Below, one piece after another: positions 1 through 64,000 of a stretch of 64,000 nt of DNA. Each line of letters starts with the position of its first letter. Within the stretch, counting starts at the first letter, position 1. Position numbers and translations under genes: made by a program. The DNA is taken from contig CATNEN010000029.1 of the NCBI GenBank assembly GCA_950097015.1, forward strand, positions 124,001 to 188,000. Reading direction: 5' to 3'. The notes beneath the pieces are model-generated. The model was given only the letters and a program-made list of their open reading frames with translations. It was not told where the DNA came from and made no database searches. Source of the DNA: Macrostomum hystrix. Lineage: Eukaryota; Animalia; Platyhelminthes.

Positions 1-350
1 AATTATTAACTTGATTTCATTTACTCAAACTTCACCGAGGAAGCATTTGAGTACAGTGTGAGATTGAAATCAAACTGATAAGTCCGAGGGTTCATAGCAG
101 TTGCACTGCATAGCAGCAAAAGACAGAAGACATTTTATTTGGCCGCATTAAAAACATTGCAGCTTAAAGAAAATGCTTTGTGTTTTCATATTCAGTAGTT
201 TGAGGCAGAATGTTTTCGCATGCGTTACGTTAAAGTACAGCGTAGGTAACTGCTTCGGAATCGGCCTGAGGCTCAACTAGAAAGCAAGCAAAAATTAAAA
301 CAAATCAACGATCATATAGTGCAAGAAGTAGTGCTCAAATTGGCGAGCAT

Positions 351-1151
351 TAAAATCAGGCATAGACTAAAGTTAATCGACAGTAGAACTTCAAGGCAGC
401 TGTGCAGAGAGCAAAAGTGCACAATTTTGAGGTCGGCAGGCAGTTTATGTAACGCGATTAATATGCATATGAGAAGGAAAAAACAATATGGAATTTGATT
501 TAATGAAAACAAAAAATAACCAAGAATAAATCACATTTTTGCTGCGAGTTTTGCATATAGAGAGACTGCGCGACAACTGCGCCACGGAGGCTTCGTTGTA
601 GTTTGGATTTTCAATTCTCGATCACACTGGCTTGATCAAATCGACTTTTATAGTGACACATCGTTAAAATTGTCCTTCGGTCATGTCTTTGAGCAGGTTG
701 GCAACCAATCAATCATTGGGATCTGGGACTACTGGAATCAGCACTTCAGCCAGGCTGGCGGAGTCTTGCCCTGCTTCCTATACCTGTTGCACTCGTACGC
801 TCGCATGAGCACATTCTCAGGTCCGCGCCGCTTCCGGTTGAGCACGGCCTCGCCGACATCCGGGCGCTGCCTCATCAGGTAGATCAGCGATTGCGCAACA
901 GCCAGACGATTGTCTTCAATCGGTTCGGCGTTCAAATCGAGTAGCAACGCTTTCGAAGGCGACAGGGCGACGGCGTCCAGGACTGGTAGGAGGACCATCG
1001 ATAGCGCCAGACAGAATTGAAGGCCTGTGTTGAGTAGCATAGCTTCGTCAAATAGCTGTCAGTGTTCTCTTGGCTGTGTCTCTAATTGTCTCTCTCTCTC
1101 TCTCTCTCGGTCAAGTGAAGTGAACTGGGACTGCCGCCGCTGGCCTATTTA
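351..1151. repeat. Segmental duplication unit, copy 1 (partner 3261-4047)
   Basis: Near-identical alignment by eye from taaaatc...gactaaa.ttaatcgacagtagaac to gctggcctattta. Confidence 0.95.
738..1040 (-). CDS. Putative secreted prepropeptide, copy 1 (100 aa; signal peptide, propiece, RKRR, 28-aa two-Cys peptide)
   Basis: ATG-initiated intronless ORF. Hydrophobic N-terminus ends in AVA-LS. RKRR at aa 69-72 precedes GPENVLMRAYECNRYRKQGKTPPAWLKC. TATAAATA lies ~110 bp upstream. The paralogue at 3631-3942 keeps the frame. Confidence 0.72.
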   Translation of the reverse strand: MLLNTGLQFCLALSMVLLPVLDAVALSPSKALLLDLNAEPIEDNRLAVAQSLIYLMRQRPDVGEAVLNRKRRGPENVLMRAYECNRYRKQGKTPPAWLKC

Positions 1152-1153
1152 TA
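1146..1153 (-). promoter_or_regulatory. TATA box of peptide gene copy 1
   Basis: Plus-strand tatttata reads TATAAATA on minus. An initiator-like CCAGTT lies ~27 nt downstream (around 1126). A GC-rich tract and CCAAT motifs lie further upstream (1215-1415). Confidence 0.65.
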
Positions 1154-2298
1154 ACCGGCTCCGGGCGGCGGCTGGGGTGTCTGCGCCGGCTTGGAATCGC
1201 CTTCTATTTTTAGCTCCTCCCCCGCCGCCGCCGCCGCCCCCAGTCCGGAGCAGCTGAGGGGCGTGGGAATAGAGCCTTCTAGTCTGACGCATTTCGCGGC
1301 CAATCGACCCGCTGCAGCGGCAGACTGGACAATCTGGCCCAAGTTTTCAAATGAATGAACCAATGACTCAGGCCCGAAAATGGACTTTGCCAATGCAGGC
1401 GTAGGGGAACCAATAGCGGATAAGTGTGTAGGCAGTCTGCTTTGAAGAAGAGGCTGTGCCTTGTTTACAAAATATAGCTTTCACAAATAAAAAAGCAGTG
1501 CATTCCAACCTAACAAACTGAAATAAAATACTATGGAGAATGCTAAGCGCGGCCACTGATGTCTGCCCCCCCCACTCCGCAACACAGACTTGCGAATTCC
1601 ACACGGCTTTACAATTTTACAATTTACAACCTAGACCAGCCTCGACTTTCTTAATAAGGGCCTTTTTACCCTCCGCTCAGACAGACAATGCTTTAATTAA
1701 TGCATCGAAACTCCCAAGTGAGGTTTTGGGTGAGTCAGGCTTGAGTCAGGCCTGACTCATGTCTCACTTCAGCTGCTCATAAGTGTCTAGGGAAGTGTCT
1801 AGTGTTTACATTTTTTTCAGGGAAAATTCAACGTTGTTAGAGAATCAGGCGGAGTGTTGGGAGAACGCCCACAACTTCCTTGGCTAACAGAAATGGGACA
1901 GGGCTCTACCAACAGGCCGCGCCGCCCACGCAGTCCTCCATTTGTCCGATAGCTCCTAGCTGTAGCTAATACCCAAGTTCCAGCGAGTATTAAGCAGCTT
2001 TTTTATGTCGGAAGATTTGCCCAAGCTTTCTCCCGCAAGTGAGTACAATTTGATTCTAAACTGTTGGTGCATGCAAACAGCAGGTGTCTCAAGGTCCGCC
2101 TACCTCCTGTGCAAACACTGCACTAGCGGAGCTGCATTCTGAGTGCGAGTAAACGTCGCCATTGTCACTGACTGCTCAAATTTTAATTCAATGTCAAATA
2201 ATGCTTTCGGTGCATGGAATGCTCTTATCTGTCTTCTCTAGCTTGTCAGCAGGGTAGGATAGTGCCGATAGCACACCAAAAGCCGCATTCCACACTTT

Positions 2299-3260
2299 GC
2301 TCTTCCACAGATCTCACTGTCTCCTTTATAGATCTCACCCGCTCTACTATGGATCTCACCGTCTCCTTTATAGATCTCACCCGCTCTACTATGGATCTCA
2401 CTGACTCCTTTATAGATCTCACCCGCTCTACTATGGATCTCACCGTCTCCTTTATAGATCTCACCCGCTCTACTATGGATCTCACCGTCTCCTTTATAGA
2501 TCTCACCCGCTCTACTATGGATCTCACCGTCTCCTTTATAGATCTCACCCGCTCTACTATGGATCTCACCGTCTCCTTTATAGATCTCACCCGCTCTTCC
2601 ATGGATCTCCCCTATCTTCTCTGAATCTCACCCTCTCTTCTCAGAATCTCACCTTCTCTTTTCTAAATATCATCCTGTCTTCTCTGGATCTCACCCTGTC
2701 CTCTATTGATCTCACCCTCTCTTCTATTGATCTCACCCTCTCTTCTATTGATCTGACCCCCTCTTCTATTGATCTCACCCTGTCCTCTATTGATCTCACC
2801 CTCTCTTCTATTGATCTCACCCTCTCTTCTATTGATCTGACCCCCTCTTCTATTGATCTCACCCTGACTTCTCTGAATATCATCCTCTCTTCTCTGGATC
2901 TCACCCTCTCTTCTATGGATCTCACCCTCTCTTCTCTGGATCTCACCCTGTCTTCTCTGGATTTCACCCTGTCTTCTCTGGATCTCAACCTCTCTTCTAT
3001 GGATCTCACACTGTCTTCTATGGATCTCAACCTCTCTTCTATGGATCTCACCCTGTCTTCTATGGATCTCACCCTGTCTTCTCTGGATCTCACACTCTCT
3101 TCTCTGGATCTCACCCTCTATTCTCTGGACCTCACCTCTCTTCTATGGATCTCATCCTGTCTTCTCTGAATCTCACCCTCTCTTCAATAGATCTCACCCT
3201 CTCTTCTCTGAATCTCACCCTCTCTTCAATAGATCTCACCCTCTCTTCTCTGAATCTCAC
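2299..3260. repeat. 21-bp minisatellite (gatctcaccctctcttctatg family; 42-bp dimers in the left part)
   Basis: Tandem units directly visible; same family as 6322-7405. Confidence 0.97.
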
Positions 3261-4047
3261 TAAAATCGACTAAAATTAATCGACAGTAGAACTTCAAGGC
3301 AGCTGTGCAGAGAGCAAAAGTGCACAATTTTGAGATCGGCAGGCAGTTTATGTAACGCGATTAATATGCATATGAGAATCAATATGGAATTTGATTTAAG
3401 GAAAACAAAAAGAAAAAATATCCAAGAATAAATCACATTTTTGCTGCGAGTTTTGCATATAGAGAAACTGCGCGACAACTGCTCCACGGAGGCTTCGTTG
3501 TAGTTTGGATTTTCAATTCTCGATCACACTGGTTTGATCAAATCAACTTTTATAGTGTCACACCGTTAAAATTGTCATTCGGTCATGACTTTGAGCAGGT
3601 TGGCAACCAATCAATCATTGGGATCTGGGACTACTGGAACCAGCACCTCAGCCAGGCTGGCGGAGTCTTGCCCTGCTTCCTATACCAGTTGCACTCGTAC
3701 CATCGCATGAGCACATACTCAGGTGCTCGCCGCTTCCGGTTGAGCACGGCCTCGCTGACATCCGGGCGCTGCCTCATCAGGTAGGTCAGCAGTTGCGCAA
3801 CAGCCAGACGATTGTCTTCAATCGGCTCGGCGTTCAAATCGAGTAACAACGCTTTCGAAGGCGACAGGGCGACGGCGTCCATGACTGGTAGGAGGACCAT
3901 CGATAGCGCCAGACAGAATTGAAGGCCTGTGTTGAGTAGCATAGCTTCGTCAAATAGCTGTCAGTGTTCTCTTGTCTGTGTCTCTAATTGTCTCTCTCTC
4001 TCGGTCAAGTGAAGTGACCACTGGGACTGCCGCCGCTGGCCTATTTA
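3261..4047. repeat. Segmental duplication unit, copy 2 (partner 351-1151)
   Basis: Aligns to 351-1151; homology stops at the TA at 4046-4047. Confidence 0.95.
3631..3942 (-). CDS. Putative secreted prepropeptide, copy 2 (103 aa; predicted mature peptide APEYVLMRWYECNWYRKQGKTPPAWLRCWFQ)
   Basis: Same architecture as copy 1 with an intact frame, three codons longer. TATA box disrupted by a mariner end. Confidence 0.7.
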   Translation of the reverse strand: MLLNTGLQFCLALSMVLLPVMDAVALSPSKALLLDLNAEPIEDNRLAVAQLLTYLMRQRPDVSEAVLNRKRRAPEYVLMRWYECNWYRKQGKTPPAWLRCWFQ

Positions 4048-4633
4048 CGAGGGTTGTGTGATAAATTCGCTGACAAACTTTCATAGCGTCTGTTTCTCTT
4101 GTACTTCGGGGCAGAATTTTTCGATACTCGTACAGACTAAGGCACCATCGATCTTATTGTCTATGGAAAATGTTCCCTCTGGCTTTTGAGACAAGGCAGA
4201 AATCGAGTGGCATTCAAACCACCCTTTTAGCCAGTATGGAGAAAAGTGAAGCTACCAAGCGCACTGTCTTTTGGTCTTTGTGGAAGCAGCAGAAGAAGCA
4301 GGCTGATATTTACCGCGAGCTGCTGCAAATCTTTAGCGAGGATGCACCTTCGAAACAAACTGTGTCAAACTAAACTGCTGACTCCTGTCCAACTGCAAGA
4401 GAGGGTCCAGATGTGCCGCCACCTACTCAACGCCTATCAAAACGAGCACGACTTTCTTGGCCGCCTGGTGACTGGTGATGAAACGTGGTTTCACTTCTAC
4501 GAACCAGAAACGAAACGGCAGAGCAGCGTCTGGAAGGCTACTCACGAACCCCCACCGGTCAAGGCCAAGGCGGTGCAGTCAGCAGGTAAGCGTATGGCCA
4601 CCGTGTTCTGGGACAGAGAAGGCATCTTGCTGC
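4048..4633 (+). mobile_element. Mariner (Tc1/mariner, DD34D-type) transposon fragment, internally deleted and 3'-truncated
   Basis: Begins TA|CGAGGG, a typical mariner TIR start. N-terminal MEKSEATKRTVFWSLWKQQKKQADIYRELLQIFSEDAPSKQTVS is followed, after a deletion/frameshift, by catalytic motifs VTGDETWFHFYEPETKRQSSVW...SAGKRMATVFWD. Confidence 0.92.
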
Positions 4634-5427
4634 AGTCAATTTAAAGTTGCAGTCTATTTAAAGTTGCAGTCTATTTAAAGTTGCAGTCTATTTAAAGTTG
4701 CAGTCTATTTAAAGTTGCAGTCTATTTAAAGTTGCAGTCTATTTAAAGTTGCAGTCTATTTAAAGTTGCAGTCTATTTAAAGTTGCAGTCTATTTACAGT
4801 TGCCGTCTATTTAAAGTTGCAGTCTATTTAAAATTGCAGTCTATTTACAGTTGCAGTCTATTTACAGTTGCCGTCTATTTAAAGTTGCAGTCTATTTAAA
4901 GTTGCAGTCTATTTAAAGTTGCAGTCTATTTAAAGTTGCAGTCTATTTAAAGTTGCAGTCTATTTAAAGTTGCAGTCTATTTAAAGTTGCAGTCTATTTA
5001 AAGTTGCAGTCTATTTAAAGTTGCAGTCTATTTAAAGTTGCAGTCTATTTAAAGTTGCAGTCTATTTAAAGTTGCAGTCTATTTACAGTTGCAGTCTATT
5101 TACAGTTGCAGTCTATTTAAAGTTGCAGTCTATTTAAAGTTGCAGTCTATTTAAAGTTGCAGTCTATTTAAAGTTGCAGTCTATTTAAGGTTGCAGTCTA
5201 TTTAAAGTTGCAGTCTATTTAAAGTTGCAGTCTATTTACAGTTGCAGTCTATTTACAGTTGCAGTCTATTTAAAGTTGCAGTCTATTTAAAGTTGCAGTC
5301 TATTTAAAGTTGCAGTCTATTTAAAGTTGCAGTCTATTTAAAGTTGCAGTCTATTTAAAGTTGCAGTCTATTTAAAGTTGCAGTCTATTTAAAGTTGCAG
5401 TCTATTTAAAGTTGCAGTCTATTTAAA
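4634..5427. repeat. 17-bp minisatellite (gttgcagtctatttaaa), ~46 copies
   Basis: Highly homogeneous tandem units. Confidence 0.98.
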
Positions 5428-6321
5428 CGCCTAGGCGTTGGAATAGCGCTGCCGCCTCCTGGTGCCACTGTTTTGCCATGACTACAGCGCGTACCAAGGC
5501 CTCAACGGAGAGCCGCGCATCTGCTGCGGCTGCCAAGAGCGGCACACCACCTAAGCGACAAGGGCAACGCAGCGAACGTCGACGCAAAGAACGACGTCGC
5601 GAGCGCAATCGCCGTGGTCGACTACGAGGACGTCAACGTAAAGCCACAGGCCAAAGCCCCGCGCTACTGGTTGGGGCGGATCTTCCGGGTGGCGCCGGAG
5701 ACCGTGAGACCCAACACCAACAGGTCCCAGCTGAACCAAAATGCGCACAACAGCTCAGGGTTGCGACGTGGAACTGTCGGACTACGACCTCAAATTAGAC
5801 ATAATAATGCTGCAGGAGCTTTCCATCAAAACCGAGCTGGGGCTTCACCAAGAGTATCTCGGCGGCGGCTGGCTCCTACAGTACACCTCAGCGGACTCAA
5901 GAGGCCGAGGAGGAGTCGGCGCTCTGATCAACCCCCGGCTACAGGGATGCACACGATGCGAAAGTCTATCACCGTGACTGCTGCGAGTTGACCTGCGTCT
6001 ACGTAGGCGCAACGTGCGTTTGTTCTGCGCCTATGCCCCTACGGCTGCGCACCCGACGGAGCACCAGCAATTTATGGAGTTCCTGTCGGCACAGCTGGAG
6101 GCGTTGGCTCAGCGCGACTCGGTGCTGGTGCTCGGAGACTTGAACGCTGTACTGCGGCAGTCCGAGCGCTCCCGTTTCGTCACGCCGCGCGAGAACAACA
6201 ACACCGACGCACTGGTTGACTTTGCAAGACGACACGACCTAGTATCGGCAAACACGCTTTTTCGGAAGCCGCTGCAGAGACTGGCGACATTTGCAGGCTG
6301 TAAGCGTCCACGCCGGAATGC
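5428..6321 (+). mobile_element. Non-LTR retrotransposon 5' fragment (Arg-rich leader plus APE endonuclease, RTE-like), frameshifted, no RT
   Basis: Motifs LRVATWNCRT, KLDIIMLQE, RGRGGVGALI, LFCAYAPT, VLVLGDLNA and DLVSANTLF spread over three frames; coding ends at the 21-bp array. Confidence 0.88.
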
Positions 6322-7405
6322 ATCTCATGAATGCTTCTCTAAATCTCATCCTGTCTTCTCTGAATCTCACCCTCTCTTCTATGGATCTCAACCTTTCTTC
6401 TCTGAATCTCATCCTCTCTTCTATGGATCTCACCCTCTCTTCTCTGAATCTCACCCTCTCTTCTCTGAATCTCAACCTCTCTTCTATGGATCGCATCCTC
6501 TCTTCTATGGATCTCACCCTCTCTTCTCTGAATCTCACCCTGTCTTCTCTGGATCTCACACTCTCTTCTCTGGATCTCATCCTCTCTTCTCTGGATCTTA
6601 CCCTCTCTTCTATGGATCTCACCCTCTCTTCTCTGGATCTCACACTCTCTTCTCTGGATCTCAACCTCTCTTCTATGGATCTCACCCTCTCTTCTCTGAA
6701 TCTCACACTCTCTTCTCTGAATCTCATCCTCTCTTCTATGGATCTCACCCTCTCTTCTATGGATCTCAACCTTTCTTCTCTGAATCTCATCCTCTCTTCT
6801 ATGGATCTCACCCTCTCTTCTCTGGATCTCACACTCTCTTCTCTGGATCTCACCCTCTCTTCTATGGATCTCACCCTCTCTTCTCTGAATCTCACCCTCT
6901 CTTTTTTGAATCTCACACTCTCTTCTCTGGATCTCACCCTCTCTTCTATGGATCTCAACCTTTCTTCTCTGAATCTCATCCTCTCTTCTATGGATCTCAC
7001 CCTCTCTTCTCTGAATCTCACCCTCTCTTCTCTGAATCTCATCCTCTCTTCTATGGATCGCATCCTCTCTTCTATGGATCTCACCCTCTCTTCTCTGAAT
7101 CTCACCCTGTCTTCTCTGGATCTCACCCTCTCTTCTATGGATCTCACCCTCTCTTCTCTAGATCTCACCCTCTCTCATCTGGATCTCACACTCTCTTCTC
7201 TGGATCTCACCCTCTCTTCTCTGGATCTCACCCTCTCTTCTCTGGATCTCACCCTCTCCTCTCTGGATCTTACCCTCTCTTCTATGGATCTCAACCTCTC
7301 TTCTCTGAATCTCATCCACTCTTCTATAGATCTTACCCTCTCTTCTATGGATCTCACCCTCTCTTCTCTGAATCTCACCCTCGTGATCTCTTCTCGTCTC
7401 TTCTC
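6322..7405. repeat. 21-bp minisatellite, same family as 2299-3260
   Basis: Units ga(t/a)tctcaccctctcttct(a/c)tg. Confidence 0.97.
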
Positions 7406-8050
7406 AGATAGTTTTTACCTGTCTTGAAAAAATTAATGTGAATTTGTCGAATAAAAGCTGTTGATCATATTATAAGATGAGAATAAAATAGCCCCTAAGT
7501 TAATTGTTAATTCGTTACTCATTCTTTCGTGAAAATGCTGTTGATTTCCAAACAGTCAAGTCTGTGTCTTCAGGTTCAGCACGTTTTTCAAATTTATTTC
7601 AAAATTAGAAAAATGCACGTTTATCTTTTTTGTCATGTCCTCAATCTATGAGTCAAGAAATGAAAATATTATCGTTGAAACTTTGAACCCGAAGAAACAA
7701 GACGTAGCTCGTATGCGTAGGTAAAATAAAAAATAATCAGGAACACCTCAGTTCATGGCCATCGCCACCAGTTTTTTTTTAATAACAGCAAGGTCCGATG
7801 TGTACACAGTGTAATGTAATTAATGTATATTCGCAGAAACGTTTATGAATTTATTTAGGAATCTTTATTCTAGAAGCAAGCAGATTAAAATCAGTTCTTA
7901 ATTCTTTACATAAATCAATCTATAAGTCAGAGCAAATCGATTCACACTCGAGCCAGCCATTGCTCAAGTGTTACAATGCTGCTGCATCACAGCTTCAACT
8001 AGGCCTCTTAACTATAGACAAACTAGATAATTGCTAGATAGGTCACATCT

Positions 8051-8555
8051 CATTCCTGATCCCATATCATACTGATATCCCAATCCTGATCCCATATCCT
8101 ACTGAAATCCCAATCCTGATCCCATATCCGACTGATATCCCAATCCTGATCCCATATCATACTGATATCCCAATCCTGATCCCATATCCTACTGAAATCC
8201 CAATCCTGATCCCATATCCGACTGATATCCCAATCCTGATCCCATATCCTACTGATATCCCAATCCTGATCCCATATCCTACTGATTTCCCAATCCTGAT
8301 CCCATATCCGACTGATATCCCAATCCTGATCCCATATCCTACTGATATCCCAATCCTGATCTCATATCCTACTGAAATCCCAATCCTGATCCCATATCCG
8401 ACTGATATCCCAATCCTGATCCCATATCCTACTGAAATCCCAATCCTGATCCCATATCCTACTGAAATCCCAATCCTGATCCCATATCCGACTGAAATCC
8501 CAATCCTGATCCCATATCCGACTGATATCCCAATCCTGATCCCATCCCATATTCC
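8051..8555. repeat. 30-bp minisatellite (actgatatcccaatcctgatcccatatcct)
   Basis: About 17 tandem units. Confidence 0.97.
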
Positions 8556-9221
8556 ATTGATCCCTAATCAATGACAATTAGATCTAATAAAATTTAAAAC
8601 CAAGAAAATTTAACAGCCTGCTATGCATGTAAAAAGTGCTGGATATCATATTCTAAGATATTCACGGACACAAACATGACACATAGACATAGGCAGCCAT
8701 TTTTATAACAGAGTAACAAAATGAGAATTGAGAAATCAAAGCGCATATAAAAAGAGACAGTACTAGTCGTATCATTTTACTACAAGTAGGCTGCTGAATG
8801 ATAAAGTGCTACAAAACAAATTCACTTTTGGTAATGTAAGTGTCGCATTTAGCTCGCATAATATATAGAAAATTGAAAAATATATATTCGCCGGAAAGTT
8901 CAGTTTGTGCCATAGAGTAGGAAATGGGGGGTTATAACTCTCAGGGTCAGAAACAATGGATGGGCCAATAGCAAGTCGCATTATGACAGGCAGTGACAGA
9001 AAGACAGGCTAGCAACGGAAAATCGGAAAGCTTAAATTATTAATGAATTTTTTAATCGCAGAAAAGCAAAATTGTTGAATTTACAAAACTTCTGTTTATG
9101 AAAATCTCAACATCTGGTAATTTGTGATCAATTGAGCACTCATCTTGGTTATACTGATGAAGGAGCTTGTAGTCCAATCGTTAGAGCTTATGAGAGTTGA
9201 CTTTGCAACTTTGCAACTAAC

Positions 9222-10175
9222 AATACACCAGCATTGATTGGCAGATTGTGAACTACCAATAAACCAGCATTGATTGGCAGATTGTGAACTACCAATAAAC
9301 CAGCATTGATTGGCAGATTGTGAACTACCAATAACCCAGCATTGATTGGCAGATTGTGAACTACCAATAAACTAGCATTGATTGGCAGATTGTGAACTAC
9401 CAATAACCCAGCATTGATTGGCAGATTGTGAACTACCAATACACCAGCATTGATTGGCAGATTGTGAACTACCAAAAAACCAGCATTGATTGGCAGATTG
9501 TGAACTACCAATACACCAGCATTGATTGGCAGATTGTGAACTACCAATAACCCAGCATTGATTGGCAGATTGTGAACTACCAATACACCAGCATTGATTG
9601 GCAGATTGTGAACTACCAAAAAACCAGCATTGATTGGCAGATTGTGAACTACCAATAAACCAGCATTGATTGGCAGATTGTGAACTACCAATAACCCAGC
9701 ATTGATTGGCAGATTGTGAACTACCAATAAACCAGCATTGATTGGCAGATTGTGAACTACCAATAAACCAGCATTGATTGGCAGATTGTGAACTACCAAT
9801 ACACCAGAATTGATTGGCAGATTGTGAACTACCAATACACCAGCATTGATTGGCAGATTGTGAACTACCAATACACCAGAATTGATTGGCAGATTGTGAA
9901 CTACCAATAAACCAGCATTGATTGGCAGATTGTGAACTACCAATACACCAGCATTGATTGGCAGATTGTGAACTACCAATACACCAGCATTGGTAGATTG
10001 GCAGATTGTGAACTACCAATACACCAGCATTGGTAGATTGGCAGATTGTGAACTACCAATACACCAGCATTGGTAGATTGGCAGATTGTGAACTACCAAT
10101 ACACCAGCATTGGTAGATTGGCAGATTGTGAACTACCAATACACCAGCATTGGTAGATTGGCAGATTGTGAACTA
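9222..10175. repeat. 36-bp minisatellite (cagcattgattggcagattgtgaactaccaataaac)
   Basis: About 26 units; slightly longer variant units at the right end. Confidence 0.97.
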
Positions 10176-10687
10176 CGATTAAACGATATTATCAAATATT
10201 ATCAAATTAAACGATATTTTGAATACCCACATAGAATCTGCATGATTTGCTTTGATCACAAAGGCACGTCACATATTGTTCATTTACGAGTCATATCAAA
10301 GACAAAAAACCTTTTCATAAAACGGCGAGAGACAAAGAGAGAACCACAGAAACGTTTTAGGAAAAAGATTTTTATTACATAGCTTGGGTACCTATAAATT
10401 TGAAATAAAAAATACTTACCAGCACGTACACAAACTCACGAACAAGTGGAAGCTTAGTTAAGTTTTAAGCGGACGAAACTTGTTGAATAAGAAATGACCT
10501 TGTCAATAAAAAGCCATTTTAGTTTGTCATCTTTGCTAATCATTAATTAAAAATAATCAGAAACTCAGCACACGGCAAGAAGCGGTGTATAACTCGGAAA
10601 AATAATCAATGTTATGGGATCTATATGGGATGATTATATAATCTAGCGTATGCAATTCCTCACAGCCAGTGGGGTTAGGGTTAGAAT

Positions 10688-13600
10688 CTACTGCAGGGAG
10701 CACATCTTTCGCATCTCCGTGTCAACCTCATCTTCCTGTGTTGGACCGTCGCATGGCGCCCGGCCAGACACATCCGGCAGCAGCTCTTCTAGGCGCGTAT
10801 CGTCGCGCTCATAGAACAACAGGTAGGCTGTGGTCATGTCCACCTGGTCCTCGGAAACCGCCTGAAAGTTTAGACGGAAGGATGGATTATGGACTAGCGA
10901 AATGGATTATACAGCAGGCATAGGGAAAATTTAGGATGAGTACGGATAGTATAGGCAGGATTGGGATAATATAGGAGGAATGGGATAAAATAGGCGGGAT
11001 TGGGATAAAATAGGCGGGATTGGGATAAAATAGGTGGGATTGGGATAATATAAGCGGGATTTGGATAATATAGGGAGAATGAGAATATATAAAAGGTATT
11101 GGGAAAATGTAGGAGGTACGGGGATAATAAAAGAGGAAAGGGATAATATAGAAGGGGATAGGGATAATATATGAGGAATAGGAATAATACAGGAGGTATT
11201 GGGATTATACAATATGAAAAGGGAGAATTTGGGAGAAATGAGGATAATATTGGAGGGATGGGATCATATTGGAGGAATGGAATAATATTGGAGGAATGGG
11301 GATAATATTGGATAAATGGGGATAATATTGGAGGAATGGGGATAATATTGAAGGAATGGGGATAATATTAAAGTAATGGGATATCTAATAGGAAAATACA
11401 GATAATGAGAAGAGCGATTTAAAAACAAAAGAACAATGTGGATCCAGGCCTAATTCTCACCTTAACAGAGCTGTCATTGAACAGGTACCACTGGCCGGTG
11501 GAATTGCGCGCATAAGACACATAGTGACCGCCGCCAAGGATGCCAGAATGGCAGATCACAGCGTACAGGTGATATTGGGCTTCGTCAGTGGCGGCCGGAG
11601 CGCCAGGGCTGGCGTGCGGCTGCAGCCTCAGGCCGCGTGTGGGACAGGTGACCACTTTGTGCGATTTCACCCAGCGATTGGCTAAGAAGTGAAAACGCTT
11701 CAGGTGCAAAATTAGCACGGGCGGCAGGCGCCACAGGCGCATAGCTAGACTGGCTGTCCGATGCTCGCGACACTTTGAACAGAAATAGGTGTCCTTATCG
11801 TTCAACTCTTCCACGCGGGTGAAGGCCCGGAAGCAGGCGTCCAGATTCATTGGCTCGGCAACGACCTGCGCGACAATGGAATCAATTTAGCCTCGCTGTG
11901 GATTCGAACTCGGGCACTCCTGTTTTTACCCAAATTCTTACCTTCTGCAGGTGTTGCAGTGATGAATCCGTAGCGAATTCCCGCTCCAGCGAGGCCTGAT
12001 AACGCAGGTGCAGGGCAGTGTGCTCCCAATCAACTGCCAAGTGATCGGAGCGCGACTCGTAAGGCGCATTGTCGCAGGGCACCGGGCAGCCGCGGCAGAA
12101 CCTGTACCAGGGACACAGGGCGCAGGCCAGGCCGCTGCCGTTGATGCACTTCACTTCGAATGGGTACTCTGAGGAGCTGACGGCGTCCCCGAGTGTGGCG
12201 TGGTTTGAGTGCGGGAACTCCGGTTTTGGAGTGACTAGGCGCTTCACCTGGGGACGGATAGGTGGGAAGACTAATTAACTGCTGACACCGAATATCACTT
12301 GAATCTAAAATCTAATGCTGACAAACCATATTCCTTGCATGACACCCACTGCTGACACCCCATGACCCTGAAATCTGACAACTACTGCTGACACCTATGT
12401 CCCTTGAATCTGACAACCACTGCTGACAAACCACATCCATTGAATCTGACACCCACTGCTGACAAACCACATCCATTGAATCTGACAACCACTGCTGCCA
12501 AACCACATCCATTGAATCTGACACCCACTGCTGACAAACCACATCCATTGAATCTGACACCCACTGCTGACAAACCACATCCATTGAATCTGACACCCAC
12601 TGCTGACAAACCATGTCCCTTGAATCTGACAACCACTGCTGACAAACCACATCCATTGAATCTGACACCCACTGCTGACAAACCATGTCCCTTGAATCTG
12701 ACACCCACTGCTGACAAACCATGTCCCTTGAATCTGACACCCACTGCTGACAAACCATGTCCCTTGAATCTGACACCTCCTGCTGACACTCTGAAAGCAG
12801 ATTGCTGAATAATCACAACCAGGAAATCCCAGCCAAGAGTAGGCCCGACTATGCTCACCTGCAGCCAGATGCAGCGATACACATCGCAGTTTTTCATGCC
12901 TGGCAGCAGAGGCAGCACGCAGGGCAGGCTAAACAGTGACGGCCTCGATTTGTGATAGGACAGAAAGTACACCTCCATGCGAATCTGTTTGCGGTGATAA
13001 ACTAACGCGAAGCCTAGGCCGCGAGATGACAAAGAAGCCGAGAGCTGCTGCTGCTGCTGCTGCTGCTGCTCTGTTGAAGGTTGCTCTGCTAGGCTATTAA
13101 CGGAACTATTCCTCGATATCTGCTGTGCTCCAGAGTTCGAATTCGGACCATTGCTATTGGCTCCGCCGCCGTTACAGACCGGTTGTCGGCCTGGCGCGAC
13201 AGCTGTACTGGCCGGCGGAGACGCAGTCAGCAGAGGAGGCGACGACACTGGCATCAGGTAAGCAAACAATGAACTGCCAGACGCCAGGTATTTGATCTGC
13301 TGCTCGTCCGATGGAAAGTTCTTAGGAACGGGGAAAAGTTTAATGGCCAGGCATCAATTGGTTATCTTTTCCCTGTAAAAAATTCGGCTGCTTCTTCGGC
13401 GGGTTTTTTGTGCAAAATAGGAGTGGAATCTACCAAAATCCCCCCTATCTCGCAAGAGTTAAAGAAACCACCCAGGAAGCAGCCGATGTAACCGTAAATT
13501 ATGCGGAAACCGCCGAAGAATCACCCGAACCAGCGGCCCATGGGTCAACCAGAGAATTATTTACGGGCGATTCCTCGGCGGTTTCTGAGCATGGAATCTT

Positions 13601-16600
13601 CCGAACTGGAGGATTCTTTGGGTGATTCCATTTCGCCACCAAGAAGCACTGAGAAAACGCCCAGTTGGGTAGATTCTAAGCATGGAATCATCCGATTGGT
13701 ATGTTTCCAGCGTTCGGCTGATTCTTTTTCTGGAATAACCGCAGATTCCAACTGGAATCACCCAAAGAAACATCCCTATTTTTTAGCGGGTTATAAGAAA
13801 TCAGACCAAATAGCTTACCAGCACTGTTGAAGATATGACAGCCGCTAGCACAATCAGCCGCTGGTCAATACTGAATCTGTCAGATACAGCCTTGCGCACC
13901 TCCGAGTACTTGTCGTCGTGATTCAACAGTACGCCAAATCTAACCGGCTGGCGCTCGTCCAAGAAGAACACTGTTTGGAGGCGGTTGGTTACGGATGACA
14001 GAGAACTGACAATTTTCATTGAACCTATCCAGATCCGTCCTGACCCATCTAGATCCGTCCTGACCTCTCCAGATCCGTCCTGACCCATCTAGATCCGTCC
14101 TGACCTATCCAGATCCGTCCTGACCCATCTAGATCCGTCCTGACCCAACAAGATCTGCTCTGACCCATCTAGATGTGTCCTGACCCATCAAGATCCGTCC
14201 TGACCTATTTACAATTTTCCTGACCCATCTAGATTTGTCGTGACCCATGTAGATCCGTCCTGACCTATCTACATTTGTCCTGACCCATCTAGATTTATCC
14301 TGACCCATCTAGATTTGTCCTGACCCATCAAGACCTGTCCAGACCCATATAGATCTGATCTGCACTGTCCCATCTAGATGCGCCCTGACCCATCTAGATC
14401 TGCTGTGAACAACCCTTATGTCCTGACTCACCCATGCAAAGAAAACTCACCAATAACTTCGATTAGCAGAGAGTTCTCTAGCGGCAGCGGCAGAGACAGC
14501 ACTGAGAATGGATCAAATTTGACAGATGAGTTTGAGCACACCTTGCACTGAACCTCTGTGCGCAGTTGGCCATGAAAAAGATCTACAATGATGCTCTGAT
14601 TGCGGGCCAGGTGATTGTCCCAGCATTCGGCGGCCACCTCGTCATCTGGCCGACCGTCCGAGTCCTTTAGCTCAGTATAGGGCTTCTCCTTGACTCGGTT
14701 GAGATCTTCGTGAAGGCCGTCTAGTAAGAAGCTGAGAAATTCCTGCGAGTCGTGCTGCTGATTGCCAGAGAATCGGCGCGAGTACCTGGCTATGGTCATC
14801 TGAAATTGAGTTTAGCCAGAATTAATTACGAACTTTACTTCTGAATTACTACATACTGTTCTCAATTGCTCTCAATACTGTTCTCAATTTACCCATAATG
14901 TTCTCAATCGACCCATACTGTTCTCAATTAACCCATAATGTTCTCAATTGACCCATACTGTTCTCAATTGACCCATAACTGTTCTCAATTGACCCATACT
15001 GTTCAATTGACCCATAACTGTTCTCAATTGACTCATACTGTTCTCAATTGACCCATACTGTTCTCAATTGACTCATACTGTTCTCAATTGACCCATAACT
15101 GTTCTCAATTGAATCATACTGTTCTCAATTGACTCATACTGTTCTCAATTGACTCATACTGTTCTCAATTGACTCATACTGTTCTCAATTGACTCATACT
15201 GTTCTCAATTGACTCATACTGTTCTCAATTGACCCATACTGTTCTCAATTGACTCATACTGTTCTCAATTGACTCATACTGTTCTCAATTGACCCATACT
15301 GTTCTCAATTGACTCATACTGTTCTCAATTGACCCATACTGTTCTCAATTGACTCATACTGTTCTCAATTGACCCATACTGTTCTCAATTGACTCATACT
15401 GTTCTCAATTGACCCATACTGTTCTCAATTGACTCATACTGTTCTCAATTGACCCATAACTGTTCTCAATTGAATCATACTGTTCTCAATTGACTCATAC
15501 TGTTCTCAATTGACTCATACTGTTCTCAATTGACCCATACTGTTCTCAATTGACTCATACTGTTCTCAATTGACCCATACTGTTCTCAATTGACTCATAC
15601 TGTTCTCAATTGACCCATACTGTTCTCAATTGACTCATACTGTTCTCAATTGACCCATAACTGTTCTCAATTGAATCATACTGTTCTCAATTGACTCATA
15701 CTGTTCTCAATTGACTCATACTGTTCTCAATTGACCCATACTGTTCTCAATTGACCCATACTGTTCTCAATTGACTCATACTGTTCTCAATTGACCCATA
15801 CTGTTCTCAATTGACTCATACTGTTCTCAATTGACCCACACAAACAATTGACTTCAATACAATTAAGTTTCCCTCAGATTTCTATTGTCAATAGTAGGCC
15901 AGCAGCTACTCAAATCAGAAAGCCAGCCAAACCAAACTCACCCGCAGTTTGAGCGGGGCCACGACTGAAGCATTGCCGTTCCACATGTCTTTGATGAGCT
16001 CGGCGTACCGCTCCGCCATGTGGCCCTTCATGCCCATGGGATTTGAACTGCAGAGTAAAATGATATTTTAAGGGACTTTTGATTGGGAGATATTCGAGAT
16101 TTACGGGTTAGATAGCACGTGTACTAATAAATCACAAAATAGTAATAGGCCAGATAATACAGTAGTATGTAGTGCAGCTCAATTAGGCACTCACCGGTTA
16201 AGCTCGTACAGGTGCAGGCCATTCTGAAAATAGGCTGTAAGCGTAGGCGTATTGCTAACGCACTGCAGAGCCGAATTTAGAAAGCAGGTATTGCCCAGAT
16301 TATTGAGGCCCGTGACGCCGCGCATCATTGAATCGCGCCGACGAACCAGAGACCGACTCTTGGCTAGCTCGGCCAGCTCCTCTGGCCAGGTGAGGTCCCG
16401 ATTGCGAACCTCGAACAGCAGGCAGCCGCCACTGTTCGGCAGGCCGATCTCCTCTAGACAGGCGCCCTCAGATTCCAACGGCTCCAACTGATGGCCGTCA
16501 TCCAGGACGCGCCATAGACGGAAGTTTTCCTTGGGGACAGACATGCGCTGGCTGAAGAAGGTGTACAGCTGCCCGACGGTGTGCCGACGGCTGAAGCAGG

Positions 16601-19600
16601 CCGAATGGCACAGAATTCGGCGAGGTATGGCAACGGCTGAAGTTGCGGCGTCAAGGCCTGCACCGGCGGAGCCTGAGGCCGATGAGGAAGACGACAAGGA
16701 CGAGCCGCCGTGAACAACACCTGCGGCCGCAGCGGCGGCCATCGCGGCCGACATTGGCAATACGCCGGAGATGAAGCGTCCAACGCTGGCCGCCCTGCCG
16801 ACAGCTGACGAAGCGGAGCCGGGAGGCCCGCCTGGCGGAGGCGGCGACTGGTGCTTGAGGATGCCGACGGAGATAGGATAGAGCTCAAGGCCGCCGTAGT
16901 CGGTGACCAGGCGAGGCAGGGACGGCCCACCGCCGTACCAGGCCTGCAGGGCCCACCAGACCGGATCTGGCAGCATCTGGAAGTCCTCGCCAGGCCGCAG
17001 CGGTCCGCCGTCGGAAGCGCGCCGCAGTAGGCCACCCTCGTTGGTGAGGGTGAGCGGCCGGCCAGGACAGGGCGCCAGCAGGGGGGCATTGTTGATGGCA
17101 CCCGGTTTCTGCGGCGGAGCCTTGCTAGCAGCCGAAGCTGACGATGACAGATAGGATCCGCCGCCGATGGAGTTGGCGCCGAGACTGCTAATTGACGAAG
17201 TCTTCTGGTGACGCCGCGGCTGCAGAGTCTGGGACTGCGGCTGCTGCAGCTGCAGCTGATAGTGATGATGCTGCGGTGCATCGGCATCGAAGCTGACGTA
17301 TTGCTGCCAGGCGGCCCACCAGGCGGGGTGCACCAGGAACCAGTTGTCGCCGGGCTTCAGGCCGCGCCTTCGCTCCCTATTAACCCATTCGTAGACTATG
17401 CGCTGCTCGTCCTGGCGGTACTGCGGCCGAAGTCCCAGCACAATGTGGCACACCTTTGCAAGGAGCGCGAGTTATTATCGATGTCGATCACTCGAAAACA
17501 GGCGCTCAAACTCAAGAGAAATTTAAACACCCGGCAAGATTCTAACTTTCTTTCACCTACCTGGTACATGAGTCGCATCAGGGCCTCCCAAAGCGAGTTG
17601 CTAAGCGACCACATTAGGTATTCCTCGGTGCTGACTAGCAACTCTTCGCCGTGCAATTGCAGCAGCTCGCTGGCTACCTGATCAACCAAATCGGCGTCCA
17701 CCGCGGACGAAGCGGAGGCTCCGCCATTGACGGCTGACGGCAAAGACGAGGAGACAGACGGGGCAGTGGTTGGCAATGTTGAGCAGTCGTCAACGCTGGT
17801 TTGACTCTGGGCTAGAACAAAGGCGCTAACCATGCGACGAACGTCGTGCTTATCTAAGTAGCCGTCCCGGTCACGATCGAATACTTTGAAGCAGACTGGC
17901 ATAAATATCGATTAGATACGTGGGGCGCTTCATTCGACTTTATTCATATACCTTAGCTAACTTTTGTTCTTCTGTTTGCTTATCTTGTCGATTGTTATCA
18001 CTCTTATCCATCGTTATCCACCAAGCCCATTGTTATTAAGCTTGTTCATTGTTATCTATATTGTCTATTGTTATCTCCATTGTCCATTGTTATCTCTATT
18101 GTCCATTGTTACCCCCTTTGTCTATTGTTATCTCCGTTGTCCATTGTTATCTCTATTGTCCATTGTTACCCCTTTTGTCTATTATTATCTCCATTGTCCA
18201 TTGTTATCTCTATTGTCAATTGTTATCAATCTTGTTCATTGTAATCACCATTGTTATCTCTAATGTCCATTGTTATCCATCGTGTCGATTGTTATCTCTA
18301 TTGCCAATTGTTATTTATTTTGTCAATTAGTATCCCTCTTGTGACTTTTTATTAATTGTTATCTCTCTTGTCAATTGCTATCGACCTGGTCCATTGTCAT
18401 CTCTAGTGTTTGTTATTATCCATCTGGTCCAGTGTTATCTATCTGGTATTTCTATCAGTTCTGGTCCATAGTTCCTATAGCATGGAGACTTAATACTTCA
18501 CAAAAAACTGCTAATTACATTTCTGCCGCTCCGTGATGGGACCCCGGCAGCAGGCGGAGATGCCGCAGGACATCTCTTTGAAATCAATATGATCGTCATT
18601 GTTCTCGTCGAACGCGGCAAAGAAGCCATCAACAACGTTGTCGGGTATTGGCGGCGACACTAGACGTCGAAATGTAGTGAGATCGAAGCGACCCGACTGG
18701 GAGAGACCCTTGAGGTACCAGTACCTCTTCTCCAGCTCGATAATATCCTTCTCGTCAACTGGGTTTGGAAATCGTTAATAAAAAAGCGAGATCTATAAAT
18801 CTATACTTGCGCAACAGCAGCACAGCACAATGGGCACTCACGGTGAGTCACACCGGCCAAAATCTGATAGAAACTCAACGCTTCGGAATCGTCCGACAGT
18901 CTGACAACGCACGGATCCTTCAATAGCCAAGTTGAGAATGCTGTCACACACGGATGCTCAAGTAGCCATTTAGTAAACTGCTCAAGATTGGCTTTATCGC
19001 GCAGTTTAAATAATTCCTGCAGCTCTGGAGGCGACCGACCGTCTGTATCAAGGATGTGCGCCTCCAGCTGAGCCTTGTCAACATGCGTCCCGGCCTCGTT
19101 GCTATAGACGCAGAACAGAACTGCGAAATGGTGACGGATGGGTTAGTTGCAGAGTAGTCTAACGCTTTTGCCTCTCGCACCAAGTACCCTGAGCTCGATT
19201 CGGCGGCAAGGCGACATTCATTTGGTACACTGCCTGACGATGAGAAAGTCAGGCAGATTTACAAACTTGTTTGAGCGTGTGCCTGCGCACAGAATCTGTG
19301 TGCGTGTGTGCTCGAGAGTCAGGAGGCTGCGAGTCCACAGTCACCAAATAATGTATCATTGTCTGCAGCCCTCCTGCAATTAGTATTATATTTTTATTAC
19401 GGTAACGCGTCGTATTCTCGCAGCAAGTTCCATGAGCTGGATTACGCGGCGAGGCCACAATAATTTAGTTTACAAACTGCCTTAATAATGAGAAAGCCTA
19501 CTCGCTGACTAAGGGTCACCAAATGGTTGTGTTTGCAGCATCCATGAAGAAGATCATTTTTTATTAACGGCTTTATCATCAGGAGTGGAAATTTGGGTGG

Positions 19601-21907
19601 GCGGGTCTCGCGCCCGGCCCAAAAGTTTATGGACTGAATAGCTGTACACAGCCCGTGACAGCTACTAGCATTTAAAAACATTAAACTGACAAAAATACAA
19701 ACATGAGCCCAGAATGAAACTCACAGCGAGTCTTCTCAGCCTGCTTGCCCCTGGTTAGCAGCACAAGGCCAACCAGCAAGTCCTTGAAGGTAAGCCCCGA
19801 ACTGCTACTGGACAGGAAGCTGTAGATTTCCTACAATTTTTTGTTACAATCAATAACAGTTAATCTCATACTAAATCAACAAAAATGTGGCGAAACAATC
19901 TGGGTACAGTAACTTGCCTCGGCTAGCTTAGTTGGCACATTGTCGCCTAGCACTTCTTTCATGAAGACCTTCTTGTTCATATAGTCATTAGCTGACATGG
20001 CTTTGAAGGCCTCGCGAAGCCGTTTGAGTTCAGATTCAGAAACTACATGGTTAAAGAGAATGCTTTTTAGGATATATAATAATTAACTTAACAAAATGCA
20101 GCTTATATAAAATTAAATAGCTATCATGAATTCTCGAATTAAAAATATGTACTAAACCAAAGACATGTTGATATAAAAAAATAGAACATTCATAATCTAT
20201 TTTCTTTAAACTTTTTTATACATTATAATGAATACTATGCAAATATATATGATGTCTATGCATTTCAATTTACATATGAAGTATATAGGAAAAAGCAAGA
20301 CAAAATTTTCTTTTTTAGTAGCTATTTTGCAAACAACTTACTATATTAGACAAAAAATAAACTTTTAAATGGTAAAACATTAAAGAAGAATTACTTGAAA
20401 GTTTTAGGACAATAAAGACTAGACAGTGGACACAATAATCTAGATTAATTCTGTAACAATCATATAATCACATGTAACAGTCAATGTACAATACATATAA
20501 CAATCAAAATGGGATGAGATGAGATGAGATAATTGCCTTTAAATCCAATACAATACCTTTTATGAACACTTCCAGAGATATATTTGTCATAGTCTGGAAA
20601 GTGGCCTTCATTGGCTGTTGGCATACATTTGTAAAAGTAAATCAAGTTTGCGTACAAACCAGTTTCAACCTGGTGTGTATAGACATATAGTAGCTCTAGT
20701 ATAGACAGTAGTTAATGCCATACAATCTAAAAAATATAAATTTAAGTTCAGTGTAAACAATGCCATGATCCAGACTATGGCACATTTGTTAGTAGGTAGA
20801 CATGTAGCTGAACTTAAAAGAGTAAAATTATAATTTCTTACCAACTGAAATGTATGGCTGCTAAATAATAATTTATATATAAGTTTAATAGTGCATGACA
20901 GGACTGAAAAAGATTGCTAAAAATTAATAATAAAAATGAATACTAACAATTTACATTGCATCTTGCTTTCTCTATCAAAACCCTATAAGGACTTCTTATC
21001 ATTCCACATTTTAATAAAAACATGAAAAACTAAATTGTAGCTAAATAAAAATTGGATTTCTAAAAATAGTTTCAAGATATTAACTTAAAATCATCAATAT
21101 GATTTTAAGAACATGTTAGTTGTATACCAAAAAGTTTCACACTATTGAATTAGAAAATCAATTATATCTTGTACATGTTTTATTAACAACATAGCTTTTT
21201 ACTAGCCAATCTGTTTAAACTTATATATAGGCCTAATAAACAAATTTATAATTTTAAACTTTATAATTTGTAAAATAACTTTCTTTCACTAATGTCAGTA
21301 CTCTTTTTACTGAGTTCCCAATATCACTGTGTATTATACATGTAATTAATAAATAAATAAAAAATCTCTCACTTTAAAGGTATTACTTACAATAAAAGTA
21401 ATCAGCATTCTTATCATATAGCTACTTGACTAATGTTGAAAAAATCTCAGATTCTAATGTTGTTAAATTCTCTGTGCCGAATCAAGGCAAAACAATATGA
21501 TTACAGCAATTTCTACTACCTAGCAGCTTTGACTAAACTTTATAGGAAAAGCAATAGGCCCTACAGAAAAAGAAACTTTGTCTTTTTTTATCTTAACAAC
21601 TGACATATATATAACCTGGACTTTACAAAGAGTAGCTTGCAGTCAGCAATCCACAAGAAAATTGCTACACTAGAAATGGTCATAATAAGGTGCTGTATTT
21701 GTACAGTTCGAGTCATGTATTAGCCTATGTATTTTCTTTCAGGCTGAATATCAGGCCAAAATGTATATTATATTTTTTAATTACACTATAAATACTCCTC
21801 TAAAAGGTATAGTATATCTATATGGCCGTATAATGTTAATTACCTCGTTTCTCGGCATCCTCGTAGGATAGCGAAAGTATTTGTAGTTTTGTGTTTCTGT
21901 TGCCCAT
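10688..21907 (-). CDS. USP32: Ubiquitin-specific protease 32-like (EF-hands, DUSP, USP catalytic domain, C-terminal CaaX); 14 exons, ~1453 aa
   Basis: Exons 21844-21907, 19918-20042, 19725-19830, 18842-19120, 18519-18758, 17561-17895, 16195-17453, 15942-16047, 14451-14799, 13819-13970, 12859-13320, 11942-12247, 11461-11865, 10688-10861; phases all match (4362 nt). Motifs: [49 protein letters not shown], Cys box [32 protein letters not shown], His box [14 protein letters not shown]; ends MCSLQ*. Confidence 0.95.
10930..11400. repeat. Degenerate purine-rich repeat (gggataata/gggattgggata) in the last USP32 intron
   Basis: Recurrent gggataatat...aggaggaat units. Confidence 0.8.
12290..12795. 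repeat. 36-bp intronic minisatellite (tgaatctgacacccactgctgacaaaccacatccat)
   Basis: Tandem units inside intron 12248-12858. Confidence 0.95.
13371..13790. mobile_element. Candidate non-autonomous DNA transposon (MITE), 420 bp
   Basis: Ends CCCTGTAAAAAAT and ATTTTTTAGCGGG form an 11/13 inverted match, flanked by TT on both sides; fills most of one USP32 intron. Confidence 0.45.
14020..14400. repeat. 20-bp intronic minisatellite (gatccgtcctgacccatcta)
   Basis: Tandem, moderately diverged units. Confidence 0.93.
14860..15840. repeat. 20-bp intronic minisatellite (gttctcaattgac(t/c)catact)
   Basis: About 48 homogeneous units. Confidence 0.97.
17965..18480. repeat. Degenerate intronic repeat (tgtccattgttatctctat-like)
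   Basis: Recurrent ccattgttatc units. Confidence 0.85.
19136..19395 (+). mobile_element. tRNA-derived SINE, internally deleted copy
   Basis: Degenerate A/B-box head. Body (ctgcctgacgatgagaaa...gtcaccaaat...gcagccctcctgcaatta) is shared with 37417-37754 and 62629-62950. Confidence 0.75.
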
Positions 21908-22987
21908 CGTGAGCAGAATTTTAACTTTTAAGATCTTTGATACTTAGGATAACATTTAAAGACTTAAAAATGCTATATAACATATGGTTTACATAAGGTT
22001 TTTTCTACATGAGCAGGCCGAGCAACCGTGCGTGCCCAGCTCGTGTGATTAATTAACTATTTGTTCTAAAAAATTAACATAAAAATCCACGGTTTAAAGT
22101 ATTGTCGTTTGCTTTACAGGACACAATATTCTATTCCTGATTTAACAATATTAAAGCTTAGAAAAATAAAACGAAAGCTTTTATTAATATAAATAATTGT
22201 AGTTTTATCATTTTTAGACACTGGTCCAAAAAGAAAGGAGAAAATATTGTTTAAAATAAGACTATCCGCCGGCTTTTCTGTACTAATTTGATCTTCATAT
22301 TAGCTCTTAACCGTCTGACTCTATAAATTCCATCACGTGGACGGATACAAACTCGGATTCTTTCATTTCGTTATAGTTATACATATAACTTAAACTGTCA
22401 AATTTATAACATCATAAACATAGTTATAAAACGGGAAGTAAAACCGACGGAACGTTTTATTTATGACTCCAAGGGCCACTAGGAGTAGACTCTTAGAGCT
22501 CGTATCACCATATGCTGTGTTATAGTCGGTAACGCTATACTGTAGAGGATCAGAACTCTAACATATTTTTGTGGGTAGCTCTCTAGCTTGCGAGCAGAAA
22601 GTTACACAACAAAACTCGCGCAACAAGTGGCTTCATCTAAGTCGCAACTGTGCGTCAGACTAAGGACCATAGACGATAACTAAGCCAAGGGTTTGGGGAA
22701 ACGATGGTCAAGTGGCATGGCAAAGTACTGGCCGAAATCTTCGCTTTTAGGTCCGCTACAATATTATAGCGAGCAAGTAATTATGTTATGTACTGGTATC
22801 ACTTTGAAATAGCCGCAAAAGCACATTTTCTAATTAAGTCCAACCATAGATAGTTGATGCTTACAGAAGTGAGAACAAAGCGGCTAAGCAAAACTTTTAT
22901 TTGTCGTGAGCCGTCTGCGAAAATTAGATTTCAGCCGCAAAGAAAAGTCACCCCTATCAGTGATCTAGCTCGTACTATCATTTTAAA

Positions 22988-23365
22988 ATGAGCGCTAGAA
23001 AATCACACAGTGGCAAGCCCTACAAGTCGATACAGGCTAGGGAAGAGGCCTGGACACTAGAATTCACCTGTCCTTTAGAAGAATCGACCTTAATAGAGCG
23101 GCAGGCTTCATTGTCATCGATCGCTGCGACAGCCGTTAATCGGACGGTTGAACGTACTGCGGGGTCTGCTATGCATCCAGCTGACTGCGTATCCATTGTT
23201 GCCGACGGGGCACAGAGCTGTCCGCCCCCAAGCATCGAGACCCAAAATGAGTGGCTGAAACCACCTTCAAGCTCGTCGCTAACTTCTACGACGCCTCCAA
23301 TGTCGAGAAAACTCGGAGGTCGGAGCCCTCCGGCTTCTCCGACTGACAGTCCACCACCCTACTGA
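22988..23365 (+). CDS. Possible orphan single-exon gene, 125 aa, Ser/Pro-rich
   Basis: ATG-to-stop ORF in a non-repetitive GC-richer island within AT-rich DNA; AATAAA at 23520; no recognisable domain. Confidence 0.3.
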   Translation: MSARKSHSGKPYKSIQAREEAWTLEFTCPLEESTLIERQASLSSIAATAVNRTVERTAGSAMHPADCVSIVADGAQSCPPPSIETQNEWLKPPSSSSLTSTTPPMSRKLGGRSPPASPTDSPPPY

Positions 23366-23599
23366 ATTGGCCTACTTCTAGCACCGAGTGTATTACAAAA
23401 ACCTGCAGAGAATTTACTTAACTAGGACACGAACGAAGTTTATTGATGAATTTGCGTTCACTTCATTTAAATTTAGACGAACTTAACTTTTGCTTTGCCA
23501 TTTTATTTTTTTTTTAATTAATAAATTAAGTTTCAACTGCTGGATTCCTGGCACGCGTTTTGTGTCCCTTCGTTTGTGTTAGTTTTATTTGTGTTTAGC

Positions 23600-24525
23600 T
23601 CACTTTCGATAGGATTTTGCTATCTCCAGGATTCTAAATCAGAGGATTTGCTAGCCATGATTATAAATCAGAGGATTTTGCTATCACGAGGATTCTAAAT
23701 CAGAGGATTTTGCTATCACCAGGATTCTAAATCAGAGGATTTGCTATCGATTCTAAATCAGAGGATTTTGCTATCTCCAGGATTCCAAATCAGAGGATTT
23801 GCTATCGATTCTAAATCAGAGGATTTTGCTATCTCCAGGATTCCAAATCAGAGGATTTGCTAGCCCCATGATTCTAAACCAGAGGATTTGCTAGCCCCAT
23901 GATTATAAATCAGAGGATTTGCTATCTCCAGGATTCCAAATCAGAGGATTTGCCATCTCCAGGATTCTAAATTAGAGGATTTTGCTATCTCCAGGATTCT
24001 AAATCAGAGGATTTTGCCATCTCCAGGATTCTAAATCAGAGGATTTTGCTATCTCCAGGATTCTAAATTAGAGGATTTTGCTATCTCCAGGATTCTAAAT
24101 CAGAGGATTTTGCTATCTCCAGGATTCTAAATCAGAGGATTTTGCCATCTCCAGGATTCTAAATCAGAGGATTTTGCTATCTCCAGGATTCTAAATTAGA
24201 GGATTTTGCTATCTCCAGGATTCTAAATCAGAGGATTTTGCTATCTCCAGGATTCTAAATTAGAGGATTTTGTTATCTCCAGGATTCTAAATCAGAGGAT
24301 TTTGCCATCTCCAGGATTCTAAATCAGAGGATTTTGCTATCTCCAGGATTCTAAATCAGAGGATTTTGCTATCTCCAGGATTCTAAATTAGAGGATTTTG
24401 CTATCTCCAGGATTCTAAATCAGAGGATTTTGTTATCCCCATGATTCTAAATCAGAGGATTTTGCTATCTCCAGGATTCGAAATTAGAGGATTTCGCTAT
24501 CTCTAGGATTCTAAGTCAGAGGATT
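23600..24525. repeat. 32-bp minisatellite (attttgctatctccaggattctaaatcagagg)
   Basis: Tandem units; period measured as 32. Confidence 0.96.
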
Positions 24526-25209
24526 CACTATCCACTATTCGCTATTCATAAATTTTGAATTTGGTCACGTCACGTTTGACTTAGTACAATATATAGGCAT
24601 AGCTTTGCTAGGTTAACTCTGTGACTTCATTGAGTCAATTTATCACACAATGCATACGTACTCGTATTTACTTTTCGTGCCGAATCCATGGACAAAAATC
24701 TCTACCTAAAATATTTTCCCCACCAATTCCGATGTCAATAGCAAATTTAAGAAGGGTTCGGGACGGATGCTGGTTTCTAGATACAAAGCGAATAGAATGG
24801 AGCAAAGATTTTGGCGGGGGGCAGTGTTTGGCCAGCAATACCTTTGTATTCTAATCCATTACTCAAAAAGGTTTATGCTGCAGTCTTTTTTGAAAGGGCC
24901 GGGGGTTGGACTGTAAGAAAGACGGGGAAGAGAAAATTCTTTTGATGCTGAAATGAAAAGCAGCGAAATTTTTCCCCGAATCCGACGTCCGGCTGGGTCG
25001 ATGAGGCAGCTGCTGTTGCCTCTCTGACGGCATCTTGATGTGAAGTGCAGGAACCGATGTAAATTTAGAACAGAATCTCTGCAGACAAGAGGGCAGATGG
25101 ATAGCCTATTCTGGCTGTGAGTAGCCAGATGGACAATAACAATCTTGTAATTTCTTACAAGCATGAGTAAAATATATTAATTCAGCAAAAATTTGAGACA
25201 GCATAAACC

Positions 25210-25415
25210 ACCGATGAGATACAGTATAAGATACAGTATGCGATACAGGATGAGATAAAGAATGAGATACGGAATGAGATACAGTATGAGATACAGGATG
25301 AGATACAGTATGAGATACAGTATAAGATACAGAATGAGATACAGGATGGGATACAGAATGAGATACAGGATGAGATACAGAATGAGATACAGAATGAGAT
25401 ACAGTATGAGATACA
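25210..25415. repeat. 12-bp repeat (gagatacag(a/g/t)at)
   Basis: Tandem units; source of the YLIL/YRMR ORFs. Confidence 0.93.
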
Positions 25416-25617
25416 GGGATTGGTTAGTCAGACAGCCACTACTTACCAAGACCTCGCTGGCCAGCCATTGGACGATAGCGGCCCAGCCAATCAGAGGGCT
25501 AGTCTATCCGAGACTAATGCTGCAACACATCCACCCAGCTGCAGCTTGACCTCCCCAAGTCGTTCTCAAGAAATCATTCTGAAGAAATCGAGAATTTCAG
25601 TAATTTTTCGAGGCCAG

Positions 25618-25784
25618 ATGTTACATCCGGTCCAGGGTAAGACAGCGACGTCAGCTGAAGGCTTTGGCGGCAGCAGCGGCAGCAATCGCGGTTTGGCCAG
25701 AGCGCCAAGCCTTCAGAAGCGGCACGCCTATGCCACCAAGCCCTGCAGATCGTCGGATGACGCTTGCATCGCCGAGAATTTGAG
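25618..25784 (+). CDS. Probable 5' coding exon of the RasGRP gene
   Basis: MLHPVQGK...RAPSLQKRHAYATKPCRSSDDACIAENL ends AG|GTGCGG (phase 2), matching the phase-2 acceptor at 34151; no homology support. Confidence 0.45.
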
Positions 25785-25984
25785 GTGCGGATTGTGTTAG
25801 GGAAGCTGCTGCTGTTGCTGGGTGAATCATTGCTTTAAGTGGCCCTTTATTTGCTTAGTTAGGGTTGCTACTTAAGAATTCAGTAGATCATCATTCTTTA
25901 TGACCCGGGAAGATCAATCTCAATGACTGGAGGAGAGCTCAGTCTCTTTGACCTGGGGTGGTTAATCTCCATGACCCAAGGAGG

Positions 25985-26520
25985 TCAGACTCTAAGATAG
26001 TCAGTCTCCATGACGTGGGGAGGTCAGTCTCCATGAGGTGGGGAGGTCAGTCTCCATGACGTGCGGAGGTCAGCCTCCATGAGGTGGGGAGGTCAGTCTC
26101 CATGACGTGGGGAGGTCAGTCTCCATGAGGTGGGGAGGTCAGTCTCCATGACGTGGGGAGTTCAGTCTCCATGACGTGGGGAGGTCAGTCTCCATGAGGT
26201 GGGGAGGTCAGTCTCCATGGCGTGGGGAGGTCAGTCTCCATGACGTGGGGAGGTCAATCTTGATGACCTGGGAGGTTAATCTTGATGACCTGGGGAGGTC
26301 AGTCTTGATGACCTGGGGAGGTCAATCTTGATGACCTGGGGAGGTCAATCTTGATGACCTGGGGAGGTCAGTCTTGATGACCTGGGGAGGTCAATCTTGA
26401 TGACCTGGGGAGGTCAGTCTTGATGACCTGGGGAGGTCAATCTTGATGACCTGGGGAGGTCAATCTTGATGACCTGGGGAGGTCAATCTTGATGACCTGG
26501 GGAAGTCAGTCTCCATAAAG
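25985..26520. repeat. 23-bp G-rich minisatellite (ggggaggtcagtctccatgacgt / ggggaggtcaatcttgatgacct)
   Basis: Two sub-blocks of variant units. Confidence 0.95.
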
Positions 26521-26819
26521 TAGGTAAGTCATAGTCTTCCGTATAAGGCTGGCTATTGACAGACCCCTGCTATGTGTACAGTAATTTAATACATTATCGC
26601 TGCTTCACTAGAAATATTTAACCGCAATTCGATACGGAGCTAAAATGGGAAAATTTGAATTTATTTGGGATGGAATTTATGTCATCTTATCCCTCTCTTC
26701 TTCTTAGTGGATGCATCATTTTTCGATTTTATAAAAATCTATTTGAACGCGTCACGCGTTTGAACGAATGACTATTCCTAGAATCATAACAGATGAAATC
26801 TGGACTGTTTCGTGACTGC

Positions 26820-29800
26820 TTGGATTTATCCCAATCCTACTATCGCATTTATCCCAATCCTACTATCGCATTTAATCCCAATCCTACTACCGGATTTATC
26901 CCAATCCTACTATCGGATTTATCCCAATCCTACTATCGCATTTATCCCAATACTACTATCGGATTTATCCCAATCCTACTGTCGCATTTATCCCAATCCT
27001 ACTATCGCATTTAATCCCAATCCTACTACCGGATTTATCCCAATCCTACTACCGGATTTATCCCAATCCTACTATCGCATTTATCCCAATCCTACTATCG
27101 CATTTAATCCCAATCCTACTACCGGATTTATCCCAATCCTACTACCGGATTTATCCCAATCCTACTATCGCATTTAATCCCAATCCTACTACCGGATTTA
27201 TCCCAATCCTACTACCGGATTTATCCCAATCCTACTATCAGATTTATCCCAATCCTACTACCGGATTTATCCCAATCCTACTATCGTATTTATCCCAATC
27301 CTACTATCGTATTTATCCCAATCCTACTATCGGATTTAATCGCAATCCTACTGTCGCATTTATCCCAATCCTACTATCAGATTTATCCCAATCCTACTAT
27401 CGCATTTAATCCCAATCCTACTATCGCATTTAATCCCAATCCTACTATCGCATTTAATCCCAATCCTACTATCGCATTTAATCCCAATCCTACTATCGGA
27501 TTTATCCCAATCCTACTATCGGATTTATCCCAATCCTACTACCGGATTTATCCCAATCCTACTATCGGATTTATCCCAATCCTACTATCAGATTTATCCC
27601 AATACTACTATCGCATTTATCCCAATACTACTATCGGATTTATCCCAATCCTACTGTCGCATTTATCCCAATCCTACTATCAGATTTATCCCAATCCTAC
27701 TATCGCATTTATCCCAATCCTACTACCGGATTTATCCCAATCCTACTATCGCATTTAATCCCAATCCTACTACCGGATTTATCCCAATCCTACTATCGCA
27801 TTTAATCCCAATCCTACTACCGGATTTATCCCAATCCTACTATCGGATTTAATCGCAATCCTACTACCGGATTTATCCCAATCCTACTATCGTATTTATC
27901 CCAATCCTACTACCGGATTTATCCCAATCCTACTATCGTATTTATCCCAATCCTACTACCGGATTTATCCCAATCCTACTATCGTATTTATCCCAATCCT
28001 ACTATCGTATTTATCCCAATCCTACTATCGGATTTAATCGCAATCCTACTGTCGCATTTATCCCAATCCTACTATCAGATTTATCCCAATCCTACTATCG
28101 CATTTAATCCCAATCCTACTATCGTATTTATCCCAATCCTACTACCGGATTTATCCCAATCCTACTATCGTATTTATCCCAATCCTACTACCGGATTTAT
28201 CCCAATCCTACTATCGTATTTATCCCAATCCTACTATCGCATTTAATCCCAATCCTACTATCGCATTTAATCCCAATCCTACTATCGCATTTAATCCCAA
28301 TCCTACTATCGCATTTAATCCCAATCCTACTATCGGATTTATCCCAATCCTACTATCGGATTTATCCCAATCCTACTACCGGATTTATCCCAATCCTACT
28401 ATCGGATTTATCCCAATCCTACTATCAGATTTATCCCAATACTACTATCGCATTTATCCCAATACTACTATCGGATTTATCCCAATCCTACTGTCGCATT
28501 TAATCCCAATCCTACTATCAGATTTATCCCAATCCTACTATCGCATTTATCCCAATCCTACTACCGGATTTATCCCAATCCTACTATCGCATTTAATCCC
28601 AATCCTACTACCGGATTTATCCCAATCCTACTATCGCATTTAATCCCAATCCTACTATCGTATTTATCCCAATCCTACTACCGGATTTATCCCAATCCTA
28701 CTATCGTATTTATCCCAATCCTACTACCGGATTTATCCCAATCCTACTATCGTATTTATCCCAATCCTACTATCGTATTTATCCCAATCCTACTATCGGA
28801 TTTAATCGCAATCCTACTGTCGCATTTATCCCAATCCTACTATCAGATTTATCCCAATCCTACTATCGCATTTAATCCCAATCCTACTATCGCATTTAAT
28901 CCCAATCCTACTATCGCATTTAATCCCAATCCTACTATCGTATTTATCCCAATCCTACTACCGGATTTATCCCAATCCTACTATCGGATTTATCCCAATC
29001 CTACTACCGGATTTATCCCAATCCTACTATCGGATTTATCCCAATCCTACTATCAGATTTATCCCAATACTACTATCGCATTTATCCCAATACTACTATC
29101 GGATTTATCCCAATCCTACTGTCGCATTTAATCCCAATCCTACTATCAGATTTATCCCAATCCTACTATCGCATTTATCCCAATCCTACTACCGGATTTA
29201 TCCCAATCCTACTATCGCATTTAATCCCAATCCTACTACCGGATTTATCCCAATCCTACTATCGCATTTAATCCCAATCCTACTACCGGATTTATCCCAA
29301 TCCTACTATCGGATTTAATCGCAATCCTACTACCGGATTTATCCCAATCCTACTATCGTATTTATCCCAATCCTACTATCAGATTTATCCCAATCCTACT
29401 ATCAGATTTATCCCAATCCTACTATCGCATTTATCCCAATCCTACTACCGGATTTATCCCAATCCTACTATCGCATTTAATCCCAATCCAACTACCGGAT
29501 TTATCCCAATCCTACTATCGCATTTAATCCCAATCCTACTATCGCATTTAATCCCAATCCTACTATCGCATTTAATCCTGATCCTACTACCGGATTTATC
29601 CCAATCCTACTATCGCATTTAATCCCAATCCTACTATCGCATTTAATCCCAATCCTACTATCGCATTTAATCCCAATCCTACTATCGCATTTAATCCCAA
29701 TCCTACTATCGGATTTATCCCAATCCTACTATCGGATTTATCCCAATCCTACTATCGCATTTAATCCCAATCCTACTATCGCATTTAATCCCAATCCTAC

Positions 29801-31045
29801 TATCGCATTTAATCCTAATCCTACTACCGGATTTATCCCAATCCTACTATCGTATTTATCCCAATCCTACTATCAGATTTATCCCAATCCTACTATCAGA
29901 TTTATCCCAATCCTACTATCAGATTTATCCCAATCCTACTATCGCATTTAATCCCAATCCTACTACCGGATTTATCCCAATCCTACTATCGCATTTAATC
30001 CCAATCCTACTACCGGATTTATCCCAATCCTACTATCGCATTTATCCCAATCCTACTACCGGATTTATCCCAATCCTACTATCGCATTTATCCCAATCCT
30101 ACTATCGGATTTATCCCAATCCTAGTATCGCATTTATCCCAATCCTACTACCGGATTTATCCCAATCCTACTATCAGATTTATCCCAATCCTACTATCGC
30201 ATTTAATCCTAATCCTACTATCGCATTTAATCCTAATCCTACTATCGCATTTAATCCCAATCCTACTATCGGATTTATCCCAATCCTACTATCACATTTA
30301 ATCCCAATCCTACTATCGGATTTATCCCAATCCTACTATCGGATTTATCCCAATCCTACTATCGCATTTATCCCAATCCTACTATCGGATTTATCCCAAT
30401 CCTACTATCGCATTTATCCCAATCCTACTACCGGATTTATCCCAATCCTACTATCGGATTTATCCCAATCCTACTATCGGATTTATCCCAATCCTACTAC
30501 CGGATTTATCCCAATCCTACTACCGGATTTATCCCAATCCTACTACCGGATTTATCCCAATCCTACTACCGGATTTATCCCAATCCTACTATCGGATTTA
30601 TCCCAATCCTACTACCGGATTTATCCCAATCCTACTACCGGATTTATCCCAATCCTACTATCGCATTTATCAAAATCCTACTATCGCATTTAATCCCAAT
30701 CCTACTATCGCAATTAATCCCAATCCTACTATCGCATTTAATCCCAATCCTACTATCGCATTTAATCCCAATCCTACTATCGCATTTAATCCCAATCCTA
30801 CTATCGCATTTAATCCCAATCCTACTATCGCATTTAATCCCAATCCTACTATCGCATTTAATCCCAATCCTACTATCGGATTTATCCCAATCCTACTATC
30901 GGATTTATCCCAATCCTACTATCGGATTTATCCCAATGCTACTATTGGATTTATCCCAATCCTACCTATTATCGCATTTTATCCCAATCCTACTATCGCA
31001 TTTAATCCCAATCCTACTATCGGATTTATCCCAATCCTACTACCG
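26820..31045. repeat. 23/24-bp satellite (tt(a)atcccaatcctactatcgcat), ~4.2 kb
   Basis: About 180 tandem units with recurring variants. Confidence 0.98.
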
Positions 31046-33075
31046 GATTTATCCCAATCCTAACAGAGGAATAATCCCAATCCTTTTATCTGGTTTATCC
31101 CATTCCTAACAGAGGATTTATCCCATTCCTAACAGAGGATTTATCCCATTCCTAACAGAGGATTTATCCCAATTCTTTTATCTGGTTTATCCCATTCCTA
31201 ACAGAGGATTTATCCCATTCCTAACAGAGGATTTATCCCAATCCTAAAAGAGGAATAATCCCAATTCTTTTATCTGGTTTATCCCATTCCTAACAGAGAA
31301 ATAATCCCAATTCTTTTATCTGGTTTATCCCATTCCTAACAGAGAAATAATCCCAATTCTTTTATCTGGTTTATCCCATTCCTAACAGAGAAATAATCCC
31401 AATTCTTTTATCTGGTTTATCCCATTCCTAACAGAGAAATAATCCCAATTCTTTTATCTGGTTTATCCCATTCCTAACAGAGAAATAATCCCAATTCTTT
31501 TATCTGGTTTATCCCATTCCTAACAGAGGAATAATCCCAATTCTTTTATCTGTTTTATCCCATTCCTAACAGAGGATTTATCGCAATCCTAACAGAGGAA
31601 TAATCTGAATTCTTTTATCTGGTTTATCCCATTCCTAACAGAGGAATAATCCCAATTCTTTTATCTGGTTTATCCCATTCCTAACAGAGGATTTATCTCA
31701 ATCCTTTTATCTGATTTATCCCATTCCTAACAGAGGATTTATCCCAATCCTAACAGAGGAATAATCCCAATTCTTTTATCTGGTTTATTCTATTCCTAAC
31801 AGAGGAATAATCCCAATTCTTTTATCTGGTTTATCCCATTCCTAACAGAGGAATAATCCCAATTATTTTATCTGGTTTATCCCATTCCTAACAGAGGATT
31901 TATCTCAATCCTTTTATCTGATTTATCCCAATCCTAACAGAGGATTTATCCCAATCCTAACAGAGGAATAATCCCAATTCTTTATCTGGTTTATCCCATT
32001 CCTAACAGAGGAATAAACCCAATTCTTTTATCTGGTTTATCCCAATCCTAACAGAGGAATAATCCCAATTCTTTTATCTGGTTTATCCCATTCCTAACAG
32101 AGGATTTATCCCAATCCTAACAGAATAATAATCCCAATTCTTTTATCTGGTTTATCCCATTCCTAACAGAGGAATAATCCCAATTCTTTTATCTGGTTTA
32201 TCCCATTCCTAACAGAGGATTTATCCCAATCCTAACATAGGAAAAATCCCAATTATTTTATCTGGTTTATCCCATTCCTAACAGAGGAATAATCCCAATT
32301 CTTTTATCTGGTTTATCCCATTCCTAACAGAGGAATAAACCCAATTCTTTTATCTGGTTTATCCCATTCCTAACAGAGGAACAATCCCAATTCTTTTATC
32401 TGGTTTATCCCATTCCTAACAGAGGATTTATCGCAATCCTAACAGAGGAATAATCCCAATTCTTTTATCTGGTTTATCCCATTCCTAACAGAGGATTTAT
32501 CTCAATCCTTTTATCTGATTTATCCCAATCCTAACAGAGGATTTATCCCAATCCTAACAGAGGAATAATCCCAATTCTTTTATCTGGTTTATTCTATTCC
32601 TAACAGAGGAATAATCCCAATTCTTTTATCTGGTTTATCCCATTCCTAACAGAGGAATAATCCCAATTCTTTTATCTGGTTTATCCCATTCCTAACAGAG
32701 GAATAATCCCAATTCTTTTATCTGGTTTATCCCATTCCTAACAGAGGAATAATCCCAATTCTTTTATCTGGTTTATCCCATTCCTAACAGAGGAATAATC
32801 CCAACTCTTTTATCTGGTTTATCCCATTCCTAACAGAGGAATAATCCCAACTCTTTTATCTGGTTTATTCCATTCCTAACAGAGGAATAATCCCAATTCT
32901 TTTATCTGGTTTATCCTAATCCTAACAGAGGAATAATCCAAATTCTTTTATCTGGTTTATCCCATTCCTAACAGAGGATTTATCTCAATCCTTTTATCTG
33001 ATTTATCCCAATCCTAACAGAGGATTTATCTCAATCCTTTTATCTGATTTATCCCAATCCTAACAGAGGATTTGT
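31046..33075. repeat. 46-bp dimeric satellite (atcccaattcttttatctggtttatcccattcctaacagaggaata), ~2 kb
   Basis: Two diverged 23-mers per unit; abuts the 23/24-bp array. Confidence 0.96.
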
Positions 33076-33724
33076 TTCAATCCAACTCCCACGTTTTCCC
33101 GATCACACCCAGCAATTTATTCCCTATATTGCTGTGAATTCGCAATGTGAAGTCTCCTTCTTCAGCATTGTAGTTCAGGTCAATCCTGCCAATTGGCTGA
33201 ACTCGCCGATGAGCCAATCATTCATCAGCTGTTATGGCGATCATTCACACTTTGCTGACTCCGCTGATCGTTAATAATGCACGCAGGCGACTGATGAGAG
33301 CCATATTCCCGAAACTAAATTTCAATTTTTAAAGGACAGCTTTAGCAATATGCTTTAGAATATTGGGGTGGGGGTAGCACAGCGGACTTTAGAACTAGGA
33401 TAATCTTCCCATTTTCTCCCAGTTTCAATTTTTTTCCATTTAACAACATCCTGAGAATCTCGCCGCCTTCCGTGGATGCTCCCCCCGTAAGGGAAAATAA
33501 TCCCATCTAGAGAAGGGTGAAAACCACAAGAAAACCAAAACTCAATTTATTTCCTTCTATAACTTTGATCGCTTCACTTTAGCAAGAAAGAAAAACCAAT
33601 TATGAACCCTTGGAGTCATTTGTACTGAAGCGGAAGACCAGTTATGAATCTGGCGCTGCCGATCTAATAGTCTATGAGTGCGTTCGAAGATTGGCAAACT
33701 TGCAAACTAACTTTTTCAGACTAA

Positions 33725-34080
<356 letters not shown>

Positions 34081-34150
34081 ATTGAGATTCGAACTCTCGA
34101 CCTCACTAGATGCTTTAAACTTTATTTATTATCGCCAATGACAACAACAG

Positions 34151-37100
34151 TGGCGAGAAGGAGATCCTGTTGAGCGACCATCCGAATGACGAGCTCATAG
34201 TTCGGGGTGGCACTCTGCGCGGCTTGGTTGAGTTCGGCATGATGTGCTTCGGTGAGCTGATTACAAATGAGCAATGTTTTCAAACTCCGAATGTTACTTA
34301 CTTAGAATATAATTATGAGCCTCAACCTATCTGGCAGAGGTGTGCAACAACGAGCTGCAGGTGTCCAACCCGCAGTTCCTATCCGTGCTACTCCTCATGC
34401 ACGAATGGATAACTGACTCAGTAACCATGGCGTCCACTATTATTGAGATCTGCGAACAGAATGCCCAGATGACACGCCGGGGCCTCTTCATGATCAGGTA
34501 AGATAACTTTTAATCCTTTTTTAAGATAGCTTCTTAGATCCGATTGGCTCAGTCGGGGCTTCAAGTTCAGTAAATATCGCTGATTGGCTGCGATAATTTT
34601 TTTTCTATTTTCTCACCCCTCACAAATTTCTGATTGGCTAATTTGGGGTTTATACTCACCCTAGGTAGCTGATTGACTGCGATAATTCCGCTATCAGTTT
34701 TCTAACTCCTCACAAAGTTCTCATTGGCTCAGTTAGGGTTAAAGCTCAGCCTCGGTCGCTGATTGGCTAAAGCCAGAATTTTCTCTCCAAGTTAAGTTTC
34801 TCTTGTTGCTGGGTTTTTTCCTGCTTAATAAAGTTGAATATGTTTTGCCAGTCGCTTACGAGCTCGTATTTCCACCGCCAGATTTTGGATCCAGAAGTAC
34901 CCGAGCGCTTTCGAGGGCAACCGTGCCCTGGCCAGACTTGTTGAAGCATTCTTCGAGAGAGTCAACGCCAGAGACCTCGACAACATTGTATCTTCGGCCG
35001 ACATCAGAGCGACGTGAGTTATGCAGCAAACTCAGTTCAATGGCAGCAACAAAATATGCAAAGATTTTCCAGGTTAATTACTCGTATATTCTGAACAATC
35101 ATTTCAGGGTCAAGCACGAATGGCTCAGGCTGGACTCGCTGAAGAAGGGTCGAGTTAATCACGACAGCGTCAACTCGCTGGTCTTCAACCAGCTGGAGCC
35201 CGAGCAGCTGGCCGCCCAGTTGACTGTCCTGGAATTCAAGGCTTTCAGACGCATTCAGGTTAGCAACGCTGGATTAGTAGTAATTGTAGCAGATGCGTTA
35301 GACGAATTGAAGCAGAAACGGTGCAGTAACCATACGTACCTAGAATCGAAGCAGGAATCGTACCTACGTAAAATCGAAGCAGGAATCGTACGTACGTAGA
35401 ATCGAAGCAGGAATCTTACCCACGTAGAATCGAAGCAGGAATCGTACCTACGTAGAATCGAAGCAGGAATCGTACCTACGTAGAATCGAAGCAGGAATCG
35501 TACCTACGTAGAATCGAAGCAGGAATCTTACCCACGTAGAATCGAAGCAGGAATCGTACCTACCTAGAACAAAGCCGCAAAATTAAATAGAACCAAAGCA
35601 GGAATCGTACATACCTAGAGTTTAAGCAGGAGCCGTAAATAGAATCGAAGCAGGAACCGTAGCATTAGTTGTTGCTAGAATAAAACTATTTGGGTTCAAT
35701 AAGCCATTAAAAATCGCACGTAACATTGAAGGTCACCGATCTGAGAAACTACGCTCAATGTGAAAATCTGCGCGGCAGTCCCTACCTGGAGAAGTCGGTG
35801 ACCCTGTTCAATGGCCTGTCGCAGTGGGTTCAGTGTATGATACTTAGCAAGTCCACCCCGGTGGAGAGGGCCAAAGTTGTGGCCAAATTTCTCGAGGTAT
35901 CGGAGGTAAGAATAATTCCACTGTGGTTGTGTGGGCTGTCTGTTAGTTAATTATATTAACGATTTATTGGCAAGTCATTATGGACAGGAGTAATTAGACT
36001 CGTGATTAGAAAAATTCTAAATGTAATAAGGGACACAAAGAAAAACAGGCCAGATAATGATAATTATAATTTAGACTGGTGATAAAGGAACTTGACTAAT
36101 GAGAAAGGCGATTAAGATCCTGGTTGATTAAACAGGCGATAAGGAACATGACTAATTAGATAGGTGATAAGGAAGATAACTAATTTGACAGGCAATAAAT
36201 AACATGACTAGTTAGACAGGCGATATGGAACAAGCCTAATTAGAAAATTAGACAGGTGATATGAAACAAGACTAATTAGAAAATTAGACAGGTGAAAAGG
36301 GACATGACTAATTAGACAGGCGATAAGTAACATGACTAATTAGACAGGCGATTAAGATCATGACTGGACAGGTAATAAATGAGCTCGCTGATAAGACGGG
36401 CAAGGCAATGAAGCACACGGGAACACCTGTCACAGGAGTTGCGCAGGATGCACAACTACAACTCGCTGATGTCGGTGATTGGCGGCCTGAATCACAGCTC
36501 CATAGCTCGCCTGAGCAAGACTCACACCTGCCTGTCGCAGAAGTCGCAGAAGGTGATTGATTGTGTGATAAATCCAGGATGTTTTGAGCAGTTCTCGTCA
36601 ATTCGATCATTAACCCTTCGCAGCTGCTGACGGACATGGTTGAGTTCTTGTCTTCCTCCAACAATTTCACCAATTATCGCAGAGAGTACGCCGAGGTTCA
36701 AGAATTTAAAATCCCTATTCTGTGAGTACACTCTGTGTGCGGGCGTGTTTAGTGCCGATATTAGCTCGTAAAATAGCTTAAAACTCACCAAACAAAAAAA
36801 TGGATTTTTTTTACTTTTATTTATATTTTTTACTTTAACTGGCTCTTTATCTATATATTTATTTAATTTTTTAAAGGACCTTGGCATTCGCGGAATTCAA
36901 TAGAATTGATTTGGTCGATTTCGAGAATTCGTTGTTTGTGGAATCTCAGTAACTTCGTTGATAGTTGATTTAAAAATCGTTGATCAAGTAAAAATCATTG
37001 ATTACGAAAAATCGTTAATTTATGGAATTTGTTAGAAATGTAAACAAGTATAAACAAACAAATTTACGAATTGTTCGTTAAAATAAATTATCCTTTTTAC

Positions 37101-40100
37101 AGTTTAATGTTCATTTCATAACTTCGATGACTTTTGTTATTCGTAAACTTAAAAAACGCTAATTTTCTAAGAAATCATAGTCATTCTTCTTCTCTGCTCT
37201 GCTCTCGGCAATGCAGCGCCGTCCACCTGAAGGACCTGATGCAGCTGAGCGCAGCCCTGCCAGACAAGCTGACCGGAGCTGCCACAAGTCGGTTTTTCAA
37301 TTTTCGCAAACTGGCCCAACTGGCCCAGACCATCTGCCTGCTGATCTCAGCTCAGGGCACCCCAATCAGTATCGAGGAGAACCCGAACCTGTGCAATACG
37401 CTCAGGGTAAATGCCAAATAATAATAATAATTGCAGGAGGGCTGCGGGCAGTGGCACATCATTTGGTGACACATAGACACGCAGCCAGCGAGAAGGCGAT
37501 TCTGCTCATTTTGCTGACTCCTGACCACACACTCACACAGGTGTGTACATCTGCCCTGATTTTCTCATCGTCAGGCAGTGTACACTTTCACTGTGCCTTA
37601 GAGGTTGGCCTTCAAGCGCGTAAATTGCACGACAAGCCCCCAAGCCTTCTCTCCGCGACTGCGCCCAAAATAAATGTGGCCTCGCCGCGGAATCGAACTT
37701 AGGGACCTTCATGGCGCGAGAGGCAAACGCGTTAACCGCTCTGCCACCGACCTCCTTAAAATAGCTCAAAGAAATTGATATTTAAATCAAATAGTTTAGT
37801 CTCGTCTGTATATCCGTATTCCTCTTTGCAGCTCTCGCTGGATTGTCACTACACGGAGGACGACATCTATGAAGTGTCCCTGCTGAGGGAGCCTCGCTGT
37901 TTGGCTTCGGTAATTTAGTTGCCATGACAACTCGGACAGGTGCTAATTAGGAATTGCAACACGACCAGCCGGAAATGACATCCATTTTGGATGATATGGA
38001 AATTCCTTTACTAATTAAGCATGGAGTCGTAGTCAATGGACTGGAAAGGCCGTTTTACTTGCCCGAGTTTCTACTTCGGAAGGACACAAAACAGCTTCCC
38101 TCAGGCCCAGATTCGAACTCCCGACCTCACAGGTCTGAAGCTCTCACAATAAGGCCTTTTCTTATAAGTCTATACAAGGTAGGCCGACTCATGCTCTCAG
38201 AGGCACCCAGGGATAAAAATAGACAATCAGATAGGGAGGATTCAAGATCCTCGAGCCTGCTATAGTCATCTCGGCCACGATTTGCAAGCCAAACTAATAA
38301 TTATTCAGCAAATTTGTTTCTGCTCCCAGCTGAAATCATTGCACCATGGAGGCTAATAATTTATTTTTCTCTCCGAGAAAGTATTTTCTTATAGTTTTAC
38401 GCTAATGCGACACGAATTGCACTATTAGCCTAGGCTGACTTTGAGATCTAACGTCCCCTGCAACTCAAGCAGCTGCAGTTGGGACTTGAGTTGAGGGGGA
38501 GTTTGAGTAGAAGTCCTAGGAATGCAGCTTTTTTAATCTTTTCAAGTAAAACTTTCATTTCTATTTCAAAGGCTTGCTGAGGTTTTCCGGCCATCGTTTT
38601 ATGGTTGCTAAGGGGCTTACGACTTGTCCACCTGGAAAGCAGATTAGCTTTTCAACTAGAACATGAACAGACACAAAATAGTCTGCTAGCTCTCGTAGAC
38701 TCATGTATGTAAAATAAAACTTTTTTTAAAAATTAACAAAAGTTTCACGTCAACCCACAAGCCTTCAACCCCAACTAAGCCGGTGGTATTCGCGCAGTGG
38801 GTCTCAGGTTCGAAGCCACCACATCCTGAGACGCTTAAGAGGCACATCTTCGACATGGTTGAGGTAAACTCTCGGCAGAAGTCTGTTTCAGTCGCAGCAC
38901 ACTAATTCAATATATTTGACTGCCTCACCCAACCCAACCCACATCCAACCTACATCCACCAATCATATCATCAGTTTCTTATTTTCTAAAAGCCAACCTC
39001 ACTCCGCGTCAGCCCGTCAATCCTGTCTACTCTTATTTTCTAACCCGCGAAGCTCCACCTCACTGGACTCGCTTCAGCCCGCCAATCGTCACCACTCTTA
39101 TTTTCTACCCCAAAAACCCACCTCACTCCGCTTCAGTGCGCCAACCGTCACCACTCTTATTTTCTACCCCAAAAACCCACCTCACTCCCCTTCAGTCCGC
39201 CAATCGTCACTATTCTTATTTTCTAACCCACGAAGCCCCACCTCACTCCGCTTCAGACCAATCAGTATTCCCCTTACGATTATTACTAATGCTCCATTCT
39301 ATTTTACTCTGCTCTATTCAGGCTGTGTTCAAGGTCTATGACCACGACAAGGACGAGATGATTTCCGAAGCTGAATTCGAACAGATTGCAGAGAATTTCC
39401 CCTTCATCGACTCATTCGCTGTGCTAGACACCGACAAGTGAGACTGACAATAATGCCAGGGCTGTAAGGCACTCTCAGGAATTTAAAGTGCAATTTCTAA
39501 ATTTGTCTCGGGTGCAATCGGGTGTTAACTCAGGTGCAACGAAAAATTGTTCCAAAGTGCTCGAAGATGACCAAATTTGGAATGGGCGTAGTTAAGTCAA
39601 ATAGGCGAAGAATTAGAAATTACTTTGAGCACGCTTCGTCACCTCTCAGATATCCCTCAGGTATAGGTCAGGTGAGTAGATTCTTGCGCTAAGCTGTCAT
39701 GTAAGGCGCGGGTGACATGAAACGTCCTTACTCAGCCAGTCAGGCTACAACTGACAGGATTATTTAACAAAAAGCTGATTTACTAAAGCAGAGAACGAAG
39801 AGGAGGCCGCCTGTAAGCCAATGCAGGTGAGAGGAGGCGGGAATCGAAAATTATTTCCCAACCTGACAGAGCTTGCCTGAGAAATATATTGCTATTTGTC
39901 CGAATGAGATCAAAGCATTTTTTGATCCTTAGATATATGGGACATTGTCGCGAACGATTCCTCTGGGAGCTGACAATGGGAGAATTGCATTGGGTCCAAT
40001 GTGCAACCATGCATTTTAGTTGGCAATATTCTATAAAGGATTAGTTGTGCTTTAGCCAGCATTTTCATTCAGTTCCACAACAATCTAATCTACAGTACCC

Positions 40101-43100
40101 GTAGATTCATTTGACTGAAATAGAAATACTATTTCTATTTAATAGAAATTAAAGGTTCTAGAATCTAGATCGTGAAAAATAGTCTAGATTTAGTGAACTA
40201 TTTCTAGAGAACTATTGAGAACTAGACCTAGAGAACTATTGAGAACTAGACCTAGAGAACTATTGAGAACTAGACCTAGAGAACTATTGAGAACTAGACC
40301 TAGAGAACTATTGAGAACTAGACCTAGAGAACTATTGAGAACTAGACCTAGAGAAATATTGAGAACAACATCTAGAGAACTATTGAGAACTAAACCTACA
40401 CATGGAGAACTAGTAAGAACTAGATCTAGAGAGCCATTTGGAACAACACATACAGAACTATTGGGAACTAGACCTTGAGAAGCATTGTTAACTAGATCTA
40501 GAGAAATAATATTCATTCATTCATAGATACCGGGCTATCAATAAAAATCTAATACTACTTGCTATGGGTAGTAAGTTAAGCACTTAAAACACCAATTATC
40601 ACCCTAGCGATGGCTTGATATCGAAGTCCGAGCTGAAGGACTACTTCATTCGGGCTAATTCGCATGCGTTGAAAAGCAGTTTCAAGCACGCCTTCCACGA
40701 GACCTCCTACTTCAAGCCGACCTTCTGTGACCGCTGCGCCGGCCTTCTCTGGGGCCTCATCAAACAGGGCTGGAAGTGCCGCGACTGCGGCATCAACGTG
40801 CACAAGCACTGCAAAGACACCGTCGTCATGGAGTGCCGACGGCCTGGCCACGGCCGCAGCCCTGAGACCCAAACTGCATCAGGTTGGGTTAGCCACTGCT
40901 TCAACTTGATTCAGACACTCTGAATAGCTACTCCATCTTCGTCACTCCATTGTCGTCACTCTGAATGGTCACTCAATCTCAGTCACTCTGAATAGTCACT
41001 CAATCTCAGTCACTCTGAATAGTCACTCAATCTCAGTCACTCTGAATAGTCACACAATCTCAGTCACTCTGAATAGTCACTCAATCTCAGTCACTCTGAA
41101 TAGTCACTCTGAATAGTCACTCAATCTCAGTCACTCTGAATAGTCACTCAATCTCAGTCACTATGAATAGTCACTCAATCTCAGTCACTATGAATAGTCA
41201 CTCAATCTCAGTCACTCTGAATAATCACTCAATCTCAGTCACTATGAATAGTCACTCAATCTCAGTCACTCTGAATAATCACTCAATCTCAGTCACTCTG
41301 AATAGTCACTCAATCTCAGTCACTCTGAATAGTCACTCAATCTCAGTCACTCTGAATAGTCACTCAATCTCAGTCACTCTGAATAGTCACACAATCTCAG
41401 TCACTCTGAATAGTCACTCTGAATAGTCACTCAATCTCAGTCACTCTGAATAGTCACTCAATCTCAGTCACTATGAATAGTCACTCAATCTCAGTCACTA
41501 TGAATAGTCACTCAATCTCAGTCACTCTGAATAATCACTCAATCTCAGTCACTCTGAATAGTCACTCAATCTCAGTCACTCTGAATAGTCACTCAATCTC
41601 AGTCACTCTGAATAGTCACTCAATCTCAGTCACTCTGAATAGTCACTCAATCTCAGTCACTCTGAATAGTCACTCAATCTCAGTCACTCTGAATAGTCAC
41701 TCAATCTCAGTCACTCTGAATAGTCACTCAATCTCAGTCACTCTGAATAGTCACTCAATCTCAGTCACTCTGAATAATCACTCAATCTCAGTCACTCTGA
41801 ATAGTCACTCAATCTCAGTCACTCTGAATAGTCACTCAATCTCAGTCACTCTGAATAGTCACTCAATCTCAGTCACTCTGAATAGTCACTCAATCTCAGT
41901 CACTATGAATAGTCACTCTGAATAGTCACTCCCCCGTCACTTGGACAACGTCCCTGTCTCCTCAGGTGGCAACCCTGGCGGCGGCAACAACACCACCTCC
42001 GTCTCCCAACTCGATGTTCAACAGCTCACGTCGGTCCAGGAGTTTCCAGGCGGCGGCAGAGGTCAGCAGTCGTCCCGACAGTCGCCGCCACTGCCGCCAG
42101 CATTGAGAAGGGAGGAGCGGTCTGCTCAAACTGATTTGAGCGCCCTCGGTACGGCTGAGGGATGGAGCCCCTTTGCGGAAACAAAGGAACTCGACAGGCT
42201 GGCACAAGTGAGATCTCTGGAACTAGATCTCTATGGAACTAGATCTCTAAGGAACTAGATCTCTATGGAACTAGATCTCTATGGAACTAGATCTCTAAGG
42301 AACTAGATCTCTATGGAACTAGATCTCTATGGAACTAGATCTCTATGGAACTAGATCTCTATGGAACTAGATCTCTAAGGAACTAGATCTCTAAGGAACT
42401 AGATCTGTATGGAACTAGATCTCTATGGAACTAGATCTCTAAGGAACTAGATCTCTATGGAACTAGATCTCTAAGGAAATAGATCTCTAAGGAACTAGAT
42501 CTCTATGAAACTAGATCTCTAAGGAACTAGATCTCTAAGGAACTAGATCTCTAAGGAACTAGATCTCTAAGGAACTAGATCTCTAAGGAACTAGATCTCT
42601 ATGGAACTAGATCTCTATGGAACTAGATCTCTATGGAACTAGATCTCTATGGAACTAGATCTCTATGGAACTAGATCTCTATGGAACTAGATCTCTATGG
42701 AACTAGATCTCTATGGAACTAGATCTCTATGGAACTAGATCTCTAAGGAACTAGATCTCTAAGGAACTAGATCTGTATGGAACTAGATCTCTATGGAACT
42801 AGATCTCTAAGGAACTAGATCTCTATGGAACTAGATCTCTATGGAACTAGATCTCTAAGGAACTAGATCTTTATGGAACTAGATCTCTATGGAACTAGAT
42901 CTCTATGGAACTAGATCTCTAAGGAACTAGATCTCTATGGAATTAGATCTCTAAGGAACTAGATCTCTATGGAACCAGATCTCTATGGAACTAAATCTCT
43001 ATGGAACTAGATCTCTAAGGAACTAGATCTGTATGGAACTTGATCTCTATGGAACTAGATCTCTATGGAACTTAAACTCTATGGAACTAGATCTCTAAGG

Positions 43101-43504
43101 AACTAGATCTCTATGGAACTAGATCTCTAAGGAACTAGAACTCTATGGAACTAGATCTCTATGGAACTAGATCTCTATGGAACCAGATCTCTATGGAACT
43201 AAATCTCTATGGAACTAGATCTCTAAGGAACTAGATCTGTATGGAACTTGATTTTTCTAGGAAATGTAATTTGGTGCAAAACCTTGGTAAAAAGCCGGGA
43301 CACAACGAGCCTGTTGATCGTTTCCTCTCCTAGGAGAACACGCGCCTGCGCAATGAGACTGCTCAGCTGAGGCTTCAGGCGCAGAGCCAGGCGGCAAGCA
43401 TTGCGAGCCTGAGGTCCCAGATGTTCGGCATGCGACAGCAGACGCTCAACTTTATCCTGCGCCAGATGGATGCGCTGGATATTCAGCGGAACTCCGAGGT
43501 CTAG
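34151..43504 (+). CDS. RASGRP: RAS guanyl-releasing protein (RasGRP/CalDAG-GEF): REM, CDC25 GEF, two EF-hands, C1, coiled coil
   Basis: Exons 34151-34251, 34338-34497, 34882-35013, 35108-35258, 35732-35905, 36436-36552, 36624-36721, 37217-37406, 37832-37909, 38762-38863, 39322-39437, 40608-40882, 41966-42207, 43334-43504; phases match. Motifs: LEPEQLAAQLTVLEFKAFRRI, FNGLSQWVQCMIL, NYNSLMSVIGGLNHSSIARL, KIPILAVHLKDL, DHDKDEMISEAEF, DTDNDGLISKSEL, C1 HAFHETSYFKPTFCDRC...C..C...VHKHC...EC. Confidence 0.95.
35330..35660. repeat. 28-bp intronic minisatellite (tagaatcgaagcaggaatcgtacctacg)
   Basis: Tandem units. Confidence 0.92.
35990..36400. repeat. Degenerate intronic repeat (gactaattagacagg(t/c)gata...)
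   Basis: Recurrent taattagacagg motif. Confidence 0.8.
37417..37754 (-). mobile_element. tRNA-derived SINE, most complete copy
   Basis: Minus strand GGAGTCGGTGGCAGAGCGG (A box) ... AAGTTCGATTCC (B box), shared body, (TAT)n tail. Confidence 0.82.
38990..39275. repeat. Degenerate ~60-bp intronic repeat (cacctcactccgcttcag...ccaatcgtcac...ttattttcta)
   Basis: Four to five diverged copies. Confidence 0.8.
40195..40505. repeat. 24-bp intronic minisatellite (ctagagaactattgagaactagac)
   Basis: Tandem units. Confidence 0.93.
40915..41932. repeat. 27-bp intronic minisatellite (actctgaatagtcactcaatctcagtc)
   Basis: About 37 units. Confidence 0.97.
42212..43250. repeat. 16-bp intronic minisatellite (ggaactagatctcta(t/a))
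   Basis: About 65 units, starting immediately after the GTGAG donor. Confidence 0.97.
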
Positions 43505-43549
43505 GAGAGTGAAACACTCATAAGACCAATTCTGATTAAGGGAAATCCC

Positions 43550-43915
43550 GAACCACCAGAATCCAGTTTCCGGGAAATCCACAACTGTCTAAATCCATAT
43601 TCAGGGAAATCCAGAAATGTCTAAATCGAGATTCGGGGAAGTCCACAACTGTCAAAATCCAGATTTGGGGAAATCCAGATTTGGGGAAATCCAGATTTGG
43701 GGAAATCCAGATTTGGGGAAATCCAGATTTGGGGAAATCCAGATTTGGGGAAATCCAGATTTGGGGAAATCCAGATTTGGGGAAATCCAGATTTGGGGAA
43801 ATCCAAAAATTTCTAAATCCAGATTCGGGAAATCCATAATTGTCTAAATCAAGATTTGGGGAAATCCAGATTCGTGGAAATCCAGAAATGTCTAATTCGA
43901 GATCCAAGGAAATCC
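43550..43915. repeat. 16-bp repeat (gaaatccagatttggg) just downstream of the RasGRP stop
   Basis: Homogeneous core 43660-43805 with degenerate flanks. Confidence 0.93.
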
Positions 43916-45369
43916 CGAACCTATCAACCAACAACTAGTTATTTTTCGTATTTTGCAGAACTGTCATCTCGCTCCTCGCAGAACTGTCCCTAATTATGCG
44001 CCTTCTTCACGGTATAGTTCTGAAAGAAACTTTAAATATTTTATTAATACTTTTATTGATAGAATATTTTCTGAGTCCCAATAGCTTTTCAATCGTGCAG
44101 CGCAAGAAACTAAATTGCATGTTATTTTACGTCTTTGAGCAATTAGCGTTTTGAATGGATGGCCTGCTTTCAATGCCAGATCAATAAAAATATTTTAATC
44201 GATAACAAACTATTTGGCATCAGTATTAACGAATTACATTTCAGGCCCGTTACATTTACATTTGCTGAGGTGCGCGGAATTCGACTTTGTGCTTTTGTAA
44301 GCAACCTGTAATCCACAATCCGGAAAGAAAGTTTAAGCGACTAAATAAATATTATTTTATTTGTATTTTAGTAAAGTATCATTCCAAATATATTTCGATT
44401 TGAATAAAACAACGATATAAAAAGTGCACTATCCAATTAACATCGTAAAATTTATATATTTCATTTTGACCTGACTACCTCAAAGTTAAATAACACTGAA
44501 ATTCTAAAAAGCATTTTTACTATATAATTAGCAATCCAAAGTCCAAACCTAAGAGCTCTGAAAATAGAATGTGTTTAACTAGTGTTTTTCTAAAAATAGA
44601 CTATTCACGGTAAACCCCAATCTAAAAATAGCCTTTCCAGACGAACCAGATCTAAATATAGAATGGCCGCTGAAGAACCCCAATCTAAATATGGTAATAC
44701 GCGAAAACCATATTTCTAAAACTAGAATGGAGATCTCAGTTATCTTATCTTAATGTCTAAGTTAAAAAAAATTATGGTGCACATCGTCTAGTAGCCTGTC
44801 GGTTGGATGAGTAAAATGGCCAAAATAATGGACATATAATCGATTGATTTATGCCTCTAAAACGCGCAGGGTCAGAGGTGCCTAGCTGGTTGGCTATCAC
44901 AGAGAGGTACATACTGAAATTGGATAATAGACAACGTTTAACTGTATAGCACACGATAGATATAAAGCTGTTTACACTATGATAGTTAGTAAAAATCAAT
45001 TGATGGACGCTCACTTTTAGAACTCCGCACAGTCGACTCAAACAAGACTGCAATTTACGAGGGCGTCAAGACACGAAAGAATGAAAATATCAGATTTTAC
45101 AACAGCACTATAGTGTGAACCGCACGCTGAACATCGAAAAATGAAGAGGTTCTCTTTCAGAAAAAAAGAGAAAATGAATTTTACTAAGTCGTCTGCAGGT
45201 CAGTCCGAATGAGGCACCTAGAGGCGAATCGAGTGAGTCGTTTAAAACATACCGCCGCACAAACGCACATACGACGTACTTACTATAAGTAGAAACAAAC
45301 GGAAAAATACATCGCGAACAATAGCTGTTAAAAAATGTTAGTATCCCATTTCATTTGCGACATCGGGTG

Positions 45370-45836
45370 CACTGACAGGACAGAGCGACAGGACAGAGTG
45401 ACAAGACAGAGCGACAGGACAGGGTGACAGGACAGAGTGACAGGACAGAGTGACAGGACATAGTGACAGGACAGAGTGACAGGACATAGTGACAGGACAG
45501 AGCGACAGGACAGAGTGACAGGACAGAGTGACAGGACAGAGTGACAGGACAGAGCGACAGGACAAAGTGACAAGACAGAGCGACAGGGCGGAGTGACAGG
45601 ACATGGTGACAGGACAGAGTGACAGGACACAGTGACAGGACAGGGTGACAGGACAGGGTGACAGGACAGGGTGATAGGACAGGGTGACAGGACAGGGTGA
45701 CAGGACAGGGTGACAGGACAGAGTGACAGGACAGGGTGACCGGACAGGGTGACCGGACAGGGTGACAGGACAGGGTGACAGGACAGGGTGACAGGACAGA
45801 GTGACAGGACAGGGTGACAGGACAGGGTGACAGGAA
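45370..45836. repeat. 13-bp minisatellite (acaggacag(g/a)gtg)
   Basis: Tandem units between the convergent genes. Confidence 0.95.
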
Positions 45837-46440
45837 AGAGATGGAGTACAGAGTGCAGAGTGACAAGCTGGTGTTGCGAAAGTTCGGAATGCAGAGGCGA
45901 CTAGAAGGAAAAACAGATTAGGAAGCATAAATTACTGAAAAGGCGCGAGTTACTCAGCGGGCATCCCATTTTGTCCTTCTAAAATCGCCCTGGTATACCG
46001 AAGTCTGACAGAAAGACAATTTTTGGGAATAAGAACAATCACTTGATTTTTAGTACTTGATTAATGCTGGACAGATAATTGTCATAAAAATAATTACTCG
46101 ATATATAGGCTTTAAACATCAAGCTTAACAAAACCAAAAACCACATTGGGCAACATACACCCTGAAAATGAATGCAACAATTAATAAGAAAGTAAGAAAT
46201 AAGTTAGGGTTTAGTGTTGAAAATGTGCAACCAAAGACACAGCAAAAAATAGGAAAAATTAGAAATAGAAACTTAGAATCTTTGCACAAGAAATTCATTT
46301 GTTAACCCAATTTCCAACTCAATCAGCCAATCGGAGACAAGGCGAAAAACTTCGTCCCCAACTAGCCAATGAGAAATCAGCAAAGATTGTCTCTCCTCCC
46401 CACCCAGTCCAGGCCAGCCAATCGGCGTCGACTAATTTGT

Positions 46441-48369
46441 TCATTTGGCCCCGCGGCCGCTGGGCGGCGGATCGATCGGTTGGAAGCCGCGCATCTCGCT
46501 ATTAATCCTGTCCCGTTCCATCAGGTATTCGCCTTCGGAGCAGCTGCCAAGAGCCGAACTTCTGCCGCTCTTTGCCTGAGGAAAGACCGCCCGCTCGATT
46601 ACTGCGAATAGAAAATTGAGATAAATTTTATAAAAAACTTTTGCACATACCAATCAGCCTACTCAGTCTGCAGTTTGATAGTAGTTTAGGCAGAATTATT
46701 TTCAGTAGCTTTAGCATTGCTTTGAATTTCGATACAAAAGCAGCTGCATCTTACATTTTCCTAACTATTTTAAGGCTAGTAACGAAGTATAAAATTAATC
46801 CCAGAAACATACTCGGCCCTTAATTAGGCCAAGGAAAGAAAGGATGAGAGAAATATAGCTGTAATATGAAGTATTGACCGGCCGTTGTACCGGGACTTAG
46901 AAATCGAAAATTAGAAATCGGGATTTAGAAATCCGGATTAAGAATTCGGGATTAAGAAATCGGGATTTAGAAATCCGGATTAGGAATTCGGGATTAAGAA
47001 ATTGGGAGTTAGAAATCGGCCGTTGTACCGGGACTTAAAAATCGAAAATAAGAAATCGGAATTTAGAAATCTGGATTAAGAATTTGGGATTAAGAAATCG
47101 GGATTTAGAAATCGGGATTAAGAAATCGTGATTTAGAAATCAGGATTAAGAAATCGGGATTTAGAAATCGGGATTAAGAGATCGGGATTTAGAAATAGGG
47201 ATTAAGAAATCGGGATTAAGAGATCGGGATTTAGAAATAGGGTTTTAGAAATCGGGATTTAGAAATCGGGATTCGGAAATGGAATCATCAGTCTGCGACA
47301 TACTCGATAGCTGGTACTGCACTGCTTGCAGATTGTACAGGCAGTTGTTCAGCGTGTCCTGCAGCTGACTTCGCTGCTGCTGCTGCTGCTGCTGTTGAAG
47401 CCGATCCGGACTGCGCTGCTGAAGCATCGGCAGGTCCTCCGCCGGGCTCGGGGTCCGGCTAAGATGGCGACTGCGACGCAGTTTGGCCAACAGCTCGTCG
47501 GAGCAGCGGCGCAGCTTGCAGGACATCTGCAGAAGGCTAGCGGCCAGGACAGTGTCGTAGACGGCTCCTCCGTCAGCTGCGGCGGCGGCTGCTGCGGCGG
47601 CAGTCGAAGATGCGGAAGAAGGCAGCACAGCTGCGGAGCGGCTCCGGTGGTTGCCGAGAGTGGCAGCAGCCGATGGCGAGTGGCAGCAATGCACCGGAGA
47701 GAAGGCCGACAGACGACCAGTGACGTTGCCGTAGTCCTGTCCAGCATAAGCATCAGTTTTGTTGAATAGCATCACGGGAGTTAGCAAGAACATTCCTAAC
47801 CTACTGAATAGCCACCTCAACATCCATCTCACTCCATTCTATCACACGACCCTCATACTGACAGCCACCTCACTCCATCTGTCCATTCTTACACCCATCC
47901 CTCATTCCGACAGCCACCTCACTCCATTTTAACACCCATCCCTCATTTCGACTGCCACCCCACTCCATTCTAAGACCCACCTCTCACACTGACAGCCACC
48001 TCACTCCATCTGTCCATTCTAACATTCATCCTTCATTCTGACAGCCACCCCCTCCATTCTAACACCCACCCCTTTTATTCCCCTTCTCCATCAATAGGTT
48101 TCAGCCAATGGCTGGCAGCCGCAACGCACATCATGCCTGGTCAGCCTCTCCAGATCTCTGCTGAGCTCGGAGCCGGAGCCAAATCTAGCCTGGTTAGCCA
48201 GCTGACGAGCCAGCAGGTCCTCGCTAGAGGCGCCCTGCTGCTGGTAGCGGATGCTGGCCTCGTGAAGGCTCAGCGGCCTGCTGGAACCAACGATACCGCC
48301 GAGGAAACGGGCATCGAAAGCCTGCTGCCTCGGTTGCGGCTTGCTACGCTGCTGTATGAATATCAGCTG

Positions 48370-48400
<31 letters not shown>

Positions 48401-49393
48401 TGTTGCTGAGTGTAACAGGATGTGGGAAGCCGGGAAGGCTGCGTTGGCATTTGGGACGCCTTCAAAGAGTGCCTGCCGTACTCGAATCGGACAGGCTCAC
48501 CACTGGATCCGCCAGAGCCACCGCTGCCGCTTCTGAGCCTCTGCGCCTGTTGCTGCTGCTGTTGTTGTTGTTGTTGCTGCTGTCCCGGAGACAGACCAGA
48601 CGAGCTGCCCCTGAGAGCCGATAGCCGAGATCGGATTCCGCCACCGCGCGGCGGTGGCACGGTGTCGTATGGATTGGCGCAGTCTTCGGCTAGCGCGTCA
48701 ATCACTGACGAAGGCAGGGAGCTGCGCTTCTTGATCACCGGATGCTGCTGCTGATGTGGCAGGTGCTGGTACTGCTGTTGGTACTGCTGCTGATACTGGT
48801 TAGGGTGCTGGTGCCCGCGGTATGCCTGCTGCGGTGACACGCCCCCCTCTGAGTCGTCTGACGAGATCTCGTCGTCCATGATTGCCGACGAGGCTGACGC
48901 CGCCGCCACAGCGGCCGCTGCTGCCGCCGCCGATTCTTCGTCGTCGGCGAAGGGGATGTCCAGTGCGCTGCGAGCCAGTCGGGCCTCCATGTCGTGCAGG
49001 AGGGTGGCCGTGTCGTGCAGCAGGCAGGCCGTGTCCAAGCCGCCGACGCCGCCGCAGCCGAAGCCGTCGTCCTGTCGCAGTCTGAAGGACACCATGCTCT
49101 GGCTCATGATGGCAGCCGCGGCTTCTGCACCGCTAGCCGTCGACGCCAAGGGAGGACCCGCCCTCAAGCAGGCCGCAACGACAGCGGTGTCGGCAGCTTC
49201 GGCTCTGCTTGACAGCGACCCTGTCACAATTGGCGTCGGCTTTGACGCCACCGCGGCTGCTGCAGTTGAGGCTGCAGGGAATGACCGATAGCCCAGATCG
49301 TTCAGCTGCGAATCAGAGGCCAATAGGCGCCGTGTGTCCTGCAGCTGCTGCTGCTGCCGGCTGCTGTAGTGCTGCTGCTGCTGCTGCTGTTGC

Positions 49394-49431
<38 letters not shown>

Positions 49432-52400
49432 TTGCTGAAGTTCCCGATCCTTCTTTCCTAGGCGCCTTGGAGACGAATCTGTGTAATGTTTATTATTATT
49501 TTTTTCTAGCCTTGTTCCTAGCGCATTGCACTTAATCAAGCCATATTACGATTTAATCAGAGAGCTATTTTTAGTTTGCTTCTTGCGTCCTGGTAGGAGT
49601 CGGGGTATAGAGGAAGTAGACTGGGGTGACAGACTGTAAATTGCAGGAAGGTCGAGAGGAAAATGCAAATTCTTCCCGCATCGTACTCAAAATACCATCC
49701 AGAAGGTGAGCCGCAGCACTTCCTTCAGGCAGGGGCGCATTCAGGCGAGATCCACAGTATAAGTTTTCCTTATAACTACCGTGCACTATGCGTACCATCG
49801 CTTCTATTAGTAGGACTGAAAAATATGCTGCGTTGAAGAAAGATAGAAATTTTCGATTCTATCTGCGATTCTATAATTAAAAAATTCGATTGAGAGAGAG
49901 AATGATGGAAAAGTAGATGGAAGTGATATACGGAGTGACGATTCAGAGGGAAACGGAAGCTGGGGAGGAGAGAGGGAAGCTGGAGAGGATAGAGGAAGCT
50001 GGAGAAGAGAGAGGAAGCTGGAGAAGAGAGAGGAAGCTGGAGAAGAGAGAGGAAGCTGGATAGGATAGAGGGAAGCTGGAGGGGAGAGAGGAAGCTGGAG
50101 AGGGAGAAACGGAAGCTGGAGATGAGAGAGGAAAGCTGGAGGGGAGAGAGGGAAGCTGGAGAGGAGAGAGGGAAGCTGGAGAGGATAGAGGGAAGCTGGA
50201 GAGGATAGAGGGAAGCTGGAGAGGAGAGAGGGAAGCTGGAAAGGGAGAAACGGAAGCTGGAGATGAGAGAGGAAGCAGGAGATCCCCGTATAAGATCGCT
50301 GCTTCATTCATTCATTCTTCAGTCAGCAATGTCGAGGCAGTATCAAGCACTGATGGCTGGTGACTCACCCGTGCTTGACTTGGAACTCCGCTGGTTCAGC
50401 TGGGCTACATTCAAATAGCCATTGCTGGCTGATTCGAAGGATCCGACACCGGCGACACCGGCGACGCCGCTTCGAGGGCCGTCGTCCATGACGTCGGACA
50501 TCCACTTTGGGCTAGTACTGGTCTTGAGTTCCAGCTCCTAGGGGAGAATAGGAGGATAGAGTTTCGCCTATACCATGGCGGATAATATTTGCACTTTTAT
50601 GCAAAAGCAGCCGGCAGAATTGCTGGCTTGGGTCGTCAGTTTTGTTAGTAAATTTGTTTGCCAAGAAGAAAGAAAAACACTCGGAATGCATTAGCATGCC
50701 AGGCCAATGGAGAGGGAGAATTCGCCTCACTTCCTGAGCCCATCTCCCACTGCCAGTATTGATTGGCAGCAGGATTTGTTCGCAACAGAAATAAAGGCAG
50801 AAGGGAGAGTGTGGTATGGAAGAGGAAGCCTATATTGAACTGGTTCTTAATATAAACCGATTCGAGTTCGTTTTTTGCAAGAAAACTAAAAGCTGGTCAG
50901 TGAAAGCAGAAAGTCCTTTCCTTTTTTCTGTTGCCCATGGCAAACAGGTTGTTCTCGAGTTTCTTAAGAACAGTTTCTTTATATTTCGACCGAGACTTTG
51001 AGCAGTGCTCAGAAGTATCAAGATTGTGACAGAGTCAGCGATTTGCCACCGGAGGCTTGACCTCCAGTGGGCTCAAAAGCAGGCTACTCAACTGAAGAAG
51101 ACTAGACAAGCGCATTAGAGTGAGGAGACTGCTCTGGGATTTCCTGAGAGGGGAAAGGAGTCTGGGGAATAAATTCAAGGAAATTTGCATTTCTCCCAAG
51201 GCCTGGAGGAAAGCGGAGAGTGAGAGGCGAGAGACGGTTGCAGCTCATATGGTCTGTTTACCCATTCTCTCTTTTTCTCTCTCCATTTCCTTCGCACTAC
51301 CTTCGCCTTCTGCAGTATCTGGGCAGTCTTGGACTTGCTTCCTATTCTTTGACGCTCTGGGTTCTCATTTTTTTAAAGAACCGATCCCAACTGAAAGCCT
51401 CAACCATGTCGAGAGAGATCCCCACTCTTCACAAATTGTACAGCATGCATTATTCCCCCTGGGATAAAAACTGATGATTTGCGAATTTGGGGAGAATTAT
51501 TTCACCTGAAGCCCAAGATTAAGACTAGAATTGAAATTAAAATTGTAAGATCAGGCCAGGTCAGCCGGATTACACTTACACTGCGCCTAAACATGCAACT
51601 AATCAAAAACTGTTCGACCAATACCCAATGCAATCTTAGGCAGTCGCTGCAATCTCTTATCGACCGGCTATGGGACAGGCATCAGCTCTGCATAATCTAC
51701 CAGTAGACACCCTGATTAGAGTCTTGACACAGTCTCTAGATAAACTTTATAGATATTTCTATCTCTAGACACCCTATCTACCAGTAGACACCCTGATTAG
51801 AGTCTTGACACAGTCTCTAGATAAACTTTATAGATATTTCTATCTCTAGACACCCTATCTACTAGTAGACACCCTGATTAGAGTCTTGACACAGTCTCTA
51901 GATAAACTTTATAGATATTTCTATCTCTAGACACCCTATCTACCAGTAGACACCCTGATTAGAGTCTTGACACAGTCTCTAGATAAACTTTATAGATATT
52001 TCTATCTCTAGACACCCTATCTACTAGTAGACACCCTGATTAGAGTCTTGACACAGTCTCTAGATAAACTTTATAGATATTTATATCTCTAGACACCCTA
52101 TCTACTAGTAGACACCCTGATTAGAGTCCAGACATAGTCTCTAGATAAACTTTATAGATATTTCTATCTCTAGACACCCTATCTACTAGTAGACACCCTG
52201 ATTAGAGTCTTGACACAGTCTCTAGATAAACTTTATAGATATTTCTATCTCTAGACACCCTATCTACTAGTAGACACCCTGATTAGAGTCTTGACACAGT
52301 CTCTAGATAAACTTTATAGATATTTCTATCTCTAGACACCCTATCTACCAGTAGACACCCTGATTAGAGTCTTGACACAGTCTCTAGATAAACTTTATAG

Positions 52401-55400
52401 ATATTTCTATCTCTAGACACCCTATCTACTAGTAGACACCCTGATTAGAGTCTTGACACAGTCTCTAGATAAACTTTATAGATATTTCTATCTCTAGACA
52501 CCCTATCTACCAGTAGACACCCTGATTAGAGTCTTGACACAGTCTCTAGATAAACTTTATAGATATTTCTATCTCTAGACACCCTATCTACTAGTAGACA
52601 CCCTGATTAGAGTCTTGACACAGTCTCTAGATAAACTTTATAGATATTTCTATCTCTAGACACCCTATCTACTAGTAGACACCCTGATTAGAGTCTTGAC
52701 ACAGTCTCTAGATAAACTTTATAGATATTTCTATCTCTAGACACCCTATCTACCAGTAGACACCCTGATTAGAGTCTTGACACAGTCTCTAGATAAACTT
52801 TATAGATATTTCTATCTCTAGACACCCTATCTACTAGTAGACACCCTGATTAGAGTCTTGACACAGTCTCTAGATAAACTTTATAGATATTTATATCTCT
52901 AGACACCCTATCTACTAGTAGACACCCTGATTAGAGTCCAGACATAGTCTCTAGATAAACTTTATAGATATTTCTATCTCTAGACACCCTATCTACCAGT
53001 AGACACCCTGATTAGAGTCTTGACACAGTCTCTAGATAAACTTTATAGATATTTCTATCTCTAGACACCCTATCTACTAGTAGACACCCTGATTAGAGTC
53101 TTGACACAGTCTCTAGATAAACTTTATAGATATTTCTATCTCTAGACACCCTATCTACTAGTAGACACCCTGATTAGAGTCTTGACACAGTCTCTAGATA
53201 AACTTTATAGATATTTCTATCTCTAGACACCCTATCTACTAGTAGACACCCTGATTAGAGTCTTGACACAGTCTCTAGATAAACTTTATAGATATTTCTA
53301 TCTCTAGACACCCTATCTACCAGTAGACACCCTGATTAGAGTCTTGACACAGTCTCTAGATAAACTTTATAGATATTTCTATCTCTAGACACCCTATCTA
53401 CCAGTAGACACCCTGATTAGAGTCTTGACACAGTCTCTAGATAAACTTTATAGATATTTCTATCTCTAGACACCCTATCTACCAGTAGACACCCTGATTA
53501 GAGTCTTGACACAGTCTCTAGATAAACTTTATAGATATTTATATCTCTAGACACCCTATCTACTAGTAGACACCCTGATTAGAGTCCAGACATAGTCTCT
53601 AGATAAACTTTATAGATATTTATATCTCTAGACACCCTATCTACTATTAGACACCCTGATTAGAGTCTTGACACAGTCTCTAGATAAACTTTATAGATAT
53701 TTCTATCTCTAGACACCCTATCTACTAGTAGACACCCTGATTAGAGTCTTGACACAGTCTCTAGATAAACTTTATAGATATTTCTATCTCTAGACACCCT
53801 ATCTACTAGTAGACACCCTGAATAGAGTCTTGACACAGTCTCTAGATAAACTTTATAGATATTTCTATCTCTAGACACCCTATCTACTAGTAGACACCCT
53901 GATTAGAGTCTTGACACAGTCTCTAGATAAACTTTATAGATATTTCTATCTCTAGACACCCTATCTACTAGTAGACACCCTGAGTAGAGTCTTGACACAG
54001 TTTCTATAGATATTATATAGTTTTATAGATATACTTACGTCTAGATGCCCTTCACTAGACAATCTCTAGGCACCTATGTCTGGACTCTAATCAAGGTGTC
54101 TACTGGTAGATAGGGTGTCTAGAGATTTATAGTATCTCTAGATGCTCTAGACACCCGCCGATAACCTAATCTATGGTAAGGTCTATAAACGAGTTGCATA
54201 AAAAATAAAAGGGTTATAAAACAAGGATAATGTCTATTGTCATTTATCTAGTGCCCGAGTTTCTAAATTTGATTACATTTAGGTACATAGCCCGCATGTC
54301 ATCATTTCTTAAGCAATAAGCAATTTCTTAAACAAAACTGAAGCAAAGCTGAAAATTTTGACATTTTGTGTAAACAGTGGGTGATCTAAAATTTGGACCA
54401 ATGGATTCCCGAAATGAGGATGTAGGTCAGCAAAAGAAAACTAATTTTTAATCTCAATTTTCTTAATCCCTACCTGTTATTTCCTGGAATTGCAAAACAC
54501 GCGCAGAAATAGAATTAATTCACTCACCCGTTTGAGTTTCATGAACGGACGGGACAGAAAGTTAATCATAGCTGCCTGCTCAAACTACGGGAGAAACTCG
54601 CTTTTAAGTTTGAAAGTGAAGAATAAGAAGAAGAAGACGAGGAGGAGGGAGAGCTCGGATTTTCGATCGAATCCCAAGTCCAGGAGAGGACAGCGACTGA
54701 GATTGAGACCGGCTGAGGGTAGCGGCTAGACAAGATGGAAGTCTAAACCTCCTCAGAGACCATCAAGGATCTCTTAGTCGAGTCTCTCTACGATGTCGCT
54801 GGCCTCAGAAGCTTCAGACTCAACTGAGAGATAGATGAGTGAGATGCAGAATAGATCAAATACAGGAACTGAGGCTTAGATTGACGGGGGTGGAGAGAGG
54901 AGTTCAACCACGAAGTAGGCAGAACTGTCGAGTACATTGGGACAGAGAGGCGGCGAGTAGAGCGGAGAGGAGGAGCGGAGGAAGGTTGGGAAGAGACAGA
55001 CGCTGAGAGAGGAGGGCAGGCGGGCGGGCAGATGGAGGCTGTGGCGCGGACAGGCCAGGGTGGGACAGACAGACAGAGGCCGCCAAGCAGAGAAGAACCC
55101 GGGCATTGGTTGGGCGGCAACGGTTTTGGAGAATGCTTTCTGGAGAGCTTTGGGATCGCTCCTAACTGGAGGAAGAGGGAGGGGGATGTTAGGGGATAAC
55201 AGGGGATGGGGGTCATACGGAGCCTTGATTTTCTGCTCATTCGCGCGTGGCGGACGAGACGGGGAAGGCGAGGTCCGGGAACGGGACAATGCACATGGCC
55301 TCATTCTGTTTCTGCGGTTGGCATCCTGGATTCAAATATTTCTGCTAACCAATCTTTTGGTTAGCTACTAAAGCTTTTGCTGCGTAGTTAGGACAACAGG

Positions 55401-58400
55401 CCTTCAACAGCTTTCAGCAACGCCACACTGCGATTGTTGTCTATGGTAAACTTTCCGTTTATCCGCCCCGGGCGAGCGGGAAATAAATTATTTATTTCCC
55501 GGGGCAAATAAATGAAATGCTTTAAGACAGACTGCGTTGGCGGACAAACGGGGAATAGATGAGAAATATTAAACATTTATTTCGGCTCCCTAGGATGGAA
55601 GGCTCGAGGCGCAAATTTATTGACCGAGGCGAAGCCGAGTGCCTTTCCACCCTAGACAGCCGAAATAAATGGGAAATATGGTATGCATTCCCCGTTTGCC
55701 CGCGAACTTTGATTGTACTTTTATGCTCTGTGTATAAACTCTGACTCTCTCTCTCTCTCGGACTCTCTCCATAGTCTATGGTAAAAAGCAGACCTGTTTG
55801 AAGAAGAAGCGTCTGTGGTAAAAAGTGTACACTAGGCGTGTAAGGCTGGAAATGCTGTCTGAGCTATGGCTTGCTTTGAGCTACGTTCTTTTTATCCCCC
55901 CCCAGACGTCCGTGAGTTGTCTATGGTAAACGTTCCGTTTATCCGCCCCGGGCGAGCGGTAAATAAACTATTTATTTCCCGGGGCAAATAAATGAAATGC
56001 TTTAAGATATAGACTGCTTTGGCGGACAAACGGGAATACAAACAATACTAGGATTAGGTGCCAGTTCTGTCAATCTTAATCGGTTTGGAAACCAGATTAT
56101 TAAAGTGCTAAAGAAGCCATTCTAATATTCGCCAATATGCTACAGGGCAGGTCAGCAGTATACTAAATGCATAATTTACACAGTCCTCGCCACACGCAGC
56201 CGAGTCTATCTGAAAGCGGCTGAGCGGACACTTGGGAGTTTCCTGACCCGAGCAATTAGAGAAGCCCAGCCGCGGCAATAAATCATGTCCGGGGCATCAG
56301 TGAGAGAAAGAGAGACAGGGAGAGAAGGGGCCGTTTAATCATTCGCCAGAGAAGGAACGAGAGCCATGAGACGGGCGAGAGTGCCCCGGGTGACGACCCG
56401 TCAGGGGTGCTGCTGCTGCTGCTGCTGCTGCTTCTAAAAGACGTTAAAACCTAGGCCAGTCAATCCGAGTGCGAGATGGAAGTGGCCGCTTTGCGGCTTC
56501 ATTTCACTTTATTCTTCCAATTTTCCTGGGCAACCAACTAGCCACCGGTGGAAATTGAAGCGTCAATCAAATACTGCTCCCCCTTCACTTTTGCCTCGCT
56601 GACCATCAGTCATGCAGTGGGCACTGAATTCTCTGATTCAACCCAAAAACCCAATCCGAATTCTCATCTCGCTTCTTCCTCAGCACTGGCTCTAAAATCT
56701 TTGCTACATGTTGGGTCTTCAATTCGACCAGCTCTTCACTTTAATTCTCTCTGGATTTATATTTCGGTCCTTCCGACCAATCCGTCACTCTCCCTTACTC
56801 TCCCTTACTCTCCCTCACTCTCCCTTACTCTCCCTCACTCTCCCTTACTCTTCCTTACTCTCCCTCACTCTTCCTTACTCTCCGTCACGCTCCCTCACTC
56901 TCCCTCACTCTCCCTTACTCTCCCTCACTCTTCCTTACTCTCCGTCACTCTCCCTTACTCTCCCTCACTCTCCCTCACTCTTCCTTACTCTCCGTCACTC
57001 TCCCTTACTCTCCCTCACTCTTCCTTACTCCCCGTCACTCTCCGTCACTATCCGTCACTCTCTGTCACTCTCCGTCGCTTTCCGTCACTTTCCCTCACTC
57101 TCCCTTTTCAATATAAGCTCCGTTTCTTCCCAGCTCCCTGTGTTAGTTACACTCTCAACTGTATTGCCCCAGCAATTGTCATACAATCTCATTCTGTATT
57201 GAATGCGCATCTAATAACTACAAAATTTCTTAAGACAATGACTGCAGACAACTTCAATCTTTCAATGAAGCAGCTATTAGCAGGGCTATTAAAGTCTTTT
57301 CACTAATCGATTTTCATCAGGGTTGAATACAATGAGTCTGACAGCAGTTCTTATCGATTAGCCAATCCATAATAGAACTCAGTAGAAGCAGCAACAACAA
57401 CAGCAGCAGCAGCAGCAGCAGCAATAGCATCATACTTTTCCTGGAATCCAGTTTTAGTTTTTCTTCCCAATCAGAATCCCTTCCACGCAAACCTAAGAGC
57501 CATTGTTCACTGGCCTGTCAGGTCTCATGCCAACCATCAATCAATTGATTGGGCCTCACAGCATGGGGCACAGAGCTGCAACTGTGGCAACACACTGACC
57601 CTAAGCTACTGTTTTATAGTTTATAGCAGAGCTGTTTAGAATCTTCCTGGGCAAATTCAAAATCCGACCCCTCCAACTTAAGAATCCTTATCAATCTAAA
57701 AAATACTCAAACCTACTTAACCTTACTCAACAACCTACTCAACTTTACTCAACAACCTACTCAACCTTACTCAACAAAATACCTCAAATTTGACCCAGCA
57801 ACCTACCCGATATCACCCAGCAACCTACCCAACATCGCCCATCAACCTACCCGATATCACCCAGCAACCTACCCGATATCTCCCAGCAACCTACCCGATA
57901 TCTCCCAGCAATCTACCCGACCAACACAACCCACCCAATCCACACCACCCTTGCCGAGATAAAAACAGACCATTGTATCGAATACCTGAGCAGCATCGGT
58001 GGCAGAAGCCGTTGTCGAGCTGGCTGATGTCAGGCCATCCAACAAGCTGCTGGTCGCGCTGTCAGTTTCGTCCTCGCAATTGTCCAGCTGCGGGTCATTT
58101 TGATCGTCGTACAGACCAAATTTTCCCCGCGTCGGCAGAGTGTAAGTTCCCGTCTCGCTGTGCGCGTAGCCAGAACCTTCGCCAATGTTGTCGACGTCAA
58201 TTTTGTCGACGTCGCCATCATCAATGCAGTGATTGCCGTTAAAAAGTCGTTCAAATAGGAACCGTTTCTCTCCAACGGGCATCGTCGGAGGCATCGATAG
58301 CGGCGGTGGCGGAGGCGGTGGCGGTGGTGGCGGCGGTGGCGGCGGCGGCGGTGGTTGCGGGGGCGGGGCCTTGACCAGCCGGGCTGAACGCAATGGAGGA

Positions 58401-59475
58401 GGCGGCGGCGGCGGCGCTCGCCTTGAAGGCGGCTGACTTGATCGACTTGTCGAAATTGTCGGCGACACAGGTTTTTCTGCCGCCTTCGTCGCAGCCTTTT
58501 TTAGGATCGGAGCGCGGCATCGCGCAGAGGTCGATGAAGGCAGAGCGGACGCTGACGAAGGGCGAATTTGCGCTGAGGCGGTTGACGAAGATGACGACGG
58601 TATGCGCACCGTTCTCGATCCGGTGCCGGATGCGGCAGCAGTCGATTGTTGTCTTTGTCGTGGTTGCGGCTGCTTCTGCGTAAACTGTTGCCTTCTTTGC
58701 AGCAGCTGCTGCTGCAGCTGCTGTTGCTGCTGTTGCTGTTTCTGAGAGCGCCTGTGGGTGGAGACGGAATACCTAAAGCTAGTGATGATAGTACACCTCA
58801 GGGTGGAGATTATGGGACACCTGAGGCTAGAGATGCAGATGGGACACCTGAGGTTAGAGATGATAGGACACCTGAGGCTAGAGATGATAGGACACCTGAG
58901 GCTAGAGATGATAGGTCACCTGAGGCTAGAGATGATGGGACACCTGAGGCTAGAGGTGATGGGACACCTGAGACTAGAGATGGTAGGACACCAGGGTGGA
59001 GAGAACGGTTTGTCCAACCTGGGCAAAGGTGGCTGCTGCTGCTGTTGCTGCTCCGAGTGCGCGCGCTGCATTCTCTGCCGCAGCTCTTCCAGCCGCCGCT
59101 GCTTGGATTGTTCCCGCTCCTGGAAGCTGCGCCTAATCCGCGGCGGCATTAGCCGGCCGCTTAGAAAATCCGTCGCCGACTCGGTCTCTGACGAAGCAAT
59201 AGTTGTGTCAGCCGACTCATCGAATGAAATCACAAACGCCTGGGCTAGGCGCGAAGAAATCGGCGCCGAAGTCTTCTTCTGGAAGGAGTCGCCGATGCGA
59301 TCCGCGCTAGCAGAATCGTTGTCGAAGGAGATGACGAATGCTTCGGCTTGTCGAATTGTCGGCGGAGGCGGCGGCGGAGGCGGATGCGATTCCATGGGTC
59401 GTTCTGCAGCCACGGAGGCAGGCGGGCTGTCACTGTCGTTAGTCAAGCCCCACCATGCTGGCTGACCGAATAGTT
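46441..59475 (-). CDS. CEP170: CEP170/CEP170B-like protein, divergent and low-complexity (N-terminal FHA exons not found)
   Basis: Exons 59019-59475, 57986-58751, 50369-50537, 48130-49478, 47304-47736, 46441-46601; phases match. Motifs in CEP170 order (from memory): LFGQPAWWG ~ PLYGQPSWWG; AFVISFD ~ AFTIEFD; SETGTYTL ~ SDKGTYTI; DTVLAASLLQMSCKLRRCSDELLAKLR ~ [44 protein letters not shown] ~ LKRVEKQLQAINAMIDP. Confidence 0.75.
46880..47275. repeat. 14-bp intronic minisatellite (agaaatcgggatt(t/a))
   Basis: Tandem units with an internal block duplication (ccgttgtaccgggactta occurs twice). Confidence 0.93.
49960..50280. repeat. Purine-rich intronic repeat (gagagaggaagctgga-like)
   Basis: Recurrent ggaagctgga units. 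Confidence 0.9.
51695..54005. repeat. 81-bp satellite, ~28 copies, intronic
   Basis: Period of 81 measured (51721 to 51802); two TCTAGA sites per unit. Confidence 0.98.
55541..55703. mobile_element. Foldback palindrome, probable MITE core
   Basis: Nested inverted arms: gcggacaaacggggaat/attccccgtttgcccgc, catttatttcggct/agccgaaataaatg (14/14), ctaggatggaagg/cctttccaccctag. The left flank 55441-55560 is repeated at 55921-56040. Confidence 0.7.
56770..57105. repeat. Pyrimidine-rich 10/20-bp repeat (tcactctcccttactctccc)
   Basis: Tandem units. Confidence 0.92.
58790..58995. repeat. 24-bp intronic minisatellite (gacacctgaggctagagatgatag)
   Basis: About 8 units. Confidence 0.93.
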
Positions 59476-59579
59476 CTGCGGGTTAATTCGGTTTTAGGCG
59501 AATGGTATCTGTAGAAGGTGGATTCTGGACATCCTGAGGTTGCTTCAGACGCATCAGAATGAATGTAGAACTCCTTAAT

Positions 59580-60302
59580 ATTGAAATGGCACACCTGAGG
59601 ATAGAAATGGCACACCTGAGGATAGAAATGACACACCTGAGGATAGAAATGGCACACCTGAGGATAGGAATGGCACACCTGAGGATAGAAATGACACACC
59701 TAAAGGATAGAAATGGCACACCTGAGGATAGAAATGACACACCTGAGGATAGAAATGACACACCTGAGGATAGAAATGACACACCTAAAGGATAGAAATG
59801 ACACACCTAAAGGATAGAAATGGCACACCTGAGGATAGAAATGACACACCTGAGGATAGAAATGACACACATGAGGATAGAAATGACACACCTGAGGATA
59901 GAAATGGCACACCTGAGGATAGAAATGACACACCTGAGGATAGAAATGGCACACCTGAGGATAGAAATGGCACACCTGAGGATAGAAATGACACACCTGA
60001 GGATAGAAATGACACACCTAAAGGATAGAAATGGCACACCTGAGGATAGAAATGACACACCTGAGGATAGAAATGACACACATGAGGATAGAAATGACAC
60101 ACCTGAGGATAGAAATGACACACATGAGGATAGAAATGACACACCTGAGGATAGAAATGGCACACCTGAGGATAGAAATGACACACCTGAGGATAGAAAT
60201 GGCACACCTGAGGATAGAAATGGCACACCTGAGGATAGAAATGGCACACCTGAGGATAGAGATGGCACACCTAAAGGATAGAAATGACACCTGAGGATAG
60301 AC
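59580..60302. repeat. 21/22-bp intronic minisatellite (acacctgaggatagaaatg(a/g)c)
   Basis: About 34 units. Confidence 0.97.
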
Positions 60303-60970
60303 ACGGAACAATCACTTTGAGCTCAGCAACAAATCAAAGAATCAAAGAACAAATCATAGAATTTTCTAGAAAAGATGGTTACAGATGAGGATGGTGATTT
60401 AAGCTGGCAAAGCTTAGGAGAACAAAATTGGGCCGGTAATTACAGAATAAAGCAGCTAGAGCTATTAGGATAAACTCCCCATCCGCTTCATAATCTCGGC
60501 TTTCCTTTTTTCTTCACTCAATTACCCCGCCTGTGTCTCCCTTGCCCCTAAGCCAAATCCTGTCTCTAATTTGCCTGTCATTGTCGAGTCTAAGGAGGCT
60601 GAATGACAGATGCAAAGGCCTCTCTGCGAGATCTGCCCATGCAATCTGAAAAGACAAGACAAGAATAGCTAGTTCAACAACTTGTCATCAGCAGGGAAGC
60701 ATGGGATAATTATGAAGGCCAAACTCCCCCGAGCTCAGTGAGAGAGGCTTTTAATTCAGACTCTGACGGCCGTGCAGGGCGCTCTGGGAACAAATTAGAA
60801 TGATATTTGTCTCGCCATCGCTTTTGTAGCACTCTGTAGAGCACTCTGTAGAGCACTCAGTTGAGCACTCTGTAGAGCACTTGGTAAAGCACTCAATAGA
60901 GAACTTTGTGGCTCTCCTGATAAGTGTAATGCAGGTAGAAGCAACATAACAATTTGGAATCAATTATTAC

Positions 60971-61925
60971 CTTTAATTCTTTGTCTTCCGCAGAAAACGC
61001 GCGGAACTTCACCCGCCGCTGCCTCGCCTTGTGATGCGTTCCGCTCCCGCGCCTCATTCGGTTGGTTAAAATCTGCGGTGGACACATTCGAATGTTCGTC
61101 CAGACAGGTAGCGGTGGACACATTCGACTGTTCGTCCAGACAGGTAGCGGTGGACACATTCGACTGTTTGTCCAGACAGGTAGCGGTGGACACATTCGAC
61201 TGTCCGTCCAGACAGGTAGCGGTGGACACATTCGACTGTCCGTCCAGACAGGTAGCGGTGGACACATTCGACTGTCCGTCCAGACAGGTAGCGGTGGACA
61301 CATTCGACTGTTTGTCCAGACAGGTAGCGGTGGACACCTTCGACTGTTCGTCCAGACAGGTAGCGGTGGACACCTTCGACTGTTCGTCCAGACAGGTAGC
61401 GGTGGACACATTCGACTGTTCGTCCAGACAGATAGCGGTGGACACATTCGACTGTCCTTCTGGACAGATAGCGGTGGACACCTTCGACTGTCCTTCTGGA
61501 CAGATAGCGGTGGATACCTTCGACTGTCCTTCTGGACAGATAGCGGTGGACACCTTCGACTGTCCTTCTGGACAGATAGCGGTGGACACCTTCGACTGTC
61601 CTTCTGGACAGATAGCGGTGGATACCTTCGACTGTCCTTCTGGACAGATAGCGGTGGACACCTTCGACTGTCCTTCTGGACAGATAGCGGTGGACACCTT
61701 CGACTGTCCTTCTGGACAGATAGCGGTGGATACATTCGACGTTTCTCCGAGACAGGCATCGGAGGACACCTTGTGCGAATCAGTATTGACAATCGCCTCA
61801 TCGCAGCCAGTCTGTCCCGTGTTGTCATAGCTCAGCAGTTTTTTCTCGTGGTAGCCGCACAGTCGGCCGACTTGGGCATGTCGGCGCAGGTCGCTCGAGT
61901 TCTGCTCATCACCCAGCTGGCAAGC
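60971..61925 (-). CDS. Probable coding exon containing ~18 copies of a 12-aa repeat (SKVSTAICPEGQ / SNVSTATCLDEQ); possibly part of the CEP170-like gene
   Basis: AG acceptor at 61926, stop-free frame through unique flanks and repeat, G|GTAATA donor at 60970 (phase 1) matching the phase-1 acceptor at 59475. The linkage is inferred. Confidence 0.5.
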
Positions 61926-62628
61926 CTAAATTATATTTTTTCAGCAGAAACTGAAATTAGCAGTCGCTACTTGCTACTAACCAGCCGATAAGCTAGTAGC
62001 AACATAAGCGATTGGGGTGAGAAGAACAAGCAGAAGATTACGGGTGACTCAGCGTACAGGAAATCTCAGGGGGGAGAACTGGGGGAAGGTCAACTCGTCG
62101 ACCAGCTGCTCTCGTGGGCGAGTCGGCTACGAGAACTGTTTGAGTTGGCCCTATTCAATGAACTATAGTAGTTTAAGCGAGGGCGAGAAAGGGAGTTCCA
62201 GAATGAGTCAGTCAGCTCAAGGAAAAGAACAGTTAGACGCCACCCAATCCCCCCACACAACTACCTCACCGCCACCGCCACTCCCCACCCGGAGAGCTGA
62301 AGTGCAATCTCTACAAGTGAGTCAGAAATGACGCACCTCCTAGACTAACATTCGGCTTCTGTAGAAACATGACGCATTGGTGTGGCATCTAGCGTCTAGC
62401 GAACATTCCTTCTAGGAGCCCCCCAAATCTGTTGCGTTGTAGCAGCAAAACTGGCTTGGAACATGACTCATTGCCAATTAAATTTCTTTCTTGGCAAATA
62501 AATGTAAGAACAGGGCTAATTTACTATCTAGCCACAGCAATTGCGGGGTATTTTCAAAGGCTGTGTACAGCTGTTGAGTCCATGGACTTCGCTAACCCAA
62601 GTTTTTACCCCACAAAATCGATGTTTAC

Positions 62629-62950
62629 GGTGGTGAGTGGCAGAGCGGCGATTCCGCGGCGAGACCACATTCATTTGGTGCGCAGTCGCGGAGAGAAGGC
62701 TTGGGAGCTTGTCGTGCAATTTACGCTCTTTTGAGGGCCAACCTCCAAGGCCCAGTGAGAGTGTACACTGCCTGACGATGAGACAGTAAGAGCATATGTA
62801 CACACTTGTGTGAGTGTGTGCCTGCGTACGGTATCTGTGTGCGCGTGTGCTCAGGAGTCAGCGAAATGGGCAGAATTGCCTCCTCGCTGGCTGCGGGTCT
62901 AGTGTCACCAAATTATGTCATTGCCAGCAGCCCTCCTGAAATTAGTATTA
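62629..62950 (+). mobile_element. tRNA-derived SINE copy with flanking direct repeat
   Basis: Head GTGGCAGAGCGG with a deletion to CGATTCC, shared body. ttaccccacaaaatcga occurs at both 62605-62621 and 62960-62976. Confidence 0.8.
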
Positions 62951-63744
62951 TCCTTTTTCTTACCCCACAAAATCGAAACTGAAGGGAATTGCTTTTCTGG
63001 ACTGAGATTCGAACTCCGGACCTCCCATTTAACAGGGCTACAAGCTGCATTGGCTAGCTCGCGAATCAGTTATATTCTGCGTCCGTCCAAAAGAAATTTG
63101 ACAAGTTCTGTGTCAAGAAAACTCAAGAATCACAGAAGCAACAGAAGTTTTCATAGCTAGACCCATATGCGGCATTGGATACCTGTACTAGTTTTTTTCA
63201 AAACACTCACGCACAGCATCAGCTTTCAGTTTTGCCTTCCCAGTGAAGCAGAAGAAACACCTTAACGCAACATGAAATCCAATTAGTAAACACTAAAATA
63301 ACAAGAAAACTACACTAAGCGATCTGTCCCGAGACTGCATCCATCCGGCTGATCCCTCTCGTCTGCCTAACACATTTTTCAGTATTCTAGAAGAAATCAA
63401 TCTAAATTTAGAAGCGGAGGAATAGGCTGGCAGGGGGCAGGGGGGGCAGGGGGGCAGGGGGGGACTGGGTGCGGTCAGTCCTTCGGTCCGGTCCGGAATT
63501 TCGCTTTATTGCGCCGGTAGGACGCAGATTTCATTCGCTTGGTAGGAATGCGAGACAGGAAAGGAGGCTGCAATTAGGGACGGGCTCTAAGGTGACTTGG
63601 GCTCGCTGGATGGTATAAGCTAAATCTCAGCTCCCTGTGTGTGTAGTTTAACTGTATTCTTGTCTTAGTATGCAATATTCATAGTATGCACTTTACAGGA
63701 ACATACATACACTGAATGCACCAACATCCTTCAAAACTCATTAA

Positions 63745-64000
63745 CACCCTACAAGACATTCCAACACCCTACCAGACATTCCAACACCCTACCAGACATT
63801 CCAACACCCTACCAGACATTCCAACACCCTATCAGACATTCCAACACCCTACGAGACATTCCAACACCCTACCAGACATTCCAACACCCTACCAGACATT
63901 CCAACACCCTACCAGACATTCCAACACCCTACCAGACATTCCAACACCCTACGAGACATTCCAACACCCTACCAGACATTCCAACACCCTACCAGACATT
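63745..64000. repeat. 20-bp minisatellite (ccaacaccctaccagacatt), runs off the window
   Basis: Tandem units. Confidence 0.96.

Follow-up and report, generated by a model that had tools for sequence, protein, structure and literature searches.

Two tandem genes for predicted secretory prepropeptides in Macrostomum hystrix, one of them conserved in Macrostomum lignano

Several peptide families are known in which a small ring peptide is released from the C-terminal end of a secreted precursor. CNP is made with a signal peptide and a furin-cut propiece, and its C-terminal active peptide carries a 17-membered C-x15-C ring that ends at the second Cys; to our knowledge, the natriuretic (CNP) family belongs to vertebrates. 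Somatostatin, allatostatin-C, urotensin II and MCH are derived from precursors of about 100 aa, in which the C-terminal peptide follows a basic site and forms one ring at or near the C-terminus. The single-disulphide cationic host-defence peptides of the annelid arenicin type comprise 20-30 residues and are released from the precursor C-terminus at a basic site. This precursor logic (signal, propiece, furin-type site and disulphide loop) is standard, and the locus described here adds no new principle to it. The flatworm peptide catalogues draw chiefly on planarians and parasites and contain few cysteine-ring peptides. In the present study, we analysed a 64-kb window of the M. hystrix genome (the whole stretch of 64,000 nucleotides), in which a tandem pair of secreted prepropeptide genes had been predicted.

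Two intronless ORFs were found on the minus strand, copy 1 at 738-1040 (100 aa) and copy 2 at 3631-3942 (103 aa), exactly where the original prediction had placed them. The two proteins were identical at 91 of 100 positions (91%) without gaps. The shared layout that had been claimed for them was also correct on recomputation: both had a hydrophobic N-terminus (Kyte-Doolittle mean peaking at 2.5-2.6 over 11 residues), a propiece of 43 aa, RKRR at residues 69-72 and a C-terminal peptide with C-x15-C, which was 28 aa long with a net charge of +4 in copy 1, and 31 aa long with a net charge of +3 and 8 aromatic residues in copy 2. The parts of the two genes were as follows.

738-1040, minus strand: coding sequence of copy 1, 100 codons plus stop; conserved orthologue of M. 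lignano Mlig013743
966-1040, minus strand: predicted signal peptide of copy 1, residues 1-25, ending at the conserved D-A-V-A / L-S-P-S motif (hydropathy and -3/-1 rule)
825-965, minus strand: propiece of copy 1, residues 26-72, of which 43 aa have a net charge of -2 and are followed by RKRR
741-824, minus strand: predicted mature peptide of copy 1, 28 aa, net charge +4, pI 9.6, last codon Cys
3631-3942, minus strand: coding sequence of copy 2, 103 codons plus stop; fast-changing duplicate
3868-3942, minus strand: predicted signal peptide of copy 2
3727-3867, minus strand: propiece of copy 2
3634-3726, minus strand: predicted mature part of copy 2, 31 aa, net charge +3, 8 aromatic residues

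A HMMER profile search of 1.84 billion representative proteins returned one genuine relative, a protein of M. lignano (E 6.2e-21). This protein (P0001, PAA64917.1, gene BOX15_Mlig013743; also PAA47625.1 and PAA73750.1) is listed in GenBank as 'hypothetical protein', and the alignment spanned query positions 3-100, i.e., the whole precursor. The sole real match thus came from the same genus, in agreement with the family having been called lineage-specific. The three other HMMER matches, long repeat proteins of Xenopus, a weevil and Spironucleus (P0002-P0004), were rejected as spurious; one scored by adding up, over dozens of repeats, a weak 25-residue likeness to the propiece, and another had no significant pairwise alignment. 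With tblastn, the identity to M. lignano was 58% and 53% over 102 columns. The M. lignano precursor is 97 aa long from its Met, ends in a 28-aa C-terminal peptide, and preserves the predicted signal-cleavage motif and, immediately behind the second Cys, the stop. It also keeps the reading frame, RKRR and both cysteines (C-x15-C), the three features whose loss in a homologue would have spoken against the original prediction.

The h-region hydropathy was 2.5-2.9 over 11 residues in the window copies and M. lignano (a heuristic measure), and all precursors had an A-x-A motif as a putative signal cleavage site, assigned by hand with the -3/-1 rule; the surrounding D-A-V-A / L-S-P-S was identical in M. 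lignano. An R-X-K/R-R motif preceded the conserved peptide, and RKRR itself was invariant in five gene copies from the two species. Across all copies, including M. lignano, the net charge was +3 to +5 for the mature peptide and 0 to -2 for the propiece. The mature peptide of copy 1, in which two Cys lie 16 positions apart and are predicted to close a 17-membered ring, was identical to that of M. lignano at 23 of 28 positions. The calculated average masses of the predicted mature peptides in reduced form were about 3310 Da for copy 1, 4008 Da for copy 2 and 3220 Da for M. lignano; a disulphide would lower each by 2 Da.

Mlig013743 was found at three M. lignano loci, all of which were syntenic with the window. 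The exons of the 1456-aa gene adjoining it there matched window positions 10686-14802 at 78-87% identity, in the expected order and orientation. Judged by sequence and gene order, copy 1 is the positional orthologue of Mlig013743. The M. lignano gene models in GenBank are RNA-seq-derived transcripts from which repeat-overlapping transcripts had been removed (PMC5730564), and Mlig013743 has transcript support in that species.

We then compared the substitution patterns. Between copy 1 and M. lignano, which is the one between-species comparison available for a family known from two species, dN/dS was 0.32 (Fisher p 2e-5) at an overall dS of about 0.9. The mature part was the most conserved segment (dN 0.115, versus 0.37 for the prepro part), and the propiece was the least conserved, with indels. 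The dS in the mature-peptide codons was oddly low (0.43 versus 1.14). The M. lignano loci differed at four coding positions, all synonymous, and only the frame given above was open in all three species copies. These results indicated that the coding sequence is under purifying selection. For the two window copies alone, pN/pS was about 1, which does not point the same way.

The promoter elements were conserved as well. The TATA/Inr-like promoter that had been proposed for copy 1 was located, and both of its motifs were conserved in M. lignano, together with a further upstream block.

1146-1153, minus strand: TATA box TATAAATA of copy 1, aligning with TATAAAT at each of the three M. lignano loci
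1113-1124, minus strand: initiator-like TCACTT repeat of copy 1, about 32 nt downstream of the TATA box; likely transcript start
1202-1226, minus strand: 25-nt upstream block with the core CTAAAAATAG, shared without a mismatch by copy 1 and the three M. lignano loci

The 25-nt block, the TATA box and CACTT were conserved amid otherwise unalignable DNA, and the transcript-based model of M. lignano begins within the aligned CACTT. The 25-nt block occurred once in the window. Its core CTAAAAATAG fits what we take to be a MEF2-type consensus; such a box hints at expression in muscle or other non-neuronal cells and lends no support to a neuron-specific gene.

The description of the two genes as a tandem pair held, as both copies lie in a duplicated block of about 790 bp, which was 93.4% identical over 798 columns in blastn. 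A third copy of the gene was not found within the 64-kb window. The block and its neighbours are listed below.

362-1151: duplicated block, copy 1 side (blastn)
3265-4047: duplicated block, copy 2 side, flanked by the minisatellite on one side and the mariner-like fragment on the other
2310-3260: 21-nt minisatellite (TRF), between the copies, directly next to the copy 2 block at its 3' end
4048-4640, plus strand: truncated mariner-like transposon fragment (Pfam HTH_48 and Transposase_1) with a putative terminus; a neighbour of the gene and not part of it

When a second copy of the mariner-like fragment was sought, none was found. The origin of the ORFs themselves from a transposon was considered and rejected: Pfam gave no match, the window held only two tandem copies in 64 kb, and in M. 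lignano, whose annotation excluded repeats, there was only one type of syntenic locus.

The two copies appear to have met different fates. Copy 2 may be non-functional, and by its sequence it looks like a young tandem duplicate that is either gaining a new activity or decaying. We give about an even chance to the view that copy 2 is a decaying duplicate, that copy 1 alone works, and that the 103-codon frame has stayed intact owing to its youth; with so few changes so far, an intact frame would be unsurprising. Decay would agree with the state of both ends of the gene. The promoter homology of copy 2 stops inside the TATA box, where the mariner-like fragment starts; copy 2 has no counterpart of the conserved upstream block, which is single in the window. 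At the 3' end, the homology stops in the minisatellite, short of the region with the only AATAAA of copy 1. The stop codon shared by copy 1 and M. lignano is also lost, and copy 2, which keeps RKRR and the cysteines, reads three codons further. Among the polarisable changes, 10 of 11 fell on the copy 2 branch (p 0.012). The distribution of the changes, however, is not what random decay would predict: 7 of the 15 differences lie in the 87 nt that encode the mature peptide and stop (about 8%, compared with 3.2% in the flanks), all seven are nonsynonymous, and four of them create Trp or Tyr. Moreover, the 300-nt coding sequence was free of indels, whereas the 463 nt of flank had five such events (P about 0.04), and copy 2 still carries the start motif and TAAATA as a remnant. 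The clustering, indel and branch tests on copy 2 used small counts and were picked after the data had been seen. A more far-reaching reading, in which the genes represent an undescribed, macrostomid-restricted peptide-hormone or neuropeptide system with a 17-membered C-terminal ring convergent on the CNP layout, and in which positive selection is driving the duplicate towards a peptide that is rich in Trp/Tyr and has a new target, is doubtful.

The searches for known families were negative in their respective scopes. Neither Pfam nor NCBIfam had a family that matched either ORF or the M. lignano protein up to E 10, and a PDB sequence profile search gave chance POU-homeodomain matches alone (E at least 0.1). 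An AF2 model, which was of low overall confidence (mean pLDDT 65, from an alignment of four sequences), predicted the mature part best, with a pLDDT of 85-87 at residues 81-100; it showed a helix at residues 74-89, which takes in the first two thirds of the mature part, and then a Pro-rich turn. Foldseek with this moderately confident model gave no match in the PDB at E 0.001 or below. A word-index protein search with the whole of copy 2 and with residues 61-100 was blank and carries no weight, because the known homologue was missed as well. The exact products of both window ORFs were not on record. In the literature, neither the gene id Mlig013743 nor the short peptide motifs were found in any paper; the id was likewise missing from those supplements of M. 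lignano papers that were searched, and papers on planarian prohormones, helminth AMPs and toxin-guided peptides held nothing matching. No match to a transposon fragment or to a described family, either of which had been named as an outcome that would undo the prediction, thus emerged from Pfam, NCBIfam, PDB or Foldseek. The earlier remark that the family was not recognised as any named one stood, with the amendment that it is already present in GenBank as a 'hypothetical protein'. The family is undescribed: it is an uncharacterised Macrostomum gene, and Mlig013743 has no name and no paper.

Taken together, copy 1 is probably an intronless, TATA-driven gene for a secretory prepropeptide of about 100 aa that is processed and likely yields an extracellular signalling peptide (hormone- or neuropeptide-like). 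In this mechanism, which we infer from the sequences, the hydrophobic N-terminus would direct the protein into the ER, where it would be cut by signal peptidase after the conserved A-V-A (residue 25). An enzyme of the furin/prohormone-convertase type would then cut behind the invariant RKRR (residues 69-72), freeing the C-terminal 28-residue cationic peptide, which would form a 17-membered disulphide ring with the second Cys as its last residue. A simpler possibility is that there is no processed precursor, and that the gene encodes an uncleaved small secreted or membrane-anchored protein or a transcript conserved for reasons other than its ORF. Processing and secretion are indeed predictions, and the dS of the mature codons could hint at constraint at the nucleotide level. 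We regard this possibility as very improbable, given the dN/dS of 0.32, the purely synonymous changes between the M. lignano loci, the single frame open in all copies and the position of the invariant RKRR immediately before the best conserved segment; Rfam also gave no match in the window.

If a peptide is released, its role has to be weighed between signalling, defence and gland secretion. The mature part is best conserved and the propiece worst, which is the pattern of a receptor-binding signalling peptide and not that of a defence peptide or toxin; a signalling role is therefore slightly favoured over a defence role. A peptide that is cationic and partly amphipathic would fit host defence too, in which case epidermal, gut or gland cells would make it and the propiece would mask it until it acted on microbial membranes. 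The net charges of the mature part and the propiece, the one predicted disulphide and the predicted helix would suit such a peptide, as would copy 2, which resembles a toxin or AMP in having a conserved prepro part, a fast-changing mature part and gains of Trp/Tyr. Classical lophotrochozoan AMP families are missing in flatworms, so that orphan ones are expected (PMC10414684). An antimicrobial role is nevertheless unlikely for this gene: of all its parts, the mature peptide varies least between the species and not most, and M. lignano has no expanded family. Across the copies, the helical hydrophobic moment was 0.38-0.50 and the mean hydrophobicity was -0.09 to -0.28; in the conserved copies, the values were only 0.38-0.42 and -0.28, and this low hydrophobicity and modest moment make a membrane-lytic peptide less likely. 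An exocrine peptide of reproductive or other glands, such as one that the prostate glands add to the seminal fluid and that passes to the partner, would agree with the confinement of the family to one genus, with the rapid change in the duplicate, and with the many lineage-restricted, fast-evolving Macrostomum gland and seminal-fluid transcripts that have no homologues (PMC5977470, PMC7336406). We consider it quite improbable, as the mature peptide has been well preserved between the orthologues at a dS of about 0.9, unlike typical reproductive proteins, and a search of the supplements of a reproduction-related RNA-seq study did not find the gene id.

The locus offers a clean, small orphan peptide gene whose conserved promoter is compact, and the genus is in use as a laboratory model. 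The tandem pair is also a small natural example of early peptide-gene duplication, in which one copy stayed frozen; in the other, the mature peptide outpaced the flanking DNA in change, and the promoter was struck by a mobile element.

Compared with the arenicin type, the precursor is alike in its cationic C-terminal peptide, the single (here predicted) disulphide and cleavage at a basic site. It differs in having no BRICHOS or other Pfam domain, in a predicted helix and Pro-rich turn instead of a beta-hairpin, in its low hydrophobicity, and in the conservation of the mature part between species. Somatostatin, allatostatin-C, urotensin II and MCH have rings of 6-10 internal residues against 15 here, and their signature residues are absent; there was no Pfam or HMMER match to them, and the literature search found no flatworm member. 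The layout of CNP does match, down to the C-x15-C spacing, and the peptides of copy 1 and M. lignano likewise stop at their second Cys. The two are unrelated in sequence, as the Pfam models, the natriuretic ones included, gave no match up to E 10 and the residues that define the CNP ring were absent on inspection; the resemblance to CNP is thus an analogy of layout only. Mlig013743 differs from the present locus in being a single gene at each M. lignano locus instead of a tandem pair and in the length and sequence of its propiece, and it agrees with it in length class, signal motif, RKRR, C-x15-C, terminal Cys, promoter motifs and neighbouring gene.

The original prediction of two minus-strand prepropeptide ORFs was borne out in position, with copy 1 at 738-1040 (100 aa) and copy 2 at 3631-3942 (103 aa), and in layout, including the RKRR site, the C-x15-C spacing, net charges of +4 (copy 1) and +3 (copy 2), and eight aromatic residues in the copy 2 peptide. 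The two proteins were identical at 91 of 100 aa without gaps, and the duplication was found to begin at the TATA box and to end about 375 nt beyond the stop:

362-1151 and 3265-4047, duplicated block, 93% identical at the DNA level

No third copy was detected within the 64-kb window by profile and pattern search.

The distribution of the precursor family was assessed in protein databases. When 1.84 billion representative proteins were searched with a HMMER profile, without length restriction, four matches were returned, one of them genuine: PAA64917.1 (E 6e-21), the M. lignano 'hypothetical protein' BOX15_Mlig013743g1, to which the sister protein g3 was near-identical. Three long repeat proteins from unrelated eukaryotes were rejected as relatives; one owed its match to a weak 25-residue propiece resemblance added up over many repeats, and another gave a pairwise alignment without significance. 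Word-index protein searches were uninformative, missing even the known M. lignano homologue. Neither the Pfam and NCBIfam scans nor comparisons with PDB sequences and folds yielded a family or structure match, and no mention of the Mlig013743 identifier or the peptide motifs was found in the literature. The sole family membership is that of the unnamed Mlig013743 group.

In the M. lignano assembly GCA_002269645.1, three loci (L001, L002 and L003) encode the Mlig013743 protein, and at every locus the gene is flanked by a 1456-aa gene on one side and a Delta/Jagged-like gene on the other. The exons of the 1456-aa gene aligned to window 10686-14802 with 78-87% DNA identity, and both their order and their orientation were as expected, which places the window in a flatworm related to M. 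lignano. Synonymous divergence between copy 1 and M. lignano was about 0.9, a value that suggests a different species of Macrostomum. The copy 1/copy 2 locus is the positional orthologue of Mlig013743. Each M. lignano locus holds one gene, and only the genome of the window has the tandem pair. The segment 10686-14802 (minus strand), which holds exons of the orthologue of the 1456-aa M. lignano gene, itself without a Pfam domain, served as the synteny anchor; a minisatellite (12312-12776) sits inside this orthologue. A 170-nt match (77%) between window 37469-37638 and L001:14010-14177 lies off the collinearity of the synteny block and is probably a shared repeat. No difference separated L002 from L003 across the gene and 1 kb of flanks. 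L001 differed from them in about 2-4% of flanking positions and at four synonymous CDS sites, in line with the duplicated subgenomes that have been reported in this species.

The M. lignano protein (97 aa, counted from Met) has the same layout as the window copies. A D-A-V-A / L-S-P-S motif closes the hydrophobic N-terminus, the propiece is variable save for one conserved island, and RKRR comes next. The 28-aa mature peptide was identical to that of copy 1 at 23 of 28 positions, and both have C-x15-C, with the second Cys as the last codon before the stop. The homologue keeps the frame, RKRR and both cysteines, as the original prediction implied. The dN/dS between copy 1 and M. lignano was 0.32 (37 synonymous changes in 72 sites, 48 nonsynonymous changes in 204 sites; Fisher p 2e-5); dN was 0.115 for the mature peptide, against 0.37 for the prepro region. 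The coding sequences of the M. lignano loci differed at four positions, all synonymous, and this frame was the only one open in all copies. For the mature codons (window 741-824 against L001:10295-10378), dS was 0.43, far below the 1.14 of the prepro part, in a sample of only 28 codons. The gene models of GCA_002269645.1 come from RNA-seq transcripts that passed an expression cut-off, with repeat-overlapping ones dropped (PMC5730564); thus the M. lignano orthologue is transcribed and is not a repeat. The initial interpretation holds: the Mlig013743-type gene is a genuine, conserved orphan peptide-precursor gene of Macrostomum, transcribed in M. lignano, ordinary in kind and belonging to an undescribed family.

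Upstream DNA was unalignable between the species apart from four elements common to copy 1 and the three M. lignano loci:

1202-1226, minus strand, 25-nt block, no mismatch between copy 1 and any of the three M. lignano loci
1146-1153, minus strand, TATA box
upstream of copy 1, CGGCGGC run
1113-1124, minus strand, CACTT start motif

The M. lignano gene model starts within CACTT, about 40 nt past the TATA box, which supports a predicted copy 1 transcript start near 1116-1121, leaving a 5' UTR of some 80 nt. Within the 25-nt block, the core CTAAAAATAG matches the MEF2-type consensus YTAWWWWTAR; the MEF2 reading of the block is a lead only. Matches to this consensus numbered 15 in the whole window against 7 expected, and three occurred inside 72 nt at 44590-44661.

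Copy 2 is about as likely to be a decaying duplicate as a working paralogue. Decay would fit its boundaries: the promoter homology breaks off inside the TATA box, at the TA where a mobile-element fragment starts, the 3' homology runs out in a 21-nt minisatellite, and the conserved 25-nt block occurs only once in the window.

4048 to about 4640, plus strand, truncated mariner-like fragment (Pfam HTH_48 and Transposase_1, in different frames)

Of the 11 differences between the copies that could be polarised against M. lignano as outgroup, 10 were assigned to copy 2 (binomial p 0.012). One of these removed the conserved stop, so that the reading frame runs three codons further. The mature peptide and stop (87 nt) hold 7 of the 15 copy differences, a rate of about 8% compared with 3.2% for flanking DNA; each of the seven is nonsynonymous, and Trp or Tyr codons arose from four of them. 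The coding region was free of indels, against five events in 463 nt of duplicated flank (P about 0.04). This concentration of replacements and the indel-free frame speak against decay, and the copy 2 changes look more directional than random decay, although few changes were available to count and the choice of tests was post hoc.

The mariner-like fragment carries at least one frameshift and a 3' truncation, and is cut off by a 17-nt satellite (4631-5427; 47 copies, 97% match). A LINE-like remnant (5478-7411, plus strand) showed a weak endonuclease/exonuclease/phosphatase match and ORFs over several frames; within it, a 21-nt minisatellite (6334-7382) has a unit identical to that of the array at 2310-3260 between the peptide genes. 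Large exons of a USP32/USP6-like deubiquitinase were found at 16191-17902 (minus strand), with EF-hand, DUSP and ubiquitin-like domains and the start of the UCH domain. Dense minisatellite arrays (8047-10184, 41473-41925, 45338-45928, 56548-57306 and 59785-61991), with units of 17-36 nt and longer, produce spurious ORFs of great length in more than one frame. Such an abundance of repeats fits a Macrostomum genome.

A classical secretory prepropeptide is the best-supported reading of the sequence. Signal peptidase would cut after residue 25 and a furin/prohormone-convertase-type enzyme after RKRR, which would release a C-terminal 28-residue peptide (pI 9.6) with one disulphide closing a 17-membered ring. 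The AF2 model, built on a four-sequence alignment, had a mean pLDDT of 65, with 85-87 at residues 81-100 within the mature part, and predicts a helix at 74-89 followed by a Pro-rich turn. A receptor-binding signalling peptide is slightly favoured over a membrane-active defence peptide, because conservation between species is strong in the mature peptide and relaxed in the propiece, the peptide combines low mean hydrophobicity with a modest hydrophobic moment, and each M. lignano locus has a single gene; a defence role is rated less likely. A reproductive-gland peptide is rated slightly less probable still, and no tissue data for Mlig013743 were found in the literature or the M. lignano paper supplements.

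C-type natriuretic peptide (CNP) is a furin-cut, C-terminal peptide with a 17-membered ring in which the second Cys is the last residue. Its precursor has the same layout as the window copies, and somatostatin, allatostatin-C, urotensin and MCH-type precursors show a looser likeness; the ring size of the somatostatin group differs from that of the window peptide. Membership in the natriuretic, somatostatin, allatostatin-C, urotensin or MCH families was rejected, as the family models gave no match and the ring residues differ. By analogy, the window peptide would work like CNP/somatostatin-type precursors while being a member of none of these families.
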